Shown here: positions 1 through 64,000 of the stretch, piece by piece | How the letters are laid out: every line of letters begins with the position of its first letter | Position numbering within the stretch: position 1 is the stretch's first letter | Source: Escherichia coli | GTDB lineage: Bacteria; Pseudomonadota; Gammaproteobacteria; Enterobacterales; Enterobacteriaceae | Direction: 5' to 3' (one strand) | Assembly (NCBI RefSeq): GCF_041886205.1 | Contig: NZ_CP169029.1 | Length of the DNA: 64,000 nucleotides | Made by a program: the position numbers and the translations under genes | The notes under the pieces: generated by a model | Database searches by the model: none | What the model was told of the DNA's origin: nothing | Seen by the model: only the letters and a program-made list of their open reading frames with translations

Positions 1-1000
1 CGACAAAGGGTTCGCGCACGCCATTCCAGTCAAATGAACTGTTGAGGATCGCTTCGGCAGTGTCACCATTGGGATATTGATCGGTCCAGTGGCGTTGTCC
101 CTGGAAGCCCGCAGCGATGGCGTTGTAGCCAAGTGATTCTTCCACGCGACCAATATCGGCCAGTTTGCTGTTGCCTTGCATCATGTCGCGGATACACATC
201 GCCATCAGTAAACTTTCGCGCAGAACTGCGCGGCTTTGCTCGGCATTGCGTTGATACTGTTTGTTATTTTCATCTTCGCCGTAGCGGAAGTTTTTATCAG
301 CCCAGGCCAGCGCCATTTCCAGTTCGGCTTCGTCGTAAATCTTCTGATCGATACGGCGACGCAGTTCGGTCATATCCACCGCCTGGACTTTCATTCCCAG
401 CCAGGATTCAAAGAAGTTGTGATCAACGATGGAACCAGCGATACCCATCGAAACGCCGCCCAGCGACAGATAGCTTTTACCTTTCATGCTGGCGACTGCC
501 AAACCGGCGCGGGCAAAGCGCAGCAGTTTTTCTTCAACATCGGCTGGAATCGATGTGTCATCGGCATCCTGAACGTCATGACCGTAAATGGAGAATGCCG
601 GGATGCCTTTCTGGCTGTGAGCTGCCAGAGCCGCTGCCAGGTAAACAGCGCCGGGACGTTCAGTGCCGTTAAAGCCCCAAATGGCTTTCGGGCGGGTTGG
701 ATCCATGTCGATGGTTTCACTGCCATAGCACCAGCAAGGCGTTACCGTAATGGTGAGGCCTACATTCTGGCTGCTGAATTTTTCTTCGCAAGCAGCGGCT
801 TCAGCCATACCCGCGATACAGGTATCGGAAATGACACACTCGACGGCAGCTCCGCAGGCATGGCGCAGTTTCTCGGTCAGCAGTGTGGCCGTGGCTTTCG
901 CCATATTCATTGTTTGTTCTTCAAGCGACTCACGAACACCCATGCGACGACCGTCAATAACCGGGCGGATACCAATTTTCGGTAACGTATTAATTTTCAT
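1..1000 (-). CDS. fucI: L-fucose isomerase, 5' part only (gene continues beyond window start)
   Basis: Reverse-complement translation from ATG at 1000 gives [33 protein letters not shown]..., matching FucI; GAGG RBS upstream; no in-frame stop before window edge. Confidence 0.85.
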
Positions 1001-1082
1001 CAGGATTCCTCATCTCGCTTTATTGGCGCTCTGCTAAGGCGGAGAAAGGAAACCACCGAAGCAGTAGTATTGGTCATTATTT

Positions 1083-1098
1083 GCTAACTCGAGTTAGC
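1083..1098. promoter_or_regulatory. Perfect 16-bp palindrome GCTAACTCGAGTTAGC, candidate operator (copy 1)
   Basis: Self-complementary 16-mer in the fucI / ABC-transporter divergent intergenic region; identical copy at 1322-1337. Confidence 0.35.
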
Positions 1099-1321
1099 TT
1101 AGGTTTGTAGGCTTTTTATGCACAACTTTTTTGTTGTTGAAATGTGAGGGGCTTCACGAGAAGTGGTTAAAATACGATCTCTGTCAAATTATTATTTAGC
1201 GGGAGAAAAATAAATTTTACGTATAATCATATGGTTATTAGATTTTAATGGTTATGCATCACAGTTTTAACTCAAATGATTTGGCTAATTTGTATACCTA
1301 AAATAGCTTTAAAAGGCGATC

Positions 1322-1337
1322 GCTAACTCGAGTTAGC
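1322..1337. promoter_or_regulatory. Perfect 16-bp palindrome GCTAACTCGAGTTAGC, candidate operator (copy 2)
   Basis: Identical to 1083-1098; about 130 bp upstream of the ABC ATPase start. Confidence 0.35.
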
Positions 1338-1469
1338 AAAATGCGAAGAATAGATTGATGCGATGAATATTTATTCAAAGGTTATTCGTATCACAGTGGA
1401 GATGGCTTTAGTAGCGACGTTTATGCCGTACTTCACATTTTCAGTTTCTGATTATTGAGGAAAGCTGCA

Positions 1470-2969
1470 ATGTCCGAAACATTTTTGCAAATGAAGCATA
1501 TCACCAAACGCTTTCCTGGAGTGTTGGCGCTTAATGACGTGCAATTTTCCCTACGCCGGGGCGAGGTTCATGCATTATTAGGTGAAAATGGTGCAGGAAA
1601 ATCTACCTTAATGAAAATTTTGTCGGGGGTTTATCAACCTGATGAAGGCGAAATAATTTTTGAAGATAAACCAGTCTCATTTTCTGATCCGTTAAGTGCG
1701 CAAAACGTAGGTATTACTATTATTCACCAGGAATTTAATTTATTTCCCGAGCTTACAGTAGAAGAAAATATTTTTATCGGCAGGGAGTTTTGTAAAAAAA
1801 ATCGCTGGCGTCTGGATGAAAAACAGCAACGCCAGGCGACGATTGAAATTTTGCAAAAATTAAATTTGGCGATCAAACCAGATACTCTGGTTGCCGACCT
1901 TACGGTAGCTCAGCAGCAGATGGTAGAAATTGCCAAGGCCATTTCAGTTAACGCCAGGATTCTCATTATGGATGAACCTACTGCGGCGTTAACAGAAACT
2001 GAAATTGAAAGCTTATTTCGCGTCACCCGGTTATTGAAAGAGCAGGGGACCGGCATTGTTTATATCTCCCACCGTCTGGAAGAGTTGGCGCTAATTGCCG
2101 ACCGTGCGACTGTAATGCGTGATGGTCAGTACATCAGCACGGTGGATTATGAGTGCGTAAAAATCAGCGATCTGATTGCCATGATGGTTGGTCGCGATTT
2201 AGGGAATATCTATCCCCGCCGCGAGGCCTTGCAGCAGCGGATTCCGGTTCTGGAGGTAAACGGACTGACGCGCAAAGGCGTCCTGAACGATATTAATTTT
2301 ACGCTTTATCGTGGCGAGATCCTCGGCTTTGCCGGACTGATGGGCGCGGGGCGTACTGAACTTGCGCGTGCGATTTTTGGTGCGGATTCTATTGACAGCG
2401 GAACGCTAAAATTAAATGGTAAGGAAACCGTTATTAAAGATATTTCGGATGCTATTCAGCAGGGAATTAGTTACCTGACGGAAGACCGCAAAAAAGAAGG
2501 GCTGGCGCTGAATTTATCTGTTGAACGAAATATTATGTTAGGAAACTACCCTGAATATTCCGATCGTTTTGGGAATGTCGATTCGCGTCGTTGCCAACAA
2601 ACCAGTGAGGAACAGGTAAAAGCGTTAAGGATTAAAACGCCAAATCTTGAACAGGCGGCATTAAATCTAAGTGGAGGAAACCAGCAGAAAATTATAATTG
2701 CACGTTGGGTGTGTAAAGATACTGATATTTTAATCTTCGATGAACCCACTCGCGGCATTGATGTTGGCGCCAAACTGGAAATCTATGAGTTAATGAATCG
2801 CCTGGTGGCAAAAGGGAAATCAATCATCATGATCTCCTCTGAATTGCCTGAGGTGTTAGGAATGTGCGACCGTATTTTAGTGATGCGCAGTGGTCGAATT
2901 ACCGGCGAACTTAGCGCAAAAGAAGCGACACAAGAAAAAATTATGCAATACGCGACGTTAGAGGATTAA
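1470..2969 (+). CDS. Sugar ABC transporter ATP-binding protein, two fused ABC domains (RbsA/XylG-like)
   Basis: ORF with Walker A GENGAGKST and second ABC domain; ATG 1470 with GAGG RBS (ORF track starts at TTG 1455). Confidence 0.85.
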   Translation: MSETFLQMKHITKRFPGVLALNDVQFSLRRGEVHALLGENGAGKSTLMKILSGVYQPDEGEIIFEDKPVSFSDPLSAQNVGITIIHQEFNLFPELTVEENIFIGREFCKKNRWRLDEKQQRQATIEILQKLNLAIKPDTLVADLTVAQQQMVEIAKAISVNARILIMDEPTAALTETEIESLFRVTRLLKEQGTGIVYISHRLEELALIADRATVMRDGQYISTVDYECVKISDLIAMMVGRDLGNIYPRREALQQRIPVLEVNGLTRKGVLNDINFTLYRGEILGFAGLMGAGRTELARAIFGADSIDSGTLKLNGKETVIKDISDAIQQGISYLTEDRKKEGLALNLSVERNIMLGNYPEYSDRFGNVDSRRCQQTSEEQVKALRIKTPNLEQAALNLSGGNQQKIIIARWVCKDTDILIFDEPTRGIDVGAKLEIYELMNRLVAKGKSIIMISSELPEVLGMCDRILVMRSGRITGELSAKEATQEKIMQYATLED

Positions 2970-2972
2970 ATT

Positions 2973-3956
2973 ATGACTATCTCTGTAACCTCTCCAGACA
3001 GTAATAATAAGAAAATAAAGATAAATAAAGAACTTTTGATGCGTCTTGCGCCTCTTTTTAGCTTAATTATATTAGTGCTGTTTTTTAGTTTCAGCTCTCC
3101 CTTTTTCTTTAATACCGAAAATATCATGACGATTGCTCTGCAAACGTCGGTTATCGGCATTATGGCCATTGGGGTAACTTTCGTCATTATTACCGCGGGC
3201 ATCGATCTTTCATTGGGCTCCGTGGTGGCTTTTTCTGGTGTCGCCGTGGGGATTTGCGCCACACTGGGCCTGCCGCTGCCAGTGTGTATTATTGCCGGTG
3301 TTTTAGCCGGTGGAATGTGCGGCTATGTGAATGGTTTGTTGGTCACTAAAATGACCATTCCACCATTTATCGCTACCTTGGGCCTGATGATGTCCGTCAG
3401 AGGTATCAATATGGTGATGACCGACGGGCGCGCCATCTATTTTGCCGATTACCCGATGTTCAAAACGCTCGCTCAGGGACGCTTATTTGATGTGCTGCCT
3501 TATCCTGTTTTCTACCTTGTCATTGTAGCGCTTGTCGGCGCTTACATCCTGAAGAAAACCGTCATTGGTCGCTATGTCTATGCCGTAGGCAGTAATGAAG
3601 TTGCTGCTCATCTTTCTGGTATTAAAGTTCAGCGCGTGAAAATTTTCGTCTATGCCTTCTGTGGATTATTAACGGGGATTGCAGGTGTCATTCTGGCATC
3701 TCGTCTCAACTCCGGACAACCGACGGTAGGTGTGGGTTATGAACTGGAAGCTATTGCCGCGGTAGTGATTGGCGGAACCAGCTTAATGGGCGGTATTGGC
3801 ACTATTGGCGGCACAATCATTGGCGCTTTCATTATGAGTGTACTGAAAAATGGCCTCAATTTAATGGGCGTCTCCCAGTTCTGGCAAATGGTCGCGATGG
3901 GCGTCGTTGTGGTCGCTGCCGTTTACCTCGATACATTACGCAAAAAGATTCGTTGA
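2973..3956 (+). CDS. Sugar ABC transporter permease (RbsC-like)
   Basis: 327-aa hydrophobic multi-TM protein; ATG 4 nt after ATPase stop; GAGGA RBS. Confidence 0.85.
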   Translation: MTISVTSPDSNNKKIKINKELLMRLAPLFSLIILVLFFSFSSPFFFNTENIMTIALQTSVIGIMAIGVTFVIITAGIDLSLGSVVAFSGVAVGICATLGLPLPVCIIAGVLAGGMCGYVNGLLVTKMTIPPFIATLGLMMSVRGINMVMTDGRAIYFADYPMFKTLAQGRLFDVLPYPVFYLVIVALVGAYILKKTVIGRYVYAVGSNEVAAHLSGIKVQRVKIFVYAFCGLLTGIAGVILASRLNSGQPTVGVGYELEAIAAVVIGGTSLMGGIGTIGGTIIGAFIMSVLKNGLNLMGVSQFWQMVAMGVVVVAAVYLDTLRKKIR

Positions 3957-4029
3957 CTTAGGCTCCCTGTTTTATCGGGAAACAACTGCCCTGACGTTAA
4001 GGGTGATTCACTCAGAACGGAGTACAACA

Positions 4030-4980
4030 ATGAAAACCAGGCATTTTATCTATGCGTTATCTCTGCTGGCTTGCGTAAGTTCCAGCGCACTGGCGAAGGA
4101 TTTAAATCTTCCGGTTGTTAGTAAAGGTTTCCAACATGAATTCTGGCAAACCGTAAAAATGGGGACTGAAGCTGCGGCTAAAGAGTTGGGGGATAAAACC
4201 AGCTATGTTGGCCCGGCTGATGAAACGCAAATAGCCGAGCAAATTCAGTTAGTCGAAAATGCGATGGCGCAGAAACCGAATGGCTTGCTTCTGGCAGCCC
4301 TCGACGCGAATGCGCTCGCCCCACTGGTAGAAACGGCAAATTCACGCGGTATCAAAGTGGTGACCTTTGATTCAGGCATCAATTCAGACATTCCGGTGAG
4401 TTTTGTCGCCACCAATAACCGTAAAGCAGGTGCTCAGGCAGCTGATGCCTTAGCCTCGCAGGTAAATAATAAAGGGAAAGTTGGGATTATCGCGCACGTT
4501 GCAGGAACATCTTCCGCTATTGAACGCTCGGAAGGCTTCATGGAGCGTATGAAAGAAAAATATCCTGACATTAAAGTCTTACCCGTTCAGTACAGCGATG
4601 GTGACCCGCAAAAAGCGATGGATAAAACTATCGATATGATTCAGGCCAATCCCGATCTTGCTGGGATCTATGGCACCAATGAAGGTTCAACGCTCGGGGT
4701 GGCGAATGCCATTGATAGCCAGAATCTGAAAGGTAAGGTGAAGGTCATTGGTTTTGATAGTACGGAAGCGATTATTAACTTCCTGAAGAACGGCGTCATT
4801 CAGGGCTTTGTTGTTCAGGATGCATACCAGATTGGCTATCAAGGGATCAAAACGTTGAACGCGGCCCTTTCGGGGCAAGCCGTTGAAAAAGAGATCGATA
4901 TTCCCGTGAAATTTGTTAATGCCGAGAATATTAACACGCCAGAAATCGACAAACTCCTGCACCCATTCGGTAAGAAATAA
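4030..4980 (+). CDS. Periplasmic sugar-binding protein of ABC transporter (RbsB-like)
   Basis: Signal peptide MKTRHFIYALSLLACVSSSALA then PBP-like domain; ATG 4030 with GGAG RBS (ORF track start 3907 is an upstream extension). Confidence 0.8.
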   Translation: MKTRHFIYALSLLACVSSSALAKDLNLPVVSKGFQHEFWQTVKMGTEAAAKELGDKTSYVGPADETQIAEQIQLVENAMAQKPNGLLLAALDANALAPLVETANSRGIKVVTFDSGINSDIPVSFVATNNRKAGAQAADALASQVNNKGKVGIIAHVAGTSSAIERSEGFMERMKEKYPDIKVLPVQYSDGDPQKAMDKTIDMIQANPDLAGIYGTNEGSTLGVANAIDSQNLKGKVKVIGFDSTEAIINFLKNGVIQGFVVQDAYQIGYQGIKTLNAALSGQAVEKEIDIPVKFVNAENINTPEIDKLLHPFGKK

Positions 4981-5032
4981 AAAATTGGGGATGAATTTTC
5001 ATCCCCGTTATCTCCAGCGTCAGGGAGGCTTT

Positions 5033-6613
5033 ATGCACAACGGTTATTTTCTCGGTGTCGATGTCGGATCGGCCAGTGTCAGGGCAGGCGTTTACAGTGC
5101 CAGTGGCCACAGGCTGGCATTCGCTACTGCGCCCGTCTCCCAGTTTCGCCCTGGCGGCGAGCGTGTCGAACAGTCTTCGGCAGAGATCTGGCAACAAGTT
5201 TGTAAAACGGTGAAAGAGGCGACAGCTTTGGCAGGCATCCCCATTTCCGCAATTCGCTCACTGGGTTTTGACGCTACCTGCTCGCTGGTTGTTCTTGATG
5301 AACAAGGCCAGGGTTTAGCGGTTTCGTCCGGTGGATCTGCGAATCACGACATTATTATGTGGATGGATCATCGTGCAACTGTCGAGACGGCGCAGATTAA
5401 CGCAATGAAGGATCCCGCATTGCGCTACGTTGGCGGCGAAGTGAGCGTCGAGATGGAGTTACCAAAGTTACGTTGGTTGAAGACGCATCTACCGCAAACC
5501 TGGCAGGCCGCTCATCGCTTTTTCGATCTGGCGGATTTTCTGGTCTGGAAAGCAACAGGGCGAGACGTCGCGGGATTATGCACGCTAACGTGTAAATGGA
5601 ATTATCTAGCTCATGAGCAACGCTTTAGCCATAGCTTACTGGAATCGATAGACCTGACCGATATGCTTGAAAGAATTCCTGCCAACATTCTTCCGCCTGG
5701 CGCTGCCGTGGGAACGTTAACCGCCACAGCTGCTGAAGAGTTAGGATTAACGACTAATGTTATCGTGGCCAGTGGCTTGATTGATGCCCATGCCGGTGGC
5801 GTGGCGCTGGCTGGCGCTCACCCATCAGGAACGCTGGCATTGATAAGCGGAACGTCGAACTGCCATATGCTGTGTAGTGAAAAAGAGATATTCACCCCTG
5901 GCGTCTGGGGGCCATACTGGTCGGCCATGTTGCCAAATTACTGGCTAACCGAAGGCGGGCAAAGCGCCGCAGGGGCGCTGGTGGAGTGGACGCTTCAGGA
6001 GTCAGGGGCAAGCGCAAATCTTTTTCACAAGGCGCAGCAACGCGGATGTCATCCGATTCAACTGATTAATGAATGGGTAGCAGCCCTTGAAGCTAACGAG
6101 TCAGAACCCACACGAAATTTACATGTGCTTGCCGATCATCACGGCAACCGTTCGCCACGAGCGCGGCCCGATGCCAGAGGCAGTGTTTATGGCTTAACAC
6201 TGGAGCGTGGTGAAAATCAGCTCGCGCGACTTTATCTTGCGACTTTACAGGCAATAGCCTTTGGCACCAGACATATTATTGAAACTCTGCGGGAAAATGG
6301 GCATACCATTACCCGATTAACATTATGTGGTGGTGCAACGCACAACCCTTTATGGCTACGCGAATATGCAGACGTGACAGGTTGCGATATCCACCTGATG
6401 CAAGAAGAAGATGCCGTTACGTTGGGCGCAGCAATTAGCGGCGCTGTTGCCAGCGGAGCATGGGGGGATTTTACATCTGCGTGTAAAGCAATGGTTGAAG
6501 CCGGAGAGATTATTCAGGTAAATCCACAACGCCGTGAATTTTTAGAGCGTAAATACCGGGTTTACCTGACGCTTTGGGAGCAACAACAGGCGGTTAACCA
6601 ACTGATGCAATAA
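5033..6613 (+). CDS. FGGY-family carbohydrate kinase (pentulose/ribulokinase-like)
   Basis: N-terminal YFLGVDVGSASVRAGV glycine-rich kinase motif and C-terminal LCGGATHNPLW motif typical of FGGY kinases; ATG 5033 with GGGAGG RBS. Confidence 0.8.
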   Translation: MHNGYFLGVDVGSASVRAGVYSASGHRLAFATAPVSQFRPGGERVEQSSAEIWQQVCKTVKEATALAGIPISAIRSLGFDATCSLVVLDEQGQGLAVSSGGSANHDIIMWMDHRATVETAQINAMKDPALRYVGGEVSVEMELPKLRWLKTHLPQTWQAAHRFFDLADFLVWKATGRDVAGLCTLTCKWNYLAHEQRFSHSLLESIDLTDMLERIPANILPPGAAVGTLTATAAEELGLTTNVIVASGLIDAHAGGVALAGAHPSGTLALISGTSNCHMLCSEKEIFTPGVWGPYWSAMLPNYWLTEGGQSAAGALVEWTLQESGASANLFHKAQQRGCHPIQLINEWVAALEANESEPTRNLHVLADHHGNRSPRARPDARGSVYGLTLERGENQLARLYLATLQAIAFGTRHIIETLRENGHTITRLTLCGGATHNPLWLREYADVTGCDIHLMQEEDAVTLGAAISGAVASGAWGDFTSACKAMVEAGEIIQVNPQRREFLERKYRVYLTLWEQQQAVNQLMQ

Positions 6614-6677
6614 GACAAAAGTTGAAAATACTTTTATGATTGTGATTTGACGTCTGGATGTTAACTGGGAAATACCT

Positions 6678-7676
6678 ATGGCTAAAACAGTAGAGCAGAT
6701 AGCCAGCGACCTGAATTTATCGGTTACGACCGTGCGACTGGTGCTAAATGGAAAAGCGGAACAATATCGAATCAGCGTCAAAACCCAAACGCGTATCAAT
6801 GAATATGTTGAACGCTATGGTTATATCATTAATCATTCCGCTCGCAGCCTTAAGCTTAACAAAACTGATACATTAGGGTTGATTGTTCCCAACATATCCA
6901 ACGTCTTTTTTGCTACGCTGGCAGAAAAACTCGAACAACGCTGTCGACGTTCCGGATATCAACTTACAATCAGTTGCACTTATGATGATGTTGACTATGA
7001 AAATAAATTGACGAAAGCATTTATCGCACGAAATGTAGATGGTCTTTTTATTGTTCCTTCGACGCTGGAAAATCAGCAGCATCATTTACGCAAAATTCGT
7101 AAGCCCATGGTTTTACTCGATCGTGATTTTAAATATACCGATAACGCATTGGTAGAGAGTAATAATATTTCTGGCGGAGAAAAGCTGACGCAAAATATTC
7201 TTGAGGCCGGGCAGACTCCAGTATGGTTTTTGCTGGGAGATGCCGGTTTGCCGAGTATCAGCGATCGTCTGACAGGTTATTTGAATGCGTTGGCAAAAAA
7301 AGGGATTACCCATCGCGATTGGGTGCGGGAAGGTCCGGTAAATACTCCGGAAGGCGGCTATGTCATTATGGAAAAACTCATTGAAGAGCAGGGATGTCCG
7401 CAGGCATTTATCGCCTCGTCTTTGCCTGTGCTTGAAGGCGCTGTCCGCGCGATTCGCGACCGTCTTGGCGCTGTACCGCCAGAAATCAATATTGGCACTT
7501 TCGATGAACATCCTATGCTGGGATTTCTCGCCAACAATGTCTGGTCAATGCAGCAGGATGAAAATGCCTGGGCAGAAAAAGCGTTCGAAATGATGTTAAG
7601 CGCGATCGAAGAAAGACCAGTCAAAAAAACAGTTAAAGTAGAAATGAAATTAATTAAGCGCATAAGAAAAAAATAA
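6678..7676 (+). CDS. LacI-family transcriptional regulator
   Basis: N-terminal HTH (TVEQIASDLNLSVTTVRLVLNG) plus periplasmic-binding-like sugar domain; Lys-rich C-terminal tail. Confidence 0.85.
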   Translation: MAKTVEQIASDLNLSVTTVRLVLNGKAEQYRISVKTQTRINEYVERYGYIINHSARSLKLNKTDTLGLIVPNISNVFFATLAEKLEQRCRRSGYQLTISCTYDDVDYENKLTKAFIARNVDGLFIVPSTLENQQHHLRKIRKPMVLLDRDFKYTDNALVESNNISGGEKLTQNILEAGQTPVWFLLGDAGLPSISDRLTGYLNALAKKGITHRDWVREGPVNTPEGGYVIMEKLIEEQGCPQAFIASSLPVLEGAVRAIRDRLGAVPPEINIGTFDEHPMLGFLANNVWSMQQDENAWAEKAFEMMLSAIEERPVKKTVKVEMKLIKRIRKK

Positions 7677-7808
7677 TAATCGCCAAAAGATATCAGGCTA
7701 CTGAACAATGATATTCAGTGGCCTCCCCTTACTAAAAATAACCCCGTCTTCATTTGCGGTGCTGTTTTACGCAACAAGGCGAGCTGAAACTGTATCTGGA
7801 GAATAGAA

Positions 7809-8456
7809 ATGGAAAGAACACGTTTATCCCGTGAAATAATTGAAACCTGTCTGGAAATGACGCGCCTTGGGTTAAATCAGGGGACAGCGGGGAATGTCAG
7901 CACACGTTTTGAAAACGGCATGTTGATTACTCCCAGCGGTATTCCTTATGAAAGAATGACGGAGAATATGATTGTCTATGTTGATGGCAACGGCAAATAC
8001 GAAGAAGGTAAGATTCCTTCCAGCGAGTGGCGTTTCCATATGGCAGCCTATCAAAGCAGACCGGATGCCAACGCGGTTGTTCACAATCATGCCGTTCATT
8101 GCACGGCAGTTTCCATTCTTAACCGACCGATCCCCGCTATTCACTACATGATTGCGGCGGCGGGCGGTAATTCTATTCCTTGCGCGCCTTATGCGACCTT
8201 TGGAACACGTGAACTTTCTGAACATGTTGCGCTGGCTCTCAAAAATCGTAAGGCAACTTTGTTACAACATCATGGGCTTATCGCTTGTGAGGTGAATCTG
8301 GAAAAAGCGTTATGGCTGGCGCATGAAGTTGAAGTGCTGGCGCAACTTTACCTGACGACCCTGGCGATTACGGACCCGGTGCCAGTGCTGAGCGATGAAG
8401 AGATTGCCGTAGTGCTGGAGAAATTCAAAACCTATGGGTTACGGATTGAAGAGTAA
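7809..8456 (+). CDS. fucA: L-fuculose-1-phosphate aldolase, N-terminal third divergent from the K-12 form
   Basis: 215-aa class II aldolase; C-terminal two-thirds matches K-12 FucA as I recall it, first ~68 residues carry many substitutions. Confidence 0.9.
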   Translation: MERTRLSREIIETCLEMTRLGLNQGTAGNVSTRFENGMLITPSGIPYERMTENMIVYVDGNGKYEEGKIPSSEWRFHMAAYQSRPDANAVVHNHAVHCTAVSILNRPIPAIHYMIAAAGGNSIPCAPYATFGTRELSEHVALALKNRKATLLQHHGLIACEVNLEKALWLAHEVEVLAQLYLTTLAITDPVPVLSDEEIAVVLEKFKTYGLRIEE

Positions 8457-8483
8457 TTTCGTAAAGCAACAAGGAGAAGGATG

Positions 8484-9632
8484 ATGGCTAACAGAATGAT
8501 TCTGAACGAAACGGCATGGTTTGGTCGGGGTGCTGTTGGGGCTTTAACCGATGAGGTGAAACGCCGTGGTTATCAGAAGGCGCTGATCGTCACCGATAAA
8601 ACGCTGGTGCAATGCGGCGTGGTGGCGAAAGTGACCGATAAGATGGATGCGGCAGGGCTGGCATGGGCGATTTACGACGGCGTAGTGCCCAACCCAACAA
8701 TTACTGTCGTCAAAGAAGGGCTCGGTGTATTCCAGAATAGCGGCGCGGATTACCTGATTGCTATTGGTGGTGGTTCTCCACAGGATACTTGTAAAGCGAT
8801 TGGTATTATCAGCAACAACCCGGAATTTGCCGATGTGCGTAGCCTGGAAGGACTTTCCCCGACCAATAAACCCAGTGTACCGATTCTGGCAATTCCCACC
8901 ACAGCAGGCACTGCGGCAGAAGTGACCATTAACTACGTGATCACTGACGAAGAAAAACGGCGCAAGTTTGTTTGCGTTGATCCGCATGATATCCCGCAGG
9001 TGGCGTTTATTGACGCTGACATGATGGATGGTATGCCTCCAGCGCTGAAAGCTGCGACGGGTGTCGATGCGCTCACTCATGCTATTGAGGGGTATATTAC
9101 CCGTGGCGCGTGGGCGCTAACCGATGCGCTGCACATTAAAGCGATTGAAATCATTGCTGGGGCGCTGCGAGGATCGGTTGCTGGTGATAAGGATGCCGGA
9201 GAAGAAATGGCGCTCGGGCAGTATGTTGCGGGTATGGGCTTCTCGAATGTTGGCTTAGGGTTGGTGCATGGTATGGCGCATCCACTGGGCGCGTTTTACA
9301 ACACTCCACACGGTGTTGCGAACGCCATCCTGTTACCGCATGTCATGCGCTATAACGCTGACTTTACCGGTGAGAAGTACCGCGATATCGCGCGCGTTAT
9401 GGGCGTGAAAGTGGAAGGTATGAGCCTGGAAGAGGCGCGTAATGCCGCTGTTGAAGCGGTGTTTGCTCTCAACCGTGATGTCGGTATTCCGCCACATTTG
9501 CGTGATGTTGGGGTACGCAAGGAAGACATTCCGGCACTGGCGCAGGCGGCACTGGATGATGTTTGTACCGGTGGCAACCCGCGTGAAGCAACGCTTGAGG
9601 ATATTGTAGAGCTTTACCATACCGCCTGGTAA
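8484..9632 (+). CDS. fucO: Lactaldehyde reductase (L-1,2-propanediol oxidoreductase)
   Basis: MANRMILNETAWFGRGAVGAL... iron-containing alcohol dehydrogenase; second ATG chosen to give the 382-aa form. Confidence 0.93.
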   Translation: MANRMILNETAWFGRGAVGALTDEVKRRGYQKALIVTDKTLVQCGVVAKVTDKMDAAGLAWAIYDGVVPNPTITVVKEGLGVFQNSGADYLIAIGGGSPQDTCKAIGIISNNPEFADVRSLEGLSPTNKPSVPILAIPTTAGTAAEVTINYVITDEEKRRKFVCVDPHDIPQVAFIDADMMDGMPPALKAATGVDALTHAIEGYITRGAWALTDALHIKAIEIIAGALRGSVAGDKDAGEEMALGQYVAGMGFSNVGLGLVHGMAHPLGAFYNTPHGVANAILLPHVMRYNADFTGEKYRDIARVMGVKVEGMSLEEARNAAVEAVFALNRDVGIPPHLRDVGVRKEDIPALAQAALDDVCTGGNPREATLEDIVELYHTAW

Positions 9633-9644
9633 ATGCGCTGATGT

Positions 9645-9690
9645 GATAATGCCGGATACGACGCTAGCCGCGTCTTATCCGGCATATAAG
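9645..9690. repeat. REP-type palindromic element between convergent fucO and xni
   Basis: GCCGGATACGACGCTAGCCGCGTCTTATCCGGC, characteristic REP sequence. Confidence 0.6.
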
Positions 9691-9736
9691 TGCATTAAAT
9701 TCAATGTGTTGATAATCGTTTGCATACGGCACGTCG

Positions 9737-10603
<867 letters not shown>

Positions 10604-11971
10604 TTAATCGCAGGCAACGATCTTCATTGCCAGGCCGCCGCGAGAGGTTTCGCGGTACTTGGCGTTCATATCTTTACCTGTTTCGTACATGGTTTCGATA
10701 ACTTTATCGAGGCAGACGCGCGGCTCGCTGGTACGGCGCAGCGCCATACGTGCGGCGTTCACCGCTTTTACTGCCGCAATGGCGTTACGCTCGATGCATG
10801 GCACCTGGACCTGTCCGGCGACCGGGTCACACGTCAGACCGAGGTTGTGCTCCATGGCGATTTCCGCCGCGATGCACACCTGCGCCGGGCTTGCGCCTAA
10901 TAGTTCTGCCAGACCAGCCGCCGCCATTGAGCACGCCACGCCAACTTCACCCTGGCAACCCACTTCAGCACCAGAAATCGACGCGTTCATCTTATAAAGA
11001 GAACCAATGGCGCTGGCTACCAGCAGGTAACGAGCCAGTGAGTTAGCGTTCACTTCGCGGATAAACTTATCGTAGTACGCCAGCACAGCCGGGATAATCC
11101 CGCACGCACCGTTAGTCGGCGCAGTCACCACGCGACCGCCAGCGGCGTTCTCTTCGTTCACTGCCAGTGCAAACATGTTGATCCAGTCAACAACCGCCAT
11201 CGGGTCAGTGGTGGTTTTATCCTGGCTGACCAGCATCCGGCGTAGTGCCGCAGCACGGCGTGGAACGCGCAGTTTGCCAGGCAACACGCCTTCGGTGGAA
11301 ATACCGCGCTCAATACCGCCACGCATGACTTCCCAGACGTTCGCCAGGTGCTGTTCCAGCTCTTCTTTGCTGTGCAGCGCCAGCTCGTTTTTCATCATCA
11401 GGCCAGAGAGTGACAGCCCGGTTTCCTGACAATGTTTTTGCAGATCGGCTGCTGAACTGTACGGATAAGGAACTTCAACCGGTGCGCTATCCTGCTGGCC
11501 AAAATGCTCTTCATCAACGATAAAGCCACCGCCAATAGAGTAGTAAGTCTGGCTGTAAACGACTTTATCGCCCGCCAGCGCGGTAATGCGCATACCGTTT
11601 TCATGCAGAGAAAGGTTGTCTGCATGGAAGTTCATGCACTGATCAACCGGGAACTCCACTTCATGCTGACCGTTTGCCAGCATCAGGCGACCATGAGTAT
11701 TCACATCCTGAATAAAACCGGGGATGGAATCGATATCCACGGTATCCGGCAGGTTACCCGCCAGGCCCATAATAATGGCGATATCAGTGTGGTGGCCTTT
11801 ACCAGTCAGAGAGAGCGAGCCGTACACGTCAACCACCACGCGGGTCACGTCTTTAAGCAGGTTACGGGCAATCAGATCGTCGGTAAATTGTTTACCCGCT
11901 TTCATTGGTCCAACGGTATGAGAACTGGAAGGGCCAATGCCGATTTTGAAAATATCGAATACGCTAATCAT
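10604..11971 (-). CDS. sdaB: L-serine dehydratase 2
   Basis: 455 aa, MISVFDIFKIGIGPSSSHTVGPM...; Fe-S serine dehydratase. Confidence 0.95.
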   Translation of the reverse strand: MISVFDIFKIGIGPSSSHTVGPMKAGKQFTDDLIARNLLKDVTRVVVDVYGSLSLTGKGHHTDIAIIMGLAGNLPDTVDIDSIPGFIQDVNTHGRLMLANGQHEVEFPVDQCMNFHADNLSLHENGMRITALAGDKVVYSQTYYSIGGGFIVDEEHFGQQDSAPVEVPYPYSSAADLQKHCQETGLSLSGLMMKNELALHSKEELEQHLANVWEVMRGGIERGISTEGVLPGKLRVPRRAAALRRMLVSQDKTTTDPMAVVDWINMFALAVNEENAAGGRVVTAPTNGACGIIPAVLAYYDKFIREVNANSLARYLLVASAIGSLYKMNASISGAEVGCQGEVGVACSMAAAGLAELLGASPAQVCIAAEIAMEHNLGLTCDPVAGQVQVPCIERNAIAAVKAVNAARMALRRTSEPRVCLDKVIETMYETGKDMNAKYRETSRGGLAMKIVACD

Positions 11972-12028
11972 AGGAAATACATCGCGTTAAAACGGAGGAA
12001 GCGCCGCCCGAAAGCGGCGCGAAAGGAC

Positions 12029-13318
12029 TTAGCTGAACAGAGAGTAGAAGATTGCGGAGATTGCAATCAGACCCATCACGACAACGAATACGTTGCTGAT
12101 GTGACCGCTGTACTTACGCATTGCCGGTACTTTCTGAATTGCGTACATCGGCATCAGGAACAGGATCATCGCGATGATTGGGCCGCCCAGGGTTTCAATC
12201 ATACCCAGGATGCTCGGGTTCAGGGTGGCAACAATCCAGGTCGTTACCAGCATGAACAGCGCAGTGATACGGTTCAGCTTGTTGATTTCGATAGACTTAC
12301 CTTTACCACGCAGAGATTTAATCACCATACCGTTGAAGCCTTCACGTGCGCCCAGGTAGTGGCCGAGGAAGGATTTGGTGATAGCGATAATCGCGATAAT
12401 CGGAGCCATCCACGCGATAACCGGTGCGTTAAAGTGGTTAGCCAGGTAAGACAGAATCGAGATGTTCTGCTCTTTAGCCGCAGCCAGGTCCGCCGGAGTC
12501 AGGCTCAGTACGCAGCTGAAGACGAAGAACATTACGGTCAGCACCATCATGATGTGTGCGAATGCCAGGATCTTCGAGCATTTCTGTTCTGCCATATCGC
12601 CGTACTCTTCACGCTTCGCAACGGCGAAAGAAGAGATGATCGGAGAGTGGTTGAACGAGAACACCATTACCGGAATTGCCAGCCACAGGGTCATCCACAG
12701 ACCGTTTCCGGTTGCAGATGCAGTGTCCAGAGACAGCGTTTCCAGTGCTGCGCCGTTCCACTGCGGGATGAGGTACAGAGCCAGCAGCATCAGTACGCCA
12801 ACAAACGGGAATACCAGAATACTCATCGCTTTAACGATCATCTGCTCACCGAAGCGAACGATGGTCATCATACCCACGATCAGGATCAGCGACAGAATCG
12901 CACGCGGCGGTGGCGTCATACCCAGCTGGTGAGACATGAAGCTTTCAACGGTATTGGTGATTGCCACGCTATAAACCAGCAGGATCGGGTAGATAGCGAA
13001 GAAGTAGAGCAGGGTAATCAGTTTACCTGCGCCAATACCAAAGTGTTCTTCTACAACCTCGGTGATGTCTTCGCCCGGGTTTTTACCAGACAGTACGAAG
13101 CGAGTCAGGCCGCGGTGAGCAAAAAACGTCATCGGGAACGCAAGGATAGCCATGATGATCAGCGGGATCATACCGCCAACACCGGCGTTGATTGGCAGGA
13201 ACAGCACGCCCGCGCCGATTGCCGTGCCGTAAAGGCCCAGCATCCACATGGTGTCTGTCTTGCGCCAGGCACTACGAGAGTCTTTCGACGCAATCGTGCT
13301 GGTTTGAGTCGTTTCCAT
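12029..13318 (-). CDS. sdaC: Serine:H+ symporter
   Basis: 429-aa polytopic membrane protein upstream of sdaB. Confidence 0.95.
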
Positions 13319-13834
13319 CTATTTCTCCTGGAGGAATGCAAATAATTCAGCTTTTAGCCAGTTCAGCCCGGGAAGGTGCCTGACCGTAAAAATGAAATCT
13401 GTCTATCGGCGATGGCTTAATCATTTACCGCCGTAATAATTTGAGGGCGGAAAGATACACACAAGTTATGTATCTATCAGTGATCTTGATCCCAAATACA
13501 ATAATCTACTTGGAAGATAGATTATCCCAACGCTTTACTCTGTAAATCAAAAGTAAAAGAGAATTTAAGGGCAATATTTGCCCATTAAACGACATCTGAC
13601 TTCTTCCGGGGCGCGCAATATATGTAGGTTGAACTGAAAAAATCAATACTTTTAGTTAATCATGGCGATAATTTCTTTTTCATAGCGATAAAATACGGTT
13701 TATGAAAATAGGGAAACGTTTGCGTTGCAATATAAATTGTATGACATATTAACTATGATGATATTTGTCGCGTGAGGGTGGTAAGAAACATTTATATAAC
13801 AAATGAAATGAGTTGATGAGTAAGTGACCAAAAA

Positions 13835-13866
13835 CGAGAAAACCCGGCAACAAACGTCACCGGGGG
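13835..13866 (-). terminator. Probable intrinsic terminator downstream of ppnN
   Basis: CCCGG...CCGGG hairpin followed on the minus strand by a T-run. Confidence 0.4.
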
Positions 13867-13874
13867 AGGGGAGA

Positions 13875-15239
13875 TTACGTGCAGATTTCGTAGCAAGGGA
13901 TGTAGGCTGAGCCTGGCAACTTCATACGATGCTGGGCAACAAAACCCTGTAGCAGGTCGTCCATACGACGCATAATCTCTTTATCGCCGTTGATTTTGTA
14001 AGGACCAAACTCTTCAATGGCGCGAATACCGACTTCTTTTACGTTACCCGCCACAATACCGGAGAACGCACGGCGCAGGTCGGCAGCCAGCACTTCAACA
14101 GGTTGATCCGGGTAAAGCTTCAGATTAGCCATATTCTCGTGAGACGGCTCAAACGGCATTTGCAAATCTGGCGCAATGCGCATTGACCAGTTAAAGCTGT
14201 AGGCATCGCCTGTATCACGGCGATTTTCTTTCACCAGCGGCATCGATTTTTTCATCTGACGAGCGACTTCAGCGGCGTCATCAATGATGATGCGGTAATG
14301 GCGGCGCGCGTTTTCGCCCAGCGTATGTACGACAAACTCGTCCAGTACGCGGAAGTAGTCGGCGCTCTCTTTCGGGCCGGTGAGGATCAATGGTAAAACC
14401 TGATCTTTGTTGGCCGGGTTCATTAAAATTCCCAGCAAATACAGCAACTCTTCTGCCGTACCCACACCGCCAGGGAAGATAATGATGCCGTGAGCGATAC
14501 GGACAAACGCTTCCAGACGTTTTTCGATATCCGGCATGATGATCAATTCGTTGACCAGCGGGTTAGGCGGTTCAGCGGCGATAATCGACGGCTCTGTCAT
14601 ACCAATAAAACGACTGTCTTTGTAACGCTGCTGCGCGTGTCCGACCGCAGCACCTTTCATCGGCGCTTCCATCGCTCCCGGACCACAGCCGGTGCAGATA
14701 TTCAGCTCACGCAGGCCCAGCTGGTTTCCGACGCGACGGGCATACAAATACTCATTTTCGTTAATTGAGTGACCGCCCCAGCAGACCACCATATTTGGCG
14801 CTTCACCCACATGCAGCGCGCGAGCGTTACGCAAGATGGAAAAGACCAGGTTAGTGATGTGGACGGAGTTGTCGAGATTCAGGTTGGGAAAACGAACGGT
14901 ATTATGGATTTGCCCGTAAACGAAGAGAATGTCTCGCAGAACCGCGAACAAGTTGGCCTGCAAAGCGCGAATAATTCGCCCATCGACAAAAGCCTCTTCC
15001 GGGGGATTAATCAGTTCCAGCTTTACGCCGCGTTCACGGCGCAGGACGTTAATATCGAAATTTTCAAAACGAGACAGCAATTCTTTGCTGTTATCGGTCA
15101 AACTACCGGAGTTCAGTACGGCAAGTGAACAGTTGCGAAACAGTTGATAGAGGTCGCTGCTGGCGGTGCGTTTAAGCATATCCACTTCCAGCTGCGACAA
15201 CATATCCATGGAGCCAAGCGGGCTAATATGTGTAATCAA
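13875..15239 (-). CDS. ppnN: Nucleotide 5'-monophosphate nucleosidase (LOG family, YgdH)
   Basis: 454 aa, matches YgdH/PpnN as I recall it. Confidence 0.9.
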
Positions 15240-15350
15240 GAAAAACTCCTTATGGGACGAATATCGTCATTCCCTTTGATTACAATAGCCCTGCCTGATG
15301 ACCTTTCACAACCTTCTGCGTGAATCCAGCACGCAAAATTGAGAAAAAAT

Positions 15351-16199
15351 TTATTGCCGAACCAGTCTTGTGGTCGATGGGACAAAATCGCTATTACTGC
15401 GCCACGGGTTAATGTCCAGACCGCCACGACGGGTATAACGTGCGTAAACGCTTAATTTCTCTGGCTGGCAGAAGCGTAACAGGTCATTAAAGATGCGTTC
15501 CACGCACTGTTCGTGGAACTCGTTGTGATGACGGAATGAGACCAGGTAACGCAGCAGTTTTTCTCTGTCAATTTGGCGTCCACGATACTGAATTTGGATC
15601 GAACCCCAATCTGGTTGATGGGTGATCAGGCAGTTTGATTTCAGCAGGTGGCTGACAAGCGTCTCTTCCACTACTTTTTCACCGCTGGTGGCATTCTCCA
15701 GATAGTCAGTAGTGAATTCATAGTTATCGATAGTGATATCCTGGTCATCAATGCAGGTGCCATTGAAATGACCTATCGGCTGGCCTTCCAGTTCATCAAG
15801 ACGATATAACGCCACGCTAACCTTACCCTGGGCGCAAGTGCTTAAGTCGCGCTCCAGCGTCTGGCGCACCTCATCCCAGTTATTAAAACGCGTCTGGTTA
15901 AAACTGTTGAGATAGAGCTTAAAACTCTTCGACTCAATCAGATTTGCGCTGGTGTAATCAAGTTCAACGTGACCGACGGCAACCTGCGGCAAACCTTTCG
16001 CATTCAGCCAGGAAAGTTCATACAGCGTCCAGATATCCGTACCGTGAAAAGGCAGGTTACCCGCTTTCAGACCCAGCGGGTCGCGATTCAGGCTGCGTGG
16101 AACGCCTTGCAGTAGGCTGGCGTCATAGGTATCCCGGTAATCGGTTGATTTTCCAAGAGTCAGGCCCGCAAGTGCCTGATGGTTTGCATAAGAAGACAT
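15351..16199 (-). CDS. queF: NADPH-dependent 7-cyano-7-deazaguanine reductase
   Basis: 282 aa, [23 protein letters not shown]... Confidence 0.93.
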
Positions 16200-16266
16200 G
16201 TTTCACCGTCATAAACCAGATAAACTAAACGACAAGTGTATCTGGTTTAAGTGAAGAGAAAAATTA

Positions 16267-16812
16267 GTGGACGATTTGACCGCACAAGCCCTGAAAGATT
16301 TTACTGCACGCTACTGCGATGCGTGGCATGAAGAGCATAAAAGCTGGCCGTTAAGTGAGGAACTGTACGGTGTTCCTTCACCGTGCATTATTTCAACTAC
16401 CGAAGATGCCGTATACTGGCAACCCCAGCCGTTTACCGGGGAACAAAATGTAAACGCGGTTGAACGCGCTTTTGATATTGTGATACAACCCACAATTCAT
16501 ACCTTTTATACGACTCAGTTTGCCGGGGATATGCACGCGCAGTTTGGCGATATCAAACTGACATTGCTGCAAACCTGGAGTGAAGACGACTTCCGTCGGG
16601 TGCAGGAAAATCTGATTGGTCATCTGGTGACTCAGAAAAGGCTAAAACTGCCGCCCACGCTATTTATCGCGACGCTGGAAGAAGAGTTAGAGGTCATCTC
16701 GGTGTGTAATCTCTCCGGTGAAGTGTGCAAAGAGACGCTGGGAACACGTAAACGGACGCATTTAGCCTCAAATCTTGCGGAATTCCTTAATCAACTTAAG
16801 CCTCTTCTGTAA
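16267..16812 (+). CDS. syd: SecY-interacting protein Syd
   Basis: 181-aa ORF in conserved position upstream of csrB. Confidence 0.9.
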
Positions 16813-16831
16813 TCCAAATACCCCATCTGGT

Positions 16832-16849
16832 TGTGAGAGATCTCTTACA
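16832..16849. promoter_or_regulatory. UvrY (BarA/UvrY) binding palindrome upstream of csrB
   Basis: 18-bp inverted repeat TGTGAGAGATCTCTTACA about 175 bp upstream of the CsrB 5' end. Confidence 0.7.
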
Positions 16850-17022
16850 GACTCTGTAGGAGATCGCCAGGAAATAAGCGAATACTTAAAAAGATAAGAA
16901 TCGTTATTTTCATTTAAAATCAAAATGTTGATTGTTAATTCTTAACTTTCATATGAAATTTTCCTTAAGGCATTGTCTGTAAGCGCCTTGTAAGACTTCG
17001 CGAAAAAGACGATTCTATCTTC

Positions 17023-17388
17023 GTCGACAGGGAGTCAGACAACGAAGTGAACATCAGGATGATGACACTTCTGCAGGACACACCAGGATGGTGTTTCAGG
17101 GAAAGGCTTCTGGATGAAGCGAAGAGGATGACGCAGGACGCGTTAAAGGACACCTCCAGGATGGAGAATGAGAACCGGTCAGGATGATTCGGTGGGTCAG
17201 GAAGGCCAGGGACACTTCAGGATGAAGTATCACATCGGGGTGGTGTGAGCAGGAAGCAATAGTTCAGGATGAACGATTGGCCGCAAGGCCAGAGGAAAAG
17301 TTGTCAAGGATGAGCAGGGAGCAACAAAAGTAGCTGGAATGCTGCGAAACGAACCGGGAGCACTGTGAATACAGTGCTCCCTTTTTTT
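17023..17388 (+). ncRNA. csrB: CsrB small RNA (CsrA-sequestering)
   Basis: About 365 nt with many repeated CAGGAUG / AGGA motifs (CsrA binding sites), ending in a GC hairpin (17355-17380) plus T7 run. Confidence 0.93.
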
Positions 17389-17433
17389 ATTCCTGCTATC
17401 CTTCGCGGCAGTTTTTCTTATTGAGGTTGCTTT

Positions 17434-17763
17434 ATGACCACTCATGACCGCGTTCGTCTCCAGTTGCAGACGCTTGAAGCGTTACTGCGTGAACATCAGC
17501 ACTGGCGAAACGATGAACCCCAGCCGCATCAATTTAATAGTACCCAACCGTTCTTTATGGACACCATGGAACCACTGGAGTGGTTGCAGTGGGTGCTGAT
17601 CCCGCGAATGCACAATTTGTTAAATAACAACCAGCCGTTACCGGGTGCTTTTGCCGTTGCACCCTATTATGAAATGGCGCTGGCGACGGACCATCCGCAA
17701 CGCGCGCTTATTCTGGCTGAGCTGGAAAAACTGGATGCTCTTTTTGCGGATGATGCGAGCTAA
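17434..17763 (+). CDS. yqcC: DUF446-family protein YqcC
   Basis: 109-aa ORF, conserved position before truC. Confidence 0.88.
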   Translation: MTTHDRVRLQLQTLEALLREHQHWRNDEPQPHQFNSTQPFFMDTMEPLEWLQWVLIPRMHNLLNNNQPLPGAFAVAPYYEMALATDHPQRALILAELEKLDALFADDAS

Positions 17764-18545
17764 TGCTGGAAATACTCTATCAGGATGAATGGCTGGTTGC
17801 GGTAAATAAACCCTCCGGCTGGCTGGTTCACCGTAGCTGGCTGGATCGCGACGAGAAAGTAGTGGTCATGCAAACCGTGCGTGACCAGATAGGCCAGCAT
17901 GTTTTTACTGCTCATCGTCTGGACCGACCAACTTCTGGTGTGTTGTTGATGGGATTATCCAGCGAGGCCGGACGGCTGCTGGCACAACAGTTTGAACAGC
18001 ACCAAATCCAGAAACGTTACCATGCGATTGTGCGCGGCTGGTTGATGGAAGAAGCGGTGCTGGATTATCCACTGGTGGAAGAACTGGACAAAATCGCTGA
18101 TAAATTTGCCCGCGAAGATAAAGGCCCGCAGCCAGCAGTGACGCATTATCGCGGTCTGGCGACCGTAGAAATGCCGGTAGCGACCGGACGTTACCCGACC
18201 ACGCGCTACGGCCTGGTGGAACTGGAGCCGAAAACCGGACGCAAACATCAGCTTCGCCGACATCTTGCCCATCTGCGTCATCCGATTATTGGCGATAGCA
18301 AACATGGCGATTTACGCCAGAATCGCAGCGGTGCTGAGCATTTTGGCCTTCAGCGGTTAATGCTACATGCCAGTCAGTTGTCATTGACGCATCCTTTTAC
18401 TGGCGAGCCGCTGACTATTCATGCGGGTCTGGACGATATCTGGATGCAGGCGTTATCACAATTTGGCTGGCGCGGTCTGCTTCCTGAAAATGAAAGGGTT
18501 GAGTTCAGTACGCCATCGGGTCAGGATGGAGAGATAAGTTCCTAA
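17763..18545 (+). CDS. truC: tRNA pseudouridine(65) synthase
   Basis: 260 aa, RluA-family motif [12 protein letters not shown]. Confidence 0.92.
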
Positions 18546-18562
18546 TCCAGGGAGAAAACGGT

Positions 18563-19012
18563 ATGGCGGAAATTGGTATTTTTGTCGGCACCATGTACGG
18601 AAATTCGCTGTTAGTGGCGGAAGAAGCAGAAGCAATTCTGACCGCACAGGGCCACAAAGCAACGGTATTTGAAGATCCTGAATTAAGCGACTGGCTGCCC
18701 TATCAGGATAAGTATGTTCTGGTGGTTACGTCCACGACCGGGCAGGGCGACCTTCCTGATAGCATTGTGCCGCTCTTTCAGGGAATCAAAGATAGTCTGG
18801 GCTTCCAGCCGAATCTGCGTTATGGCGTGATTGCGCTCGGCGACAGCAGTTATGTAAATTTCTGCAATGGCGGCAAACAGTTCGATGCCTTGTTGCAGGA
18901 ACAGAGCGCTCAGCGGGTTGGCGAAATGCTGTTGATTGACGCCAGTGAGAACCCGGAACCGGAAACGGAATCAAATCCGTGGGTCGAACAGTGGGGCACG
19001 CTGTTGTCCTGA
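18563..19012 (+). CDS. yqcA: Flavodoxin-like protein
   Basis: 149 aa, [15 protein letters not shown]... flavodoxin fold. Confidence 0.9.
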
Positions 19013-19064
19013 TATGTTCAGCGAGCGGTAAATGCCGTTTTAGCGGTGCTGAATCGAATCTTTT

Positions 19065-19121
19065 CAGGCAAATGCCAGTAAAAACTGCTTCATAGCGCGG
19101 ATTTTTACTGGCGTTTGCCTG
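19065..19121. repeat. 20-bp inverted repeat (19/20 match) with 17-nt spacer between yqcA and gudP
   Basis: CAGGCAAATGCCAGTAAAAA ...17 nt... TTTTTACTGGCGTTTGCCTG. Confidence 0.6.
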
Positions 19122-19446
19122 GAGTCAAGCGATCCATTTCATACTCTTCTTTATTTCTTCGTTTTTACCCTTCCTTTCTTGTTCTTGTTTTCATTTCCGT
19201 GAAGTGGATTCCACCGTCCAGGGCTAATGCCAAAATCGGGCCTCATTGAACGCATTAATGTTGTGTTGTTGCACGGTGAGCCGCTATGGCGCGCTTTTTA
19301 TACTGCTATTGCCAGATATAAACACGCGCCGTATTCGGCGAACGACCTATAAAAACGGCAAAAAACACCCTACGTCACCTCTGATTTCCTGGCGATGTCG
19401 CAGTCCAGAGTGAGCGTGGCTAACGCGAATTTTCAGGAGTGCAACA

Positions 19447-20799
19447 ATGAGTTCTTTAAGTCAGGCTGCGAGCAGTGTGGAAAAACGCACGAATGCTCGT
19501 TACTGGATAGTGGTGATGTTGTTTATCGTCACATCCTTCAACTACGGCGACCGCGCTACGCTTTCTATTGCCGGTTCGGAAATGGCCAAAGATATCGGCC
19601 TTGATCCCGTGGGAATGGGCTATGTGTTCTCTGCCTTCTCATGGGCTTATGTTATCGGGCAGATCCCTGGTGGTTGGTTGCTGGATCGTTTTGGTTCAAA
19701 ACGCGTCTATTTCTGGTCGATCTTTATCTGGTCGATGTTTACCTTGCTGCAAGGCTTCGTCGATATCTTTAGTGGATTCGGCATTATCGTTGCCCTGTTT
19801 ACGCTGCGCTTCCTGGTCGGGCTTGCTGAAGCGCCATCTTTCCCCGGCAACAGTCGCATTGTTGCGGCCTGGTTTCCGGCGCAGGAAAGGGGAACGGCGG
19901 TGTCGATTTTTAACTCCGCTCAATACTTCGCAACGGTGATCTTCGCGCCGATTATGGGCTGGCTGACGCATGAAGTGGGCTGGTCACACGTCTTCTTCTT
20001 TATGGGCGGTCTGGGCATTGTCATCAGCTTTATCTGGTTGAAAGTCATCCACGAGCCAAATCAACATCCGGGGGTAAATCAGAAAGAGCTGGAGTATATC
20101 GCCGCGGGTGGCGCGCTGATCAATATGGATCAGCAAAACACCAAAGTTAAAGTGCCATTCAGCGTGAAGTGGGGACAGATCAAACAACTGCTCGGGTCAC
20201 GGATGATGATCGGCGTTTATATTGGTCAGTACTGTATCAACGCCCTGACTTACTTTTTCATTACCTGGTTCCCGGTTTATCTGGTGCAGGCGCGTGGGAT
20301 GTCGATTCTGAAAGCGGGCTTTGTGGCTTCCGTTCCGGCGGTTTGCGGTTTTATCGGCGGTGTCCTGGGTGGGATTATTTCCGACTGGCTGATGCGCCGC
20401 ACGGGATCGCTGAACATTGCGCGTAAAACACCGATCGTAATGGGCATGTTGCTGTCGATGGTGATGGTGTTCTGCAACTACGTCAACGTTGAGTGGATGA
20501 TCATCGGCTTTATGGCGCTGGCCTTCTTCGGTAAGGGCATCGGGGCGCTGGGTTGGGCAGTAATGGCAGATACCGCGCCAAAAGAGATCAGCGGTCTTTC
20601 CGGTGGCCTGTTCAACATGTTCGGTAACATTTCTGGCATCGTCACGCCAATCGCAATTGGTTATATCGTTGGCACGACTGGCTCCTTTAATGGGGCGCTG
20701 ATTTATGTTGGTGTTCATGCCTTAATCGCGGTACTGAGCTACCTGGTGCTGGTGGGCGATATCAAGCGTATCGAGCTGAAACCTGTCGCGGGGCAATAA
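19447..20799 (+). CDS. gudP: Glucarate/galactarate MFS transporter
   Basis: 450-aa MFS permease upstream of gudX/gudD. Confidence 0.92.
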
Positions 20800-20800
20800 G

Positions 20801-22141
20801 ATGACGACACAATCCAGTCCTGTTATTACTGATATGAAAGTCATTCCGGTCGCCGGACATGACAGCATGTTGCTCAATATTGGTGGTGCGCATAACGCAT
20901 ACTTCACCCGCAATATCGTGGTACTCACCGATAACGCCGGGCATACCGGCATTGGTGAAGCGCCAGGCGGAGAGGTGATTTATCAAACACTGGTCGATGC
21001 TATTCCGATGGTTCTGGGCCAGGAAGTTGCGCGACTGAATAAAGTGGTCCAGCAGGTGCATAAAGGTAATCAGGCGGCCGATTTTGATACCTTCGGTAAA
21101 GGGGCCTGGACTTTTGAATTGCGCGTTAATGCCGTGGCGGCGCTGGAAGCCGCCTTGCTTGACCTGCTAGGTAAGGCGTTGAATGTTCCGGTCTGCGAAC
21201 TGTTAGGGCCAGGCAAGCAACGCGATGCTATTACCGTCCTCGGTTATCTGTTTTATATCGGTGATCGGACCAAAACCGATCTTCCTTATCTGGACAATAC
21301 GCCGGGCAACCATGAGTGGTATCAGTTGCGGCATCAGAAAGCGATGAACAGCGAAGCCGTTGTGCGTCTGGCGGAAGCCTCACAGGATCGCTATGGCTTT
21401 AAAGATTTCAAACTTAAGGGCGGGGTGTTACCTGGCGAGCAAGAAATCGACACTGTTCGTGCATTGAAGAAAAGCTTCCCGGATGCGCGGATTACCGGTG
21501 ATCCCAATGGTGCCTGGCTGCTTGATGAAGCCATTTCTCTGTGCAAAGGGCTGAATGATGTTCTTACCTATGCCGAAGATCCATGCGGCGCAGAACAGGG
21601 CTTCTCCGGACGTGAAGTGATGGCGGAGTTTCGGCGGGCGACCGGCTTGCCCGTCGCGACTAACATGATCGCCACCAACTGGCGCGAAATGGGTCATGCG
21701 GTGATGCTCAATGCGGTAGATATTCCACTTGCCGATCCGCACTTCTGGACGCTTTCCGGTGCAGTCCGCGTGGCGCAGCTTTGCGACGACTGGGGGCTGA
21801 CCTGGGGCTGCCATTCTAATAACCATTTCGATATCTCTCTGGCGATGTTTACCCATGTGGGCGCGGCGGCACCGGGTAATCCTACCGCTATCGATACCCA
21901 CTGGATTTGGCAGGAGGGCGATTGTCGCCTGACCAAAAATCCGCTGGAGATTAAAAACGGAAAAATTGCCGTTCCTGATGCGCCCGGTCTGGGCGTGGAA
22001 CTGGACTGGGAACAGGTACAAAAGGCACATGAGGCCTATAAACGTCTGCCTGGCGGTGCGCGTAACGACGCAGGTCCGATGCAGTACCTGATCCCCGGCT
22101 GGACCTTTGACCGTAAACGTCCCGTTTTCGGCCGTCATTGA
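20801..22141 (+). CDS. gudX: Glucarate dehydratase-related protein (enolase superfamily)
   Basis: 446 aa, paralogous to the following gene. Confidence 0.92.
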
Positions 22142-22161
22142 TTCTGAAAAAGGACATAAAT

Positions 22162-23502
22162 ATGAGTTCTCAATTTACGACGCCTGTTGTTACTGAAATG
22201 CAGGTCATCCCGGTGGCGGGTCATGACAGTATGCTGATGAATCTGAGTGGTGCACACGCACCGTTCTTTACGCGTAATATTGTGATTATCAAAGATAATT
22301 CTGGTCACACTGGCGTAGGGGAAATTCCCGGCGGCGAGAAAATCCGTAAAACGCTGGAAGATGCGATTCCGCTGGTGGTAGGTAAAACGCTGGGTGAATA
22401 CAAAAACGTTCTGACGCTGGTGCGTAATACTTTTGCCGATCGTGATGCTGGTGGGCGCGGTTTGCAGACATTTGATTTGCGTACCACTATTCATGTAGTT
22501 ACCGGGATAGAAGCGGCAATGCTGGATCTGCTGGGGCAGCATCTGGGGGTAAACGTGGCATCCCTGCTGGGCGATGGTCAACAGCGTAGCGAAGTCGAAA
22601 TGCTCGGTTATCTGTTCTTCGTCGGTAATCGCAAAGCCACACCGCTGCCGTATCAAAGCCAGCCGGATGACTCATGCGACTGGTATCGCCTGCGTCATGA
22701 AGAAGCGATGACGCCGGATGCGGTGGTGCGCCTGGCGGAAGCGGCGTATGAAAAATATGGCTTCAACGATTTCAAACTGAAAGGCGGTGTACTGGCCGGG
22801 GAAGAAGAAGCCGAGTCTATTGTGGCACTGGCGAAACGTTTCCCGCAGGCGCGTATTACGCTCGATCCTAACGGTGCCTGGTCGCTGAACGAAGCGATTA
22901 AAATTGGTAAATACCTGAAAGGGTCGCTGGCTTATGCAGAAGATCCGTGTGGTGCGGAGCAAGGTTTCTCCGGGCGTGAAGTGATGGCAGAGTTCCGTCG
23001 CGCGACTGGCCTGCCGACTGCAACCAATATGATCGCCACCGACTGGCGGCAGATGGGCCATACACTCTCGTTACAATCCGTTGATATCCCGCTGGCGGAT
23101 CCGCATTTCTGGACGATGCAAGGTTCGGTACGTGTGGCGCAAATGTGCCATGAATTTGGCCTGACCTGGGGTTCACACTCAAACAACCACTTCGATATTT
23201 CCCTGGCGATGTTTACCCATGTTGCCGCCGCTGCACCGGGTAAAATTACTGCTATTGATACGCACTGGATCTGGCAGGAAGGTAATCAGCGCCTGACCAA
23301 AGAACCGTTTGAGATCAAAGGCGGGCTGGTACAGGTGCCAGAAAAACCGGGGCTGGGTGTAGAAATCGATATGGATCAAGTGATGAAAGCCCATGAGCTG
23401 TATCAGAAACACGGGCTTGGCGCGCGTGACGATGCGATGGGAATGCAGTATCTGATTCCTGGCTGGACGTTCGATAACAAGCGCCCGTGCATGGTGCGTT
23501 AA
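22162..23502 (+). CDS. gudD: Glucarate dehydratase
   Basis: 446 aa from [24 protein letters not shown]; ORF track start 22138 is 8 codons upstream. Confidence 0.92.
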
Positions 23503-23514
23503 GACAGAAAACCA

Positions 23515-23540
23515 AAACCGGCTCTGTCAGGAGCCGGTTT
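23515..23540 (+). terminator. Probable intrinsic terminator after gudD
   Basis: 10-bp stem AAACCGGCTC / GAGCCGGTTT with 6-nt loop, 13 nt after the stop. Confidence 0.5.
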
Positions 23541-23564
23541 GAGACTGATGCCAAACACAAAATT

Positions 23565-23660
23565 GCCTGATGCGCTACGCTTATCAGGCCTACATGCTTT
23601 TTAATTTATTGAATTTAATTGGTTTTGTAGGCCGGATAAGGCGTTAACGCCGCATCCGGC
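23565..23660. repeat. Pair of REP elements (BIME-like) between gudD and barA
   Basis: GCCTGATGCGCTACGCTTATCAGGCCTAC and GTAGGCCGGATAAGGCGTTAACGCCGCATCCGGC in inverted orientation. Confidence 0.6.
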
Positions 23661-23734
23661 ATAAACACAGGCACTTTGTCACCAATCTGAAACCAGCGTC
23701 ATAAAAAGCCGATTGCTACTCGACAAGACGTCCG

Positions 23735-26491
23735 TTACCCGAGAATTTTGCTGGCTTCGCGCGCGACATTATCCATCTCGTCCAACAGTTCCAGCAGCTC
23801 CGGCTCCAAATCTTCTTCTTTAGTACCGCTACGTAGCTGTTGTTCGATCAGTTGGCAGAGATTCTTCATACGCGGCACACCGCTATAGCCGCAACTGCCA
23901 TGCAGTTTATGAATCAAATCAACCAGGCCTTCTGGGTTTTCTCCAACCAGCTGTTCCTCAACTTTGTTGCGAACTTCAGGCAGGAAATCGAGTAACATTT
24001 GCAGCATATCGCGCGCTAAATCGGTTTTTCCTGCTGCCTGGCGTAGTGCCAGTTGCCAGTCGAGGGTCGCATTCGGGTTCACCACAATTTCGTTGACTTC
24101 GGGCGTCACGACGCGAGACGAAATACCGCTGCCAGGCTTGTAGCGCAACAACAAATTATGCAATCGCTCTTCTTCAATCGGTTTCGCCAGATAATCGCTC
24201 ATCCCTGCGCCAAGCAGCTTCTCTTTTTGCCCGGCCATTGCATGCGCCGTTACCGCGATAACCGGCGTTTGTTGCTGATGGGGGAGCTGGTGGATGAGCT
24301 CGCAGGCCCGAATGCCATCCATGTCAGGCATTTGAATATCCATTAAGATCAAATCGAACGGCATCTGTTTCGCCCGTTCAACCGCCTGATGCCCGCTATC
24401 GCAAAGTTCCACATGTTGCACCATATCTTCCAGCAATGCGCCGATAAGTTTCAGGTTAGCGGGGTTGTCATCAACTGCCATGACTGTCATTGCCAGCTTG
24501 CTTTCATCGGTTACAGGCAAAAGCGTGTTTTGTTTGTGATGACAAAATTCCGTCAGGGCAGGCAACAGGCGTGTAGGTGTTAATGGTTTCAGCAGACACG
24601 CGCCGATACCATCTTGCTTGAGTTTTTCAGCATTGACTTGTGCATGGCAAGGAAGTGCCAGCATCAGGAAATCGGTCATCGATACCGCTTTCGCTAATCG
24701 CTCATGTTGCATTGTTAGCGGCTCGCGGAAGGTCACCGCGATGCCTAACAACATCATGTCGTAATGCGCGGGAGGCAGCGCGGAGAACGTTGGGCTATAA
24801 ACCACTTCCAGCGGCGTTTCACTTAAAATATCCAGCGTGCATTGCGCTGCTGCGGAGTTTGGTTCGACATAGGCCAGGCGCTTACCTGCGAGGCACTGGG
24901 TGGATGGCCCTTCGATAATAATGTTCGGGTTCAGATCGAGATTAATGTGGAACCAGAAAGTTGAACCGCGATTCGGCTGGCTATGGAACGAAATATCGCC
25001 GCCCATTTCATTAACCAGTTTTTGTGTAATCACCAGCCCCAGCCCGGTGCCACCATGACGGCGGGAAATACTGGCATCAGCCTGTCGGAAGGCCTGGAAT
25101 AAGCGCGATTGATCGCGTTCAGGAATACCAATGCCGGTATCCCGAATCTGCACTTCAATCTGCACTTTGGTATTACTCAGCGCACGTTTTTCTACCAGAA
25201 TATCAATGTTGCCATTCTCGGTGAATTTAATTGCATTCCCCACCAGGTTAGTGATGATTTGCTGTAATCGCAGCGGGTCGCCGATCACGTTATCAGGCAC
25301 GTCGCTTTTAATATTGAGCGTCAGTTCCAACCCTTTATCGTGAGAAGAATGTGCCAGCAGAGTAACGACTTCATCCAGCGTGCTGCGTAGTGGGAATGGA
25401 ATACTTTCCAGAATCAGCTTACCTGCTTCCAGTTTCGAGAAGTCGAGAACATCATTAATAATTGCCAGCAAATTATTTGCCGAACGTTCAATCGTATTCA
25501 GGTGATCGCGCTGCGTTGGTGTTAATTCTGTTTTCAGCGTCAGGCGGGTAAAGCCAATAACACCATTCAGTGGTGTACGCAGCTCGTGTGACATATTTGC
25601 CAGAAACTCGGATTTAATACGCGCCGCTTCCTGGGCGCGCTTTTTCGCCAGATCCAACTCAACGTTCTGAATTTCCATCTGCTCCAGCGTTTCACGCAGA
25701 TCGGACGTCGCCTGGTCGATATTGTGCTGCATCTCTTCGTGATAAGCAGCCAGCGACATTGCCATCGAGTTGATACCGTTTTTCAGCATATCCAGCTCGC
25801 CGAGCATAAATCCTTCCACCCGGCTGTCGAGTTGCCCGCGACGGATGCGGTCGACGGTATTCACCATGTTGCGAATCGGACCGGTTACATCGCGCATTAA
25901 GCGCCAGCCAAAAATAAGCGCAATACCGATACAAAACAGCATCATCACGCTGGAAATAAAGATCTCTTTATATTGCTGCAAGCGAACCGATTTAAGATCC
26001 AGCTCAAGCGCAATATATCCCAACATATTTTGACTATTTTTGGCATCGCTACTGGGCGATTCGTCGGGGGAGTAACTCTCAGAAATAATCGGCGTGCGGA
26101 GGATCATAATATCGCCGTCACGAGTGACAGTGAGCTGGCGAGGAAAAGGCACGTTGCTGCCGAGCTGCATCGATGAGGGATCAAGATGAAAATTGGAGGT
26201 GACAAAGAGTCGGTTATTTTCATCATAAACCGAAATCGCGCGAACAATATCGGAATGGCGACGATGCAGTACGCTTATTAACTGACCGATAGATTCGCGA
26301 TTTTGCAGGCTCATGCCATATTCAGTAGAAACTGCAAGCGGCTCAATAATGCTGGCACCGGCATCTTCCAGTTGACGCTGCAAGTCGTTATAGCGATGCA
26401 CGACGAAAAAGATACTCAGCAATAAACCAATAAGGACGGTCGGTGCCAGGATCAGAATCATCATGCGTGCGCGCAGGCTGTAGTTGGTCAT
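23735..26491 (-). CDS. barA: Hybrid sensor histidine kinase BarA
   Basis: 918 aa with TM, HAMP, HisKA/HATPase, receiver and HPt regions. Confidence 0.95.
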
Positions 26492-26547
26492 GGAGTTCCG
26501 TTATGGGACAATTAAGGTCACACTGTTAAATTGAGAAAGTCTCGCCA

Positions 26548-27849
26548 ATGGCGCAATTCTACTCTGCAAAACGACGCACGACGACGCGTCAGATCATAAC
26601 CGTTTCAGTCAACGACCTCGACTCTTTTGGTCAGGGCGTGGCGCGACATAACGGCAAAACGCTATTTATCCCCGGATTATTGCCGCAGGAAAACGCGGAA
26701 GTTACTGTTACTGAAGATAAAAAACAGTATGCCCGCGCTAAAGTCGTACGCCGGTTAAGCGATAGCCCGGAACGCGAAACGCCACGCTGTCCTCATTTTG
26801 GCGTATGCGGCGGCTGTCAGCAACAACACGCCAGCGTGGATTTACAGCAGCGAAGCAAAAGTGCGGCACTCGCCCGATTAATGAAACACGAAGTCTCTGA
26901 AGTGATCGCCGATGTTCCCTGGGGCTATCGCCGTCGCGCGCGTTTAAGTCTGAACTACTTACCGAAAACACAGCAACTTCAGATGGGGTTTCGCAAAGCG
27001 GGCTCCAGTGACATTGTCGACGTTAAACAATGTCCCATTTTAGTGCCCCAACTTGAAGCATTGCTGCCCAAAGTCAGGGCATGCCTGGGCAGCTTACAAG
27101 CTATGCGCCATCTTGGTCATGTTGAACTGGTACAGGCAACCAGCGGCACGCTGATGATTTTGCGCCATACCGCACCGCTAAGTTCGGTAGATCGCGAAAA
27201 ACTGGAACGCTTTTCGCATTCTGAAGGCCTGGATCTGTATCTCGCCCCCGATAGTGAGATACTCGAAACCGTCTCTGGTGAGATGCCCTGGTATGACTCA
27301 AACGGGTTGCGCTTAACTTTTAGCCCGCGCGATTTTATTCAGGTCAATGCGGGTGTGAACCAAAAAATGGTAGCGCGTGCGTTGGAATGGCTGGATGTTC
27401 AACCTGAAGATCGCGTACTGGATCTGTTCTGCGGTATGGGCAACTTTACACTGCCATTGGCGACACAAGCTGCCAGTGTGGTCGGTGTAGAAGGTGTTCC
27501 GGCGCTGGTGGAAAAAGGCCAGCAGAATGCGCGTCTTAATGGCTTACAGAATGTGACGTTTTATCACGAAAATCTTGAAGAAGATGTCACAAAGCAGCCG
27601 TGGGCGAAAAACGGCTTCGATAAAGTGTTGCTGGACCCGGCGCGAGCAGGTGCCGCAGGTGTTATGCAGCAAATTATAAAACTGGAACCTATTCGTATAG
27701 TTTATGTATCCTGTAACCCTGCAACGCTGGCTCGGGATAGCGAAGCGTTATTAAAAGCAGGATATACCATTGCGCGACTGGCGATGCTGGATATGTTCCC
27801 ACACACGGGACATCTGGAATCGATGGTACTTTTCTCGCGCGTTAAATAG
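26548..27849 (+). CDS. rlmD: 23S rRNA (uracil1939-C5)-methyltransferase
   Basis: 433 aa, TRAM domain and Fe-S cysteine cluster [11 protein letters not shown]. Confidence 0.93.
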
Positions 27850-27896
27850 TTACGATTTGCCGATTTCGGCAGGTCTGGTCCCTAAAGGAGAGGACA

Positions 27897-30131
27897 ATGG
27901 TTGCGGTAAGAAGTGCACATATCAATAAGGCTGGTGAATTTGATCCGGAAAAATGGATCGCAAGTCTGGGTATTACCAGCCAGAAGTCGTGTGAGTGCTT
28001 AGCCGAAACCTGGGCGTATTGTCTGCAGCAGACGCAGGGGCATCCGGATGCCAGTCTGTTATTGTGGCGTGGTGTTGAGATGGTGGAGATCCTCTCGACA
28101 TTAAGTATGGACATTGACACGCTGCGGGCGGCGCTGCTGTTCCCTCTGGCCGATGCCAACGTAGTCAGCGAAGATGTGCTGCGTGAGAGCGTCGGTAAGT
28201 CTGTCGTTAACCTTATTCACGGCGTGCGTGATATGGCGGCGATCCGCCAGCTGAAAGCGACGCACACTGATTCTGTTTCCTCCGAACAGGTCGATAACGT
28301 TCGCCGGATGTTATTGGCGATGGTCGATGATTTTCGCTGCGTGGTCATCAAACTGGCGGAGCGTATTGCTCATCTGCGCGAAGTAAAAGATGCGCCGGAA
28401 GATGAACGCGTACTGGCGGCAAAAGAGTGCACCAATATCTACGCGCCGTTGGCGAACCGTCTTGGGATTGGGCAACTGAAATGGGAGCTGGAAGATTACT
28501 GCTTCCGTTATCTGCACCCGACCGAATACAAACGCATCGCAAAACTGCTGCATGAACGCCGTCTCGACCGCGAACACTATATCGAAGACTTTGTCGGTCA
28601 TCTGCGCGCTGAGATGAAAGCTGAAGGCGTTAAAGCTGAAGTGTATGGCCGTCCGAAACACATCTACAGCATCTGGCGCAAAATGCAGAAAAAGAACCTC
28701 GCCTTCGATGAGCTGTTTGATGTGCGTGCGGTACGTATTGTCGCCGAGCGTTTACAGGATTGTTATGCCGCACTGGGGATAGTGCACACTCACTATCGCC
28801 ACCTGCCGGATGAGTTTGACGATTATGTCGCTAACCCGAAACCAAACGGTTATCAGTCTATTCATACCGTGGTTCTGGGGCCAGGTGGCAAAACCGTTGA
28901 GATCCAAATCCGCACCAAACAGATGCATGAAGATGCAGAGTTGGGTGTTGCTGCGCACTGGAAATATAAAGAGGGCGCGGCAGCTGGCGGCGCACGTTCG
29001 GGACATGAAGACCGGATTGCCTGGCTGCGTAAACTGATTGCGTGGCAGGAAGAGATGGCTGATTCCGGCGAAATGCTCGACGAAGTACGCAGCCAGGTCT
29101 TTGACGACCGGGTGTATGTCTTTACGCCGAAAGGTGATGTCGTTGATTTACCTGCGGGATCAACGCCGCTGGACTTCGCTTACCACATCCACAGTGATGT
29201 CGGACACCGCTGCATCGGGGCAAAAATTGGCGGGCGCATTGTGCCGTTCACCTACCAGCTGCAGATGGGCGACCAGATTGAAATTATCACCCAGAAACAG
29301 CCGAACCCCAGCCGTGACTGGTTAAACCCAAACCTCGGTTACGTCACAACCAGCCGTGGGCGTTCGAAAATTCACGCCTGGTTCCGTAAACAGGACCGTG
29401 ACAAAAACATTCTGGCTGGGCGGCAAATCCTTGACGACGAGCTGGAACATCTGGGGATCAGCCTGAAAGAAGCAGAAAAACATCTGCTGCCGCGTTACAA
29501 CTTTAATGATGTCGACGAGTTGCTGGCGGCGATTGGTGGCGGGGATATCCGTCTCAATCAGATGGTGAACTTCCTGCAATCGCAATTTAATAAGCCGAGT
29601 GCCGAAGAGCAGGACGCCGCCGCGCTGAAGCAACTTCAGCAAAAAAGCTACACGCCGCAAAACCGCAGTAAAGATAACGGTCGCGTGGTAGTCGAAGGTG
29701 TTGGCAACCTGATGCACCACATCGCGCGCTGCTGCCAGCCGATTCCTGGAGATGAGATTGTCGGCTTCATTACCCAGGGGCGCGGTATTTCAGTACACCG
29801 CGCCGATTGCGAACAACTGGCGGAACTGCGCTCCCATGCGCCAGAACGCATTGTTGACGCGGTATGGGGTGAGAGCTACTCCGCCGGATATTCGCTGGTG
29901 GTCCGCGTGGTGGCTAATGATCGTAGTGGGTTGTTACGTGATATCACGACCATTCTCGCCAACGAGAAGGTGAACGTGCTTGGCGTTGCCAGCCGTAGCG
30001 ACACCAAACAGCAACTGGCGACCATCGACATGACCATTGAGATTTACAACCTGCAAGTGCTGGGGCGCGTGCTGGGTAAACTCAACCAGGTGCCGGATGT
30101 TATCGACGCGCGTCGGTTGCACGGGAGTTAG
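27897..30131 (+). CDS. relA: GTP pyrophosphokinase, (p)ppGpp synthetase I
   Basis: 744 aa, RelA/SpoT family. Confidence 0.96.
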   Translation: MVAVRSAHINKAGEFDPEKWIASLGITSQKSCECLAETWAYCLQQTQGHPDASLLLWRGVEMVEILSTLSMDIDTLRAALLFPLADANVVSEDVLRESVGKSVVNLIHGVRDMAAIRQLKATHTDSVSSEQVDNVRRMLLAMVDDFRCVVIKLAERIAHLREVKDAPEDERVLAAKECTNIYAPLANRLGIGQLKWELEDYCFRYLHPTEYKRIAKLLHERRLDREHYIEDFVGHLRAEMKAEGVKAEVYGRPKHIYSIWRKMQKKNLAFDELFDVRAVRIVAERLQDCYAALGIVHTHYRHLPDEFDDYVANPKPNGYQSIHTVVLGPGGKTVEIQIRTKQMHEDAELGVAAHWKYKEGAAAGGARSGHEDRIAWLRKLIAWQEEMADSGEMLDEVRSQVFDDRVYVFTPKGDVVDLPAGSTPLDFAYHIHSDVGHRCIGAKIGGRIVPFTYQLQMGDQIEIITQKQPNPSRDWLNPNLGYVTTSRGRSKIHAWFRKQDRDKNILAGRQILDDELEHLGISLKEAEKHLLPRYNFNDVDELLAAIGGGDIRLNQMVNFLQSQFNKPSAEEQDAAALKQLQQKSYTPQNRSKDNGRVVVEGVGNLMHHIARCCQPIPGDEIVGFITQGRGISVHRADCEQLAELRSHAPERIVDAVWGESYSAGYSLVVRVVANDRSGLLRDITTILANEKVNVLGVASRSDTKQQLATIDMTIEIYNLQVLGRVLGKLNQVPDVIDARRLHGS

Positions 30132-30145
30132 GCCGAAATTTGCTC

Positions 30146-30191
30146 GTATCTACAATGTAGATTGATATATACTGTATCTACATATGATAGC
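30146..30191. promoter_or_regulatory. mazEF promoter with alternating palindrome (MazE-MazF autoregulation site)
   Basis: ATCTACAATGTAGATTGATATATACTGTATCTACATATGATAGC directly upstream of mazE. Confidence 0.6.
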
Positions 30192-30208
30192 GGTTTGAGG
30201 AAAGGGTT

Positions 30209-30457
30209 ATGATCCACAGTAGCGTAAAGCGTTGGGGAAATTCACCGGCGGTGCGGATCCCGGCTACGTTAATGCAGGCGCTCAATCTGAATATTGATGA
30301 TGAAGTGAAGATTGACCTGGTGGATGGCAAATTAATTATTGAGCCAGTGCGTAAAGAGCCCGTATTTACGCTTGCTGAACTGGTCAACGACATCACGCCG
30401 GAAAACCTCCACGAGAATATCGACTGGGGAGAGCCGAAAGATAAGGAAGTCTGGTAA
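30209..30457 (+). CDS. mazE: Antitoxin MazE
   Basis: 82 aa, [27 protein letters not shown]...; stop overlaps mazF start (TAATG). Confidence 0.95.
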
Positions 30458-30792
30458 TGGTAAGCCGATACGTACCCGATATGGGCGATCTGATTTGGGT
30501 TGATTTTGACCCGACAAAAGGTAGCGAGCAAGCCGGACATCGTCCGGCTGTTGTCCTGAGTCCGTTCATGTACAACAACAAAACAGGTATGTGTCTGTGT
30601 GTTCCTTGTACAACGCAATCAAAAGGATATCCGTTCGAAGTTGTTTTATCCGGTCAGGAACGTGATGGCGTAGCGTTAGCTGATCAAGTAAAAAGTATCG
30701 CCTGGCGGGCAAGAGGAGCAACGAAGAAAGGAACGGTTGTCCCAGAGGAATTACAACTCATTAAAGCCAAAATTAACGTACTGATTGGGTAG
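30457..30792 (+). CDS. mazF: mRNA interferase toxin MazF
   Basis: 111 aa, [35 protein letters not shown]... Confidence 0.95.
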   Translation: MVSRYVPDMGDLIWVDFDPTKGSEQAGHRPAVVLSPFMYNNKTGMCLCVPCTTQSKGYPFEVVLSGQERDGVALADQVKSIAWRARGATKKGTVVPEELQLIKAKINVLIG

Positions 30793-30862
30793 TGTTACTA
30801 ACTCACTTCTATTCTGGTCACAGGTTTCCACCTGACAGACCCGCAATTTTCAGGACATTCTA

Positions 30863-31654
30863 ATGAATCAAATCGACCGTTTGCTCACTATTATGCAGCG
30901 CCTGCGCGATCCGGAAAACGGCTGCCCGTGGGATAAAGAGCAGACATTTGCCACCATTGCGCCTTACACCCTTGAAGAAACCTACGAAGTGCTGGACGCC
31001 ATCGCCCGTGAAGATTTTGACGATCTGCGCGGTGAACTGGGCGATCTGCTATTCCAGGTGGTGTTTTACGCGCAAATGGCTCAGGAAGAAGGGCGCTTTG
31101 ACTTTAATGATATTTGCGCTGCTATTAGCGATAAATTAGAGCGTCGCCATCCGCATGTTTTTGCTGATAGTTCTGCCGAAAACAGTAGTGAAGTGCTTGC
31201 CCGTTGGGAGCAAATCAAAACCGAAGAGCGCGCGCAGAAAGCGCAGCATTCGGCGCTGGACGATATTCCTCGTAGTTTACCGGCTTTAATGCGGGCGCAA
31301 AAAATCCAGAAACGTTGCGCCAACGTTGGCTTCGACTGGACGACGCTTGGCCCGGTGGTTGATAAAGTCTACGAAGAGATCGACGAGGTGATGTACGAGG
31401 CGCGGCAGGCTGTTGTCGACCAGGCTAAACTGGAGGAGGAAATGGGGGACCTGCTGTTTGCCACGGTTAATCTGGCTCGCCATTTAGGGACGAAAGCAGA
31501 AATCGCATTGCAAAAAGCGAACGAAAAATTCGAGCGTCGTTTTCGCGAAGTGGAGCGTATTGTTGCCGCGCGTGGACTGGAAATGACAGGTGTTGACCTC
31601 GAAACAATGGAAGAAGTCTGGCAACAGGTAAAACGGCAGGAAATTGATCTCTAA
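30863..31654 (+). CDS. mazG: Nucleoside triphosphate pyrophosphohydrolase MazG
   Basis: 263 aa, tandem MazG domains. Confidence 0.93.
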   Translation: MNQIDRLLTIMQRLRDPENGCPWDKEQTFATIAPYTLEETYEVLDAIAREDFDDLRGELGDLLFQVVFYAQMAQEEGRFDFNDICAAISDKLERRHPHVFADSSAENSSEVLARWEQIKTEERAQKAQHSALDDIPRSLPALMRAQKIQKRCANVGFDWTTLGPVVDKVYEEIDEVMYEARQAVVDQAKLEEEMGDLLFATVNLARHLGTKAEIALQKANEKFERRFREVERIVAARGLEMTGVDLETMEEVWQQVKRQEIDL

Positions 31655-31667
31655 GGGAATTACGCGG

Positions 31668-31709
31668 TCAAGCGCCATTTGTGTCATTTTTTAAATGACA
31701 AGCGCTTGA
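31668..31709 (+). terminator. Inverted repeat / probable terminator after mazG
   Basis: TCAAGCGC ... GCGCTTGA outer arms with inner TGTCATT / AATGACA arms, followed by TTTGCGTC. Confidence 0.4.
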
Positions 31710-31866
31710 TTTGCGTCAAAAACATTTACCCCAAAGGGGCTATTTTCTCACTCCTGATTTCAATAGTGCGCTGGCGAAGAGGAGGGATAATGAAAGTTTG
31801 TGGCACAGGTCATGTTCGGGTATACTGCTTTCCCGTCCTGGTTATTCCATCGTCTTTTCAACCTAA

Positions 31867-33519
<1,653 letters not shown>

Positions 33520-33538
33520 GTAAAAAAGTTAGAACGGC

Positions 33539-33566
33539 AACGCGTACCCTGGGTACGCGTTGTTTG
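33539..33566 (+). terminator. Hairpin / probable terminator between pyrG and eno
   Basis: Perfect palindrome AACGCGTACCC-T-GGGTACGCGTT followed by GTTTGTCTGG. Confidence 0.5.
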
Positions 33567-33591
33567 TCTGGAGTTTCAGTTTAACTAGTGA

Positions 33592-34905
<1,314 letters not shown>

Positions 34906-35282
34906 TCCTGTTCTTTAACTCTTAACGTAAAAACCGCTTCGGCGGCAATGCCGATCAGTTAAGGAGCGGTTGACTGATCCTTAAACTGCGGCACTATAAC
35001 GGCTTCCACTCCAGGGAGCCGTTTTCTTATGCCACTTCTCAATGATCTGTTCGCCGCATGAGCCTCAGCGCTGATGGCGAGGTCGGAGAAAAGGTCCTGT
35101 CGCGCAATGCCATTACTCAGGCCCGGCGACGGGTGGCACCGCGCCTCTGGAATGGCTCTTTCATCAGACGGCACAGATCCGGGGAGCAGAACATTACCCC
35201 AAAGATAGCTGGCGTGTATTACAGCCCTTTGTCGTGCACGGGGGACACCGGATAGCAGGAAGTCTGGGGTATATTGCTGGCC

Positions 35283-35370
35283 TACAATCTGATACGACGG
35301 AAAGCTACAAAGGCAGTAGAAAAGCATAAAAGAGTGCTGAAAGAAATCAGCTTCAAATTTGCCGTATCAG
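35283..35370. repeat. Direct repeat copy A flanking the PTS/porin module
   Basis: CTGATACGACGGAAAGCTACAAAGGCAGTAGAAAAGCATAAAAGAGTGCTGAAAGAAATCAGCTTCAAATTTGCCGTATCAG; similar copy at 41469-41554. Confidence 0.6.
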
Positions 35371-35566
35371 AAAGTAGATGAAATCAGACATTATCTAATA
35401 TTATATTTTGGTTAAAATAGATATCAGAATTTAGCTATCCAATCGGTTTAATAAAATGAACCCGATTAAGATTGCTATGTGCTGAATGTATTTCATTTAA
35501 ATATAAATTAAAAAGTCGCCAGCAAGCTTATTTAACAGAACCGATAAAATAAAAAATGATATAAAT

Positions 35567-36613
35567 TTAGAACCAAAATTCAAGACCGGCGCGGTAAAAA
35601 TAGTCATTACTTTCTGAATTATAGGCGTCAGTTCGACCAATACGGACATAAGGGAGAAAACCATTTTCCATATTCATCATTAACTGTAAAGACGTCACTT
35701 TATCGGCGGTGTCTTTCTGGGTGACATTGTCTATTTTATAATCATTATTTTTGGCATACCCTAGCTTAGCACCATAGATACCATGCCAGTATTCGCCAAT
35801 TAAACTATAGGCATCCTGGGTGCTTTTAACATGGGTAATAAGGTCGGTCGTTTGACCATTTTTATAGCCCGCGTAAAACCTCAGACCAAGATCTGTAATG
35901 GGTATCTCGAGGCCCAAAACATAACCAGAGGCATCCTCCAGATTGTCATTTAACGTGTCATCGGTCGGTTGAACTGATTTGTTGCGAGTTTCTTCATAAG
36001 CAACATGTACTTTCACTGTAGAGAACGGCGTCCAGGTTACCCGTGAGCTGTAAGTCGTCGATCCAGAAACCGTAGAATCATCGCGATTAACGCTGAGAAC
36101 CACATCAAATCCCCCATAGTCTTTTGTTGCAAGGCTACCGTCATAGCGCACCATATTCGACATGCGATTGCTTTGATGCCAATGAACGTCACCTCCCCAG
36201 TCAAAAACGCGACCGAGACCGGGGTTGGTATAAGGCCAGTCAATGATTTCGTATAACGCCCCCTTCATGCGGCCAAAGCGAAGTTTCCCATACTTACCTT
36301 CAAACCCCACAAAGGTATCAAACTTTCCCAGACCAGAGTCGTTGGCCTCATAACCAACATAACCACTTTCAATCTGGAATATAACATTTACACCTTCAGT
36401 TATTTCTTTGTTCCCGCGAAAACCAATATATGATTCGTTATCGAGAGTATAATCATAATTCCTTTCATTGGCCTGAGTGGTAAAAATGGACATGGCTAAT
36501 TTACCATAGATTTCCAGGTTAAAATCTTTTGGCCCTCCCACTTGCATTGCATTTACTATTGTAGGCATAGTCGTAAGCAAAGAAATGCAAATAATATTAC
36601 TTGTTTTATCCAT
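35567..36613 (-). CDS. Outer-membrane porin (OmpC/OmpF-type general porin family), PTS-associated
   Basis: 348 aa; signal peptide; N-terminal ...LEIYGKL... and C-terminal ...GLEFWF beta-barrel signature ending in Phe. Confidence 0.7.
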   Translation of the reverse strand: MDKTSNIICISLLTTMPTIVNAMQVGGPKDFNLEIYGKLAMSIFTTQANERNYDYTLDNESYIGFRGNKEITEGVNVIFQIESGYVGYEANDSGLGKFDTFVGFEGKYGKLRFGRMKGALYEIIDWPYTNPGLGRVFDWGGDVHWHQSNRMSNMVRYDGSLATKDYGGFDVVLSVNRDDSTVSGSTTYSSRVTWTPFSTVKVHVAYEETRNKSVQPTDDTLNDNLEDASGYVLGLEIPITDLGLRFYAGYKNGQTTDLITHVKSTQDAYSLIGEYWHGIYGAKLGYAKNNDYKIDNVTQKDTADKVTSLQLMMNMENGFLPYVRIGRTDAYNSESNDYFYRAGLEFWF

Positions 36614-36833
36614 AAGTTGCCCCAGTAATTTTATATCCGAAAAGAGTAAAACCCGCCTTCATGGAGGGCTGTATTCATTACGCCATGAAAGGGCGTATTA
36701 AAATCTTTAAAAAGAAGTCTTCTGCCAGTCCTGTGAGATTTAAATCCAAAGGCAATAAGACAGAGCCAAAACCAGTGGATGACCACGCCCATAGAACGTG
36801 GTTTTCAGTTGGCAATAAATATTGAAAATAGAA

Positions 36834-37691
36834 TTATTTAGTTCTATTGATAATGTCCAGTGAAGATATTATTTTCTCCACATTATCTCCCCGATTAATA
36901 AATAATAACGCATTGAATAAAACATCAACCATAAAACTTTGTGCAGCGGTAATCGTTGATGAATCTGACTGATAAGGATTTGACGTCCCACCCGTCAGTA
37001 AGACAACATCAGCGTACTGACTTAATGAGGAATGCTTTAGTTTACTAATAACAATAGTCATCGCCCCTTTCTCTTTCACTCTTCTTAACGCATCGACAAC
37101 ATCGCGCGTTTCACCAGAGTGTGAAATCGCAACCACCACATCCTTTTTCCCAACGTTGTTCGAATTTAAGGTCATGGTATGATTGTCGATCAGAGCATCG
37201 ACGTTTGCCATAATTCTCATGAATCGATATTTGGCATACAGGACGGATATGGCTGACATACCAATGCCGTAGAAATAAACCTGCCCCGCTTTGCTCAGAC
37301 CGTCAGCTGCACGCATTAGGGTCTGTTCCTCTTGCAGGGCAAGCGTTTCATTGATAACAACGTAATTATCATTAGCCAGCTGTTGTGCAATCCCTGTCAT
37401 GGAGTTCGTCTGCTCATCAAGAGAAATCACTTTTGATAACAATGTATCGTCTGTATCTGTTTCCAGGCGAAGAGTCGTCTTTAATTCTGAAAAGCCCTTG
37501 TATCCCAGCTTTTTACAAAACCGAATAATAGACGCCTCACCAACATTCATTGCATCCGCTAATTTTGCAATGCTCATATTGATGAATTGCATACGATTAT
37601 TTTTAATAAACTGGTAAATACGTATTTCAGTCTGGGTCAATTCATTAATTCTGGTGTTAATTAACGTGTTAAAGACGACTCGGGTTTTCAT
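36834..37691 (-). CDS. RpiR/MurR-family transcriptional regulator (HTH + SIS domain)
   Basis: 285 aa, N-terminal HTH (IAKLADAMNVGEASIIRFCKKLGYKGFSELK) and SIS sugar-phosphate binding domain. Confidence 0.8.
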   Translation of the reverse strand: MKTRVVFNTLINTRINELTQTEIRIYQFIKNNRMQFINMSIAKLADAMNVGEASIIRFCKKLGYKGFSELKTTLRLETDTDDTLLSKVISLDEQTNSMTGIAQQLANDNYVVINETLALQEEQTLMRAADGLSKAGQVYFYGIGMSAISVLYAKYRFMRIMANVDALIDNHTMTLNSNNVGKKDVVVAISHSGETRDVVDALRRVKEKGAMTIVISKLKHSSLSQYADVVLLTGGTSNPYQSDSSTITAAQSFMVDVLFNALLFINRGDNVEKIISSLDIINRTK

Positions 37692-37698
37692 TAAGTAC

Positions 37699-38004
37699 TC
37701 ACTCCATCTTTTTATAAACCTCTATCAATTCTGTCACAAGTTCACGGCAAAGCATACCTGTCATAAGGTGATCTTGGGCGTGAACCATCACCAGAGTGAT
37801 TTGCAGTTTACCTACCCCCTCATCCAGACCAATTAGCCGAGTCTGCACCTCGTGTGCCTGCCTGAAGGCATCGTCAGAAACCTTTAAAGAGGCTTCCGCT
37901 TCAGCAAAGCTCCCCGCTTTGGCGAACCTGAGCGCCTCCATGGCACAACTGCGACCTTCGCCAGCGGCGATAATCAGCGACATCACATCATTTTCATAGC
38001 TCAT
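37699..38004 (-). CDS. PTS lactose/cellobiose-family EIIA component
   Basis: 101-aa helical EIIA (ChbA/LacF-like). Confidence 0.8.
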   Translation of the reverse strand: MSYENDVMSLIIAAGEGRSCAMEALRFAKAGSFAEAEASLKVSDDAFRQAHEVQTRLIGLDEGVGKLQITLVMVHAQDHLMTGMLCRELVTELIEVYKKME

Positions 38005-38040
38005 TTAAATTATCTCGTGTTAGGTATCGGTGGATACGAT

Positions 38041-38352
38041 TCATTTTGATGAAATCAGATCAACGGCCTGTTGATACACTTTTTCACCATTCATAGCCCC
38101 ATACAGTAACGGGCTGATGGCCTCTGATTTCTTGCCATTCATTTCTGCCAGCTTTTGTATTTCCGTCAGCTTAAATCGAATCTGAGGCGCAACCAGTACG
38201 ACGTCATAATTCGCGATGACATCTTTCAGAACATCAACGCCGTGAGCTTCAATAACTGATTCATGGCCGACGGAATTGGCGTAATCTTTCATTCGCTTCA
38301 TTAACATTGAGGTAGACATTCCCGCAGCGCACACTAAAAGTATCTTATTCAT
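38041..38352 (-). CDS. PTS lactose/cellobiose-family EIIB component
   Basis: 103 aa, N-terminal MNKILLVCAAGMSTSMLM with active-site Cys. Confidence 0.85.
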   Translation of the reverse strand: MNKILLVCAAGMSTSMLMKRMKDYANSVGHESVIEAHGVDVLKDVIANYDVVLVAPQIRFKLTEIQKLAEMNGKKSEAISPLLYGAMNGEKVYQQAVDLISSK

Positions 38353-38376
38353 AGCAATTACCCGTCATTGATAAAA

Positions 38377-39921
38377 TTATGTCACAGTAATATGTAAACC
38401 ACTCATCCGCCGGAAAGGGGCGGAAATGGAAGTGATCGTAGGACTGCGGCCGTTAAAGCTATAGTGAATATTTTCCATCCAGGTCTTTTCGATTTCAGAC
38501 TTAATTTTATCGAACACCATCGTTTCCTTTTCTTCAAATGAGGAATAGCTCTGGCCAATTGAAGGTAAATATTCAAACTGAACAGGGAAGCGGACTTCGG
38601 TCTGGTAAGCCCAGTCCGATACCAGCCTTTCTTTTAAGAAACGTTCGATAGCGTCAGCATTATCGCCCATGGTCGAAAAGACAAGGTTCGCTATCCCCGT
38701 ACCTAACGAATTACACGTTGTGTTCCAGCCTGCGTAGCCCTTAATGGTATCGAGTGCGCCGGCTTTATCCAGCGCCCGAATAAGTTCAGTTTCACCGCCG
38801 TTTGACATCGCCACATCGATGACTACCACTGACACCTGCAAAGCTCTGCTGGCAATTTCTTTTGCATAGGTCACCAGGTCACGATGGGTGTAGTAAGTGA
38901 TATTTTTATACTTTGGCTTCCGCACACCGGTATGCAGGTTATAGCCATAGCTAATATCAAAAGCCTCCTGCATTATCTCACCGCACCCATTGATCGCTAA
39001 AACAGGCAGCGAGGCATCATTATCGACCAACGTTATACCCGACGCGGCTGCATACGAACGCAGTGAGTGTATAAAAGGACGATCTTCATAATTCGGGATA
39101 TAGGTTTTAAACAGTTCGTTTGAATAGAGTGTGGTGGCTATAAAATCCTTTTTCCTCATCGACAAATAGGCTTTGGTCAACAATGTGCATCCAGACTCAT
39201 CGGTGCCAGGATGAACAAACACCCGGTCCTGTACCCCAAGCAGGGATATCTTTTCGTAAATGCGTTCCTGATCCTGCATCGTAAAACCAAATTCCGCGGT
39301 ATCGTCCAGCGGGATTATCAGCTGATCGATAATCTTTTCATCAACGAGTTCTATCGCATTCTCAATGAGCTGCAGATTTTTACTTCTGCGCGACAGCCAG
39401 TCGTCAAAGGAAGCAGAATTAATAGCGGAACGATGTGCAAGCAGATGCGCTTTTTCGTCTTCGCTCAGCCCGACACGCTTCTCTTTGTCAGACAGATAAC
39501 CAACCTGAAAAATTGAATGCCCGATATGTGCATAGTAATCCGGTTCTTCTTCACTGGAATTATATTTTGGCGTACGTAGCACCAGTGAAGATGCATAAAT
39601 CTTAAGTGCCGGATAACTTTCTTTCAGTGTTTTAATTTTATTTAACCTTGCTATAAGCTCAGTTAATTCCATCTGATGAATACGCGCGGGAAAAAGTCCA
39701 CCGTAGAGATACATATCCAGGCTGATAATTAACGCATCGGAATCGGCACAGTGGCTGTTTATAAAGTCATCTACAGCCTGATGTGAAGCTGGTTGTTTTT
39801 TGTATCCTAAAATCTCTTTCGCTGGCATTTTTAACGAAATATTGCTGTCCATCGAGGCCAGAGAAATCAGGAAGTCATAGTTATAAGGTCGGATATCCAG
39901 AGGTATGCTAATTATATTCAT
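38377..39921 (-). CDS. Uncharacterised 514-aa protein inside the PTS operon (possibly DUF4127-like; family assignment tentative)
   Basis: Long ORF between IIC and IIB with 15-25 nt gaps; no signal peptide or TM segments evident; no glycoside hydrolase family 1 or 4 motifs recognised. Confidence 0.6.
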   Translation of the reverse strand: MNIISIPLDIRPYNYDFLISLASMDSNISLKMPAKEILGYKKQPASHQAVDDFINSHCADSDALIISLDMYLYGGLFPARIHQMELTELIARLNKIKTLKESYPALKIYASSLVLRTPKYNSSEEEPDYYAHIGHSIFQVGYLSDKEKRVGLSEDEKAHLLAHRSAINSASFDDWLSRRSKNLQLIENAIELVDEKIIDQLIIPLDDTAEFGFTMQDQERIYEKISLLGVQDRVFVHPGTDESGCTLLTKAYLSMRKKDFIATTLYSNELFKTYIPNYEDRPFIHSLRSYAAASGITLVDNDASLPVLAINGCGEIMQEAFDISYGYNLHTGVRKPKYKNITYYTHRDLVTYAKEIASRALQVSVVVIDVAMSNGGETELIRALDKAGALDTIKGYAGWNTTCNSLGTGIANLVFSTMGDNADAIERFLKERLVSDWAYQTEVRFPVQFEYLPSIGQSYSSFEEKETMVFDKIKSEIEKTWMENIHYSFNGRSPTITSISAPFRRMSGLHITVT

Positions 39922-39936
39922 GTGCTCTTTCTCTGA

Positions 39937-41259
39937 TTATTTCTGTTTATTCATGGCGAAAACAAATGGCAGATAAATGATAACCGACAAGCTGATTAAA
40001 AATACGGATAGCACCGCAGCTCTCCAGTCTCCTCCCGTAGCCAGGAAGGCGCTAATCACTGGTGGCGTTGTCCATGGCACAAGAACATATGTATGGTTAA
40101 TCAAATCCATTGCCGTCGCGGCATAAGCAATCACGATGCTGATAATCGGAGTGAATAAAAATGGTACAATTAGCACCGGGTTGAACATAATTGGCAAACC
40201 AAAAATGATGGGTTCATTTATGTTGAACAACATCCCAGGAGTTGCCAGACGAGTAATCGCACGATGCTCTGATTTTTTCGCTGCAATCCATAAAGCAATC
40301 AGTAAGCCGATTGTCTGGCCTCCGCCGCCCATAAATCCAAAGGCATCGATGAACGGTTTTGTGACGATATGTGGGATTTCAAGGCCAGCCTTAAACGCGG
40401 CAGTATTTTCCTGAATCGCCACCAGCAGGGTTGTCTCAGTAATAGGGTACATGATACTGGCACCATGGATCCCTGCCCACCATAATCCGTTTTGCGTCAA
40501 AAGTAGTCCTATTACTCCGCTCAGACCCTGTAAAATATTTTGCAGCGGAGCCTGAATCATCAGAGTAACGATTTCATGTATGTTTTTGTTGAAGAGACTG
40601 CTTAACGACCATGCAAAGAGACTCAGCAAGGTTAACACCAGGATCATCGGTATTAATACGTTAAAGCTCCTTGATACGGAGGGGGGAACTGAATCAGATA
40701 AAGTAATTTTCAATTTAGATGAGGCCGAAACTTTGCGAAAAAGTTCAGTGGAAATAAGCGCCACAAATATGCCTACAAACATACCAGACGCGCCACTTTC
40801 ATTGCCGCTGATTAGCCCCGAAACCTGAAAAACCTCGCCCGTCGGCGCTGTAACGGGAATGGTGACCGGGAACAAAACAAATAAACATGCCAGTGAGAAG
40901 ATGGCATACGTTATCCCATCCTCGCCATAGCTGTTGGCTAATCGATATGAAATCATCACCGTTGCCAGAAAGGCGAGAATATTCAGCGTTCCGTTATAGA
41001 CGCGGATGCCAATTTCCTGTAGGTGGCGAACCCATGCGCCTTCCAGCCCCAGAAAACCGACTAAACCGGATTCGCCGTTGAGCAATACATTATTTATTAA
41101 TATAAATAGAGACGCAGCAATAATTAAAGGCATGAGCGCGACAAATGATTCCCTCACTGCCGAAAGATGTCGCTGTCCTGAAAAATCGCCCGCCCAATTA
41201 GAGATCTTGTCAATGAAAACAAGACCACTCCCACTTTTAATTTTATTGATGAAATTCAT
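39937..41259 (-). CDS. PTS lactose/cellobiose-family EIIC permease
   Basis: 440-aa polytopic membrane protein, ChbC/CelB-like. Confidence 0.85.
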   Translation of the reverse strand: MNFINKIKSGSGLVFIDKISNWAGDFSGQRHLSAVRESFVALMPLIIAASLFILINNVLLNGESGLVGFLGLEGAWVRHLQEIGIRVYNGTLNILAFLATVMISYRLANSYGEDGITYAIFSLACLFVLFPVTIPVTAPTGEVFQVSGLISGNESGASGMFVGIFVALISTELFRKVSASSKLKITLSDSVPPSVSRSFNVLIPMILVLTLLSLFAWSLSSLFNKNIHEIVTLMIQAPLQNILQGLSGVIGLLLTQNGLWWAGIHGASIMYPITETTLLVAIQENTAAFKAGLEIPHIVTKPFIDAFGFMGGGGQTIGLLIALWIAAKKSEHRAITRLATPGMLFNINEPIIFGLPIMFNPVLIVPFLFTPIISIVIAYAATAMDLINHTYVLVPWTTPPVISAFLATGGDWRAAVLSVFLISLSVIIYLPFVFAMNKQK

Positions 41260-41468
41260 ATAAGAAAATCTCGCGCCCTAGATATTAGTTTCAGCGTATT
41301 TTATTTATCCCCTTTCGTAATACTGTTAGCTTTGTCACAAAACTCCAAAAATTCCAACTAAAATGATACTAAATGGAGTTTTTTTGGTTTTGTAATCTAC
41401 CGTTCTGGAGTCTGGTATTAACAATAAAAGCGGCTTTCGCAGGAGGATAAATCATCAGCATTTGTCCA

Positions 41469-41554
41469 GACAAGCTGATACGACGGGAAGCTATAAAGGT
41501 ACAGAAAAGCATAAAAGAGCGCCGTTAGAAATCAGCTTTAAATTTGCCTTTCAG
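41469..41554. repeat. Direct repeat copy B flanking the PTS/porin module
   Basis: CTGATACGACGGGAAGCTATAAAGGTACAGAAAAGCATAAAAGAGCGCCGTTAGAAATCAGCTTTAAATTTGCCTTTCAG; roughly 80-85% identical to copy A by eye. Confidence 0.6.
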
Positions 41555-41759
41555 TTTATACAACAGAAATGATAGTGCCGGGAAACACGTCGTCGCCGGG
41601 AATGCTCCCAAGAGACTGGAGTATCGGAGGGGAAACCTGGAAGCGCTGTTCATAACAAAACGCCCCGACCGTCAAGGCCGCGGGTGGTGAAGATATCAAA
41701 ACGTCCATGCTGTTCCGCTTAAGTGAACGGCATTGCGCTGCAGTGGGTTTTTTATGCCT

Positions 41760-42584
41760 TCAAAGTAGTAGCGGTAGGGTCGCACTCGCCGTTTGCTGGC
41801 TCACATCGTTGTACTTTTCATCCAGTCCAAACAGCGACGTGGTGAGCAGTTCCACCAACAGCATGACACCAACCTTGGCGTTTAGCGCGCCAGCACTCAA
41901 CGGACCTTCTGGTTTGGCTGCGACCAGTTGAATATCACTCAGCGAAGCCAGCGGACTATGCGGTGTATTACTCAGCGCCAGTATGCGTACACCTTGCTTA
42001 CGCGCCAGTTTAACCACATGCAGCAGATCGCGTGTGGAGCCTGAACTGGATATTGCCACTACCAGCGTGTCTTTGCTTAGCGTTGTAGCGTTCATAGCAG
42101 CACGGTGCATGTCGCTGAACAATTGCGCGGGTTTGCCGAGGCGCAGGAGTTTGTAATGTAAATACTCTCCCAGAATAGCGCTGGCCGCTACGCCATAAAT
42201 TTGTACCGACTGAGCCTGATGCAGCGCCAGAGCGGCTGCTTCCAGTAATGTTCTGTCGAGTAATTTTGCCGTGTCCTGCAGCGCTTGCACGGATTCATTG
42301 ACGACATTGTCAATCTCATCACCGCTGCGCTCTACCAGCTCTCCTTGCCGGAGATCGAGTGCCAGCGCCATCTTAAATTCGTTATAGCCCTTACACCCCA
42401 GCGTACGGCACAGACGTGTGACGCTCGCCTCGCTGGTGTCGCTTTCACGCGCCAGTTCGGTAATCGTCAGGTAGACCACTCTTGCCGGATCGCTAAGCAC
42501 AAACTCTCCCAGCTTCTGTTGAGTTCGACTATATCCATCAACGCTCTGGCGCAATCTCAGCAGTAGGTTTTCATTTTCTGACAT
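41760..42584 (-). CDS. RpiR/MurR-family transcriptional regulator (second copy)
   Basis: 274 aa, HTH + SIS domain; divergent from the EIICB gene. Confidence 0.8.
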   Translation of the reverse strand: MSENENLLLRLRQSVDGYSRTQQKLGEFVLSDPARVVYLTITELARESDTSEASVTRLCRTLGCKGYNEFKMALALDLRQGELVERSGDEIDNVVNESVQALQDTAKLLDRTLLEAAALALHQAQSVQIYGVAASAILGEYLHYKLLRLGKPAQLFSDMHRAAMNATTLSKDTLVVAISSSGSTRDLLHVVKLARKQGVRILALSNTPHSPLASLSDIQLVAAKPEGPLSAGALNAKVGVMLLVELLTTSLFGLDEKYNDVSQQTASATLPLLL

Positions 42585-42749
42585 GCAAAATCCTTAATGC
42601 GTTTCTCTGCCGATAGTGTGGCGGAAAGTAGGGGAGAGATGCTAGTCATTTTAAAAAAGTATGATCGGTGCCCTGGTTTTTGATGGTAATTTTCATTTTT
42701 ATAATTAGTTGTGGTAAAAATTTTCATCAAAGAGCGGGGAGATGAAAAA

Positions 42750-44306
42750 ATGATGCAAATATTTAGCGGCGCTTCGTCAGGCGCATGGTTTGAAAAAGCG
42801 CAGCGGTTCGGCAAATCGTTCATGCTGCCGATTGCGGTATTGCCCGCAGCGGGGTTGTTGTTGGGGATTGGTGGGGCTCTGTCGAATCCCAATACGCTGA
42901 CGGCCTACCCATTCTTGAATGTCGACTGGCTGCAGGCAATTTTCACGATCATGACCAGCGCAGGTTCTATCGTGTTTGCCAACCTGTCGGTGCTTTTTGC
43001 GGTTGGTGTTGCCGTGGGACTGGCGAAAACGGATAAAGGCACGGCGGGCCTTGCGGCATTGCTGGCTTTTCTGGTGATGAATGCCACCATCAATGCTTTG
43101 TTAACGCTCAACGGAACGTTGGCGCACGAAAATCCAGGTGCTGTGGGCCAAGGGATGACGCTGGGCATTCAGACGCTGGAAACGGGCGTTTTTGGCGGGG
43201 TCGTGATTGGTCTGGTCACCTGCGCACTGCATAACCGTTTCAATAAAGTCTCACTCCCTCAGTTTCTTGGCTTTTTCAGTGGTTCGCGTTTTGTACCGAT
43301 TATCAGTTCGCTTGCCGCGATTGTAGTGGGGGTGATCATGACGGTGGTATGGCCGCATTTCCAGAAGCTCATTTTTGGACTGGGCGGTCTGGTGGATGCG
43401 ACGGGCTATCTGGGGACGCTACTGTATGGTTTCATTCTGCGTATGCTTGGCCCACTGGGTTTACACCATATCTTTTATTTGCCGTTCTGGACAACAGCGC
43501 TGGGAGGGAGCGAAATCGTCAACGGTCAACTGGTCGAAGGCACCCAGCGTATTTTCTTTGCCCAACTTGCCGATCCGAATACGCAGCAGTTTTATGCCGG
43601 TACCTCGCGCTTTATGTCCGGGCGCTTTATCACCATGATGTTTGGCCTGCTTGGCGCATGCCTCGCGATGTACCACACGGCAAAACCGGAGAAGAGAAAG
43701 CTTGTCGCCGGACTGCTGTTGTCGGCGGCCCTGACTTCTTTCCTGACGGGCATCACTGAGCCTATTGAGTTCTCCTTCCTGTTTGTGGCTCCGGTGTTAT
43801 ATGTCATTCACGCCTTCTTCGATGGTCTGGCGTTTATGATGGCGCATATTTTACATATCACTATTGGGCAAACCTTTTCGGGTGGACTGATCGATTTCCT
43901 CCTCTTCGGCGTGCTACAGGGGGAAGCGAAAACCAACTGGATGTACGTCCCCTTGGTTGGGGTTCCGTGGTTCTTTCTTTACTACTTCACCTTCCGTTAT
44001 TTGATTAACCGTTTTAACTGGCTGACGCCCGGGCGCGAGAACACAGCCCAGGTGGAGTCCGGTCTGCCTCAGAGCGAACGCGCAGCGGCAGTCATCGCCG
44101 GACTGGGAGGCAAAGAGAATCTGGAAGAGGTGGACTGTTGCGCCACACGCTTACGCGTGACGGTGAAAGAGAGCAGCAAGGTAGATGAAGCTGCGCTGAA
44201 AGCGACCGGAGCGCGTGGCGTAATTATTCGCGGCAACGGTGTTCAGGTGATTTATGGCCCGCATGTCACCATAATTAAAAATGAAGTCGAAGAGATCTTA
44301 TCATGA
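42750..44306 (+). CDS. PTS glucose/N-acetylglucosamine-family EIICB component
   Basis: 518 aa; N-terminal polytopic EIIC, C-terminal EIIB with CATRLR phospho-Cys motif; ATG 42750 with GGGGAG RBS (ORF track starts at GTG 42711). Confidence 0.8.
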
Positions 44307-44995
44307 TGAAAACTGTACTGGATTCCCTGAAAGGTAAACTAATTGTCTCCTGCCAGGCGCTGGAAAATGAACCCCTGCACAGCCCGTTTATTATGTCGCG
44401 TATGGCGCTGGCGGCAGCGCAGGGCGGTGCGGCAGGTATCCGTGCTAACAGCGTGGTAGATATTCGCTCGATCAAAGAGAGCGTCTCCCTGCCGGTAATA
44501 GGGATTATCAAGCGTGATTATCCGGGCTGCGAGGTGTTTATTACGGCCACTTTGCAGGAAGTGGATGAGCTGATGACCGTTGAGCCGGAAATTATTGCTC
44601 TGGATGCGACAGCGCGCCCGCGCCCCGGTGGGCAAATGCTGGAAGAGCTGGTTATGCAAATCCGTGTCCGCTATCCGTCCGTACTGCTGATGGCGGATAT
44701 CGCCACCGTCGATGAGGCGGTAACAGCCGAGCGGCTGGGTTTTGACTGCGTGGGCACCACGCTCTATGGCTATACCGCGGACACTGCCGGGCATGTAATG
44801 GTGGATAACGACTGCGGTTTTTTACGTGAGGTGTTGGCGGCGGTCACAATACCGGTCGTGGCGGAAGGTAATATCGATACCCCGGAACGCGCCGCACGTT
44901 GCCTGGCATTAGGCGCGCATACCGTGGTGGTTGGAGGCGCTATCACGCGTCCGCAGCAGATAACGGCACGATTTGTCGCGGCGATCGCCTCGTAA
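44303..44995 (+). CDS. Putative N-acylmannosamine-6-phosphate 2-epimerase (NanE family)
   Basis: 230 aa, [14 protein letters not shown]... and ...GTTLYGYT... resemble NanE; start overlaps the EIICB stop. Confidence 0.65.
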
Positions 44996-45066
44996 AGCAT
45001 CGATGGGGCATGATACTTTGGCGGGGATCTGCGATAATTAACGTTTATCCCCATATTGAGAGCGCT

Positions 45067-45738
45067 ATGCAGTACCCGATTAACGAGATGTTCCAGACCC
45101 TGCAAGGTGAGGGTTACTTTACCGGCGTCCCCGCCATTTTTATTCGTTTACAGGGATGCCCGGTTGGCTGTGCCTGGTGCGACACCAAACACACCTGGGA
45201 AAAGCTTGAGGATCGGGAAGTCTCCCTTTTCAGCATTCTGGCGAAGACCAAAGAGAGTGATAAGTGGGGGGCGGCGAGCAGTGAAGACTTGCTGGCTGTC
45301 ATTGGTCGCCAGGGATACACCGCGCGGCATGTGGTGATTACGGGGGGGGAGCCTTGCATTCATGATTTGCTGCCACTGACTGACCTACTCGAAAAGAACG
45401 GTTTTAGCTGCCAGATCGAAACCAGTGGTACTCATGAAGTACGCTGCACACCGAATACCTGGGTTACCGTATCGCCAAAGCTGAACATGCGCGGCGGCTA
45501 TGAAGTGTTGTCACAGGCACTGGAGCGAGCCAACGAAATCAAGCATCCTGTGGGGCGCGTACGCGATATTGAAGCACTGGATGAACTACTGGCAACGCTG
45601 ACCGATGATAAACCGCGAGTCATTGCACTGCAGCCGATTAGCCAAAAGGATGATGCCACACGATTGTGCATTGAAACCTGTATTGCGCGTAATTGGCGTT
45701 TGTCGATGCAAACACATAAATATTTAAATATTGCCTAA
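45067..45738 (+). CDS. queE: 7-carboxy-7-deazaguanine synthase
   Basis: 223 aa from MQYPINEMFQTLQGEGYFTGVPAIFIRLQGCPVGCAWCDTKH (radical-SAM CxxxCxxC variant); ORF track start 44899 is an upstream extension. Confidence 0.9.
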   Translation: MQYPINEMFQTLQGEGYFTGVPAIFIRLQGCPVGCAWCDTKHTWEKLEDREVSLFSILAKTKESDKWGAASSEDLLAVIGRQGYTARHVVITGGEPCIHDLLPLTDLLEKNGFSCQIETSGTHEVRCTPNTWVTVSPKLNMRGGYEVLSQALERANEIKHPVGRVRDIEALDELLATLTDDKPRVIALQPISQKDDATRLCIETCIARNWRLSMQTHKYLNIA

Positions 45739-46077
45739 TTACACATTTATAAGCGTTATAAATGGGTGGAACTTGTAAAGAATTCCACTCATTTGTATTA
45801 TTTGTCGCCCCTGAAAACTCATCCATCTTGCCCATCCCGGACTAATCATTATCATTCTCTACAAATTCTGCGGCGTTAATTTTTCGCTGGAGTGAAAATT
45901 ATTGCGGCGAAGTTTGGTAGATTTTAGTTTGTATAGAGTTATTTTAAATATTTACCTTTTTAATCAAAAGATTAAGTGCTCTTTAACATAATGGATGTGT
46001 TGTTTGTGTGATACTGTAAAGTTGGTAGATTGTGACTGGCTTAAAAAATCATTAATTAATAATAGGTTATGTTTAGA
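45739..46077 (+). promoter_or_regulatory. AT-rich CRISPR leader region
   Basis: About 340 bp of AT-rich non-coding DNA directly upstream of the first repeat. Confidence 0.6.
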
Positions 46078-46350
46078 GAGTTCCCCGCGCCAGCGGGGAT
46101 AAACCGTTCGCTGGCAATCCACTCAGGAATTTCGGGAAGAGTTCCCCGCGCCAGCGGGGATAAACCGGGCAGTACCGACATGGACGGTCACCACGAGTTG
46201 AGTTCCCCGCGCCAGCGGGGATAAACCGTGTATAGCGCCAAAATTGACGAAAGACATGTTGAGTTCCCCGCGCCAGCGGGGATAAACCGGTTGTAGCTGA
46301 CAATGTAAATCATGGATTTACGAGTTCCCCGTGCCAGCGGGGATAACCAT
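46078..46350 (+). CRISPR. Type I-E CRISPR array: 5 repeats (last degenerate), 4 spacers of 32 nt
   Basis: 29-bp repeat GAGTTCCCCGCGCCAGCGGGGATAAACCG at 46078, 46139, 46200, 46261; degenerate GAGTTCCCCGTGCCAGCGGGGATAACCAT at 46322. Confidence 0.95.
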
Positions 46351-46360
46351 TCAGGTATGT

Positions 46361-46930
46361 TCAGGCCGGGCAGTTTCCCGCCCGGCCTTCCTCACTTACG
46401 CATTCGACCAGCTCTGGATCGAATCCGCATTCCCCATGCATCACTTCATACGATTTTTTCAGTATTACATCATTATGTTTGGTTAGGTCTTTGAAAATGC
46501 CTTTATTCATCGCGTCGTAGCGTTTGGCATTGCTCTCAATCGGTATAAAGATATCTTTCACGCGAACCATTTTGTCGACAGCCGTTGCGTAATCCGGGTA
46601 TAGTCCCAGACCTACCGCCGTATTAATCGCTGCCCCCAGACTTGCACAACCGTTAATGGCGTTACGTCGTGCCGGAAGGTTGAACATGTCGGCAAAAATC
46701 TGCATAAACAGATCGCTGTTCGAACCGCCGCCAGTAATGATCACATGCTTTGCAAAGTGATTCATTTCATTACGCATATTGTCGTAATTGTTCTTCAGCG
46801 TCAGAGCCACGCTTTCCAGTATCGAACGATATATCCATGCGTAACGCGCAAGCGCTGCCTGCAATACCGGCACCAATAATAATAATGTCGCAGTCATCTT
46901 CCGTGTCATACCCCAAATATCCAGACTCAA
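46361..46930 (-). pseudogene. ygcE: 3' remnant of an FGGY sugar kinase gene (ygcE-like), 5' part deleted
   Basis: C-terminal FGGY motifs (ARYAWIYRSILESVALTL..., IITGGGSNSDLFMQIFADMFNLPARR) in a 189-codon ORF; a full FGGY kinase is about 490 aa; N-terminal 30 residues look out of frame. Confidence 0.65.
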
Positions 46931-46980
46931 CTCCCTGACCGAGCCTTACTTAAGGGAAATTGACCGCCGACACACTCTTA

Positions 46981-47346
46981 TCATTCGCCGCGATAGATAC
47001 AACCTGCGGTGCAGGTTTCTTTTACCATCACCGCACTTAACAGCGGCACAACGGGTTTAACCTGATCCCAAATCCATTTTGCTAAAACTTCGCTGGTTGG
47101 GTTTTCCAGACCTGGAATATCATTGAGATAATGGTGATCGAGGCGCTCGTAGGTTGGCTTAAACGCCGCTTTCAGTTCAGCGAAATCGATAATCCAGCCC
47201 GTATGCGGATCGACTTCCCCGGTAATTTCCAGTCGCACCATAAAGGAATGCCCGTGCAGGCGACCACATTTATGCCCTTCCGGGACGTGTGGTAAGCGGT
47301 GAGCGGCTTCGAAGGTGAAATCTTTAAATAACGTGGTGGACATCAT
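46981..47346 (-). CDS. queD: 6-carboxy-5,6,7,8-tetrahydropterin synthase
   Basis: 121 aa from [34 protein letters not shown]; ORF track start 47430 is an upstream extension. Confidence 0.9.
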
Positions 47347-47661
47347 AATTTCTCTACAGGACGATAAAACCGCCGTAGAGTACCGGAAAGGCTGTTTTTT
47401 CGCATTATCTAAAACGACTTTGTTGCGCAAAATCGCTGATTTATCTTATTGATGGGCAATATTCATTTGTTTTTCATTAGGTTGGTTAATCTATTTTGTT
47501 GTTAAAGACTATTGCTAAAACAGGTTAGTCGATTTGGTTATTAGTTATCGCTATCCCGTCTTTAATCCACACCGTTCACCCCGTTAACCTTACCTTCTCT
47601 TCTGTTTTATGGGCGCTGACAGGGCGCAGAAACAGCTTTGCTTACTGGAACATAACGACGC

Positions 47662-49461
47662 ATGACGACACAGGTCCCACCTTCCGCGTTGCTTCCGTTG
47701 AACCCGGAGCAACTGGCACGCCTTCAGGCGGCCACGACCGATTTAACTCCCACCCAGCTTGCCTGGGTTTCTGGCTATTTCTGGGGCGTGCTCAACCAGC
47801 AGCCTGCTGCGCTTGCAGCGACGCCAGCGCCCGCCGCAGAAATGCCGGGTATAACTATTATCTCTGCTTCGCAAACCGGCAATGCGCGCCGGGTTGCTGA
47901 AGCATTACGCGATGATTTATTAGCAGCAAAACTGAACGTTAAGCTGGTGAACGCGGGCGACTATAAATTCAAACAAATCGCCAGCGAAAAACTGCTTATC
48001 GTGGTGACGTCAACGCAAGGGGAAGGGGAACCACCGGAAGAAGCCGTCGCGCTGCATAAGTTCCTGTTCTCCAAAAAAGCGCCGAAGCTGGAAAACACCG
48101 CGTTTGCCGTGTTTAGCCTCGGCGATAGTTCTTATGAATTTTTCTGCCAGTCCGGGAAAGATTTTGACAGCAAGCTGGCGGAACTGGGTGGTGAACGCCT
48201 GCTCGACCGTGTCGATGCCGATGTTGAATACCAGGCTGCTGCCAGCGAGTGGCGCGCCCGCGTGGTTGATGCGCTTAAATCGCGTGCGCCTGTCGCGGCA
48301 CCTTCGCAATCCGTCGCTACTGGCGCGGTAAATGAAATCCACACCAGCCCGTACAGCAAAGACGCGCCGCTGGTGGCTAGCCTCTCTGTTAACCAGAAAA
48401 TTACCGGGCGTAACTCTGAAAAAGACGTTCGCCATATCGAAATTGACTTAGGTGACTCGGGTCTGCGTTACCAGCCGGGTAACGCGCTGGGTGTCTGGTA
48501 TCAGAACGATCCGGCACTGGTGAAAGAACTTGTCGAACTGCTGTGGCTGAAAGGCGATGAACCTGTCACCGTCGAGGGCAAAACGTTGCCTCTGAACGAA
48601 GCGCTACAGTGGCACTTCGAACTGACCGTCAACACCGCCAACATTGTTGAGAATTACGCCACGCTTACCCGCAGTGAAACACTGCTGCCGCTGGTGGGCG
48701 ATAAAGCGAAGTTACAGCATTACGCCGCGACGACGCCGATTGTTGACATGGTGCGTTTCTCCCCGGCACAGCTTGATGCCGAAGCGCTAATTAATCTGCT
48801 GCGCCCGCTGACCCCGCGCCTGTATTCCATCGCCTCCTCGCAGGCTGAAGTCGAGAACGAAGTACACGTCACCGTTGGCGTGGTGCGTTACGACGTGGAA
48901 GGCCGCGCCCGTGCCGGTGGTGCCTCCAGCTTCCTCGCGGACCGCGTGGAAGAAGAGGGCGAAGTCCGCGTATTTATCGAACATAACGATAACTTCCGCC
49001 TGCCCGCTAACCCGGAAACCCCGGTGATTATGATTGGCCCAGGCACCGGCATCGCGCCGTTCCGCGCCTTTATGCAGCAACGTGCTGCCGACGAAGCACC
49101 GGGTAAAAACTGGCTGTTCTTTGGCAACCCGCACTTTACGGAAGATTTCCTCTACCAGGTGGAGTGGCAGCGCTACGTCAAAGAGGGTGTGCTAACGCGG
49201 ATCGATCTCGCCTGGTCGCGCGATCAAAAAGAAAAAGTTTACGTACAAGACAAACTGCGCGAACAGGGCGCGGAGCTGTGGCGCTGGATCAATGACGGTG
49301 CCCACATTTATGTCTGCGGCGACGCTAATCGCATGGCGAAAGACGTTGAGCAGGCACTTCTGGAAGTGATTGCCGAATTTGGTGGCATGGACACCGAAGC
49401 GGCTGATGAATTTTTAAGTGAGCTGCGCGTAGAGCGCCGTTATCAGCGAGATGTCTACTAA
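47662..49461 (+). CDS. cysJ: Sulfite reductase [NADPH] flavoprotein alpha subunit
   Basis: 599 aa, flavodoxin + FAD/NADPH reductase domains. Confidence 0.96.
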
Positions 49462-51173
49462 TGAGCGAAAAACATCCAGGGCCTTTAGTGGTCGAAGGAA
49501 AACTGACAGACGCCGAGCGCATGAAGCTTGAGAGCAACTACCTGCGCGGCACCATTGCGGAAGATTTAAACGACGGTCTGACCGGCGGCTTTAAGGGCGA
49601 CAACTTCCTGCTGATCCGCTTCCACGGCATGTATCAGCAGGATGACCGCGACATCCGCGCCGAACGTGCTGAACAGAAGCTGGAGCCGCGCCACGCGATG
49701 CTGCTTCGCTGTCGTCTGCCGGGTGGGGTGATTACCACCAAACAGTGGCAGGCGATCGACAAATTTGCCGGTGAAAACACCATCTATGGCAGCATTCGCC
49801 TGACCAACCGCCAGACGTTTCAGTTCCACGGCATTCTGAAAAAGAACGTCAAACCGGTGCACCAGATGCTGCACTCGGTTGGTCTTGATGCGCTGGCGAC
49901 CGCTAACGACATGAACCGTAACGTACTCTGCACCTCGAACCCTTACGAGTCGCAGCTACACGCGGAAGCGTATGAATGGGCGAAGAAAATCTCTGAACAT
50001 CTGCTGCCGCGTACCCGCGCGTATGCGGAGATCTGGCTCGATCAGGAAAAAGTCGCCACCACCGATGAAGAACCGATCCTCGGTCAGACTTATTTGCCGC
50101 GTAAATTCAAAACCACGGTAGTGATCCCGCCGCAGAACGATATCGATCTGCATGCCAACGACATGAACTTCGTGGCGATCGCCGAAAACGGCAAGCTGGT
50201 GGGCTTCAACTTGCTGGTGGGCGGTGGGCTTTCTATCGAACACGGCAACAAGAAAACCTACGCCCGCACCGCAAGCGAGTTTGGCTATCTGCCGCTGGAG
50301 CATACGCTGGCGGTGGCGGAAGCTGTCGTGACAACTCAGCGTGACTGGGGTAACCGAACCGATCGTAAAAATGCCAAAACCAAATACACGCTGGAACGCG
50401 TGGGGGTTGAGACGTTTAAAGCGGAAGTGGAGCGTCGCGCGGGGATCAAATTTGAACCGATCCGTCCGTATGAGTTCACCGGACGTGGCGATCGTATTGG
50501 CTGGGTTAAGGGCATTGATGATAACTGGCACCTGACGCTGTTTATCGAAAATGGTCGCATCCTTGATTATCCGGGGCGTCCGCTGAAAACCGGCCTGCTG
50601 GAGATCGCAAAGATCCACAAAGGTGATTTCCGCATTACGGCGAACCAGAATCTGATCATCGCCGGTGTGCCGGAAAGCGAGAAAGCGAAGATCGAGAAGA
50701 TCGCCAAAGAGAGCGGGTTAATGAATGCCGTCACGCCGCAGCGTGAAAACTCGATGGCCTGCGTGTCATTCCCGACTTGCCCGCTGGCGATGGCGGAAGC
50801 GGAGCGTTTCCTGCCGTCTTTTATCGACAACATCGATAATTTAATGGCGAAACATGGTGTCAGCGATGAGCATATCGTGATGCGTGTAACAGGCTGCCCG
50901 AACGGTTGTGGTCGCGCGATGCTGGCGGAAGTGGGCCTGGTGGGTAAAGCACCGGGTCGCTACAACCTGCATCTTGGCGGCAACCGCATTGGGACACGTA
51001 TCCCACGGATGTATAAAGAAAACATCACCGAGCCGGAAATCCTGGCGTCGCTTGATGAACTGATAGGGCGCTGGGCGAAAGAGCGCGAAGCGGGTGAAGG
51101 CTTCGGCGACTTTACGGTGCGTGCGGGCATCATTCGCCCGGTGCTCGATCCGGCGCGCGATTTGTGGGATTAA
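49461..51173 (+). CDS. cysI: Sulfite reductase [NADPH] hemoprotein beta subunit
   Basis: 570 aa; start overlaps cysJ stop. Confidence 0.96.
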
Positions 51174-51189
51174 CCATCAGCCCGGTCTT

Positions 51190-51225
51190 GTAGGCCTGAT
51201 AAGACGCGTGAGCGTCGCATCAGGC
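51190..51225. repeat. REP element between cysI and cysH
   Basis: GTAGGCCTGATAAGACGCGTGAGCGTCGCATCAGGC. Confidence 0.6.
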
Positions 51226-51246
51226 AAGGCAAACAGTGAGGAATCT

Positions 51247-51981
51247 ATGTCCAAACTCGATCTAAACGCCCTGAACGAACTGCCGAAGGTAGATCGCATT
51301 CTGGCGCTGGCAGAAACTAACGCCGAACTGGAAAAACTGGACGCTGAAGGCCGCGTCGCCTGGGCGCTGGAAAATCTGCCCGGTGAATATGTACTTTCCT
51401 CCAGCTTTGGCATTCAGGCGGCGGTGAGCCTGCATCTGGTGAATCAGATTCGCCCGGATATTCCGGTGATCCTCACCGATACGGGTTACTTGTTCCCGGA
51501 AACCTACCGCTTTATTGACGAGTTAACGGACAAACTCAAGCTCAACCTGAAAGTGTACCGCGCTACCGAAAGCGCCGCCTGGCAGGAAGCACGTTACGGA
51601 AAACTATGGGAGCAGGGCGTTGAAGGCATTGAAAAGTACAATGACATCAACAAAGTCGAACCGATGAACCGGGCGCTGAAAGAACTGAATGCGCAAACGT
51701 GGTTTGCTGGCCTGCGGCGTGAACAATCCGGCAGCCGTGCCAATTTACCGGTGTTGGCAATTCAGCGTGGCGTATTTAAAGTGCTGCCGATTATCGACTG
51801 GGATAACCGAACTATTTATCAGTACCTGCAAAAACATGGCCTGAAATATCACCCATTATGGGACGAAGGATATTTATCGGTGGGCGATACCCATACAACC
51901 CGTAAATGGGAACCTGGCATGGCGGAAGAAGAAACGCGTTTCTTTGGCTTAAAAAGGGAATGTGGGTTACACGAAGGGTAA
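51247..51981 (+). CDS. cysH: Phosphoadenosine phosphosulfate (PAPS) reductase
   Basis: 244 aa from [23 protein letters not shown]; ORF track start 51094 is an upstream extension. Confidence 0.95.
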
Positions 51982-52245
51982 ATATTGCCGGATAAATTAA
52001 ACGCCTCTGTCAGAAATGATGGGGGCGTTTTTATTTTGCGAGCAGCATTCCTGATTTTAAACGTGAAAATAGCAGAGGGAATCAGCAGGCATAGAATGGC
52101 GTCGGGTGCTTGAGGCTGTCTGGCGTTGAGCATTCGCGAGGTTCCAGATGGACAAAAGCCCCAGGCGATATTTCTATCAACCTGAGGCCAGCGTTCGAAC
52201 CTAAGCAATTCGGATGTTAGTCTCTTCTTTGCAGGGAGGCAAGAC

Positions 52246-52398
52246 ATGCTGACAAAATATGCCCTTGTGGCAATCATCGTACTGTGTTGTACAGTACTGG
52301 GATTCACGCTGATGGTAGGCGACTCGTTGTGTGAGTTGAGTATCAGAGAACGTGGTATGGAGTTTAAGGCAGTTCTCGCTTACGAATCGAAGAAGTAG
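52246..52398 (+). CDS. Hok/Gef-family type I toxin (hokX-like locus)
   Basis: 50-aa [53 protein letters not shown]: N-terminal TM helix plus conserved C-terminal LCE..IR....E.A..AYES pattern of Hok proteins. Confidence 0.7.
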
Positions 52399-52635
52399 CC
52401 ACCACGCGGGGGGTAAAATCCCGCGTACTGAATTGTGATGGTTTGGTCTCCTGCACCCTTTTTAATTTATATTGTTTATGTGAATATTATGCCTGTGTTT
52501 ATTATTTATATGTTTTATAGATGAAAACCATTGAATTATTCACAATGTAAATATTTTAATGAACGATATATATCACAGATAATTTTTAATATATGCGTAA
52601 ATATCCTTTAAGTTTTACGAAAGGATAAAAACATT

Positions 52636-54063
52636 GTGACTTTCTTTGATTTCTGGGGAAAAAACCGACGCGGCGAGAAAGAGGGCGGCGACGACTATCA
52701 TCTACTTTGCTGGCATTCGCTGGATGTAGCCGCGATGGGCTATTTAATGGTTAAAAGCAATTGCTTCGGGCTGGCTGACTATTTTCGTCAACTAGGTTTC
52801 GATGATACGGAGCAGGCAGCACAATTTTTCGCCTGGCTATTGTGCTGGCACGATATTGGAAAATTTGCCCGCTCTTTTCAGCAACTTTATCTGCATCCAC
52901 AACTCAAGGTTCCGGAAGGCGCAAGAAAAAATAACGAAAAGATCTCTCATTCAACGCTGGGTTACTGGTTGTGGAATCATTATTTAATTGAATGTGACGA
53001 GTTGCTTCCTTCCTCTTCACTCTCTCCCCGCAAACTTAAACGGGTAATAGCGATGTGGATGCCCATGAGCACGGGGCATCATGGTCGCCCACCTGACCGT
53101 ATTGATGAACTGGATAATTTTCTGCCTGAAGACAAAGTTGCCGCGCGAGATTTTCTCCTTGAAATCAAGTCACTGTTCCCGCTCATAGAGATCCCCACAT
53201 TCTGGGATGATGACGAGGACGTTGAACTTATAAAACAACTTTCCTGGTATATCTCTGCAACCGTCGTACTTGCAGACTGGACAGGATCGTCAACGAGATT
53301 TTTTCCACGCGTCGCACACCCAATGGATATTAAAGATTACTGGCAGAAGGCTTTAGTGCAGGCTCAAAACGCCTTAACCGTCTTTCCTCCAAAAGCAGAA
53401 ACCGCACCTTTCACCGGAATTAATACACTGTTTCCTTTTATTGAGAATCCGACACCGTTACAGCAAAAGGTGCTGGAACTGGATATCAGCCGGCCCGGGC
53501 CACAGTTATTTATTCTGGAGGATGTAACCGGCGCAGGTAAAACAGAAGCGGCGCTTATCCTGGCGCACAGGTTGATAGCTGCGGGGAAAGCTCAGGGGCT
53601 GTTTTTTGGTCTGCCAACAATGGCAACGGCCAATGCCATGTACGATCGGCTGGTCAAAACCTGGCTTGCTTTCTATTCGCCAGAATCCCGCCCCAGCCTG
53701 GTGCTGGCACACAGTGCCCGCACATTAATGGACCGCTTTAATGACTCACTCTGGTCCGGTGATTTAGTCGGGTCAGAAGAACCGGATGAACAAACGTTCA
53801 GTCAGGGATGTGCAGCCTGGTTTGCCGACAGTAACAAGAAGGCTTTACTGGCTGAAATTGGCGTCGGCACGCTGGATCAGGCGATGATGGCAGTGATGCC
53901 GTTTAAACATAATAATCTGCGGCTTCTGGGGTTGAGTAACAAAATCCTGCTGGCTGATGAGATCCACGCCTGTGACGCTTACATGTCGTGCATTCTTGAA
54001 GGGCTGATCGAGCGGCAGGCGCGTGGCGGAAACAGCGTTATTTTGCTTTCTGCTACGTTATCT
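52636..54063 (+). pseudogene. cas3: 5' fragment of type I-E cas3 (HD nuclease domain and helicase motifs I-III), truncated at a CRISPR repeat
   Basis: HD motif (CWHDIGKF), Walker A (TGAGKTEA), DExH (LLADEIHACD), SAT (LLSATLS); reading frame then runs directly into the repeat at 54064; about 476 codons, roughly half of a full cas3. Confidence 0.8.
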
Positions 54064-54214
54064 GTGTTCCCCGCGCCAGCGGGGATAAACCGCCATTCTT
54101 GTTGTCGTTCATCAAGCGCAGGGGGTGTTCCCCGCGCCAGCGGGGATAAACCGGGTAAATAACACAGCGTTTGAAACAGGCAAAAGTGTTCCCCGCGCCA
54201 GCGGGGATAAACCG
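54064..54214 (+). CRISPR. Type I-E CRISPR array remnant: 3 repeats, 2 spacers, no leader
   Basis: GTGTTCCCCGCGCCAGCGGGGATAAACCG at 54064, 54125, 54186 with 32-nt spacers; directly abuts the cas3 fragment. Confidence 0.92.
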
Positions 54215-54330
54215 GCGCAATACGGTGCGGTTTTCCCGGAAGTAAACCGGGCGCACTGGATGCGATGATGGGTATGACTTAGAATTCCCCGCCCCTGCGG
54301 TAGAACTCCCAGCTCCCATTTTCAAACTCC

Positions 54331-55368
54331 TCAAGACGCCTTCGCCAGCTCCTTCACCAGCGGTAGCATTATCCGCATAACATCACGGCAGCGACGTTCT
54401 ATTCTTCCAGGAAGTGCCTTATCAATATGTTGTTGATTATCCAGTCTTACGTCATGCCAGCTATTTCCCGCCGGGAAGGCAGGTGTTTTTGCGCGTTGCT
54501 GATAACCATCCTTATTCCCAAGATTCCAGTTAGTCGCTTCCACCGAAAGTACAGCAATGCCCGCTTTGTCGAATATTTCTGCGTCATTACAACACCCAGT
54601 GCCTTTCGGATAATTTTTATTCAAACCCGGATTGGTCGTTGCGGCTATTCCGTGACTGCGCGCAATTGCCAGCGCCCTGTCGCGCGTTAATTTCCTTACT
54701 GCTTCAGGGGTTTTTACACCGCTGTTGAAATACAATTTATCGCCAACAATTAAGTTATCGAGATCAATCACCAGCAGCGTATTTTTCTTTTCGGTGTCAC
54801 TCATCCGCTTGAGTAAATTCTCAGCGCCTAATTTCCCTTCCTCTTCGCCGCTGGTCGCCACAAATCGAATACCATACTCGGTAGGCGTATTTTTCAGGCG
54901 TTCTGCCAGTTCCAGCATGACACCTAAACCTGCGGCGTTATCATCCATTCCTTGTAACGTCAGCCCGCCGAGATTGGCATCGGCGTCAGCATCGCTCAGC
55001 GGGGCGTAAGTATCCAGATGCGCCATAATGATGATCTGCTGCGGCGCTTTGCCTTCATGAGCGGCAATCACCGTACTTCCTGTCACGTTATGCCAGTTCT
55101 TGCGATTATCGCGGGCGGTATAAATATACCGACTATTAAATGTCCGAATATCACTGCGATAACCCATTTGCTGAAACTGTTGGCGAATATAATCGGCAGA
55201 TAACATTTCTGCAGGAGTTCCGGTCATGCGTCCCGGAAAGAAAGTAGCAATATGTCGTGCCTGAGTATTAGCAAAATCGCCAGGTTTAGGTAACGAGGCG
55301 TGTACGGGGAGAATAAAGCATACGCCGAGCGCCAGGGCAGCGGTACGGTGGCGCAATGCGGAAAACAT
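54331..55368 (-). CDS. iap: Alkaline phosphatase isozyme conversion aminopeptidase
   Basis: 345 aa with signal peptide, M28 peptidase-like. Confidence 0.9.
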   Translation of the reverse strand: MFSALRHRTAALALGVCFILPVHASLPKPGDFANTQARHIATFFPGRMTGTPAEMLSADYIRQQFQQMGYRSDIRTFNSRYIYTARDNRKNWHNVTGSTVIAAHEGKAPQQIIIMAHLDTYAPLSDADADANLGGLTLQGMDDNAAGLGVMLELAERLKNTPTEYGIRFVATSGEEEGKLGAENLLKRMSDTEKKNTLLVIDLDNLIVGDKLYFNSGVKTPEAVRKLTRDRALAIARSHGIAATTNPGLNKNYPKGTGCCNDAEIFDKAGIAVLSVEATNWNLGNKDGYQQRAKTPAFPAGNSWHDVRLDNQQHIDKALPGRIERRCRDVMRIMLPLVKELAKAS

Positions 55369-55620
55369 AGTGAGTCCTTAAATACCATGCAAATTTTTTT
55401 ACCGCCATAGTATGAAACTGCCGCTGCGCTAAAACAATTTCAAATCTTCCTAAACGCCCGAAATCCGGTGGCTTAAGCACTTTTTGATATTAGCTTTGCC
55501 AAATCGTTATTCCGTTAAGGAACTACTCATTCTAATTGGTAATTTCATTCGTTCACTTACGCTCCCTATAGTCGAAACATCTGATGGCAAGAAAAATAGC
55601 GGTATTGCAAAGGAACGGTT

Positions 55621-56529
55621 ATGGATCAAAAACGACTCACTCACCTGCGGCAACTGGAGGCGGAAAGCATCCACATTATTCGCGAGGTGGCGGCAGAATT
55701 CTCAAATCCGGTGATGCTCTACTCTATCGGTAAAGATTCCAGCGTCATGCTGCATCTGGCGCGCAAGGCGTTTTATCCAGGTACGCTGCCTTTCCCGTTG
55801 CTGCATGTCGATACCGGCTGGAAATTCCGCGAGATGTATGAGTTCCGCGATCGTACGGCGAAAGCCTACGGCTGCGAGCTGCTGGTGCATAAAAACCCGG
55901 AAGGCGTGGCGATGGGGATTAATCCATTCGTACACGGCAGCGCGAAACATACCGATATTATGAAAACTGAAGGCCTGAAACAGGCGCTGAACAAATACGG
56001 TTTTGATGCCGCCTTCGGTGGTGCGCGCCGTGACGAAGAAAAATCCCGCGCTAAAGAGCGAATTTACTCTTTCCGTGACCGCTTCCATCGCTGGGACCCG
56101 AAAAATCAGCGCCCGGAGCTGTGGCACAACTACAACGGGCAAATTAACAAAGGCGAAAGCATCCGCGTCTTCCCACTCTCTAACTGGACCGAGCAGGACA
56201 TCTGGCAATACATCTGGCTGGAAAATATCGACATTGTTCCGCTGTATCTCGCTGCGGAACGTCCGGTTCTGGAACGCGACGGTATGTTGATGATGATTGA
56301 TGACAACCGTATCGACCTGCAACCGGGCGAAGTGATTAAAAAACGGATGGTGCGTTTCCGTACGCTGGGCTGCTGGCCGCTGACCGGTGCGGTGGAGTCA
56401 AATGCACAAACACTGTCGGAGATCATCGAAGAGATGCTGGTTTCCACCACCAGTGAACGTCAGGGTCGCGTGATTGACCGCGACCAGGCGGGATCCATGG
56501 AGCTGAAAAAACGTCAGGGGTATTTTTAA
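55621..56529 (+). CDS. cysD: Sulfate adenylyltransferase subunit 2
   Basis: 302 aa, PAPS-reductase-like fold. Confidence 0.96.
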
Positions 56530-56530
56530 G

Positions 56531-57958
56531 ATGAACACCGCACTTGCACAACAAATCGCCAATGAAGGCGGCGTCGAAGCCTGGATGATTGCGCAACAAC
56601 ATAAAAGCCTGCTGCGTTTTCTGACCTGTGGTAGCGTCGATGACGGCAAAAGTACCCTGATTGGTCGCCTGCTGCACGATACTCGCCAAATCTACGAAGA
56701 TCAGCTCTCATCGCTGCATAACGACAGTAAACGTCACGGCACCCAGGGCGAAAAGCTGGATCTGGCGCTGCTGGTGGACGGCCTGCAAGCTGAGCGCGAA
56801 CAGGGTATTACCATTGACGTGGCTTACCGTTATTTCTCTACCGAGAAGCGTAAATTTATTATCGCCGACACCCCAGGACACGAGCAGTACACCCGCAATA
56901 TGGCGACTGGCGCATCGACATGTGAACTGGCGATCTTACTGATCGATGCCCGTAAAGGCGTGCTCGATCAAACCCGTCGTCACAGTTTTATCTCCACACT
57001 GTTGGGGATCAAACATCTGGTCGTGGCGATCAACAAAATGGATCTGGTGGATTACAGTGAAGAGACGTTCACCCGTATTCGTGAAGATTATTTGACCTTT
57101 GCCGGGCAGCTGCCGGGTAATCTGGATATCCGCTTTGTGCCGCTCTCTGCACTGGAAGGCGACAATGTGGCTTCGCAAAGTGAAAGTATGCCGTGGTACA
57201 GCGGTCCGACACTGCTCGAAGTGCTGGAAACCGTGGAGATCCAGCGAGTGGTGGATGCCCAGCCAATGCGCTTCCCGGTGCAGTACGTTAACCGCCCAAA
57301 TCTCGATTTTCGTGGCTACGCCGGAACGCTGGCATCCGGTCGCGTGGAAGTCGGGCAACGTGTAAAAGTGCTGCCCTCTGGTGTGGAATCAAACGTCGCG
57401 CGGATCGTGACTTTTGATGGTGATCGCGAAGAAGCCTTTGCCGGAGAAGCGATCACCCTGGTGCTGACGGATGAGATCGACATCAGCCGTGGCGATCTGC
57501 TGCTGGCGGCAGACGAAGCGTTACCAGCTGTGCAGAGCGCGTCGGTGGATGTGGTATGGATGGCGGAACAGCCGCTTTCCCCGGGCCAGAGTTATGACAT
57601 CAAAATTGCCGGTAAGAAGACGCGTGCTCGTGTTGATGGCATTCGTTATCAGGTTGATATTAATAACCTTACCCAACGCGAAGTTGAAAACCTGCCGCTG
57701 AACGGCATCGGCCTGGTGGATCTCACTTTTGACGAGCCACTGGTGTTAGATCGTTATCAGCAAAACCCGGTTACCGGTGGGCTGATTTTTATCGATCGCC
57801 TGAGCAATGTGACCGTAGGTGCCGGTATGGTGCATGAGCCAGTTAGCCAGGCAACTGCTGCGCCATCTGAATTTAGTGCATTCGAACTGGAATTGAATGC
57901 CCTGGTTCGCCGCCACTTTCCGCACTGGGGCGCGCGCGATTTGCTGGGGGATAAATAA
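56531..57958 (+). CDS. cysN: Sulfate adenylyltransferase subunit 1 (GTPase)
   Basis: 475 aa, GTP-binding motifs GSVDDGKST and DTPGH. Confidence 0.96.
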
Positions 57959-58563
57959 TGGCGCTGCATGACGAAAACGTCGTCTGGCATAGCCATCCGG
58001 TCACTGTGCAACAACGCGAGCTACACCACGGTCATCGTGGTGTAGTGCTGTGGTTTACCGGCCTCTCCGGGTCCGGTAAATCAACGGTCGCCGGGGCGCT
58101 GGAGGAGGCGTTACATAAACTCGGCGTCAGTACGTATCTGCTGGATGGCGACAATGTTCGCCACGGATTATGCAGCGATCTCGGTTTTAGCGATGCCGAT
58201 CGTAAAGAGAATATCCGTCGCGTCGGTGAAGTGGCGAATTTGATGATTGAAGCCGGACTGGTGGTGCTGACCGCATTTATCTCGCCACACCGCGCCGAAC
58301 GCCAGATGGTTCGCGAACGCGTAGGAGAAGGGCGCTTTATCGAAGTGTTTGTCGATACGCCGCTGGCGATTTGCGAAGCCCGCGATCCAAAAGGCTTATA
58401 TAAGAAAGCGCGTGCCGGTGAACTGCGCAACTTTACGGGAATAGATTCCGTTTACGAAGCGCCTGAATCGGCAGAAATTCATCTCAATGGTGAACAATTA
58501 GTAACAAATTTGGTACAGCAATTATTAGATCTGTTGAGACAGAACGATATTATCAGATCCTGA
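57958..58563 (+). CDS. cysC: Adenylylsulfate (APS) kinase
   Basis: 201 aa, P-loop GLSGSGKST. Confidence 0.96.
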
Positions 58564-58612
58564 GACACCACCGGGTTTCCATGCCCGGTTCGTCAAAGTA
58601 ACAGGATCAAAT

Positions 58613-58936
58613 ATGCGTAATAGCCATAACATTACACTAACAAATAACGACAGCCTTACTGAGGATGAAGAAACCACATGGTCACTGCCTGGTGCCGTGG
58701 TCGGTTTTATCTCCTGGTTATTTGCGCTGGCGATGCCGATGTTGATTTATGGCTCTAACACGCTGTTCTTCTTTATCTACACCTGGCCTTTCTTTCTGGC
58801 GCTGATGCCCGTCGCAGTAGTGGTGGGGATTGCGCTGCATTCATTGATGGACGGAAAGCTACGCTACAGTATTGTTTTCACCCTGGTGACAGTAGGCATT
58901 ATGTTTGGCGCACTGTTTATGTGGCTACTGGGCTAA
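58613..58936 (+). CDS. ygbE: Small inner-membrane protein YgbE
   Basis: 107-aa hydrophobic ORF in conserved position. Confidence 0.8.
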   Translation: MRNSHNITLTNNDSLTEDEETTWSLPGAVVGFISWLFALAMPMLIYGSNTLFFFIYTWPFFLALMPVAVVVGIALHSLMDGKLRYSIVFTLVTVGIMFGALFMWLLG

Positions 58937-59129
58937 TTTGTACTTTCCCGTCTCTTCTGTTCATAATTCAAACCGTAACTAATAATGAGATTATGTTCTG
59001 CACGCCCTGGGTATACGTAACAATGGACAAATGTGGTACATTTGCCCGCGTTGTCGCGGTATCCCCAACAGAGGATGTAGAGTCGTCTTCGGATGCATGG
59101 GATGATGATGCCGTTTTTCAGGGGGCAGG

Positions 59130-59441
59130 ATGGGTAAACTAACGCTGCTGTTGCTGGCTATTCTGGTCTGGCTACAGTATTCGCTGTGGTTCGGTAAGAA
59201 CGGTATACATGACTATACCCGCGTCAATGATGATGTGGCGGCACAGCAAGCTACAAACGCGAAACTTAAAGCGCGAAACGATCAACTTTTTGCCGAAATT
59301 GACGATCTCAATGGCGGCCAGGAGGCGCTCGAAGAGCGTGCGCGTAATGAACTCAGCATGACCAGGCCGGGCGAAACTTTTTATCGTCTGGTGCCTGACG
59401 CGTCGAAGCGCGCACAGTCTGCGGGGCAAAACAATCGATAA
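59130..59441 (+). CDS. ftsB: Cell division protein FtsB
   Basis: 103 aa, N-terminal TM + coiled coil. Confidence 0.93.
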
Positions 59442-59459
59442 ATCAGCCCGGGAATTAAC

Positions 59460-60170
59460 ATGGCAACCACTCATTTGGATGTTTGCGCCGTGGTTCCGGC
59501 GGCCGGATTTGGCCGTCGAATGCAAACGGAATGTCCTAAGCAATATCTCTCAATCGGTAATCAAACCATTCTTGAACACTCGGTGCATGCGCTGCTGGCG
59601 CATCCCCAGGTGAAACGTGTCGTCATTGCCATAAGTCCTGGCGATAGCCGTTTTGCACAACTTCCTCTGGCGAATCATCCGCAAATCACCGTTGTAGATG
59701 GCGGTGATGAGCGTGCCGATTCCGTGCTGGCAGGTCTGAAAGCCGCTGGCGACGCGCAGTGGGTATTGGTGCATGACGCCGCTCGTCCTTGTCTGCATCA
59801 GGATGACCTCGCGCGATTGTTGGCGTTGAGCGAAACCAGCCGCACGGGGGGGATCCTCGCCGCACCAGTGCGCGATACTATGAAACGTGCCGAACCGGGC
59901 AAAAATGCCATTGCTCATACCGTTGATCGCAACGGCTTATGGCACGCGCTGACGCCGCAATTTTTCCCTCGTGAGCTGTTACATGACTGTTTGACGCGCG
60001 CTCTAAATGAAGGCGCGACTATTACCGACGAAGCCTCGGCGCTGGAATATTGCGGATTCCATCCTCAGTTGGTCGAAGGCCGTGCGGATAACATTAAAGT
60101 CACGCGCCCGGAGGATTTGGCACTGGCCGAGTTTTACCTCACCCGAACCATCCATCAGGAGAATACATAA
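59460..60170 (+). CDS. ispD: 2-C-methyl-D-erythritol 4-phosphate cytidylyltransferase
   Basis: 236-aa ORF. Confidence 0.95.
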
Positions 60171-60649
60171 TGCGAATTGGACACGGTTTTGACGTACACG
60201 CCTTTGGCGGTGAAGGCCCAATTATCATTGGTGGCGTACGCATTCCTTACGAAAAAGGATTGCTGGCGCATTCTGATGGCGACGTGGCGCTCCATGCGTT
60301 GACCGATGCATTGCTTGGCGCGGCGGCGCTGGGGGATATCGGCAAACTGTTCCCGGATACCGATCCGGCATTTAAAGGTGCCGATAGCCGCGAGCTGCTA
60401 CGCGAAGCCTGGCGTCGTATTCAGGCGAAGGGTTATACCCTTGGCAACGTCGATGTCACTATCATCGCTCAGGCACCGAAGATGTTGCCGCACATTCCAC
60501 AAATGCGCGTGTTTATTGCCGAAGATCTCGGCTGCCATATGGATGATGTTAACGTGAAAGCCACTACTACGGAAAAACTGGGATTTACCGGACGTGGGGA
60601 AGGGATTGCCTGTGAAGCGGTGGCGCTACTCATTAAGGCAACAAAATGA
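60170..60649 (+). CDS. ispF: 2-C-methyl-D-erythritol 2,4-cyclodiphosphate synthase
   Basis: 159 aa, [27 protein letters not shown]... Confidence 0.96.
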
Positions 60650-61675
60650 TTGAGTTTGATAATCTCACTTACCTCCACGGTAAACCGCAAGGCACCGGGC
60701 TGCTGAAAGCCAATCCGGAAGACTTTGTGGTGGTGGAAGATTTGGGCTTTGAGCCTGATGGTGAAGGTGAGCATATTCTGGTTAGAATCCTCAAAAACGG
60801 TTGCAATACCCGTTTTGTGGCGGATGCACTGGCGAAATTCCTGAAAATTCATTCCCGTGAAGTCAGCTTTGCTGGGCAAAAAGACAAACATGCTGTTACA
60901 GAACAGTGGTTATGCGCTCGCGTGCCGGGCAAGGAAATGCCCGATCTGAGCGCCTTTCAACTGGAAGGCTGCCAGGTGCTGGAGTATGCGCGGCACAAGC
61001 GCAAGCTGCGTTTAGGGGCGCTGAAAGGTAACGCCTTTACCCTGGTTCTGCGCGAAGTGAGCAATCGCGGTGACGTTGAACAACGTCTGATCGATATTTG
61101 CGTAAAAGGTGTACCGAACTACTTCGGTGCCCAACGTTTTGGGATTGGCGGTAGCAACTTGCAGGGCGCGCTGCGCTGGGCGCAAACCAATACTCCGGTG
61201 CGCGATCGCAATAAACGGAGTTTTTGGTTGTCGGCAGCCCGCAGTGCGTTGTTTAATCAGATTGTTGCTGAGCGCCTCAAAAAAGCAGACGTTAATCAAG
61301 TTGTTGACGGCGATGCGCTACAATTAGCCGGACGTGGTAGCTGGTTTGTTGCAACCACCGAAGAACTGGTGGAATTACAGCGTCGCGTCAACGATAAAGA
61401 GCTGATGATAACCGCCGCATTGCCGGGCAGTGGCGAATGGGGAACTCAGCGTGAAGCGCTGGCATTCGAACAGGCAGCTGTCGCCGCAGAAACTGAATTA
61501 CAAGCCTTACTGGTGCGCGAAAAAGTTGAAGCCGCGCGCAGAGCGATGCTGCTGTATCCGCAACAATTAAGCTGGAACTGGTGGGATGACGTCACCGTAG
61601 AGATCCGTTTCTGGCTTCCGGCGGGTAGTTTTGCAACCAGCGTTGTCAGGGAACTTATCAACACAACAGGTGATT

Positions 61676-61695
<20 letters not shown>
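60646..61695 (+). CDS. truD: tRNA pseudouridine(13) synthase
   Basis: 349-aa ORF overlapping ispF stop. Confidence 0.93.
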
Positions 61696-63057
<1,362 letters not shown>

Positions 63058-63196
63058 AACGTGAGGAAATACCTGGATTTTTCCTGGTTATTTTGCCGCA
63101 GGTCAGCGTATCGTGAACATCTTTTCCAGTGTTCAGTATGGTGCCTTGCACGGTAATTATGTCACTGGTTATTAACCAATTTTTCCTGGGGGATAA

Positions 63197-64000
63197 ATGA
63201 GCGCGGGAAGCCCAAAATTCACCGTTCGCCGCATTGCGGCTTTGTCACTGGTTTCGCTATGGCTGGCAGGCTGTTCTGACACTTCAAATCCACCGGCACC
63301 GGTCAGCTCCGTTAATGGCAATGCGCCTGCAAATACCAATTCTGGTATGTTGATTACGCCGCCGCCGAAAATGGGGACGACGTCTACAACCCAGCAACCG
63401 CAAATTCAGCCGGTACAGCAGCCACAAATTCAGGCTACTCAACAACCGCAAATCCAGCCAGTGCAGCCAGTAGCTCAGCAGCCGGTACAGATGGAAAACG
63501 GACGCATCGTCTACAACCGTCAGTATGGGAACATTCCGAAAGGCAGTTATAGCGGCAGTACCTATACCGTGAAAAAAGGCGACACACTTTTCTATATCGC
63601 CTGGATTACTGGCAACGATTTCCGTGACCTTGCTCAGCGCAACAATATTCAGGCACCATACGCGCTGAACGTAGGTCAGACCTTACAGGTGGGGAATGCT
63701 TCCGGTACGCCAATCACTGGCGGAAATGCCATTACCCAGGCCGACGCAGCAGAGCAAGGAGTTGTGATCAAGCCTGCACAAAATTCCACCGTTGCTGTTG
63801 CGTCGCAACCGACAATTACGTATTCTGAGTCTTCGGGTGAACAGAGTGCTAACAAAATGTTGCCTAACAACAAGCCAACTGCGACCACGGTCACAGCGCC
63901 TGTAACGGTACCAACAGCAAGCACAACCGAGCCGACTGTCAGCAGTACATCAACCAGTACGCCTATCTCCACCTGGCGCTGGCCGACTGAGGGCAAAGTG
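63197..64000 (+). CDS. nlpD: Lipoprotein NlpD, 5' part only (gene continues beyond window end)
   Basis: [27 protein letters not shown] lipoprotein signal with lipobox, QPQIQP repeats, LysM-like segment; no stop before window end. Confidence 0.9.

Follow-up and report, generated by a model that had tools for sequence, protein, structure and literature searches.

What are two similar stretches of about 80 bp doing on either side of a six-gene sugar-uptake cluster in Escherichia coli? They lie in a 64,000-nucleotide stretch of contig NZ_CP169029.1 (hereafter called the window), and a sequence-only reading had taken them for either the duplicated 3′ end of a host gene or the end of a decayed mobile element, marking the boundaries of an insertion. 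We conclude with considerable confidence that the repeats are overlapping leftovers of a decayed IS4-type insertion sequence (IS) at the terminator between eno and rpiR, the two halves of which enclose an acquired module.

The two direct copies, first read at ~35283 and ~41469, are indeed present. Alignment with MAFFT, and BLASTN of copy A with its flanks against the whole window, place them as follows.

35284–35363, plus strand: repeat copy A, transposase codons ~356–380, in frame
41470–41548, plus strand: repeat copy B, the same transposase codons ~356–380, frameshifted and with stops

The copies align in the same orientation over 80 bp with 86.25% identity (10 mismatches, 1 gap, E = 5e-21), and the next best BLASTN matches to copy A and its flanks within the 64 kb have E > 0.6. 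The E value of 5e-21 rules out chance similarity, for which an identity below 70% had been named as the sign; the estimate by eye was 80–85%, and the measured value is 86% over 80 bp. The ends proposed by eye, 35370 and 41554, lie ~7 bp beyond the real ones. After ...AAATTTGCC, copy A runs into GTATCAG, which is module DNA, as it aligns with the flank of the module in L067, an unrelated enterobacterial contig, and the ‘TCAG’ common to both copies is therefore coincidental. Translation agrees that copy A is the end of an open frame (...QEVWGILLAYNLIRRKATKAVEKHKRVLKEISFKFA, then VSESR* encoded by module DNA) and that copy B has indels and stop codons and needs a frameshift to be read. We also considered whether the inverted repeat at the ends of copy A (35282–35296 and 35363–35377) might be a fold-back scar or MITE-like end, and rejected this: the right arm belongs to the module itself and recurs in L067.

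The repeat is part of a transposase gene. An intact 445-residue plasmid transposase, used as a tblastn query, matches only two fragments, A (residues 1–7, 74–140 and 345–380) and B (residues 356–432), and detects no further IS fragments inside the module.

34946–35363, plus strand: IS fragment A, with the left terminal inverted repeat (CAATGCCGATCAGTTAAGG), the transposase start, residues ~74–140 and residues 345–380
41470–41735, plus strand: IS fragment B, from transposase residues 356–432 to the right terminal inverted repeat (...CTTAAGTGAACGGCATTG)

The transposase start in fragment A is MPLLNDL, at 35029. BLASTN against a near-full-length relative (in L003) maps this fragment to IS positions 1–110, 305–469 and 1117–1223, with two internal deletions at about 111–304 and 470–1116; fragment B maps to ~1145 through to the end. 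When plasmids were searched with the whole 6.8-kb query, it matched one 1,441-bp IS4-family element in four colinear pieces. The IS termini are at 34946 and 41735, within terminal inverted repeats (34945–34963 and 41718–41736) of 19 nt that are 89% complementary. What remains of the IS is dead and lies in two halves: A runs from the left inverted repeat to ~IS 1223 and B from ~IS 1145 to the right inverted repeat. Both keep ~codons 356–380 of the transposase gene, and this shared stretch is the ~80-bp direct repeat. In place of the complete ORF of an intact ~1.4-kb element there are the two internal deletions, stops, a frameshift and a 6.1-kb split. RefSeq (PGAP) annotates 41475–41722 as an ‘IS4 family transposase’ pseudogene and leaves fragment A unannotated. 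The decayed mobile element was thus the better of the two original proposals, both copies being pieces of an IS4-family transposase gene. The repeat is neither the 3′ end of a host gene nor the end of the element: it is internal to the transposase gene (residues 356–380 of 445), and the element really ends in the inverted repeats, at 34946 and 41735.

The family assignment rests on several features. Against the model NF033592 ‘IS4 family transposase’, whose cutoff is 115, the protein of the reference relative reaches 251 bits, and the ends of the window IS (CAATG...TTA) match the IS4-subgroup signature -AATR--------WTW. Elements of this subgroup have such ends, lengths of 1400–1650 bp and direct repeats of 10–13 bp (De Palmenaer et al. 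2008, PMC2266710 Table 1). The DDE transposase match, the terminal inverted-repeat signature and an 11-bp target-site duplication were all found here, and the reference copies L003 and L066 (1429 and 1430 bp) each have perfect 11-bp duplications. Like IS4-subgroup elements, the window IS has a single DDE transposase ORF (NF033592), a length of ~1.43 kb, -AATR--------WTW ends, an 11-bp target duplication and insertion into a GC-rich hairpin; unlike intact ones it is dead and lies in two overlapping halves parted by 6.1 kb of cargo. E. coli relatives include a pseudogene between adhE and tdk (insZ/ychG of K-12) and a copy adjoining silE; F-type plasmids carry an intact one (WP_033809097.1). Fragments A and B are 83–86% identical to each other and 65–74% identical to any other family copy found, and they belong to a divergent sublineage, at ~65–74% DNA identity to other E. 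coli copies. A protein search for an intact transposase of this sublineage returned only partial relics, at most 80% identical. A further ‘IS4 family’ pseudogene, adjoining a paralogous rpiR unit in HH45, is an unrelated, IS10-like relic.

Where, then, are the boundaries of the insertion? Comparison with Citrobacter (L063–65), in which eno, a 55-bp terminator and rpiR follow one another without interruption, locates them. BLAST alignments of L064 to the window stop at 34945 and resume at 41736, overlapping by exactly 11 bp.

34935–34945, no strand: left 11-bp target-site duplication, CGCTTCGGCGG, within the eno terminator hairpin
41736–41746, no strand: right 11-bp target-site duplication, CGCTGCAGTGG; the T-run half of the eno/rpiR terminator comes next

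The two flanks are identical at 8 of 11 positions, and differ by 1 and 2 mismatches from the sequence that the empty site carries once (CGCTGCGGCGG). The inserted block, 34946–41735, comprises 6,790 bp: the left part of the IS, the six-gene PTS/porin module and the right part of the IS. The IS inserted into the bidirectional terminator between eno and the convergent rpiR-ptsG-nanE operon, with the 11-bp duplication typical of this IS4-subgroup element. An Rfam scan of 34800–41900 gave no match. The boundaries are consequently the IS termini and the 11-bp duplication, not the repeats, and the Citrobacter empty site, at which one copy had been expected to remain, holds neither. This already refutes a site-specific integration of an island, in which the repeats would be att-like or a duplicated host-gene end. 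Direct repeats bracketing a low-GC island would suit that reading. However, the repeat is transposase coding DNA, its copies are 14% diverged in unequal contexts, and ORFs, RefSeq and Pfam reveal no integrase within or beside the module; we regard the reading as extremely improbable. Since the module sits between the IS halves, it came in together with the IS or by way of it, rather than in an integrase/att event. The earlier observation that the locus has no intact transposase or integrase is correct.

The cargo itself is the six-gene PTS/porin module described from sequence, with all six genes on the minus strand; the evidence consists of ORFs, RefSeq annotation, Pfam labels and NCBIfam.

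35364–41391, minus strand: low-GC cargo module, six genes, ~38–48% GC compared with ~51–53% in the flanks
35567–36613, minus strand: porin
36834–37691, minus strand: RpiR-family regulator
37699–38004, minus strand: PTS IIA
38041–38352, minus strand: PTS IIB
38377–39921, minus strand: DUF4127 protein
39937–41259, minus strand: lactose/cellobiose-family IIC
41392–41469, no strand: 78-bp segment between the conserved right boundary of the module and fragment B, beyond the L067/L069 homology

The module is a foreign, horizontally acquired sugar-uptake cluster of lower GC. It is 82–87% identical to counterparts in two other contexts, one next to pheV (L067) and one at yceI/bapA (L069). Homology to L067 begins at 35362, and homology to both contigs stops at ~41382–41391. 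The left joint between IS and module (...AAATTTGCC|GTATCAG...) shares only 2 bp and is an illegitimate junction. BLASTN against L003 and tblastn detect no IS similarity in the 78-bp segment at the right. A literature search on DUF4127 found no papers.

The module is rare in E. coli. It occupies eno-rpiR in 9 of 5,426 complete E. coli genomes, a metagenome scan with a repeat-specific pattern returned two contigs only, both from this locus, and the exact IIC protein lay at eno-rpiR in all the contexts read. The IS-module unit was not found at a second site or on a plasmid in the complete E. coli genomes, metagenomes, IIC contexts or plasmids. In this rare lineage the eno-queE segment is Citrobacter-like DNA; the 4-fold-site divergence from the Citrobacter empty-site lineage is 0.08–0.12, and the divergence between A and B is of that order.

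Module-less E. coli variants keep one repeat copy or parts of both, and are secondary deletions, either IS1-associated (L055 and L061) or simple (VE-T9). Because an IS1 replaces 35217–41304 without a duplication in L055, L058 and L059, these are secondary deletions. VE-T9/XJ5.2 are not empty sites; they retain copy A and ~150 bp of module flank, followed by a deletion into the ptsG-like gene. L061 (GCA_052260635.1) has A-type sequence to 35362, an IS1 with the 8-bp AAATTTGC on either side, and B-type sequence from 41540, the two AAATTTGC flanks falling at homologous positions of A and B. We seriously considered L061 as the ancestral unsplit relic, but its flanking SNPs and CRISPR content group it with lineages that once carried the module. 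It is probably derived by secondary deletion, because its flanking SNP blocks and CRISPR pattern are common to the module-deletion derivatives (the L055 group and VE-T9).

How did the module come to lie between the two halves? The most likely route, to which we give a little under an even chance, is a composite IS-cargo-IS unit. The module would have been bracketed by two copies of the same IS, and the unit inserted by its outer ends. Later deletions would have removed the inner part of each copy, and the surviving pieces, since diverged by ~14%, would happen to overlap by 80 bp. As expected of a composite transposon, the whole unit lies between the outer copies of one target duplication. Two other internal deletions are seen in the same relic. 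The fragments are partial, overlapping and in direct orientation, and the genomes examined hold no complete IS copy. The composite step is an inference, because no genome was found in which a full IS copy stands on each side of the module, nor one with an unsplit IS lacking IS1 at eno-rpiR. Against this route, a small overlap of two independent truncations has a prior of only a few percent. The divergence of ~14–15% between A and B is at, or slightly above, what neutral change allows for copies still identical once the Citrobacter empty-site lineage had split off, and the unit was found at a single site, not at different sites or on different replicons, with no sign of having moved as a unit.

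The overlap requires no coincidence if a single IS inserted alone in the terminator and decayed, and the module later entered its transposase gene by recombination, a sequence of events that we consider possible but somewhat less probable than the composite route. Overlapping halves are built into this model, either as an illegitimate insertion with a staggered duplication of ~80 bp, or as homology-facilitated or Campbell-type recombination in which the incoming DNA carried the module beside a 5′-truncated copy of a related IS. In the latter case copy A would be resident and copy B would come from the donor, and their 14% difference would be older than the event. A and B together make one colinear IS with one inverted-repeat pair and one target-site duplication, and 2 bp of microhomology at the left joint is what one side of homology-facilitated illegitimate recombination should leave. 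L061, moreover, resembles an unsplit relic hit by IS1. Nevertheless, given the SNPs and CRISPR shared with the L055 group and VE-T9, L061 is most simply a secondary deletion, and an unsplit relic without IS1 was not found. RecA-type recombination over ~190 bp at ~85% identity is very inefficient, and a purely illegitimate insertion has no reason to choose a 1.4-kb relic.

A third, unlikely route is that the module already lay inside the IS elsewhere, and that this 6.8-kb, transposase-dead unit was moved into the eno terminator by the transposase of an intact copy. The intact-looking outer inverted repeats and the 11-bp duplication around the whole 6,790 bp would fit, and passenger DNA inside IS4-family elements is known for the IS231 subgroup (PMC2266710). 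However, the 11-bp duplication is equally compatible with the composite and single-IS routes, the unit was found at one site only, and the transposase of the A/B sublineage is represented by the partial relics described above.

Tn10 and Tn5 are composite transposons built from the IS4-family elements IS10 and IS50. As in composite transposons, the locus has cargo between two pieces of one IS, here in the same orientation, with intact outer inverted repeats and a single flanking target duplication. In contrast to Tn10 and Tn5, both of its IS pieces are incomplete, with inner ends gone, and it has no working transposase and was not seen at a second site; its pieces are also direct, whereas the IS copies of Tn10 and Tn5 are inverted. 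Mobile insertion cassettes and passenger-carrying IS231 likewise enclose non-transposition genes within IS ends. IS231 elements keep an intact transposase gene and carry their passenger DNA between it and the left inverted repeat (PMC2266710), whereas the cargo in the window breaks into the transposase gene within its 3′ part, and some of the gene is present twice. The ~80-bp direct repeat at the borders of the inserted segment also recalls IS1634/IS1549, whose insertion creates long variable direct repeats of 8–514 bp, as cited in PMC2266710. We rejected this parallel: there are no IS1634-type transposase or inverted repeats at the module ends, and the copies are 14% diverged.

The locus bears the scar of a mobile element, which is nothing unusual, and reveals no new type of repeat; today the A/B repeats presumably have no function except as short homology. 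The main value of the analysis lies in annotation and a correct reading of the locus: the unannotated fragment A (34946–35363) belongs with the annotated IS4 pseudogene at 41475–41722, and the boundaries are the IS termini and the 11-bp duplication. Outside this rare E. coli lineage, the PTS/porin/DUF4127 module is seen only in other enterobacteria. The locus opens no new biological question, but it serves as a clean example of cargo brought into a terminator hairpin by an IS relic. If the unit was moved in trans, the idea of mobile insertion cassettes and passenger-carrying IS elements would apply not only to IS231 but also to the IS4 subgroup of enterobacteria, here with an entire PTS/porin catabolic module as the cargo.

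The repeats that bracket the PTS/porin module are real. MAFFT and BLASTN both place copy A (35284-35363) and copy B (41470-41548) in the same orientation, and BLASTN against the window aligns them over 80 bp at 86.25% identity with one gap (E = 5e-21); no further copy in the window reached E < 0.6. As the sequence-only reading had it, the reading frame is kept in copy A and broken in copy B. It also located the repeats correctly, but drew both about 7 bp too long. Past ...AAATTTGCC, copy A runs into bases GTATCAG.... Their alignment with the module flank of an unrelated contig shows that these bases belong to the module.

Both copies are parts of an IS4-family transposase gene. We mapped them on L003, a near-full-length relative that adjoins silE in strain FJ_Ec_21:

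34944-35053: fragment A, piece 1; IS 1-110, 95% identity
35049-35213: fragment A, piece 2; IS 305-469, 70% identity
35256-35362: fragment A, piece 3; IS 1117-1223, 74% identity
41470-41755: fragment B; IS 1145 to the right end, 74% identity

Fragment A is the left end of the IS with two internal deletions. With its frameshift repaired, the L003 protein scores 251 bits on the NCBIfam model NF033592 'IS4 family transposase' (cutoff 115), and the intact 445-residue transposase of L066, from an F-type plasmid, finds by tblastn solely residues 1-7, 74-140 and 345-380 in fragment A and 356-432 in fragment B. In a plasmid collection, the 6.8-kb query was matched only by single 1,441-bp IS4-family elements, in four colinear pieces. 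RefSeq annotates an IS4-family pseudogene at 41475-41722 and leaves fragment A without annotation. The 'repeat' is therefore the overlap (about IS 1145-1223, codons 356-380) of the left and right halves of a single IS sequence.

Terminal inverted repeats of 19 nt (89%) lie at 34945-34963 and 41718-41736. The reference copies L003 (1,429 bp) and L066 (1,430 bp) start CAATGCCG and finish CGGCATTG, each between the two copies of a perfect 11-bp duplication: CCCCGTCAGGG at L003 2492-2502/3932-3942 and CCCGCTTCGCG at L066 1347-1357/2788-2798. De Palmenaer et al. describe an IS4 subgroup with ends -AATR--------WTW, lengths of 1400-1650 bp and direct repeats of 10-13 bp (PMC2266710); this IS fits that description in end sequence, size and duplication length. 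In the window, the 11-bp flanks outside the IS ends, CGCTTCGGCGG (34935-34945) and CGCTGCAGTGG (41736-41746), are identical at 8 of 11 positions. In all three insertions examined the target is a short, GC-rich hairpin or a palindrome resembling a terminator (CCCCGTCAGGG, CCCGCTTCGCG, CGCTGCGGCGG), which suggests that this IS prefers terminator stem-loops.

An empty site exists in Citrobacter. Three loci (L063-65), reached through variants of the neighbouring nanE-like protein, have the order pyrG-eno-(55 bp)-rpiR-ptsG-nanE-queE-queD-cysJ, and their eno/rpiR intergenic sequence ...gtaaaaacCCGCTGCGGCGGGtttttttatgcc... is a bidirectional terminator. L064 2342-6439 aligns with window 30845-34945 and L064 6429-10434 with 41736-45739. 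These alignments overlap by 11 bp, the target duplication, each window copy of which is one or two bases off Citrobacter. Accordingly, 34946-41735 (6,790 bp) is one IS-bounded insertion. The earlier proposal was that the repeats mark the insertion boundaries, one copy perhaps remaining at an empty site. The Citrobacter site contains neither copy; the insertion is delimited by the IS termini and not by the repeats.

The surrounding chromosome is that of E. coli (relA-mazEFG-pyrG-eno ... queE-CRISPR-queD-cysJ). Identity to Citrobacter L064 is 94.7% across window 41736-45739 and 83-84% for relA and cysJIH, four-fold-site divergence is 0.08-0.12 for rpiR/ptsG/nanE versus 0.31-0.44 for eno and pyrG, and the eno stop codon is the exact point where most E. 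coli depart from the window. On these grounds the segment from the eno stop to queE (34906-45739) is imported, Citrobacter-like DNA, and looks like a replacement of the variable eno-queE region. E. coli HH45 has a 90%-identical rpiR-ptsG-nanE unit (L005 4242-5000) in another island, one with enterotoxin and IS remnants, and there a different, IS10-like IS4-family relic ends at the same terminator position beside rpiR. The full 10-kb stretch occurs in 9 of 5,426 complete E. coli genomes; strains wlxctx60 and 6EVA are 100% identical to the window over 33500-43500. Two CRISPR repeat arrays lie nearby, one annotated in RefSeq (46078-46350) and one (~54063-54220) inferred only by cross-similarity to the first; spacers vary between related assemblies. 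Adjoining the array is a FGGY-family carbohydrate kinase pseudogene (~46400-46850; locus L001 16897-17344), frameshifted and missing its N-terminus according to RefSeq.

Between the IS halves GC falls to ~38-48%, against 51-53% outside:

35364-41391, minus strand: module of a Porin_4 porin, an RpiR regulator, PTS IIA, IIB and IIC (lactose/cellobiose family) and a DUF4127 protein
38377-39921, minus strand: coding region for DUF4127, within the lactose/cellobiose-type PTS operon

No NCBIfam model matched the DUF4127 protein, and a literature search found no paper mentioning DUF4127. Its nearest relative is 46% identical among ~100,000 species (one genome each); a larger protein collection contains relatives at 86-87%, whose contigs have all six genes in unchanged order. 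One, L067, has the module beside tRNA-Phe/yqgA/speC and pgaABCD (speC region 77% identical to E. coli), and another, L069, beside yceI, an ECF sigma gene and bapA. The module is known from at least three enterobacterial contexts, without a recombinase of its own. DNA homology extends over window 35362-41391 in L067 and 35413-41382 in L069; both modules lack the ~164 bp that separate the porin gene from the rpiR-like gene here (36650-36813), a stretch that had no Rfam match. The left joint, ...AAATTTGCC|GTATCAG..., is an illegitimate junction at which IS and module share only 'CC'. All three contexts agree on the right boundary, ~41391. Between it and fragment B, a stretch of 78 bp (41392-41469) found no match and may be a leftover of the module's previous context.

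By what route did the module end up between the IS halves? We tentatively favour a composite: an IS-cargo-IS unit would have inserted via its outer ends and then lost the inner IS ends on both sides through deletion. Erosion of this kind did occur here, as the two further internal deletions in fragment A attest. A and B are each other's closest relatives (83-86% identity) and are only 65-74% identical to the silE, plasmid, adhE-tdk and nanS-adjacent copies, which are 91-98% alike; derived changes are present in both copy A and copy B. Their ~14% difference, and that of 3 in 11 between the target duplications, are of the same order as the neutral divergence relative to the empty-site lineage of Citrobacter. 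Decay in situ of two once-identical copies is possible, but lies at the upper limit. Somewhat less probable is a single IS split later, either through an insertion or because incoming DNA with a truncated, related IS took part in homology-facilitated recombination; this route accounts for the overlap of the halves without coincidence. Mobilization of a cassette in trans is a minor possibility. No intermediate turned up in complete E. coli genomes, in the contexts of the exact rpiR or IIC proteins or on plasmids, nor in a scan of metagenomes, whose two matching contigs both represent this locus.

E. coli variants without the module arose secondarily. In VE-T9 and XJ5.2, fragment A is still present with ~150 bp of module flank, followed by a deletion into the ptsG-like gene; in L055, L058 and L059, IS1 replaces 35217-41304. 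Other assemblies have IS1 or ISEc52 within the module. In L061 (GCA_052260635.1) the module is gone: the sequence follows A to 35362, passes into IS1 and resumes with B at 41540. AAATTTGC borders IS1 on either side, and IS1 sits exactly between homologous positions of copies A and B (window 35355-35362, 41540-41547). Insertion of IS1 into an unsplit relic fits this arrangement, but L061 has SNP blocks and the CRISPR pattern in common with the deletion derivatives, so that a deletion associated with IS1, joining homologous sites in copies A and B, is more likely. Either IS1 target preference may have acted twice, or a deletion mechanism may have used the two copies.

The repeat is what is left, in two overlapping parts, of a single decayed element of the IS4 subgroup, of a well-known kind and already half annotated, as fragment B, in RefSeq.

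Follow-up and report, generated by a model that had tools for sequence, protein, structure and literature searches.

A DUF4127-family protein encoded in a rare Escherichia coli PTS cassette and its possible role in the formation of ManNAc-6-phosphate

PTS operons that take up HexNAc disaccharides are already known, and here the enzyme slot of such an operon appears to be occupied by a member of a DUF family to which no function has been assigned. We asked what this protein might do. The gene lies in a 64,000-nucleotide stretch of E. coli DNA (RefSeq assembly GCF_041886205.1, contig NZ_CP169029.1; referred to here as the window), which is part of the chromosome between eno and cysJ and is 100% identical to strain 6EVA. 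A first-pass annotation made from the letters of the window had described the product as an unrecognised protein, tentatively of the DUF4127 family, that would process the phosphorylated product of the PTS. The features discussed below are collected in Table 1.

Table 1. Positions of the DUF4127 gene, the other cassette genes and the neighbouring NanE module in the window
Feature	Position	Strand	Basis
DUF4127-family protein gene	38377..39921	-	514-aa ORF, ATG start, stop codon included; PF13552
PTS EIIC, lactose/cellobiose/chitobiose family, 440 aa, first operon gene	39937..41259	-	TIGR00410, 362 bits (cut-off 236)
PTS EIIB (Lac/Chb type)	38041..38352	-	TIGR00853, E=1.2e-24
PTS EIIA (Lac/Chb type)	37699..38004	-	best NCBIfam match NF007768, E=2.9e-35
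MurR/RpiR-family regulator (HTH and SIS sugar-phosphate-binding domain)	36834..37691	-	NF008458, E=4e-39
Outer-membrane porin related to Vibrio chitoporin, last cassette gene	35567..36613	-	chitoporins 5mdq/5mdo/7eqm, E=6e-35
Putative control region, conserved, upstream of EIIC	41324..41381	-	inverted repeat and CRP-like site, 65-120 bp before the EIIC ATG
IS4-family transposase remnant between cassette and NanE module	41475..41722	+	RefSeq annotation of 6EVA, coordinates converted
Neighbouring module, RpiR regulator	41760..42584	-	
Neighbouring module, Glc-family EIIBC	42750..44306	+	PtsG-like, TIGR02002
Neighbouring module, NanE, ManNAc-6-P 2-epimerase	44303..44995	+	NF002231, 310 bits (cut-off 189)

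The ORF listing confirmed the 514-aa frame and places it on the minus strand, which the first-pass annotation had not stated; the plus-strand translation of 38377-39921 is full of stops. A purine-rich, Shine-Dalgarno-like stretch (GAGAAAGAG) lies 5' of the ATG, and dN/dS against an orthologue of 87% identity is 0.117. The protein is 100% identical to WP_001021574.1 of E. coli 6EVA. The gene had been placed between IIC and IIB, and it does lie there, 15 bp downstream of EIIC and 24 bp upstream of EIIB. The absence of membrane and export signals was likewise borne out, with no transmembrane segment (19-residue Kyte-Doolittle maximum of 1.25) and no signal-peptide-like features seen at the N-terminus, and the protein is predicted to be soluble and cytoplasmic. 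Our data indicate that this is a real, intact and horizontally acquired gene.

The surrounding genes form a compact row, with intergenic gaps of 7-36 bp from EIIC through DUF4127, EIIB and EIIA to the RpiR regulator, and the combination of a TIGR00410 EIIC with separate Lac-family EIIB and EIIA genes in one row identifies a Lac/Chb-family PTS operon. The only solved relative of EIIC is ChbC of Bacillus cereus (3qnq, E=3e-64), and the best model for EIIA describes diacetylchitobiose IIA proteins, with a cut-off that the cassette EIIA does not reach. The porin follows the regulator gene after a gap of 220 bp and matches its best solved relatives, the chitoporins 5mdq, 5mdo and 7eqm, over nearly its full length; its position is identical in the orthologous cassettes of Vibrio and of locus L092. 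Approximately 150 bp upstream of EIIC are kept between E. coli, L092 and Vibrio, and this region holds an inverted repeat (AAACTCCA at 41381-41374 and TGGAGTTT at 41347-41340) and a CRP-like TGTGA-N6-TAACA at 41339-41324, which suggests a control region; a promoter consensus scan gave background level only. Since the conserved region is intact, the putative control region appears to have survived the IS4 insertion further upstream.

We found the cassette in 9 of 5426 complete E. coli genomes. Its six genes have a GC content of 40-46%, against 50-53% in the flanks, and in five of the nine carriers either IS1 disrupts EIIC or ISEc52 disrupts the DUF4127 gene. The closest orthologue, in L092 (87% amino acid identity), is part of a six-gene cassette of identical content and order that lies at another chromosomal site, next to pgaABCD; the Vibrio cassette (62%) has the same gene order with NanE divergently upstream. 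The cassette is thus a rare, mobile, horizontally acquired sugar-uptake unit whose importance for E. coli biology is small, given its rarity and its disruption by insertion sequences. DUF4127 is its only unassigned catalytic component: in E. coli, Vibrio and L092 alike, the minimal cassette contains no other candidate gene for a cleavage step and no other hydrolase. The neighbouring RpiR/EIIBC/NanE module (41760..44995) is present in 481 of the 5426 genomes, mostly at 87-89% identity, and is likely to be the downstream partner of the cassette, yet separate from it.

The tentative family assignment proved correct, as Pfam DUF4127 (PF13552) matches residues 3-505 with E=7.3e-121 over model positions 1-482 of 489, and RefSeq/PGAP labels the protein 'DUF4127 family protein'. 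The description 'unrecognised' is therefore too strong, since Pfam and PGAP had already labelled the protein; the family to which it belongs has no characterised relative. A profile search put the size of this family at 2,676 representatives at 50% clustering. The first-pass annotation had suggested a Pfam profile search and a structure prediction with a Foldseek search as checks, and neither led to a characterised enzyme family. Pfam scans of the protein and of 43 aligned relatives, reaching down to 34% identity, returned DUF4127 and no second family. No NCBIfam model matched the window protein, PDB sequence searches with the single protein and with the family profile gave no meaningful match, and the literature searched did not mention DUF4127 or PF13552. 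DUF4127 is a catalogued family that is functionally and structurally dark.

Within this family, the window protein is an ordinary full-length member whose sequence has no distinctive features. All 41 columns that are invariant across the alignment of 43 diverse members are present in it; these are mostly Asp, Glu, Arg, Tyr and Asn and include Y73-G-G, R116, E125-E126, D206-D207, D241-E242, E279-D280, D369, W399-N-T and R505. Lys42 is nearly invariant. If the protein is a glycoside hydrolase, the carboxylate pairs D206-D207, D241-E242 and E279-D280 would be candidate catalytic residues.

The AlphaFold2 model, built with the 43-sequence alignment, has a mean pLDDT of 94.1 and a pTM of 0.94, and consists of alpha/beta sandwich domains with helical inserts; it is not a TIM barrel. 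The motifs PLDxRPxN, YGG, RxPxYxSxEEP, PxDD, PGxDE, YEDRP, DxxxxNGG and YAGWNT all lie at the C-terminal ends of strands in this model, an arrangement that would be typical of an active-site crevice. Fold searches with the model recovered no whole-fold relative, and Foldseek against AFDB50 returned DUF4127 proteins only, none of them solved or characterised. Because the predicted fold is not a TIM barrel, architectures like those of GH1, GH170 and NanA are excluded. The earlier claim that the protein belongs to none of the families usual in such operons stood in Pfam scans even at E<=10, which gave no match to PF00232 (GH1 6-phospho-beta-glycosidases, with a (beta/alpha)8 TIM barrel that is also missing here), to PF02056 or PF11975 (GH4, the ChbF-type NAD+/Mn2+ phospho-glycosidases, which have an N-terminal NAD-binding Rossmann domain) or to PF04794 (ChbG/YdjC deacetylases). 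GH170, formerly DUF871, with MupG and ChbE, whose architecture is a TIM barrel plus a beta-sandwich, was rejected on the lack of a PF05913 match, of a TIM barrel and of a PDB sequence match, and NanA/DHDPS class I aldolases, TIM barrels with a Schiff-base lysine, on the lack of a PF00701 match and on the predicted fold.

We also examined the genomic context of the family. Scanning a single genome from each GTDB species gave 412 DUF4127 loci, 80 of which were fetched; ORFs were called, clustered by all-against-all BLASTP, and recurrent clusters annotated. The 86 non-redundant loci analysed are drawn from many phyla and comprise 69 with informative partner genes and 17 orphans, mostly in cyanobacteria or on short contigs. 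These 17 loci, for the most part cyanobacterial and uninformative in context, count against the phospho-glycosidase reading proposed below. Members of the family occur frequently in soil Bacillaceae, Paenibacillus and cyanobacteria. The one locus from Bacteroidota, with GH38, ROK and SusC/D, agrees with the overall picture without deciding it.

NanE is the commonest enzyme neighbour, present in 50 of the 69 informative loci; in the cluster-level count of 53 NanE ORFs, 47 are no more than 3 kb away from DUF4127 and 48 share its strand. An RpiR-type regulator is found in 52 of 69. Transport is provided by a Lac-type PTS (30/69) or by a CUT1-type ABC importer (32/69), never by both together. The ROK kinase, present in 31 of 69, occurs in 30 of the 39 non-PTS loci and in 1 of the 30 PTS loci, and many loci have two; NCBIfam scores of these kinases (BglK, NanK or glucokinase) are too close to discriminate. 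A Cof-type HAD phosphatase (25/69) lies directly upstream of DUF4127 in 24 of the 30 PTS loci and does not occur in the proteobacterial cassettes or in ABC-type loci. Esterases of four unrelated families are present in 26 of the 69 loci. A PF12831 flavoprotein (22/69) and GH38 (14/69) are both often found in ABC-type loci; flavoprotein, GH38 and DUF4127 form a recurrent triad. The substrate-binding proteins (SBPs) of ABC-type loci have MsBP (6wpm), whose own ligand is not settled, as their nearest solved relative, and MsBP belongs to a cluster predicted to be ChiE-like. NagA and NagB were seen in two loci.

Natural fusions repeat these associations. DUF4127 is fused to NanE (292 bits for the NanE part, cut-off 189), to ROK kinases in at least six representatives, to esterases of the alpha/beta-hydrolase and GDSL types, to a GHL10-like domain, to an AAC(3)-like acetyltransferase and, once, in Listeria riparia, to the HAD phosphatase. 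An apparent 871-aa fusion in locus L087 was an ORF-calling artefact, a read-through in high-GC upstream sequence, and was discarded.

We reasoned that, since PTS and ROK kinase are near-exclusive (one overlap in 69 loci), the pathway needs a phosphorylated intermediate that can come from either route, and that the linkage and fusion of DUF4127 with NanE mean that this intermediate leads to ManNAc-6-P. These patterns strengthen the earlier idea that the protein acts on the phosphorylated PTS product, NanE being a user of a sugar 6-phosphate. From them we infer that DUF4127 is probably a catabolic enzyme of a ManNAc-6-P-producing pathway, with a ManNAc-containing compound, not cellobiose, as its likely substrate. 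The link to NanE, the pathway slot that DUF4127 occupies, its standing as sole unassigned enzyme of the minimal proteobacterial cassette and the oligosaccharide- or chitobiose-like transport parts together favour cleavage of a phosphorylated ManNAc glycoside. We tentatively propose, at a little less than an even chance, that DUF4127 cleaves such a glycoside to ManNAc-6-P in the manner of a phospho-glycosidase. The chitoporin-like porin would admit an amino-sugar glycoside, and the chitobiose-type EIIC, EIIB and EIIA would import and phosphorylate it. DUF4127 would then release ManNAc-6-phosphate and an aglycone, which in the simplest case, that of a 6'-P-ManNAc-beta-1,4-GlcNAc-type disaccharide, would be GlcNAc. 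NanE would turn ManNAc-6-P into GlcNAc-6-P for the Nag pathway, and the RpiR regulator would sense a sugar phosphate. Against this proposal, NanE is absent within 10 kb of the L092 cassette, and in the window it belongs to a separate module behind the IS4 remnant.

In this scheme, DUF4127 would take the place that belongs to MupG, ChbE or ChbF in other PTS operons for HexNAc disaccharides and to NanA in clusters for sialic acid. MupG (DUF871, now GH170) is the 6-phospho-N-acetylmuramidase of the Staphylococcus aureus mupG-murQ-murP-murR operon (PMC6262408), and ChbE is a GH170 phospho-beta-N-acetylglucosaminidase of Lacticaseibacillus paracasei (PMC12791066). Of the systems described, the S. 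aureus operon is the nearest analogue of the cassette. The proposed logic is the same as for MupG and ChbE, with a PTS that imports and phosphorylates a HexNAc disaccharide and a protein of DUF origin that would yield HexNAc-6-P and GlcNAc. In both the mup operon and our scheme a dedicated enzyme leads on to GlcNAc-6-P, MurQ there and NanE here, and both have an RpiR-family regulator. Since NanE takes the place of MurQ or NagA as downstream partner, the sugar released by DUF4127 should be ManNAc-6-P. In contrast to MupG and ChbE, DUF4127 has no sequence relationship to PF05913, and alpha/beta sandwich domains are predicted in place of their barrel.

The E. coli chb operon, with its ChbBCA PTS, ChbG deacetylase, ChbF GH4 phospho-glycosidase and ChiP porin, is similar in having Lac/Chb-family EIIC, EIIB and EIIA, a dedicated outer-membrane channel and, as proposed for DUF4127, an intracellular enzyme for the phosphorylated disaccharide. 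The cassette EIIC, EIIA and porin are homologues of chitobiose components. Unlike the chb operon, the cassette has no ChbG, ChbF or ChbR; its regulator is of the RpiR type, its porin resembles the trimeric Vibrio-type chitoporin, its enzyme slot holds DUF4127, and the family-wide partner is NanE.

A more far-reaching version, which we consider possible but less likely than not, is that DUF4127 is a new glycoside-hydrolase family, a 6-phospho-N-acetylmannosaminidase with a fold that has no solved relative, in an undescribed catabolic or recycling route for ManNAc-containing cell-wall fragments. Wall teichoic acids or secondary cell-wall polymers could supply such fragments through their ManNAc-beta-1,4-GlcNAc linkage unit, and the route would serve Firmicutes, Actinobacteria and Vibrio along with a few E. 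coli, and possibly cyanobacteria in the turnover of their own walls. To our knowledge, what becomes of the teichoic-acid linkage disaccharide has not been described. Literature searches found no N-acetylmannosaminidase activity and nothing relevant on NanE with a PTS or on teichoic-acid recycling. If the inferred release of ManNAc-6-P is right, it would assign a function to a whole DUF family, add an enzyme activity new relative to the searched literature and account for bacterial recovery of ManNAc that does not come from sialic acid. The functional hypothesis is specific, testable and apparently unpublished.

A MurQ-like role is unlikely, though it deserves weight. Here, DUF4127 would strip an ether, ketal, acyl or other substituent from a modified ManNAc phosphate, for example pyruvylated or otherwise decorated ManNAc, or isomerise a precursor to ManNAc-6-P, with glycosidic cleavage done elsewhere by GH38 or extracellular enzymes. 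The close linkage of DUF4127 to NanE and ROK, and its fusion to both, would fit this, and the GH38 and GHL10-like proteins of many ABC-type loci could be the glycosidases; with GH38 at hand, DUF4127 need not be one, and the substrate of loci that combine GH38 with the PF12831 flavoprotein may be more complex than the phospho-glycosidase reading assumes. The many invariant Arg residues suggest an anionic substrate, and the esterases and the AAC(3)-like fusion point to substituent chemistry. However, in the minimal PTS cassettes the transport parts are of the chitobiose type and a further hydrolase is lacking, and no neighbour conserved across locus types indicates a substituent.

The main rival to cleavage of a ManNAc glycoside is a sialic-acid route, which we consider improbable. 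In it, the PTS would import a sialic or other nonulosonic acid as the 9-phosphate, and DUF4127 would be a Neu5Ac-9-P lyase that replaces NanA and gives ManNAc-6-P and pyruvate. A canonical sialic-acid cluster contains the NanS esterase, NanA lyase, NanK ROK kinase, NanE, an RpiR-type NanR and a SatABC-type ABC importer, and all of these except NanA have counterparts in DUF4127 loci (esterase, ROK, NanE, RpiR and CUT1-type ABC), with DUF4127 at the position of the step that produces ManNAc or ManNAc-6-P. A BLASTP search with an E. coli NanA sequence as query found no homologue in any of 88 loci. SASA- and GDSL-type (sialate O-acetylesterase-like) genes, which flank DUF4127 in 13 loci, also hint at sialic acids and count against a simple phospho-glycosidase; the nearly invariant Lys42 and a DcuC-type anion carrier in one locus would suit a lyase route as well. 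What weighs against the route is transport, chemistry and ecology. The Lac/Chb-family EIICs known to us all transport di- or oligosaccharides, the porin, EIIA and SBPs resemble chitobiose systems, and GH38 and paired ROK kinases imply oligosaccharides. DUF4127 is unrelated to DHDPS/NanA in sequence and predicted fold, and soil bacilli, Paenibacillus and cyanobacteria are unlikely consumers of sialic acid.

It is very improbable that DUF4127 has no catalytic part and instead assists or regulates the transporter, a role proposed for DUF3284, which is a precedent for a non-enzymatic DUF in chb-type operons. Its lack of a catalytic motif assignable from known families would agree with such a role; a protein of about 500 aa with 41 invariant, mostly charged, residues, found equally with PTS, with ABC and as an orphan gene and fused to enzymes (NanE, ROK, esterases, HAD) rather than to transporter parts, argues otherwise. 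A biosynthetic reading, in which ManNAc-6-P from NanE is the substrate of a Neu5Ac-9-P synthase-like condensation by DUF4127 and HAD dephosphorylates the product, is scarcely credible: ROK, NanE and HAD resemble the animal sialic-acid biosynthetic set (the kinase-NANS-NANP pathway) and HAD is closely tied to DUF4127 in position and by fusion, but the loci are built as catabolic operons with PTS or SBP-dependent importers, RpiR repressors, esterases and NagA/NagB, HAD is missing from whole locus types, and the annotated clusters common to at least five loci include no CMP-sialate synthetase or glycosyltransferase. For the phospho-glycosidase reading, this upstream HAD phosphatase is an unexpected partner that the model does not require and that counts against its simplest form; one possibility is that it serves PTS loci as a YigL-like relief valve for sugar-phosphate stress.

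We found that in 24 loci that carry a PTS the gene immediately before DUF4127, on its upstream side, encodes a Cof-type HAD-IIB phosphatase, and that this arrangement is nearly confined to loci of this type. In Listeria riparia the two proteins are translationally fused into a single 776-aa product (locus L058, 9197-11527; also AFDB W7DBC3). The pairing is left unexplained by a model in which DUF4127 acts as a simple phospho-glycosidase that cleaves a phosphorylated ManNAc-containing glycoside to ManNAc-6-P.

Other partner genes recur elsewhere. DUF4127, GH38 and a PF12831 FAD-dependent oxidoreductase form a triad that recurs in loci with an ABC importer (L021, L027, L031, L040, L073, L083, L089 and others); L089 also encodes a DcuC-type carrier along with a hydantoinase-like ATPase. 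Paenibacillus loci L069, L080-L082 and L086 represent a third context without NanE (ManNAc-6-P 2-epimerase), where the neighbors of DUF4127 are a Gfo/Idh/MocA oxidoreductase and a TIM-barrel protein resembling xylose isomerase; the two together recall oxidative glycoside-cleavage pathways.

The accessory module neighboring the E. coli cassette (see table) is probably a ManNAc PTS route. Of 5426 complete E. coli genomes, 481 carry it, mostly as an allele of 87-89% identity, and the same PtsG-like and NanE pair also adjoins DUF4127 loci of Shouchella and Anaerosalibacter (L024, L028, L029, L044).

Features in and around the DUF4127 cassette region of the window
Feature	Position	Strand	Remark
122-aa ORF	34959-35327	-	inside 660-bp gap between eno and porin
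Inverted repeat, then CRP-like element	41324-41381		upstream of EIIC
IS4-family transposase remnant	41475-41722		between DUF4127 cassette and RpiR/PtsG-like/NanE module
Accessory module: RpiR regulator, Glc-family EIIBC, second NanE	41760-44995		
queE, frameshifted pseudogene	~45067-45739		annotation of identical RefSeq genome
CRISPR array	46075-46358		type I-E E. coli repeat
FGGY-family kinase, N-terminally truncated fragment	46397-46844		annotation of identical RefSeq genome

The putative control region contains the inverted repeat AAACTCCA-N26-TGGAGTTT followed by the CRP-like element TGTGA-N6-TAACA, and both are conserved in E. coli, the orthologous cassette L092 and Vibrio. We consider the inverted repeat a candidate RpiR operator and TGTGA-N6-TAACA a candidate CRP site.

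Among other cassette-bearing E. coli strains, EIIC is broken by IS1 in AH04, AH02 and CT01, while the DUF4127 gene is broken by ISEc52 in LHM10-1 and CP52E. Therefore, the cassette is decaying in some of its few hosts. The 122-aa ORF is probably spurious, since it is unannotated in the identical RefSeq genome and bears no sign of coding.

The eno-cysJ interval has been remodeled by deletions. Between the frameshifted queE and the kinase gene fragment lies a small CRISPR array, in which the repeat GAGTTCCCCGCGCCAGCGGGGATAAACCG occurs five times at a spacing of 61 bp.

Follow-up and report, generated by a model that had tools for sequence, protein, structure and literature searches.

Three intact genes at positions 41760-44995 of the analyzed window, a stretch of 64,000 nucleotides of Escherichia coli DNA, probably make up a self-contained, horizontally mobile cassette for the use of free N-acetylmannosamine (ManNAc). 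Identified as open reading frames with matches to family profiles, they encode an RpiR-family regulator on the minus strand and, on the plus strand, a PTS permease (EIICB) and the epimerase NanE. Most likely the cassette lets a minority of E. coli strains import ManNAc and feed it into normal metabolism. In the pathway that we propose, phosphoryl groups would flow from PEP through EI, HPr and the chromosomal Crr (EIIA-Glc) to Cys464 of the EIIB domain, EIIC would import ManNAc and release ManNAc-6-phosphate (ManNAc-6-P) into the cytoplasm, and NanE, produced by translational coupling to EIICB, would epimerize it at C2 to GlcNAc-6-P, which the housekeeping enzymes NagA and NagB would then convert to fructose-6-P. 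The divergent regulator, a putative orthologue of Vibrio vulnificus NanR, would repress both promoters in the 165-bp region between the divergent genes until binding of ManNAc-6-P to its SIS domain released it. An earlier note, made from this sequence, had read the genes as a putative amino-sugar uptake and epimerization module; as a whole that reading has computational support, and it is sharpened by the NanR-type regulator, the NanE active site and the conserved pairing of permease and epimerase described below.

Gene content of the locus

The gene layout of the earlier note, in which a divergent RpiR/MurR-type regulator accompanies a glucose/GlcNAc-family EIICB with a CATRLR motif and a NanE-family epimerase whose start is overlapped by the EIICB stop, holds in every part. 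The regulator gene (274 aa, minus strand, 41760-42584) encodes an N-terminal HTH_6 domain (E 1.7e-18) and a C-terminal SIS domain (E 7e-21; both Pfam), and the protein therefore belongs to the RpiR/MurR family. Across a divergent control region of 165 bp (42585-42749, no strand assigned) lies the gene for the glucose-family EIICB (518 aa, plus strand, 42750-44306), predicted to be ManNAc-specific, and it is followed by nanE (229 aa, or 230 aa from an alternative ATG at 44303; plus strand, 44306-44995). A gene-by-gene comparison with four other alleles (three from E. coli, one from Citrobacter werkmanii) shows equal length and no frameshift for each of the three. With their long reading frames, very strong family matches and intactness in these alleles, the genes are far beyond chance.

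A canonical sialic acid catabolic (nan) cluster was considered and ruled out, as this nanE lies without clustered nanA, nanK or a sialic acid transporter gene: none of nanA, nanK and nanT occurs within 9 kb on either side of the module in a fully annotated identical locus, and the nanA lyase gene, nanK and a sialic acid transporter are likewise absent from the Cronobacter, Aeromonas, Peribacillus, Vagococcus and Anaerovibrio loci. The module therefore needs a phosphorylating importer to make sense. A terminator scan returned nothing between nanE and queE, and Rfam searches of 34000-47600 gave no RNA family match, hence no counterpart of the Salmonella ManS sRNA at the gathering threshold.

The EIICB permease

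EIICB aligns end to end with E. coli PtsG structures (residues 14-516, E 3e-107) and combines a PTS_EIIC domain (PF02378; about residues 21-359, E 6.9e-91, 305 bits against a cut-off of 30.7) with a PTS_EIIB domain (PF00367; about residues 447-479, E 3.2e-15, 55.7 bits against a cut-off of 27). It carries GITEPIEF at residue 334, an LGLHH aligned to the HH motif of PtsG, and CATRLR at residues 464-469, the phosphorylatable Cys464 being encoded at 44139-44141. A mechanical open reading frame list placed the start at GTG 42711, which homologues do not support; ATG 42750 is preferred, preceded by the Shine-Dalgarno sequence GGGGAG at 42736-42741.

The protein has no EIIA domain and the module encodes no EIIA-Glc, as the earlier note had stated. 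The sole nearby EIIA, at 37699-38004, is of the lactose/cellobiose family (PF02255), and a tblastn search with Crr found nothing significant in the 64-kb window. Dependence on a trans-acting EIIA such as Crr, also suggested in the earlier note, fits this absence of EIIA-Glc from the window. The glucose-family EIICB/EIIBC proteins of E. coli that lack a IIA domain (PtsG, MalX, TreB, MurP) are served by Crr, which is thus the presumptive phosphoryl donor for EIICB.

The database names reveal a systematic annotation problem: a margin of 1-2 bits decides whether a given orthologue is called ptsG, maltose/glucose IIC or plain EIIC. TIGR02002, "glucose-specific IIBC (glcB)", scores 593.0 bits on the window's EIICB against a cut-off of 591.8, and its orthologues straddle that cut-off (584.5, 588.0, 591.0, 559.5, 597.1, 568.3 and 535.1 bits). 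As the E. coli PtsG equivalog NF008301 reaches only 423 bits against a cut-off of 647, we reject the RefSeq label "ptsG" for the window allele as a cut-off artefact. Were EIICB instead an importer of glucosamine (GlcN), glucose or GlcNAc, NanE would be merely co-regulated and would process ManNAc-6-P derived from ManXYZ or, from sialic acid, through NanA and NanK. That reading draws on the best-scoring HMM and on the RefSeq names ("ptsG" or "maltose/glucose"), on pneumococcal SP1684, which lies beside nanE and whose mutants had only a weak or modest glucosamine phenotype (PMC3302838), and on the argument that the orphan nanE of C. sakazakii must serve the sialic acid pathway (PMC3716653). Against it, a clade spread over 535-597 bits makes the TIGR02002 name a threshold effect, and the E. 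coli PtsG and NagE equivalogs both fall far below their cut-offs. For a glucose or GlcN importer, moreover, translational coupling to NanE in 77 of 80 species, among them some in whose genomes the pair stands alone, would make no sense; Glc-6-P and GlcN-6-P are not NanE substrates, and a NanR-type ManNAc-6-P sensor could not induce the operon on those sugars. We consider import of glucose, GlcN or GlcNAc unlikely; the evidence points to ManNAc as the probable substrate of EIICB. The accessible literature yielded no experiment on ManNAc transport by this clade.

The NanE epimerase and its junction with EIICB

Read directly, the junction is TCATGATGAAA, with a stop/start overlap ATGATG(A) at 44303-44308 on the plus strand. 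Both candidate start codons of nanE share bases with the EIICB stop (TGA 44304-44306), the overlap being 4 nt for one and 1 nt for the other, and translational coupling of the two genes is predicted from this arrangement.

The downstream gene is predicted to encode a bona fide N-acetylmannosamine-6-phosphate 2-epimerase (EC 5.1.3.9). It matches Pfam NanE (PF04131; E 6.7e-68, 228 bits against a cut-off of 27) and NCBIfam NF002231 (310 bits, cut-off 189), and it is 61% identical to the kinetically characterized Staphylococcus aureus NanE. All six active-site residues are kept: Q17, R46, K69, D131, E187 and R215 correspond to S. aureus Gln11, Arg40, Lys63, Asp124, Glu180 and Arg208, the catalytic Lys69 being encoded at 44510-44512. 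The motifs LPVIGIIKR and VGGAITR are present, in agreement with the signatures x-P-x-I-G-I-x-K-basic and V-G-x-A-x-T-R. Identity and active site together support the conversion of ManNAc-6-P to GlcNAc-6-P that the earlier note had predicted for this protein. The enzyme is of the Bacillota type: its E value to S. aureus NanE is 1e-76, as against 1.5e-38 to 3Q58, the solved NanE of Salmonella, which we take as representative of the enterobacterial nan-operon type. The canonical E. coli NanE (nanATEK-yhcH) shares its family and predicted reaction; unlike that enzyme, the module NanE has no linkage to nanA, nanT or nanK.

A related N-acyl-mannosamine might be the substrate in place of ManNAc itself, whether N-glycolylmannosamine from Neu5Gc, mannosamine or a ManNAc-containing fragment of a cell-wall polymer. 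The earlier note had allowed for "a derivative", and the module is often found in bacteria of soil and plants (Pantoea, Rahnella, Peribacillus, Neobacillus, Virgibacillus), which do not meet host sialic acids. Yet NanE keeps, as Y156, the equivalent of S. aureus Tyr149, which contacts the acetamide methyl group, along with every other ManNAc-6-P contact; the regulator is nearest to a protein crystallized with ManNAc-6-P; and no hydrolase or deacylase gene lies beside the pair. We regard such a substrate as quite improbable and retain ManNAc.

The regulator and the divergent control region

The closest solved relative of the regulator is V. vulnificus NanR (VvNanR) in PDB entry 4IVN (E 1.8e-70, 240 bits, residues 3-273; 45.6% identity over 272 aa), a structure with bound ManNAc-6-P (PMC12713135, PMC9177960). 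The next solved RpiR proteins score far lower (RccR/HexR-like structures 110 bits, E 1e-30; MurR 63 bits), and no NCBIfam equivalog matched the regulator at its cut-off. The phosphate-binding loop of the SIS domain is kept, regulator AISSSGSTRDLLH aligning with 4IVN AVSSSGSTKEVIH (Ser/Thr-rich, SSSGST), as is the PEGPL loop; the role of the phosphate-loop residues has been described (PMC9177960, PMC11014249). Since the nearest solved relative is a NanR/ManNAc-6-P complex, ManNAc-6-P is independently indicated as both pathway intermediate and probable inducer. We thus infer a ManNAc-6-P-responsive repressor of the V. vulnificus NanR type. Repression rather than activation is suggested by analogy with just this closer relative; S. 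pneumoniae NanR is an activator (PMC12713135), and the RpiR regulator of the Listeria ManNAc operon also acts as one (PMC10667646).

A NanR orthologue (57-97% identity) lies divergently upstream of the pair throughout Enterobacterales and in Aeromonas. Conservation of the control region was assessed in a six-sequence alignment including Cronobacter and Aeromonas and in a profile over 63 distinct orthologous intergenic sequences, which delimits four conserved blocks: AGTGTGGCGGAAAG at 42615-42628, TTTAAAAAAGTATGATCG at 42650-42667, TTGATGGTAATTTTCAT at 42680-42696 and TGTGGTAAAAATTTTCATCA at 42710-42729. AATTTTCAT occurs twice, 31 nt apart, within the last two of these. The blocks are candidate operator or promoter elements. 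A simple sigma-70 scan found no promoter site in 42585-42749, and inspection by eye revealed no convincing CRP site in the divergent region.

Conservation and distribution

The pairing of EIICB and NanE is kept across three bacterial classes, with loci in Enterobacterales, Bacilli and Negativicutes. With EIICB as the query we found 80 species-level loci, in 77 of which nanE is adjacent (immediately downstream in 75 and immediately upstream in 2) and another of which is truncated. Between phyla, EIICB remains 69-76% identical. Vagococcus carries just the minimal pair, flanked by housekeeping genes, and in Anaerovibrio the pair is linked with nagB. A nanE of 229 aa separate from nanAKT has been described across the genus Cronobacter, also in species unable to use sialic acid (PMC3716653); in the Cronobacter loci that we retrieved, a NanE of that length belongs to the module described here, located between eno and queE.

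NanE catalyzes a reversible reaction and could in principle run anabolically, from GlcNAc-6-P to ManNAc-6-P, for a surface polysaccharide. We give this direction next to no credence, given that biosynthetic genes downstream of the pair are absent from each of the roughly 90 loci, that the Anaerovibrio pair is linked to the catabolic nagB, and that an RpiR/SIS regulator has the architecture typically used to sense sugar phosphates in catabolism.

Our literature search found no work on the enterobacterial cassette, and the paper of Almagro-Moreno and Boyd on nan evolution makes no mention of Citrobacter, Edwardsiella or PTS. In L. sakei the name "nanP" denotes an unrelated antiporter-like protein and in Shewanella a permease; neither is this module.

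Horizontal origin in E. coli

Carriage by 481 of 5426 complete E. coli genomes (about 9%) bears out the earlier description of the module as accessory; no more than 11-12 genomes have the window allele. The module is found in O104:H4 and APEC lineages, among others, and on some hen-associated plasmids.

In the source strain the module was apparently acquired from Citrobacter. The segment 41736-45739 is 94% identical at the nucleotide level to C. werkmanii L016, compared with only 77-81% in the queD/cysJ flank. In 75-nt windows, identity upstream of queE is 97% to Citrobacter and 65% to BL21; starting at 45217, the values are 96-100% for BL21 and 75-88% for Citrobacter. Nucleotide identity and the 75-nt windows together delimit a Citrobacter-like patch at 41736-45216 (no strand assigned), whose left edge abuts an IS4 remnant (41475-41722) and whose right crossover falls within the conserved first ~150 nt of queE (45067-45216). 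A Citrobacter origin for the whole of queE, through which the blast alignment ran, was rejected: only those first ~150 nt are ambiguous and the remainder is ordinary E. coli.

In E. coli the module always lies beside IS remnants, pseudogenes or island junctions, and the adjacent queE is frameshifted in one carrier, strain 6EVA. Together with the restriction to 9% of genomes, this might suggest a silent island passenger, cryptic or decaying and without current function. All three genes are nevertheless full length in every allele examined, their catalytic residues are intact, the control region is conserved, and dN/dS is 0.03-0.12 across the genes (0.07-0.11 for the regulator, 0.03-0.05 for EIICB) at dS of up to 0.6. 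All three are under strong purifying selection, and a silent passenger is very improbable; a functional ManNAc cassette accounts better for these genes.

Relation to known systems

In architecture and logic the module is identical to E. coli murR-murQP, in which an RpiR-family sugar-6-phosphate sensor is likewise divergent from a permease/enzyme operon, and a glucose-family EIIBC/EIICB without EIIA (Crr-dependent) is paired with one enzyme yielding GlcNAc-6-P. The ligand-binding domains of MurR and VvNanR are superimposable (PMC9177960). The two systems differ in enzyme (the SIS etherase MurQ versus the TIM-barrel epimerase NanE), in gene order (permease then enzyme in the module, unlike murQP) and in sugar (MurNAc versus, by prediction, ManNAc), and the module proteins score far below the MurR (81 bits, cut-off 408) and MurP (35 bits, cut-off 516) equivalogs. 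In V. vulnificus, NanR is a repressor released by ManNAc-6-P that controls an operon containing nanE; the Vibrio nan regulon, however, comprises the full sialic acid pathway with a TRAP transporter, nanA and nanK, whereas the module has a PTS permease and nanE only. In S. pneumoniae, SP1684 (a Glc-family EIIBC without EIIA) adjoins SP1685 (NanE), an architecture like that of the module (PMC3302838, PMC12713135). That pair is also under an RpiR-family NanR that binds ManNAc-6-P (PMC12713135), but it belongs to an extensive sialic acid regulon that also has ABC transporters, a lyase and a kinase, and its regulator activates.

Salmonella enterica STM1127-STM1131 is, like the module, a dedicated, horizontally acquired and ManNAc-inducible cluster apart from nanATEK, with a second NanE and its own repressor (PMC11745405). 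Its other proteins resemble those of the nan cluster, including an outer-membrane channel, with no PTS permease described, and its repressor is described as analogous to the nan-cluster NanR, which in E. coli is of the GntR type (PMC8012715). Salmonella NanE2 is of the enterobacterial type (3IGS, E 2e-37 to the module NanE, as against 1e-76 for S. aureus NanE). The Listeria monocytogenes lmo2795-nanE operon also unites an RpiR regulator, PTS components and NanE, and its NanE is required for growth on ManNAc (PMC10667646). It differs in having seven genes, among them separate EIIA and EIIBC genes and those for a ROK protein, a HAD hydrolase and an oxidoreductase, and its PTS is dispensable for growth on ManNAc (PMC10667646).

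Implications for ManNAc use

A broader reading, which we hold tentatively, is that the EIICB clade may be the first dedicated ManNAc-specific PTS permease family, forming with the Bacillota-type NanE a minimal two-gene "ManNAc to GlcNAc-6-P" unit that has crossed between Bacillota, Negativicutes and Enterobacterales and that in Gammaproteobacteria (Enterobacterales, Aeromonas) goes with a NanR-type sensor similar to that of Vibrio. In soil and plant bacteria without any exposure to sialic acid, such a unit would scavenge ManNAc released from bacterial envelope polymers, not host glycans. Its entry into E. coli from Citrobacter would have taken place in at least three separate imports.

ManNAc arises as the first product when sialic acid is broken down, and it also serves as a building block in bacterial envelope polymers. 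Its use by E. coli K-12 was reportedly studied by Plumbridge and Vimr in 1999. K-12 handles ManNAc poorly because it has to use ManXYZ and a NanE whose production is not induced by ManNAc (see also PMC10667646); the cassette would supply what K-12 lacks, namely a ManNAc-inducible NanE and a dedicated permease. In Salmonella a dedicated ManNAc cluster matters for gut colonization (PMC11745405), and in E. coli such a cassette would give about 9% of strains a distinct nutrient niche. The module would likewise account for the nanE that has long been known as an "orphan" in Cronobacter and Citrobacter. It leaves the understanding of PTS biology unchanged: the cassette is a sensible but fairly ordinary accessory module, and the outcome is a tidy, testable functional prediction.

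A three-gene cassette between eno and queE

The window follows the E. coli chromosome in the order pyrG-eno ... queE-queD-cysJIH. Laboratory strains have ygcG, yqcG and queE after eno; in the window the eno-queE interval contains approximately 10 kb of extra DNA, of which the cassette forms the right-hand third. Strains 6EVA and wlxctx60 are 100% identical to the window over 3.6 kb around it. The three genes reported in an earlier note were recovered as long ORFs with domain matches: an RpiR-family regulator on the minus strand (41760-42584; HTH_6 and SIS domains), and, on the plus strand, an EIICB permease (42750-44306; PTS_EIIC and PTS_EIIB domains) with CATRLR at residues 464-469 and GITEPIEF at residue 334, followed by NanE (44306 or 44303 to 44995; Pfam and NCBIfam matches). 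The EIICB start is preceded by a GGGGAG Shine-Dalgarno sequence and matches homologues of 517-519 aa; a GTG start at 42711, taken from a mechanical ORF list, found no support. The reported overlap of the EIICB stop codon with the nanE start was confirmed for both candidate nanE starts (TCATGATGAAA). The same note held that no EIIA is encoded, and this stands: EIIA-Glc is absent from the module, the IIA of the neighbouring module belongs to the lactose/cellobiose family, and a tblastn search of the whole window with a Crr (chromosomal EIIA-Glc) sequence gave no significant match.

The neighbouring island at about 34900-41300 (GC 42.6%, vs. 50% for the window) has genes for a porin, a further RpiR regulator, PTS IIA, IIB and IIC proteins of the lactose/cellobiose family and a 514-aa DUF4127 protein. 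Of 5426 complete E. coli genomes, just 9 carry this island. Remnants of IS4 ends lie at about 34935-35054 and 41475-41722. Beyond queE there is a short CRISPR remnant (46079-46351; 61-nt period, about 2.5-5 units), then a truncated ygcE (FGGY kinase) fragment abutting queD (46361-46930). The yqcE-ygcN block of BL21 is missing from the window, and 6EVA, the identical strain, has a degenerate cas3 downstream of cysH. In 6EVA queE is annotated as frameshifted (12568-13240 of its locus); the window has an intact 223-codon ORF (45067-45738).

The epimerase and the regulator

NanE scores far above both the Pfam and NCBIfam cut-offs. Its closest solved relatives are the NanE proteins of S. aureus (E ~1e-76; 61% identity), Fusobacterium and C. 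perfringens. Salmonella NanE matches at only 1.5e-38, indicating that the module's enzyme is of Bacillota type and no duplicate of E. coli's own nanE. Residues important by mutagenesis in S. aureus NanE (Gln11, Arg40, Lys63, Asp124, Glu180 and Arg208) are all conserved, as are both NanE signature motifs and Tyr149, which in the S. aureus enzyme packs against the acetamide methyl.

The regulator falls below every NCBIfam equivalog cut-off, including those for AlsR, HexR and MurR. It matches Vibrio vulnificus NanR (4IVN) over its full length (E 1.8e-70, 45.6% identity), vs. E values around 1e-30 for the next-best RpiR structures. 4IVN was crystallised with ManNAc-6-P, the ligand that releases this repressor (PMC12713135, PMC9177960), and the alignment shows conservation of the SIS phosphate loop SSSGST and of neighbouring loops. 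Comparison with 63 distinct orthologous intergenic regions shows conserved blocks in the 165-bp divergent region between regulator and permease. Among them are TTGATGGTAATTTTCAT (42680-42696) and TGTGGTAAAAATTTTCATCA (42710-42729), which share AATTTTCAT at a spacing of 31 nt; the blocks are candidate operator or promoter elements. A terminator scan predicted none between nanE and queE; read-through is thus possible and may place queE on the cassette's transcript.

The permease and its names

EIICB aligns over its whole length with E. coli PtsG structures and lies far below the equivalog cut-offs for PtsG, NagE, MalX and MurP. Its best model is TIGR02002, which it passes by 1.2 bits (593.0 vs. 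a cut-off of 591.8). Against this model, orthologues of 76-97% identity reach 535-597 bits; those of 97-99% identity score 584.5-591.0 bits and are named differently from ptsG. In RefSeq, "ptsG" stands for the window allele, "maltose/glucose IIC" for other E. coli alleles and "EIIC" for the Cronobacter protein, although these are orthologues (e.g., 42750-44306 in the window, 10005-11561 in the E. coli strain 10 locus and 4001-5557 in the Citrobacter werkmanii locus). The clade straddles the cut-off, which explains the differing names. A single orthologous group thus carries conflicting annotations, the RefSeq name tells nothing of specificity, and the glucose label is probably wrong.

Conservation of the permease-epimerase pair

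One genome per species was scanned with EIICB, and partner genes were then located by tblastn, giving 80 loci. nanE lies directly downstream of EIICB in 75 of these and directly upstream in two (Anaerovibrio and Schwartzia); it is absent from two (Yersinia pekkanenii and Mitsuokella), and one locus is truncated. Carriers include Citrobacter, Enterobacter, Lelliottia, Raoultella, Leclercia, Cronobacter, Pantoea, Serratia, Rahnella, Hafnia, Sodalis, Arsenophonus and Aeromonas, as well as Negativicutes and the Bacilli Peribacillus, Neobacillus, Virgibacillus, Shouchella, Brochothrix, Vagococcus and Seinonella, in both of which EIICB is 69-76% identical. NanE is 48-64% identical between Enterobacterales and Bacillota/Negativicutes (loci L003, L062, L069-L073 and L078-L089; L064, L067 and L074). 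These values are unusually high across phyla and imply a relatively recent inter-phylum transfer of the pair. Throughout Enterobacterales and Aeromonas, the divergent gene upstream of the pair is a NanR orthologue (57-97% identity), whereas Bacillota have a downstream RpiR paralogue of 26-29% identity that is unrelated to it. Vagococcus has the EIICB-nanE pair alone, flanked by trmD and tdk, and in Anaerovibrio the order is nagB-nanE-EIICB. In the loci inspected (E. coli, Cronobacter, Aeromonas, Peribacillus, Vagococcus and Anaerovibrio), nanA, nanK and nanT do not adjoin the module, an arrangement that is metabolically sensible only if NanE receives its substrate from the permease in phosphorylated form. 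Between the window allele, three E. coli alleles and C. werkmanii, all three genes are equal in length, with dN/dS of 0.03-0.12 at dS of up to 0.4-0.6.

Origin and spread in E. coli

The module is present in 481 of 5426 complete E. coli genomes, 11-12 of which carry the window allele; the remaining alleles are 86-89% identical. The window matches C. werkmanii without interruption from 41736 to 45739, at 94% nucleotide identity. Only the part from 41736 to about 45216 is Citrobacter-like, flanking queD and cysJ being 77-81% identical. In 75-nt windows, the sequence upstream of queE has 97% identity with Citrobacter and 65% with BL21; over the first ~150 nt of queE, E. coli and Citrobacter hardly differ; and from 45217 on the window is 96-100% BL21-like, the rest of queE being ordinary E. 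coli. This switch indicates that homologous exchange brought the patch in, a crossover having fallen in the conserved queE 5′ end. queE directly follows nanE in Citrobacter, Enterobacter, Lelliottia, Cronobacter, Hafnia and Rahnella, which makes the queE-adjacent position the native site.

In most of the other E. coli carriers, a copy of 89% identity occupies a tRNA-Phe (pheU) island (8706-12585 of the strain 10 locus), accompanied by an IS4 remnant and by a 264-nt piece of the 5′ part of Citrobacter-type queE that is 95.8% identical to a Citrobacter MAG. This cassette was evidently lifted from the native queE-adjacent site of a Citrobacter-like donor. Further E. coli sites are an island in O104:H4, another in APEC O2-211, and ~135-kb plasmids from hens; the differing locations imply that the cassette was imported several times. 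Complete three-gene units are found on those hen plasmids (86.4% identity), on Pantoea megaplasmids of 0.2-0.9 Mb, on a 240-kb C. werkmanii plasmid and on an 80-kb Leclercia plasmid. Past nanR, the C. werkmanii locus has a second, decayed version (121 nt) of the promoter and 5′ end of queE (2835-2953 vs. about 6279-6397 of that locus; 76% identity), so that direct repeats of the 5′ end of queE flank the cassette in Citrobacter. We speculate that these are the scar of an ancient single-crossover, Campbell-type integration.

A proposed route for ManNAc

The earlier reading of these genes as a putative amino-sugar PTS is supported by the conserved NanE residues, the regulator's proximity to 4IVN and the conserved EIICB-nanE context. 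In the model that we consider fairly likely, phosphate would pass from PEP through EI, HPr and Crr to Cys464 of EIICB, which would import ManNAc as ManNAc-6-P; NanE would convert this to GlcNAc-6-P, and NagA and NagB would yield fructose-6-P. ManNAc-6-P would also release the NanR-type repressor. The permease substrate is the weak point: pneumococcal SP1684, an EIIBC without EIIA adjoining nanE, showed a GlcN phenotype only (PMC3302838), and the PTS of a Listeria operon was dispensable (PMC10667646).

The closest analogue in architecture is murR-murQP, which the proposed route parallels step for step, and the closest in sensing is the V. vulnificus NanR regulon. Sialic acid could also induce the module, through NanA and NanK. 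This would fit a report that the whole genus Cronobacter has a 229-aa nanE apart from nanAKT, while only C. sakazakii uses sialic acid (PMC3716653). The Cronobacter loci retrieved here have a 229-aa NanE inside the module, between eno and queE, and we infer that ESA_00529 is this gene.

In the accessible literature we found no experimental study of the enterobacterial cassette or of any ManNAc-specific glucose-family permease. Each of the three proteins belongs to a known family and the genes carry RefSeq annotation; their predicted function follows from their context. The cassette is best filed as an uncharacterised example of an RpiR-regulated PTS permease plus sugar-phosphate-converting enzyme.

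What the first reader, a model, noticed from the sequence alone, without database searches (positions are those of the whole stretch)
45739..46350. Type I-E CRISPR array with leader but no cas genes in the window
An AT-rich leader and four full repeats plus a degenerate terminal repeat lie between queE and the ygcE remnant. The repeat is the canonical E. coli I-E 29-mer. No Cas1, Cas2, Cas6e or Cascade genes occur anywhere in this 64 kb, which includes the usual iap-cysH cas site. The array is therefore likely orphaned unless cas genes sit elsewhere.
Basis: partly seen in the sequence, partly recalled or inferred. Interest (0 to 1): 0.5.

Follow-up and report, generated by a model that had tools for sequence, protein, structure and literature searches.

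The report
Orphaned E. coli CRISPR arrays
The window holds two leftover E. coli type I-E CRISPR arrays whose cas operon was deleted, which is a known situation, but the deletion joins half of cas3 exactly to the first base of a repeat, as do six other independent deletions, hinting that the CRISPR machinery helps delete its own genes.

Summary
Four perfect 29-nt I-E repeats plus a degenerate fifth lie at 46078-46350, behind a 339-nt AT-rich leader that is 94% identical to the K-12 one.

- a cas3 pseudogene (52593-54063, codons 1-490 of 899, cas-E1 variant);
- a second, leaderless array remnant fused directly to it (54064-54310).

No Cas1, Cas2 or Cascade genes are in the window. The two genomes that match the window, and nine others with the same junction, showed no I-E cas1, cas6e or cas7e anywhere. 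One of the two also has no I-F genes at clpA-infA. The arrays are therefore orphaned.

Relatives that share the junction differ only by internal spacer losses and one duplication, never by new leader-end spacers. No spacer matches phages, plasmids or cas genes. Orphan E. coli arrays are well known (BL21; Almendros 2014), so the finding itself is ordinary.

One result is unexpected. Seven independent cas3-to-array deletions, five in E. coli and two probably in Salmonella, all end exactly at base 1 of a repeat, which is where Cas1-Cas2 makes its first strand transfer. An IS421-associated deletion in BL21 ends inside a spacer instead. This points to involvement of the adaptation machinery in cas loss, but that is inferred, not shown.

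The parts
45067..45738 (+). queE (ygcF), upstream flank of the CRISPR-II locus
   Evidence: RefSeq annotation of the identical strain wlxctx60 transferred to window coordinates (window = locus + 40399)
45739..46077 (+). Leader of the queE-side array (CRISPR2.3-type leader), intact
   Evidence: 319/339 identical to the K-12 leader and 99/100 in the last 100 nt; 32% G+C. The one difference in the last 100 nt (G at -62, window 46016) is a common allele also found in cas+ strains
46078..46350 (+). Array A (CRISPR2.2-3 type): 4 perfect repeats, 4 spacers of 32 nt, degenerate terminal repeat at 46322-46350
   Evidence: The terminal repeat matches the CRISPR2.2 terminal repeat of K-12 and BL21, and the 0.5-kb spacer region between CRISPR2.3 and 2.2 is absent
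46396..46843 (-). 3' remnant of ygcE (FGGY kinase pseudogene)
46839..46844 (.). Junction of a 10.2-kb ygcN-to-ygcE deletion, at a 6-bp microhomology GCGTAA
   Evidence: alignment to K-12. The deletion is shared with many strains that still have cas genes
52104..52398 (+). hok/sok toxin-antitoxin locus between cysH and cas3, typical of non-K-12 (cas-E1) arrangements
   Evidence: Rfam sok match, 108 bits; Hok/Gef CDS at 52246-52398; PMC3903273
52593..54063 (+). cas3 pseudogene, cas-E1 variant: nt 1-1470 of 2700 (HD domain and first RecA domain up to helicase motif III, ...SATLS), with an extra T at 52613-52616 that shifts the frame at codon 8
   Evidence: The variant was assigned from the E1-specific primer site described in PMC3903273
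54063..54064 (+). Deletion junction: last cas3 base (nt 1470) abuts base 1 of a complete repeat. The rest of cas3, casABCDE, cas1, cas2, the L1 leader and any upstream spacers are missing
   Evidence: The identical junction occurs in 11 of 5426 complete E. coli genomes and in protein cluster P0110, which has 609 members
54064..54214 (+). Array B (CRISPR2.1 remnant, no leader): 3 repeats of GTGTTCCCCGCGCCAGCGGGGATAAACCG and 2 spacers
54215..54310 (+). Tail of array B: partial spacer (54215-54228), internally deleted repeat (54229-54249), conserved trailer spacer (54250-54281), degenerate terminal repeat (54282-54310)
   Evidence: identical in all lineage strains, and the trailer is shared with K-12, MB53 and others
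54331..55368 (-). iap, downstream flank of the CRISPR-I locus

Best explanation
These are two orphaned, slowly decaying type I-E CRISPR arrays in an E. coli chromosome. A single ancestral deletion removed the 3' 46% of cas3, casABCDE, cas1, cas2, the cas-side leader and the leader-proximal part of the iap-side array. It left cas3 nt 1470 abutting a repeat. The queE-side array (46078-46350) lies 8 kb away and was untouched, so it keeps a complete leader. By analogy with K-12, it can presumably still be transcribed from the leader promoter, subject to H-NS silencing. Without Cas6e the transcript cannot be cut into crRNAs. Without Cascade and Cas3 it cannot guide interference, and without Cas1-Cas2 it cannot gain spacers. 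Both arrays are therefore inert memory, and they change only by Cas-independent recombination between repeats. Array A would be expected to accept spacers again if Cas1-Cas2 were supplied, as happens in BL21-AI. Array B, which has no leader, would not. Shown here: the anatomy, the absence of cas genes, and the pattern of spacer change. Inferred: transcription, lack of processing, and re-usability.
For: Anatomy of both arrays and the cas3 remnant. No other Cas protein in the window. No cas1, cas6e or cas7e of either E. coli variant elsewhere in the 11 junction-bearing genomes, with cas+ controls giving a second place. No I-F genes at clpA-infA in wlxctx60. Leader conserved, including the last 60 bp that Yosef et al. 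2012 (PMC3384332) found sufficient for acquisition. In BL21-AI, which lacks casABCDE, the leader-bearing array acquires spacers when Cas1+2 are supplied, and the array without a conserved leader does not (PMC3384332). Five relatives with the same junction whose arrays were read all keep the same leader-proximal spacer S1. They differ only by internal losses (S2-S3 pairs, S4, Sb-Sc) and one duplication (Sd-Sd). VE-T9 carries a hybrid repeat that marks a repeat-repeat crossover. No spacer matches 50,697 phage or 72,556 plasmid records beyond chance, nor cas genes or the rest of the window. Loss of cas-E1 genes together with leader L1 and part of the array, with the CRISPR2.3 leader conserved in cas-less strains, is already documented (PMC3903273).
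Against: The genome-wide test used megablast, so a cas operon less than about 85% identical to both E. coli variants would be missed. Only the canonical I-F site was inspected, and in one genome only. Transcription and lack of processing were not measured. The hypothetical six-spacer ancestor (S1-S2w-S3w-S2x-S3x-S4), needed to explain the two array A variants by loss alone, was not found in 5426 genomes. Replacement by recombination with foreign arrays therefore remains possible. Long retention of perfect repeats could also reflect some unknown use.
Confidence: 0.9

Rival explanations
1. The arrays are still part of a working system because cas genes elsewhere in the genome, or on a plasmid, serve them in trans.
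For: Distant arrays served in trans are normal in E. coli: the queE-side array is about 20 kb from the cas operon in K-12.
Against: The chimeric search found no cas1, cas6e or cas7e of either variant elsewhere in any of the 11 genomes, and no plasmid hit in 20,395 records. The I-F site is empty in wlxctx60. I-F Cas6f is specific for a different repeat (established knowledge, not tested here).
Confidence: 0.03
2. The orphan arrays are kept because they do something without Cas proteins, or as an anti-cas trap. Possibilities are a regulatory RNA, or a block on re-acquisition of a cas-E operon, as shown for the orphan I-F CRISPR4 arrays of E. coli.
For: Orphan I-F arrays of E. coli carry spacers against I-F cas genes and block uptake of the system (Almendros 2016, as summarised in PMC5972030 and PMC8616872). 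The repeats of array A are perfect and its leader is intact.
Against: None of the 11 lineage spacers or the 2 tail fragments tested matches cas-E1 or cas-E2 operons or the rest of the window; the longest match seen in the part of the output that was shown was 13 nt (output truncated). Spacers are being lost at random between close relatives. The perfect repeats are equally explained by a recent origin: the whole lineage is at least 98.9% identical across the 1.9-kb cas3-to-iap region.
Confidence: 0.05
3. The cas3-repeat fusion is an assembly artefact caused by repeats.
For: CRISPR repeats often break or mis-join short-read assemblies. Two of the supporting contigs from other species end inside the array.
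Against: The same junction is present in 11 independently finished complete genomes, one of which has a later IS1 insertion inside the cas3 remnant. It is also present in a protein cluster with 609 member sequences. cas3 shares no long word with the repeat that could cause a false join.
Confidence: 0.01

Closest known systems
Orphan I-E arrays of E. coli B (BL21, BL21-AI), the standard host for spacer-acquisition assays
   Same: There are no casABCDE, cas1 or cas2 genes. The queE-side array has the same leader and repeat family. The iap-side remnant has no leader. In the published work, only the leader-bearing array acquires spacers when Cas1+2 are supplied (PMC3384332; loci).
   Different: In BL21 the whole of cas3 is gone and an IS421 sits at the deletion, which ends 19 nt inside a spacer. 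Here there is no IS, half of cas3 survives, and the junction is at base 1 of a repeat. BL21 keeps ygcN-yqcE and separate CRISPR2.3 (13 spacers) and CRISPR2.2 arrays. The window has a fused four-spacer array and a ygcN-ygcE deletion.
CRISPR-I locus arrangements lacking cas-E genes described by Almendros et al. 2014 (mBio, PMC3903273)
   Same: The cas-E1 genes are lost together with leader L1, and the CRISPR2.1 array is partly depleted. hok/sok is retained next to cysH. The CRISPR2.3 leader is conserved in cas-less strains.
   Different: The published main routes go through recombination between IS186 or ISu copies. The allele here has no IS and retains a cas3 5' half. I could not see their figure 5, so I cannot say whether this exact minor arrangement is drawn there.
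E. coli K-12 MG1655 CRISPR-II (ygcE-queE) array
   Same: Same chromosomal site, orientation, 29-nt repeat and 61-nt period, with a 94% identical leader.
   Different: K-12 has an intact cas-E2 operon, six different spacers, GTG-type repeats, and a separate CRISPR2.2 mini-array 0.5 kb downstream.
Orphan I-F CRISPR4 arrays of E. coli with anti-cas spacers (Almendros et al. 2016)
   Same: Small arrays left behind after loss of the cognate cas genes.
   Different: Those spacers match I-F cas genes and act against re-entry of the system. The spacers here match nothing, cas genes included.
Half-site integration product of the Cas1-Cas2-IHF integrase at the leader-repeat junction
   Same: In all seven deletion alleles the 3' end of upstream + strand DNA is joined to the 5' G of the repeat. 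From my own recall of Nunez 2015, that is the position and the polarity of the first strand transfer. The papers read here give the position only (PMC10011333; PMC8616872; PMC3737337).
   Different: The joined DNA is not a 33-bp prespacer. It is the chromosome itself, 5-8 kb upstream, so the result is a deletion. Nothing shows that Cas1-Cas2 catalysed it.

Membership tests
Type I-E CRISPR array of E. coli (CRISPR-II locus, CRISPR2.2-3 form) | 29-nt repeat GAGTTCCCCGCGCCAGCGGGGATAAACCG with a 61-nt period and 32-33-nt unique spacers | tested here: met
   Four exact copies plus one degenerate copy, all spacers 32 nt, and 0 matches expected by chance
Type I-E CRISPR array of E. coli (CRISPR-II locus, CRISPR2.2-3 form) | Located between queE (ygcF) and ygcE, with an AT-rich leader on the queE side homologous to the K-12 leader | tested here: met
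   Synteny; leader 319/339 identical to K-12
Type I-E CRISPR array of E. coli (CRISPR-II locus, CRISPR2.2-3 form) | Single array ending in the CRISPR2.2 terminal repeat (...GGGGATAACCAT), without the 0.5-kb spacer region | tested here: met
   Compared with K-12, BL21, GF4 and others; nomenclature from PMC3903273
Complete, functional type I-E CRISPR-Cas system | cas1 and cas2 (adaptation module) | tested here: not met
   No tblastn hit in the window; no cas1 match elsewhere in matching genomes
Complete, functional type I-E CRISPR-Cas system | Cascade genes, including cas6e for pre-crRNA processing | tested here: not met
Complete, functional type I-E CRISPR-Cas system | Intact cas3 (HD nuclease plus both RecA domains and the C-terminal domain) | tested here: not met
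   Only codons 1-490 of 899 remain, and they are frameshifted at codon 8
Orphan CRISPR array | No cognate cas genes anywhere in the same genome | tested here: met
   Chimeric megablast search with positive controls; empty clpA-infA site. Limit: homologues less than about 85% identical at the DNA level are not excluded
Orphan CRISPR array | Pre-crRNA not processed and no interference | not testable with these tools
   Needs RNA-seq or northern blots and plasmid-loss assays in strain 6EVA or wlxctx60
Anti-cas orphan array (as E. coli CRISPR4, I-F) | Spacers match cas genes of the cognate system | tested here: not met
   In the portion of the output shown, the longest match of any lineage spacer to cas-E1 or cas-E2 operons was 13 nt
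Cas1-Cas2 strand-transfer product (for the deletion junction) | A 3' end joined to base 1 of the repeat on the leader-side strand | tested here: met
   7 of 7 independent cas3-array deletion alleles
Cas1-Cas2 strand-transfer product (for the deletion junction) | Dependence on Cas1 catalytic activity and IHF | not testable with these tools
   Needs genetics (cas1 D221A, ihf mutants) or an in vitro reaction

The most novel reading that the evidence does not exclude
Loss of the I-E cas operon in Enterobacteriaceae is often produced by the CRISPR adaptation machinery itself. In seven independent deletions, cas3 + strand sequence is joined exactly to base 1 of a complete repeat. The E. coli alleles break at cas3 nt 1470, 1555, 1671, 2046 and 2459, and two further alleles probably come from Salmonella. 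Base 1 of the repeat is the site of the first Cas1-Cas2 strand transfer. There are two candidate routes. In the first, a chromosomal 3' end undergoes aberrant strand transfer or rejoining after an integration-associated break at the repeat boundary, followed by RecBCD resection. In the E. coli alleles the left ends lie 72-1061 nt beyond the correctly oriented Chi at cas3 nt 2531. In the second, a spacer is acquired from cas3 and then recombines with its own protospacer. The window's orphan arrays would be one product of this self-inflicted deletion.
Probability: 0.45. Interest if true: 0.7.

Novelty: new member of a known kind. Interest (0 to 1): 0.4.

Why it matters
The orphan array itself is routine. 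E. coli lineages that lost cas-E genes but kept arrays have been described since 2010, and one of them, BL21, is a laboratory workhorse. It is still useful to record that this lineage carries a leader-bearing array ready for trans-complementation next to a leaderless remnant, and that it documents array decay after cas loss.

The wider point concerns how CRISPR-Cas systems are lost, which happens often and is usually ascribed to IS elements, random deletion or escape from autoimmunity. If the nucleotide-exact cas3-repeat junctions seen here in seven independent alleles reflect integrase chemistry or spacer-protospacer recombination, then cas loss has a built-in, sequence-readable mechanism. 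That mechanism can be surveyed in any genome collection and tested with simple genetics.

Tried and rejected
1. **Protospacers.** The six window spacers were searched against phages and plasmids. The only hits had E of 0.2 or more and straddled artificial spacer boundaries, so they are chance.
2. **Spacers against E. coli genomes.** Eight lineage spacers were searched against 5426 genomes. Every row shown fell in a CRISPR array, one of them unannotated, and no prophage protospacer appeared. No genome held more than four of the eight together, so the hoped-for six-spacer ancestor was not found.
3. **Apparent spacer matches to the cas3 tail.** The junction search returned 83-88% matches in arrays of BL21, NCTC9082 and others. 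On inspection these are T-rich chance similarity (17/22, or gapped), not a cas3-derived spacer.
4. **Canonical PAM upstream of the junction.** The self-spacer model predicts AAG or ATG 32-33 nt upstream of each junction. I found GAA, CCA, ATA, GAG, GCG, CTT and GGT, which is 0 of 7. This weakens that model but does not exclude it.
5. **An intermediate strain.** I looked for a strain with an intact operon and a spacer equal to the cas3 tail. None exists among 5426 genomes.
6. **Whether the junction repeat was the first repeat.** In leader-bearing relatives of 16F5M1D1, such as E. coli W, the same spacers sit 5-6 units from the leader. The test is therefore uninformative.
7. **Consensus promoter scan of the leader.** It gave no more sites than shuffles. 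Rfam at gathering threshold reports nothing for the arrays.
8. **Truncated Cas3 proteins P0121 and P0123.** They looked like possible out-of-phase array junctions but are IS903-like and IS1 insertions.
9. **Look-up by the Hok protein.** I used it to sample arrangements, and it returned mostly intact operons.
10. **Leader G at -62, inside the reported -10 box.** I suspected decay, but it is a common allele in cas+ strains.

Full report
**1. Observation**

- Exact copies of GAGTTCCCCGCGCCAGCGGGGATAAACCG start at 46078, 46139, 46200 and 46261.
- A fifth, degenerate copy (GAGTTCCCCGTGCCAGCGGGGATAACCAT) lies at 46322-46350.
- The period is 61 nt and the four spacers are 32 nt each. Dinucleotide shuffles give no match.
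- Upstream, the 339 nt between the queE stop codon and the first repeat (45739-46077) are 32% G+C. They match the K-12 queE-side leader at 319 of 339 positions, and at 99 of the last 100.
- Downstream lies the last 448 nt of ygcE (46396-46843, minus strand).

**2. Where the window comes from**

The window is E. coli chromosome. The regions queried are 99.9-100% identical to strains 6EVA (NZ_CP138428) and wlxctx60 (NZ_AP045833), and 99.99% identical to wlxctx60 over 23.6 kb. The window runs opposite to K-12 numbering. The gene order is relA, mazG, pyrG, eno, an accessory sugar/PTS block, queE, array A, ygcE', queD, cysJIH, hok/sok, cas3', array B, iap, then cysDNC.

A 10.2-kb deletion from ygcN to ygcE joins at the 6-bp microhomology GCGTAA (46839-46844). 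This deletion is older than the cas loss, because many strains that still have cas genes share it.

Array A ends in the terminal repeat that closes the CRISPR2.2 mini-array in K-12 and BL21, and it lacks the 0.5-kb spacer region. It is therefore the fused 'CRISPR2.2-3' form in the nomenclature of Almendros et al. (PMC3903273).

**3.

The repeat search also hits 54064, 54125 and 54186, in the GTG variant of the repeat. These three repeats and two spacers are followed by four elements:
- a partial spacer;
- an internally deleted repeat;
- the conserved trailer spacer;
- the degenerate terminal repeat next to iap, ending at 54310.

Immediately upstream, 52593-54063 is the first 1470 nt of a 2700-nt cas3. 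It is 94% identical in protein to intact cas3 of the non-K-12 'cas-E1' variant and only 32% identical to K-12 Cas3. The E1-specific primer site of PMC3903273 is recognisable.

The remnant stops after helicase motif III (...ILLSATLS). It therefore lacks the second RecA domain and the C-terminal domain. It also has an extra T at 52613-52616 that shifts the frame at codon 8. A protein cluster of 609 members has the same junction but an intact N-terminus, so the frameshift came later.

cas3 nt 1470 abuts base 1 of a complete repeat. The missing material is the rest of cas3, casA-E, cas1, cas2, the cas-side leader and any leader-proximal spacers.

**4. Are there cas genes anywhere else?**

In the window, tblastn with all eight K-12 proteins and seven E1 proteins finds only the Cas3 fragment.

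For the whole genome I used a chimeric query. It joined 1.8 kb of strain-specific sequence (ygcE'-queD-cysJ) to 420-nt pieces of cas1, cas6e and cas7e from both variants. All 11 complete genomes with the junction ranked first and showed a single place, the tag. The next relatives (MB53, PT62 and others) showed two places, and MB53 was confirmed to carry an intact cas-E1 operon. No plasmid among 20,395 records matched.

The canonical I-F site between clpA and infA in wlxctx60 is about 750 bp and holds only tRNA-Ser.

The arrays are therefore orphaned. One caveat remains: megablast would miss an operon less than about 85% identical to both variants.

**5. What the arrays can still do (inferred)**

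The closest experimental model is BL21-AI, which lacks casABCDE. Its leader-bearing queE-side array gains spacers when K-12 Cas1+2 are supplied. Sixty bp of leader suffice, and its other array, which has no conserved leader, does not expand (PMC3384332).

The window's last 100 leader bases match those of K-12 and BL21 except for G at -62. That base lies in the reported -10 box, but it is a common allele that goes with GAG-type first repeats and is also present in cas+ strains.

By analogy:
- Array A is probably transcribed, under H-NS control, but is not processed.
- Array A would be adaptation-competent if Cas1-Cas2 were supplied in trans.
- Array B is inert.

None of this was measured.

**6. 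Is the array frozen?**

Five other genomes that share the junction were compared.

| Array | Window, wlxctx60 | Other junction-bearing strains |
|---|---|---|
| Array A | S1-S2w-S3w-S4 | XJ5.2, AH04 and LHM10-1: S1-S2x-S3x-S4. VE-T9: S1-S2x-S3x, with a hybrid last repeat that marks a repeat-repeat crossover |
| Array B | Sa-Sb | XJ5.2: Sa-Sb-Sc-Sd. AH04: Sa-Sb-Sc-Se. LHM10-1: Sa-Sb-Sc-Sd-Sd. VE-T9: Sa-Sd. The 609-member protein cluster: starts with Sc |

The leader-proximal spacer S1 never changes, and nothing new appears at the leader end. The differences are internal losses and one duplication, as expected from Cas-independent recombination between repeats.

The cas+ relatives MB53 and PT62 have only S4 in array A. 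S1-S3 were therefore added before the cas loss, or MB53 and PT62 lost them.

One point remains open. No genome carries both internal pairs together, so replacement by recombination with another array cannot be excluded.

No spacer matches phages, plasmids, cas genes or the rest of the window.

**7. How the cas genes were lost: the unexpected part**

While looking for an intact reference operon I met other deletion alleles. Wherever a deletion runs from cas3 into the array, the junction is at base 1 of a full repeat.

| Allele | Last cas3 position kept | Evidence |
|---|---|---|
| Window lineage | nt 1470 | |
| N17 group | nt 1555 | locus L024 |
| P0095 / L040 (650-member cluster) | codon 557 (nt 1671) | |
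| O8:H8 16F5M1D1 | nt 2046, with a 1-nt ambiguity | locus L025 |
| 2020CK-00188 | nt 2459 | locus L028 |
| P0124 / L041 (486 members) | not mapped | sopD neighbour and about 72% identical Cas3, so probably Salmonella |
| P0107 / L042 (51 members) | not mapped | same reasoning, probably Salmonella |

Different cas3 breakpoints make the seven events independent.

With a 61-nt unit, the chance of hitting phase 0 is about 1/61 per event. That gives about 3e-13 for seven events, or about 7e-10 if one base either way is allowed.

Controls:
- In BL21(DE3) the deletion is flanked by IS421 and ends 19 nt inside a spacer.
- Other alleles end in cas2, cas1, cas6e, cas7 or casA and keep the leader.
- Two truncated proteins with odd tails are IS insertions.

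**8. Candidate mechanisms (all inferred)**

Base 1 of the repeat on this strand is where Cas1-Cas2, positioned by IHF, makes its first strand transfer. That reaction joins a 3'-OH to the 5' end of the repeat (PMC10011333; PMC8616872; PMC3737337). The strand assignment and polarity come from my own recall of Nunez 2015, not from a paper read here. All seven junctions have that polarity.

*Route 1.* An integration-linked nick or break occurs at the repeat boundary. The region upstream of the array is a known acquisition hotspot bounded by Chi (PMC10011333). RecBCD then resects leftward, and the retained 3' end is rejoined or strand-transferred to the repeat. In support, the E1 operon has three Chi sites, all in the orientation that RecBCD recognises when moving from the array toward cas3: cas5e nt 593, casA nt 1026 and cas3 nt 2531. 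The left ends cluster as follows:
- All seven distinct E. coli left breakpoints (five cas3-repeat alleles plus the cas3-cas1 and cas3-cas2 fusions at nt 1585 and 2037) lie 72-1061 nt beyond the cas3 Chi.
- Five of them came from a DNA search that could detect breakpoints at about nt 100-3100.
- This clustering was noticed after the fact, so it is only suggestive.

*Route 2.* A spacer taken from cas3 in the same orientation recombines with its own protospacer, which would give the same junction. Cas-targeting spacers have been proposed as a cause of I-F cas loss (PMC8616872). Two observations count against it. The PAM slot is GAA, CCA, ATA, GAG, GCG, CTT or GGT, so none of the seven has the AWG motif of the E1 variant (PMC3737337). 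No intermediate strain exists among 5426 genomes. Selection against self-spacers with a working PAM could explain the first of these.

Two full-text searches found no description of this junction rule, but the library is incomplete.

**9. Verdict**

- The finding as written is correct and ordinary: a new allele of a well-known kind of orphan E. coli array.
- The corrections are a cas3 remnant and a second array at the iap-cysH site.
- The added value is the evidence for decay without acquisition, and the in-phase junction rule.
- The junction rule is solid as an observation on seven alleles, but it comes from a small, opportunistic sample and has no experimental support for any mechanism.

Noticed in passing
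window 54063-54064; loci L024 2547|2548, L025 3038|3039, L028 4154|4155, L040 4671|4672, L041 4055|4056, L042 4298|4299: Seven independent deletions join cas3 coding-strand sequence exactly to base 1 of a complete I-E repeat. An IS421-flanked deletion in BL21 ends inside a spacer instead. None of the seven has an AAG or ATG PAM 32 nt upstream.
   Followed up: partly
locus L014 (MB53) 12534, 13826, 16566; window 50195 and 50213: The cas-E1 operon has three Chi sites (cas3 nt 2531, casA nt 1026, cas5e nt 593), all oriented for RecBCD moving from the array toward cas3, and none in the other orientation. All E. coli left breakpoints seen (1470-2459) lie just beyond the cas3 Chi. The next Chi sites are in cysI.
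   Followed up: partly
window 46839-46844: A 10.2-kb deletion from the start of ygcN into ygcE removes ygcN-O-P-Q-R-S-U-W and yqcE. It is joined at the 6-bp microhomology GCGTAA. It is shared by many strains that still have cas genes, so it predates the cas loss.
   Followed up: yes
window 46229-46260 (S3w) and 54093-54124 (Sa); loci L009, L010, L017, L018: Two of the window's spacers also occur in the other CRISPR locus of unrelated strains. S3w, with one mismatch, is near the trailer of the iap-side array of ST648-type strains. Sa is identical in the middle of the queE-side arrays of Ecol_545 and CE2050. This could be independent acquisition of the same protospacer or exchange between arrays.
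   Followed up: partly
proteins P0003, P0004, P0047, P0092, P0108, P0027, P0059, P0101, P0103-P0105, P0071, P0028, P0029: Public E. coli assemblies hold many different in-frame internal deletions of cas3-E1, and fusions of cas3 to cas1, cas7, cas6e or casA. Some sit at short shared peptides such as WLT or LSA. The E1 operon appears to be eroding in many lineages.
   Followed up: no
loci L025, L026 and L027; cas3 nt 2037 and 2046: Two unrelated deletions, cas3-cas2 fusions in NT1F10 and 23CRST035 and a cas3-repeat fusion in 16F5M1D1, have left breakpoints only 9 nt apart in cas3.
   Followed up: no
window 52104-52398: A hok/sok-type toxin-antitoxin locus lies between cysH and the cas3 remnant (Rfam sok match of 108 bits; 50-aa Hok/Gef CDS at 52246-52398). 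The exact Hok protein is indexed in more than 91,000 blocks of the public collection.
   Followed up: partly
window about 34959-45000: A block of PTS transporters, MurR/RpiR regulators, a DUF4127 protein, an N-acetylmannosamine-6-phosphate epimerase and an IS4 remnant (about 41475-41722) lies between eno and queE. K-12 and BL21 have ygcG and yqcG at that position.
   Followed up: no
window 17032-17391: A full-length CsrB small RNA gene (Rfam 383 bits).
   Followed up: no
locus L004 (XJ5.2) 2329-3026 and 9962-10659: One relative with the same junction has later IS1 insertions in both the ygcE remnant and the cas3 remnant, which shows continuing decay of the pseudogenes.
   Followed up: yes
window 63395-63459: An imperfect 24-nt tandem repeat (2.7 copies, 70% matches) inside the gene annotated as nlpD.
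   Followed up: no
locus L035 6154-6277: One public genome has hok followed by iap after only about 124 nt, so the cas genes and apparently the whole array are gone. The junction was not examined.
   Followed up: no

Follow-up and report, generated by a model that had tools for sequence, protein, structure and literature searches.

A stretch of Escherichia coli DNA of 64,000 nucleotides (hereafter the window) very probably contains the true scar of a chromosomal deletion, located between queD and the CRISPR-II array. In this reading, to which we give a probability of about 0.93, 10,201 bp were lost between two GCGTAA repeats of an ancestor of the K-12 type. The window was compared with 32.6 kb of annotated sequence of K-12 BW25113 (labelled L001), and its orientation is opposite to that of K-12. 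The order of elements near the scar is queE (plus strand, ending at 45738), the leader, the CRISPR array, a hairpin, a 189-aa open reading frame (ORF) on the minus strand, queD on the minus strand and cysJIH on the plus strand. The features discussed below are listed in Table 1.

In the annotation of K-12, queD and the CRISPR-II array are separated by ygcN, ygcO, ygcP, ygcQ, ygcR, ygcS, ygcU, ygcW, yqcE, and ygcE. The first-pass annotation had named these genes for K-12 and had set their absence there, beforehand, as a reason to give up the deletion; all ten are present. Comparison with this interval by BLAST resolved the window into two collinear blocks with 10,201 bp missing between them, and the homology was far above chance (E = 0). 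The left block (window 46324–46844, L001 5277–5805) contains the 3' untranslated region and the last 457 nt of ygcE. The right block (window 46839–52248, L001 16001–21412) contains the first 66 nt of ygcN, a spacer, queD, and cysJIH. Both flanks of the scar are collinear with K-12, and only the block of genes between queD and CRISPR-II is absent. Gene order, orientation, and flanks are otherwise alike in the window and in the K-12 queD-ygcNOPQRSUW-yqcE-ygcE-CRISPR-II-queE interval, and the earlier claim that the ygcN-ygcE block is missing is thus borne out.

The two blocks overlap by six bases, and these six bases are the hexamer GCGTAA. In K-12 the hexamer occurs 457 nt before the end of ygcE and again 61 nt into ygcN; in the window it is present once. 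Inspected base by base, the junction at 46839–46844 contained no insertion sequence (IS), foreign DNA, target duplication or recombinase site, and all bases belong to either ygcE or ygcN. Collinear flanks, a short direct repeat reduced to a single copy at the join, and the lack of a mobile element are the properties of a microhomology deletion scar, and all of them are found here. Eight genes were lost entirely (ygcO, ygcP, ygcQ, ygcR, ygcS, ygcU, ygcW, and yqcE), and two were lost in part (the 5' 1,022 nt of ygcE and the 3' 1,206 nt of ygcN). Two details of the first-pass annotation have to be corrected. It had placed the junction near 46880–46980, and base-by-base comparison puts it about 40 bp to the left of the lower bound of that range. 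It had also described the ygcE remnant as abutting queD, and a 66-nt stub of ygcN and the 76-nt queD-ygcN spacer in fact lie between the two.

Table 1. Features at and around the deletion scar, with positions counted from the first nucleotide of the window
Feature	Position	Strand	Basis and remarks
CRISPR-II array, 5 type I-E repeats and 4 spacers	46078–46350	+	61-nt period; annotated by PGAP as CRISPR in the identical LHM10-1 sequence
Chimeric 189-aa ORF	46361–46930	-	29 wrong-frame codons from the ygcN 5' end, 140 YgcE codons, and a frameshifted tail of 20 codons
GC-rich stem-loop, GGCCGGGC-N8-GCCCGGCC	46364–46387		No T-run on either strand; same in K-12 and M8
3' remnant of ygcE (FGGY kinase), 449 nt	46396–46844	-	Last 457 nt of K-12 ygcE less 8 bp (BLAST); position of the K-12 stop 46396–46398
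Site of 8-bp deletion	46428–46429		One unit of the imperfect tandem ATTCCCCA (alignment)
Deletion junction, single GCGTAA	46839–46844		Base-by-base three-way comparison; K-12 copies at L001 5800–5805 and 16001–16006
5' stub of ygcN, 66 nt, 22 codons, with GxGxxG FAD-binding motif	46839–46904	-	Start ATG changed to ACG (base 46903); weak DAO match at the N-terminus of the profile
Mosaic patch, 10 substitutions and a 1-bp deletion in 50 bp	46896–46945		Spans ygcN codons 1–3 and the 5' untranslated region
queD-ygcN intergenic spacer	46905–46980		76 bp in the window, 77 bp in K-12
queD, intact, 6-carboxytetrahydropterin synthase	46981–47343	-	PTPS domain, E = 2.7e-36; WP_000108294.1 (PGAP), same protein in K-12

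What remains of ygcE amounts to 449 of its 1,479 nt. The 189-aa ORF that spans the remnant had been described as carrying only the C-terminal FGGY kinase motifs, with about 30 N-terminal codons out of frame, and both parts of this description hold. Residues 31–106 match the Pfam domain FGGY_C (E = 2.9e-16; profile positions 121–196 of 198), FGGY_N was not found in the ORF by the Pfam profile search, and residues 30–169 align with residues 342–481 of K-12 YgcE, and with no other part of it, at 96% identity (protein alignment). The first 29 codons are not YgcE and correspond to the 5' end and 5' untranslated region of ygcN read in another frame. At the other end, the 8-bp deletion shifts the frame of the ygcE tail and the ORF runs past the old stop codon and through the hairpin to 46361. 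The first-pass annotation had also stated that queD begins about 50 bp beyond the ORF. The distance is right (50 bp to the stop codon, at 46981), but queD lies on the minus strand and it is its 3' end that is nearest.

Compared with the FGGY-family kinase YgcE, the remnant has kept FGGY_C but lacks FGGY_N and the whole of the first two thirds of the protein, and its tail is frameshifted. FGGY_N and FGGY_C in one uninterrupted frame, as expected of a functional FGGY kinase, are not found. Recovery of a full-length kinase after correction of a frameshift had been named as an outcome that would count against the deletion; no such correction can restore the kinase because only 449 of the 1,479 nt of ygcE are left. 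The remnant cannot be a working kinase, and the 189-aa ORF is an accidental by-product of the fusion and not a gene. PGAP has labelled the remnant in the sequence of LHM10-1 as a frameshifted, incomplete pseudogene. Genome XJ5.2 carries an IS1 within the remnant (L002 3190–3959) with a 9-bp target duplication equivalent to window 46481–46489, and apart from this IS1 it is 100% identical to the window across the scar. The remnant is dispensable, because an IS1 has inserted inside it in XJ5.2.

The scar is not confined to the window. A search of 5,426 complete E. coli genomes found 285 (5.3%) in which the match runs unbroken across the junction, and 283 with a longer query. In 5,085 of the 5,426 genomes ygcE is contiguous over the breakpoint, and 54 genomes are without any ygcE 3' end. 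Six carriers were inspected base by base (the window, LHM10-1, VE-T9, M8, OkiPb01685, and PT62), and all six contain the identical join. In M8, OkiPb01685, LHM10-1, and PT62, PGAP has annotated the remnant as 'FGGY-family carbohydrate kinase, incomplete, missing N-terminus', and in VE-T9 too it is called an incomplete FGGY-kinase pseudogene.

The surroundings of the scar contain further structures. The CRISPR-II array of the window lies between queE/ygcF and ygcE. Its last repeat (46322–46350) is degenerate and aligns to a repeat that stands alone in K-12 and M8, some 570 bp away from the array. Thus, the window has one merged array where in K-12 an isolated repeat lies about 0.5 kb from the array, and a repeat-to-repeat deletion has also occurred here, because the degenerate last repeat of the window corresponds to the isolated repeat of K-12 and M8. 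One-array and two-array forms of CRISPR-II, flanked by ygcE and ygcF, have been described, the single-array form being CRISPR2.2-3 (PMC3903273); by the definition given there (type I-E repeats between ygcE and ygcF in one array, not in two that are 0.5 kb apart), the array of the window is of the single-array form. One CRISPR-II repeat is left in PT62, and VE-T9 has no annotated array. A second deletion scar is present at CRISPR-I (window 52246–54215), where cysH is followed by a hok/gef gene and a 5' cas3 fragment. This fragment, which is not K-12-like at the DNA level, runs directly into an array of three repeats and two spacers beside iap. The genes casABCDE, cas1, and cas2 are absent from the window, and both arrays are therefore orphans. 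On the other side of queE, about 10 kb (window 34906–45008, from eno to queE) stand in place of K-12 ygcG-yqcG, so that ygcG and yqcG of K-12 are replaced by a 10-kb PTS island in the window. The island contains PTS IIA/IIB/IIC, a DUF4127 protein, a MurR/RpiR regulator, a ptsG-like IIBC, and an N-acetylmannosamine-6-phosphate epimerase (gene names from the PGAP annotation of the near-identical LHM10-1 sequence).

A GC-rich hairpin had been noticed between the array and the remnant, and it is indeed present at 46364–46387 and folds far better than shuffled sequences. The folding energies of the plus and minus strands are -21.7 and -27.5 kcal/mol (z = -3.7 and -5.3), and none of 200 shuffles was as stable. 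The tails are TTCCTCAC (plus) and TGAACATA (minus). A stable GC-rich stem-loop, as in a Rho-independent terminator, is thus found, and the U-tract 3' of the stem that such a terminator would have is not; the terminator scan did not flag 46364–46387. In K-12 the hairpin is identical and lies 9 nt after the ygcE stop. Association of the hairpin with the deletion was considered and rejected, the same sequence being found at the same place in K-12, and it is treated here as the native 3' stem-loop of ygcE. The scan found a single terminator-like site, at 47001–47017 (plus strand), with a 7-bp stem followed by TCTTTTACC. It lies opposite the coding strand of queD, within the 3' end of the gene.

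Other origins of the short form were weighed against deletion between the GCGTAA repeats. An artefact of sequencing or assembly, either a collapse or a frameshift that masks a full-length kinase, would account for the odd-looking ORF and for nothing else. About 1,020 nt of ygcE are absent rather than frameshifted, and the junction is not an artefact because it is identical in 285 independently assembled complete genomes; the chance of such an error is negligible. It is just as improbable that the short form is ancestral and that strains of the K-12 type gained the ygcN-ygcE block as an island. The block does look accessory, it lies beside a variable CRISPR locus, and other structural variants exist at the site. 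However, ygcE is contiguous over the breakpoint in the great majority of genomes (5,085 of 5,426), and the repeat is single at the junction and occurs twice in the long form. In addition, the window has 66 nt from the start of ygcN and 449 nt from the end of ygcE, each stretch collinear with the full gene. The short form derives from the long one because the window holds matching parts of two genes, which an insertion cannot create.

Two further explanations accept a deletion and differ in its cause, and both are very unlikely. An adjacent deletion mediated by an IS such as IS1, with later loss of the element, has the slightly better claim, as IS1 is active at the locus. It is found within the remnant of XJ5.2, and in PSJ-07 (L012 4379–6070) the genes from ygcS to ygcN, between ygcU and queD, have been lost independently in association with IS1, so that truncated ygcW and ygcU adjoin queD. 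However, neither an IS at the boundary nor a target duplication is found at 46839–46844, the join is a clean microhomology of 6 bp, and precise loss of an IS that leaves a native microhomology behind would be a needless extra step. The IS1 of XJ5.2 lies 350 bp from the junction in an otherwise identical scar, which points to its later arrival. Self-targeting by a type I-E system is at most equally probable; here a spacer would have matched the ygc block, Cas3 would have degraded the block, and the ends would have been rejoined at GCGTAA. Cas3-induced deletions leave microhomology joins, about 500 bp separate the start of the deletion from the CRISPR-II array, and the cas operon has also been lost in the strain of the window. 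If self-targeting were true, the ygc loss would be one of two losses adjacent to cas or CRISPR in this strain, the cas operon being the other. Against this, 48 unique spacers from the window and from nine related loci were compared with the deleted block and no exact match exceeded 13 nt, although spacers can be lost; and where a variable region is small, chance would place a deletion near the array just as readily.

Deletion between the short direct repeats remains the favoured origin, and the following course is proposed. In an ancestor with the K-12-type arrangement, the segment between the direct GCGTAA repeats would have been lost and one copy of the repeat kept. Judged from the junction, the route was probably RecA-independent illegitimate recombination, by replication slippage or by microhomology-guided rejoining of a break. 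An overlap of at least 6 bases at a random join would be expected with a probability of about 1e-3 by our own estimate. Illegitimate deletions of this kind, RecA-independent and guided by short direct repeats, are known from E. coli; the scar resembles them in its 6-bp repeats, of which one is kept, its clean join, and its truncated genes, and no essential feature sets it apart. With 10.2 kb its span is towards the upper end of the range for slippage-type events, and break repair is an equally good route; the join does not distinguish the two. The deletion removed eight genes and truncated two, probably inactivating a putative cluster for carbohydrate or polyol utilization, and left queD and the CRISPR-II array intact.

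The carriers of the scar fall into nested types. About 270 genomes are of the M8 type, in which the ygcN ATG and the normal ygcE stop are retained. PT62 and its relatives have the M8-type scar plus the 8-bp slip deletion at 46428/46429, which is also present in window-like genomes and absent from M8-type carriers. The window group (n = 11, consisting of 10 genomes at ≥99.5% identity across the junction and VE-T9) has a further C at 46855 and the 50-bp patch. Thus, the pseudogene remnants of the M8 type and those of the window type share the same junction, and of these two only the latter has the 8-bp deletion and the patch. In the sublineage of the window, the 8-bp slip deletion, the loss of the ygcN start, and the acquisition of a short patch, either imported or produced by complex mutation, all came later than the scar.

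The 285 carriers have the remnant-type allele of the ygcE 3' end; outside them it was found in 14EC047 and HH45 only, both of which have an intact block. The proposition that this allele never occurs in an intact gene was rejected on account of these two genomes. In both, the last 457 nt of ygcE are of the remnant type, and the sequence switches to K-12-identical within 40 bp of the junction position. In 14EC047 (L008 13997–14453) the remnant-type SNPs continue up to 39 bp before the junction position and are followed by 2.5 kb identical to K-12. A crossover between a deletion allele and an intact allele, at the end of the homology that they share, would give this pattern. Both genomes may represent either a natural reversal of the deletion by homologous recombination or a tract that ended where the homology of the donor ended. 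The SNPs of the flanking queD and cysJ are mosaic among carriers. The remnant differs from K-12 ygcE at 12–14 positions, and these differences could reflect an old divergent allele rather than the age since the deletion. Most simply, the sequences suggest one old deletion whose surroundings have since been reshuffled by recombination. A single origin is favoured because the remnant-type allele is nearly confined to carriers, because of the switch in 14EC047, and because of the mosaic flanks. The scar would then have been inherited and spread among E. coli backgrounds by homologous recombination.

The deletion model leaves the patch at 46896–46945 unexplained. In the correct frame of ygcN, a 48-aa ORF (46770–46916) reads EDDCDIIIIGAGIAGSACALR, which corresponds to residues 2–22 of YgcN. 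The changes of the patch include the ATG to ACG change of the ygcN start, and an in-frame TTG has been created four codons upstream of the lost ATG. The patch was found in 12 of the 5,426 genomes and is absent from PT62, which has the identical junction. Gradual neutral decay was rejected as its origin, as the window and PT62 differ by 11 changes in these 50 bp versus none in the adjacent 440-bp remnant. One of these 12 genomes, isolate 23S01245-7, contains 10 of the 11 derived patch states despite a different structure. Its ygcN homology stops at the equivalent of window 46879, it is unlike the window beyond 46971, and from there to the CRISPR array about 650 bp of unrelated DNA (L011 5343–5990, with an 87-aa hypothetical protein) stand in place of the block and of the ygcE remnant. 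BLAST of 46890–46952 found one place per genome, with 12 close matches, and no second copy or template of the patch in E. coli genomes. Exact-pattern scans (24-mer and degenerate 32-mer) of 100,044 species-representative genomes gave no match to a donor species. The patch looks like a recombination tract of 50–80 bp common to two lineages, the window group and 23S01245-7. As a speculation, for which the new in-frame TTG is a hint, the patch may have arisen in some functional ygcN.

Full-text searches of the literature found no paper that describes a ygcN-ygcE deletion and none that joins ygcN, ygcE, and 'deletion', and the deletion is not mentioned in papers on E. coli CRISPR loci, including PMC3903273. 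In public annotation the scar can already be seen as an incomplete pseudogene. It is an undescribed instance of a well-known kind, a microhomology deletion that leaves pseudogene stubs in a variable region, and it adds no new biological principle; its practical value is modest. For CRISPR typing over ygcE-ygcF, the ygcE 3' end is still there in carriers, and primers placed deeper in ygcE will fail. How a scar ages and passes from one background to another by recombination is illustrated on a small scale by the nested later changes. The deleted cluster encodes ETF-like oxidoreductases, two MFS transporters, an SDR, a GlpP-like antiterminator, and the FGGY kinase. Overall, about 5% of complete E. 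coli genomes carry the scar, which is a clean presence/absence marker for ten y-genes of poorly characterized sugar metabolism, and its natural carriers are ready-made knock-outs for the function of the ygc cluster.

Follow-up and report, generated by a model that had tools for sequence, protein, structure and literature searches.

Map of a chromosomal hokX/sokX toxin-antitoxin module between cysH and a truncated cas3 in Escherichia coli

The locus and its toxin gene

The window analysed here is a stretch of 64,000 nucleotides of Escherichia coli DNA (contig NZ_CP169029.1 of RefSeq assembly GCF_041886205.1), in which cysH ends at position 51981 and is followed by a spacer of 654 bp and then by a truncated cas3, the start of which falls at about 52593-52636. 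Within the spacer lies a compact module, extending over about 52092-52463, in which a hok leader, the gene for the antisense RNA SokX, a toxin open reading frame and a set of 3' elements are all present. The cysH gene has its own intrinsic terminator at 51999-52030 (a 14-bp stem and a T run), and the sub-threshold Rfam matches to ctRNA_p42d and Spot 42 at 51939-52039 were set aside as look-alikes of this terminator. On the other side, the cas3 remnant, which PGAP annotates as a pseudogene at 52593-54063 and whose reading frame runs on to 54162, directly joins three type I-E repeats of sequence GTGTTCCCCGCGCCAGCGGGGATAAACCG at 54064, 54125 and 54186 (a spacing of 61 nt), beyond which lies iap (54331-55368, minus strand); the segment from cse1 to cas2 is deleted, with cas3 fused to the array. 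Far from this region, the window also holds the gene for the small RNA CsrB (17032-17391; Rfam RF00018, 383 bits).

The original prediction had placed the toxin frame at the site of sokX in K-12, and the annotation agrees: the K-12 noncoding RNA sokX (b4701) is placed in the same cysH-cas3 spacer. A megablast search with the spacer matched 5425 of 5426 complete E. coli genomes, only 11 of the 5425 being at least 99% identical to it. Strain wlxctx60 is 100% identical over the spacer, and its RefSeq annotation lists the frame as WP_000956458.1, "Hok/Gef family protein", between cysH and a frameshifted, truncated cas3 pseudogene. A second query, designed to reach 80% coverage only if both the end of cysH and the hok frame are present, found 4145 of the 5426 complete genomes (about 76%), with or without cas genes. 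Genomes of the K-12 type match only up to the hok ATG (52248), the hok frame being absent and sokX kept. The locus is called hokX in the literature (PMC7232551), hokX/sokX has been included among toxin-antitoxin genes (PMC11598369), and a survey of 237 urinary isolates found hok and sokX beside cysH in 90% of them, the remainder carrying sokX alone, as in K-12 (PMC12736100). The hokX/sokX locus found here is thus one already known, named in the literature and annotated by RefSeq, intact but ordinary.

The toxin frame, hok(X), occupies 52246-52398 on the plus strand and runs without interruption from ATG to TAG; its translation is exactly the 50-residue peptide for which an intact Hok-family type I toxin had been claimed. 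That claim is supported both by the profile and by the alignment. Pfam PF01848 (HOK_GEF) is matched over its full length, residues 5-46 against model positions 1-42 of 42, with E=6.3e-10. Among the NCBIfam models the HokA equivalog ranks first with 53 bits and the Hok subfamily follows with 39.5 bits, both scores falling short of the curated cut-offs (89 and 73, respectively). In alignment the peptide is 78% identical to HokE, 48% to HokA, 37% to HokC, 36% to HokD, 33% to HokB and 34% to Hok of plasmid R1. The K-12 comparators are translations from annotated coordinates, and the plasmid comparator is a sequence matched at 100% on more than 2600 plasmids, equivalent to "Hok_R1" in Table S2 of a recent preprint (bioRxiv 10.1101/2025.08.07.668861).

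The transmembrane segment is assigned to residues 6-24, which also form the best 19-residue hydropathy window (2.76), and the conserved positions are C14, T16, L28, C29, E30, E39, Y46 and E47. Of the residues compared with HokA-E and Hok R1, C14, T16, L28, E30, E39 and A45 are invariant, C29 is common to all comparators except HokB, and the Y46-E47 pair is present in the hok(X) peptide, so that no conserved Hok residue has been lost. The same positions agree with those kept in over 80% of a set of 1264 Hok peptides (bioRxiv 10.1101/2025.08.07.668861). Apart from the small size of the frame, nothing speaks for its being a chance opening in an intergenic spacer, and that explanation can be dismissed as refuted by the profile matches (E=6e-10 for Pfam and E=1e-23 for Rfam), by the occurrence of the same protein in thousands of genomes, and by variation that is synonymous only.

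A peptide identical to that of hok(X) is listed in Table S2 of the same preprint as construct LRP171/46_982, in cluster 46 with HokE. According to its text, 45 constructs were tested by arabinose-induced expression and only 19_179, 60_1482 and 69_1540 were non-toxic. Since 46_982 is in the tested set and is absent from these three, the toxicity test of the identical peptide appears to have been done already, with the result "toxic", a reading obtained by elimination from this text and Table S2. The link with the present locus is made through Table S2; in the main text cysH, cas3, CRISPR and hokX are not mentioned (bioRxiv 10.1101/2025.08.07.668861).

The Shine-Dalgarno sequence of hok, as read from the DNA, is GGAGG at 52235-52239 (plus strand), 6 nt 5' of the ATG and overlapping the complement of the Sok -35 box; GGAGG is also the Shine-Dalgarno predicted for the identical peptide in Table S2 of the preprint. 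In-frame N-terminal extensions, seen as gene calls of 62-83 amino acids, were ruled out, no upstream start codon being found after the TGA at 52183-52185. The codon for Tyr46 and the G that follows form UACG (52381-52384), the recognition motif of TadA, and the preprint describes the UAC-GAA at this position as conserved and able, potentially, to permit Tyr-to-Cys recoding (bioRxiv 10.1101/2025.08.07.668861). The UACG at 52381-52384 does not lie in a hairpin loop of the consensus fold described below.

Transcript folding and the SokX antisense RNA

Rfam RF01794 matches the hok leader along model positions 1-157 of 157, beginning at 52104, with 108.4 bits, a score well above the gathering threshold (59; E=1e-23 for the window as a whole). 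The model is named 'sok antitoxin'; at this locus, as at K-12 sokX, sokE, sokC and sokB, its match falls on the hok-sense strand, and because what it matches is the leader of the hok mRNA, not the annotated Sok strand, strand calls taken from it are inverted. For comparison, six further E. coli alleles were aligned with the window, and after them ten more modules, among these three additional E. coli hokX alleles and modules from Klebsiella, Enterobacter, C. rodentium and the hokE site of E. coli. The unit that aligns runs from TAGAAT (52092-52097) and GGGUGC (52104) to GCACCC and a T run (52453-52463).

Each of the 11 aligned modules has a box reading TAGAAT, TAGGAT, TAAGAT or TAAAAT 6-7 nt 5' of GGGTGC, and the TAGAAT at 52092-52097 (plus strand), as read from the sequence, is the putative -10 box of the hok promoter. 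No good -35 was seen for this promoter, which is consistent with its being weak. Just 5' of the -10 box, the segment 52068-52090 is distinctive in this lineage and unlike the common allele. The full-length hok(X) mRNA (plus strand) would extend over 52104-52463, its 5' end being set by the first position of the Rfam model together with GGGUGC, and its 3' end by the boundary of conservation and the T run at 52459-52463; in strains without cas genes the homology ends at about 52466 and iap follows. A simple promoter and terminator scan found neither a hok nor a Sok promoter, and no terminator at the hok 3' end.

The fold-back elements for which the original prediction had proposed a search were found, both as a tac/fbi closure and as ucb/dcb-like helices. 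In the minimum-free-energy fold of a 367-nt RNA, the tac-like 5' element GGGUGCUUGAGGCU (52104-52117, plus strand) pairs with the fbi-like 3' element GGUCUCCUGCACCC (52445-52458, plus strand), so that the full-length fold closes 5' GGGUGC on 3' GCACCC. The pairs of positions 1-6 with 358-363 are kept in nine of nine homologous modules; the six core pairs are invariant and no covariation is seen among the nine, the support for this closure being conservation and energy. In the closed form the ucb-like box CUUCUUUG (52224-52231, plus strand) pairs with the dcb-like box CGAAGAAG (52388-52395, plus strand) at the end of the toxin frame. This helix, number 8 of the consensus, has 8 pairs, is 100% paired, and varies at only one of them; compensatory changes are present in the helices that join the target-loop region to the 3' UTR. 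In the RNAalifold consensus of nine modules from four genera, 98% of cells are paired and 16 compensatory pairs are observed, against 8.8 in shuffles (0 of 500 reaching 16) and 0-5 in slid controls, counts to be read with the alignment being small and the consensus structure having been derived from the same nine sequences.

The GC-rich hairpin of the 3' UTR, consensus helix 16, lies at 52404-52426 (plus strand), has a 7-bp stem here and one of 8 bp in most alleles, includes one compensatory pair, and folds in the full-length as well as in the 3'-shortened RNA. Such a stem-loop had been proposed at 52406-52427; it exists, and its position has to be corrected, since ACGCGGG occupies 52404-52410 and CCCGCGT 52420-52426. 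It is internal to the 3' UTR and does not form the end of the transcript, the conserved module continuing to the fbi element at 52445-52458. The role of the 3' hairpin and the scheme of 3' processing have been summarised for plasmid R1 (PMC9841398), and on this analogy the hairpin seen here probably protects the processed mRNA as its terminal hairpin. Removal in silico of the last 40 nt or so, a tail that contains fbi, frees the Sok-target hairpin, a modelled outcome that fits the R1 processing scheme summarised in that review (PMC9841398).

This target hairpin of the hok leader (52184-52224, plus strand) appears in the fold of the 3'-shortened RNA, agrees with the Rfam consensus hairpin, and presents a 9-nt loop CCUAAGCAA (52200-52208) complementary to the 5' end of Sok. 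Of the whole leader, this loop varies most: its sequence is CCTAAGC here, whereas the K-12 type has CCCAAAC and the O157 type CGT-AGC, with each hokE copy different again, and the corresponding Sok 5' ends are GCUUAGG here, GUUUGGG in K-12 and GCUACG in O157. The target loop and the Sok 5' end may set the specificity of Sok/hok pairing.

The SokX RNA is encoded on the minus strand at 52148-52206, with its 5' end at 52206; a single-stranded 5' tail comes first, then a terminator hairpin (52158-52189) and a U run. Its gene agrees at 55 of 57 aligned bases with the 59-nt sokX of K-12 (b4701), which in MG1655 is encoded on the opposite strand from cysH, and the fold of the RNA has an energy of -22.7 kcal/mol (z=-2.9). 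An antisense RNA had been expected on the minus strand at about 52150-52245; the strand was right, while the extent was not, the RNA itself covering 52148-52206 and its promoter reaching 52242. That promoter (52214-52242, minus strand) consists of a -35 box TTGCCT (52242-52237), a 17-nt spacer and a -10 box TAACAT (52219-52214). With 8 of 12 consensus positions it scores under the threshold of 9 used in the promoter scan, and it is assigned from the annotated 5' end of K-12 sokX, which falls 7 nt past the -10 box, and from conservation across genera, the hexamers and their spacing being kept in ten of ten modules from E. coli, Citrobacter, Klebsiella and Enterobacter. In K-12, SokX has been detected under all conditions (bioRxiv 10.1101/2024.06.20.599902).

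Leader reading frames and allelic variation

The paradigm type I toxin-antitoxin and post-segregational killing system is the hok/mok/sok (parB) system of plasmid R1. Its mok has 70 codons and overlaps most of hok; no mok of this type is present here, and the GAGG at 52182-52185 is followed by no start codon at a usable distance. What we infer to be the equivalent is a mok-like leader frame of 12 codons (52214-52252, plus strand), which reads through the hok Shine-Dalgarno and ends at the hok start, its TGA overlapping the latter in the sequence ATGCTGA. This frame is present in seven of seven E. coli alleles and in the modules from Klebsiella, Enterobacter and C. rodentium, a conservation that is confounded, since the Sok -10 box on the opposite strand coincides with its ATG. 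No clear Shine-Dalgarno was seen 5' of it. In R1, translation of mok is required only up to the hok start (PMC9841398), and a short frame ending at ATGCTGA could therefore suffice. The complementarity to Sok extends from +45 to +103 of the hok RNA and stops 8 nt before the AUG of the 12-codon frame, near enough that the Sok duplex could occlude initiation there. Among the K-12 loci, mokC and mokA are in-frame extensions and mokB overlaps out of frame, so the form of mok varies within the family. A 34-codon frame starting at the ATG at 52148 was also considered as mok and is unlikely to be one, being open in some alleles only: it is stopped here by a TAA at 52202-52204, within the target loop, is frameshifted in O157 and U15A, and has lost its ATG in A24.

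Seven alleles from distant lineages were compared (this strain, TUM2330, AW1.7, O157:H7, A24, U15A and O104:H4), and all encode WP_000956458.1, with seven synonymous and no non-synonymous sites in the toxin frame, the spacer 5' of the transcript differing by about 7% between allele pairs. The peptide is under purifying selection. The present allele is set apart from the other hokX alleles by the distinctive segment 52068-52090 and, in the 3' hairpin, by one extra G and a C-to-T change. In O104:H4 an IS421 is inserted inside the 3' hairpin, after the position equivalent to 52418 of the window. Two hok modules carry elements of the IS186/IS421 family at corresponding sites, inside the GC hairpin in O104:H4 and just after it at K-12 hokE, which suggests a recurrent insertion hot spot at the hok 3' hairpin, where insertion cuts off fbi. 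Tandem arrangements also occur: some strains carry two or three complete hok/sok modules in a row at the E. coli hokE site (between ybdK and entD), and Enterobacter has two.

It might be argued that the locus is a silent relic, with a toxin frame still intact and a Hok that cannot be expressed natively for lack of a proper promoter and a working mok, much like the five inactivated hok loci of K-12. The missing -35, the lineage-specific sequence upstream, the TAA that breaks the 34-codon frame in this allele and the lack of an evident Shine-Dalgarno for the 12-codon frame could all be read in this way, and the K-12 deletion and the IS421 in the O104:H4 hairpin indicate that the locus is dispensable and often disabled. 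We nevertheless consider this improbable. A relic would hardly be expected to keep an identical protein across distant lineages with synonymous changes only, nor to retain its regulatory helices, Sok promoter and short leader frame across four genera; the module in the window has suffered neither insertion-sequence disruption nor frameshift; and in the R1 system itself translation of the leader need not go past the hok start (PMC9841398). We favour, with high confidence, the interpretation that the locus is the hokX/sokX type I toxin-antitoxin module of the chromosome, paralogous to hokE/sokE, and that in this strain it is complete and probably works.

Proposed mechanism, relatives and genomic context

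By analogy with hok/sok of plasmid R1, the weak promoter would give rise to a hok mRNA of about 360 nt, in which the 5' end (tac) would pair with the 3' end (fbi), and the leader and Sok-target region with sequences of the 3' UTR and of the end of the toxin frame, through the ucb/dcb-like helices. With these pairings closed, the full-length RNA would therefore be neither translated nor bound by Sok. Slow 3' trimming to the GC hairpin at 52404-52426 would then strip off fbi and refold the leader, exposing the Sok-target hairpin and the start of the 12-codon frame. Translation of the latter through the hok Shine-Dalgarno, with a stop overlapping the hok AUG, might permit translation of hok by coupling. 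As long as the constitutive 59-nt SokX was present, it would pair with the target loop by way of its 5' tail and extend this contact to a duplex over +45 to +103, blocking initiation and marking the RNA for RNase III; once Sok fell, the 50-residue Hok peptide would be made, insert into the inner membrane, and kill or arrest the cell. The transcript ends, the processing, the coupling through the short frame and any physiological role of hokX are parts of this scheme that we infer.

Closest to the module are the other hokX/sokX loci of E. coli, which lie at the same site, with a Sok gene identical to that of K-12 at 55 of 57 bases and a protein identical to those of O157:H7, O104:H4, urinary and other strains; K-12 hokX/sokX differs from the window in that its hok frame is absent. 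The closest paralogue is hokE/sokE, in the ybdK-entD spacer of K-12, with 78% protein identity and the same module layout, including the Sok promoter hexamers and the closure of 5' GGGUGC on 3' GCACC. It differs in its chromosomal site and in Sok 5' ends that are not alike. A 4-nt insertion before the hokE start also puts the upstream ATG in frame, giving an extended form of 62 amino acids, whereas the corresponding ATG in hokX opens the 12-codon frame, which ends 4 nt into hok; K-12 hokE in addition carries IS186B 18 nt past its stop. With R1 hok/mok/sok the module shares membership of the Hok/Gef family with its conserved Cys, Thr, Leu-Cys-Glu, Glu and Tyr-Glu residues, an antisense Sok directed against the leader, the tac/fbi closure, ucb/dcb-type helices, a 3' hairpin and a leader frame 5' of hok. 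The protein identity to R1, however, is only 34%, and the leader up to the hok AUG measures 142 nt in hokX against about 173 in R1. hokX is also chromosomal and not plasmid-borne, hence with no obvious replicon to stabilise.

The position of hok next to a decayed CRISPR-Cas locus, to which the original prediction had drawn attention, looks incidental, since the same module elsewhere adjoins an intact cas3, iap without cas genes, or IS421. A functional tie of the toxin to CRISPR-Cas, either as an addiction module stabilising the locus or as a back-up abortive infection system, could draw on the fact that the module adjoins cas3 in many strains and on reports that hok/sok affects phage infection, as cited in the preprint (bioRxiv 10.1101/2025.08.07.668861). 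Such a tie is nonetheless most improbable: the module keeps the same distance from cysH whichever of the three neighbours follows it, K-12 has cas3 without hok while here hok is kept and cas largely deleted, and the relatives in other genera occupy unrelated contexts. Nor is hok enriched near defence systems, at 12% against 9.4% expected, according to the same preprint (bioRxiv 10.1101/2025.08.07.668861).

A broader idea in two parts is put forward as tentative and rather speculative. Modules of the hokX type, in E. coli, Klebsiella, Enterobacter and Citrobacter, might work with a minimal mok of 12 codons and with termination-reinitiation at AUGCUGA, in place of the long overlapping mok known from R1, the hypervariable loop at 52200-52208 serving to insulate hokX, the tandem hokE copies and the different alleles from each other's Sok. 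Beyond correct annotation, the significance of the locus in this strain is little; the main gain is a precise map of the module, with its Sok gene and Sok promoter, its short leader frame, and its tac/fbi and ucb/dcb-like helices.
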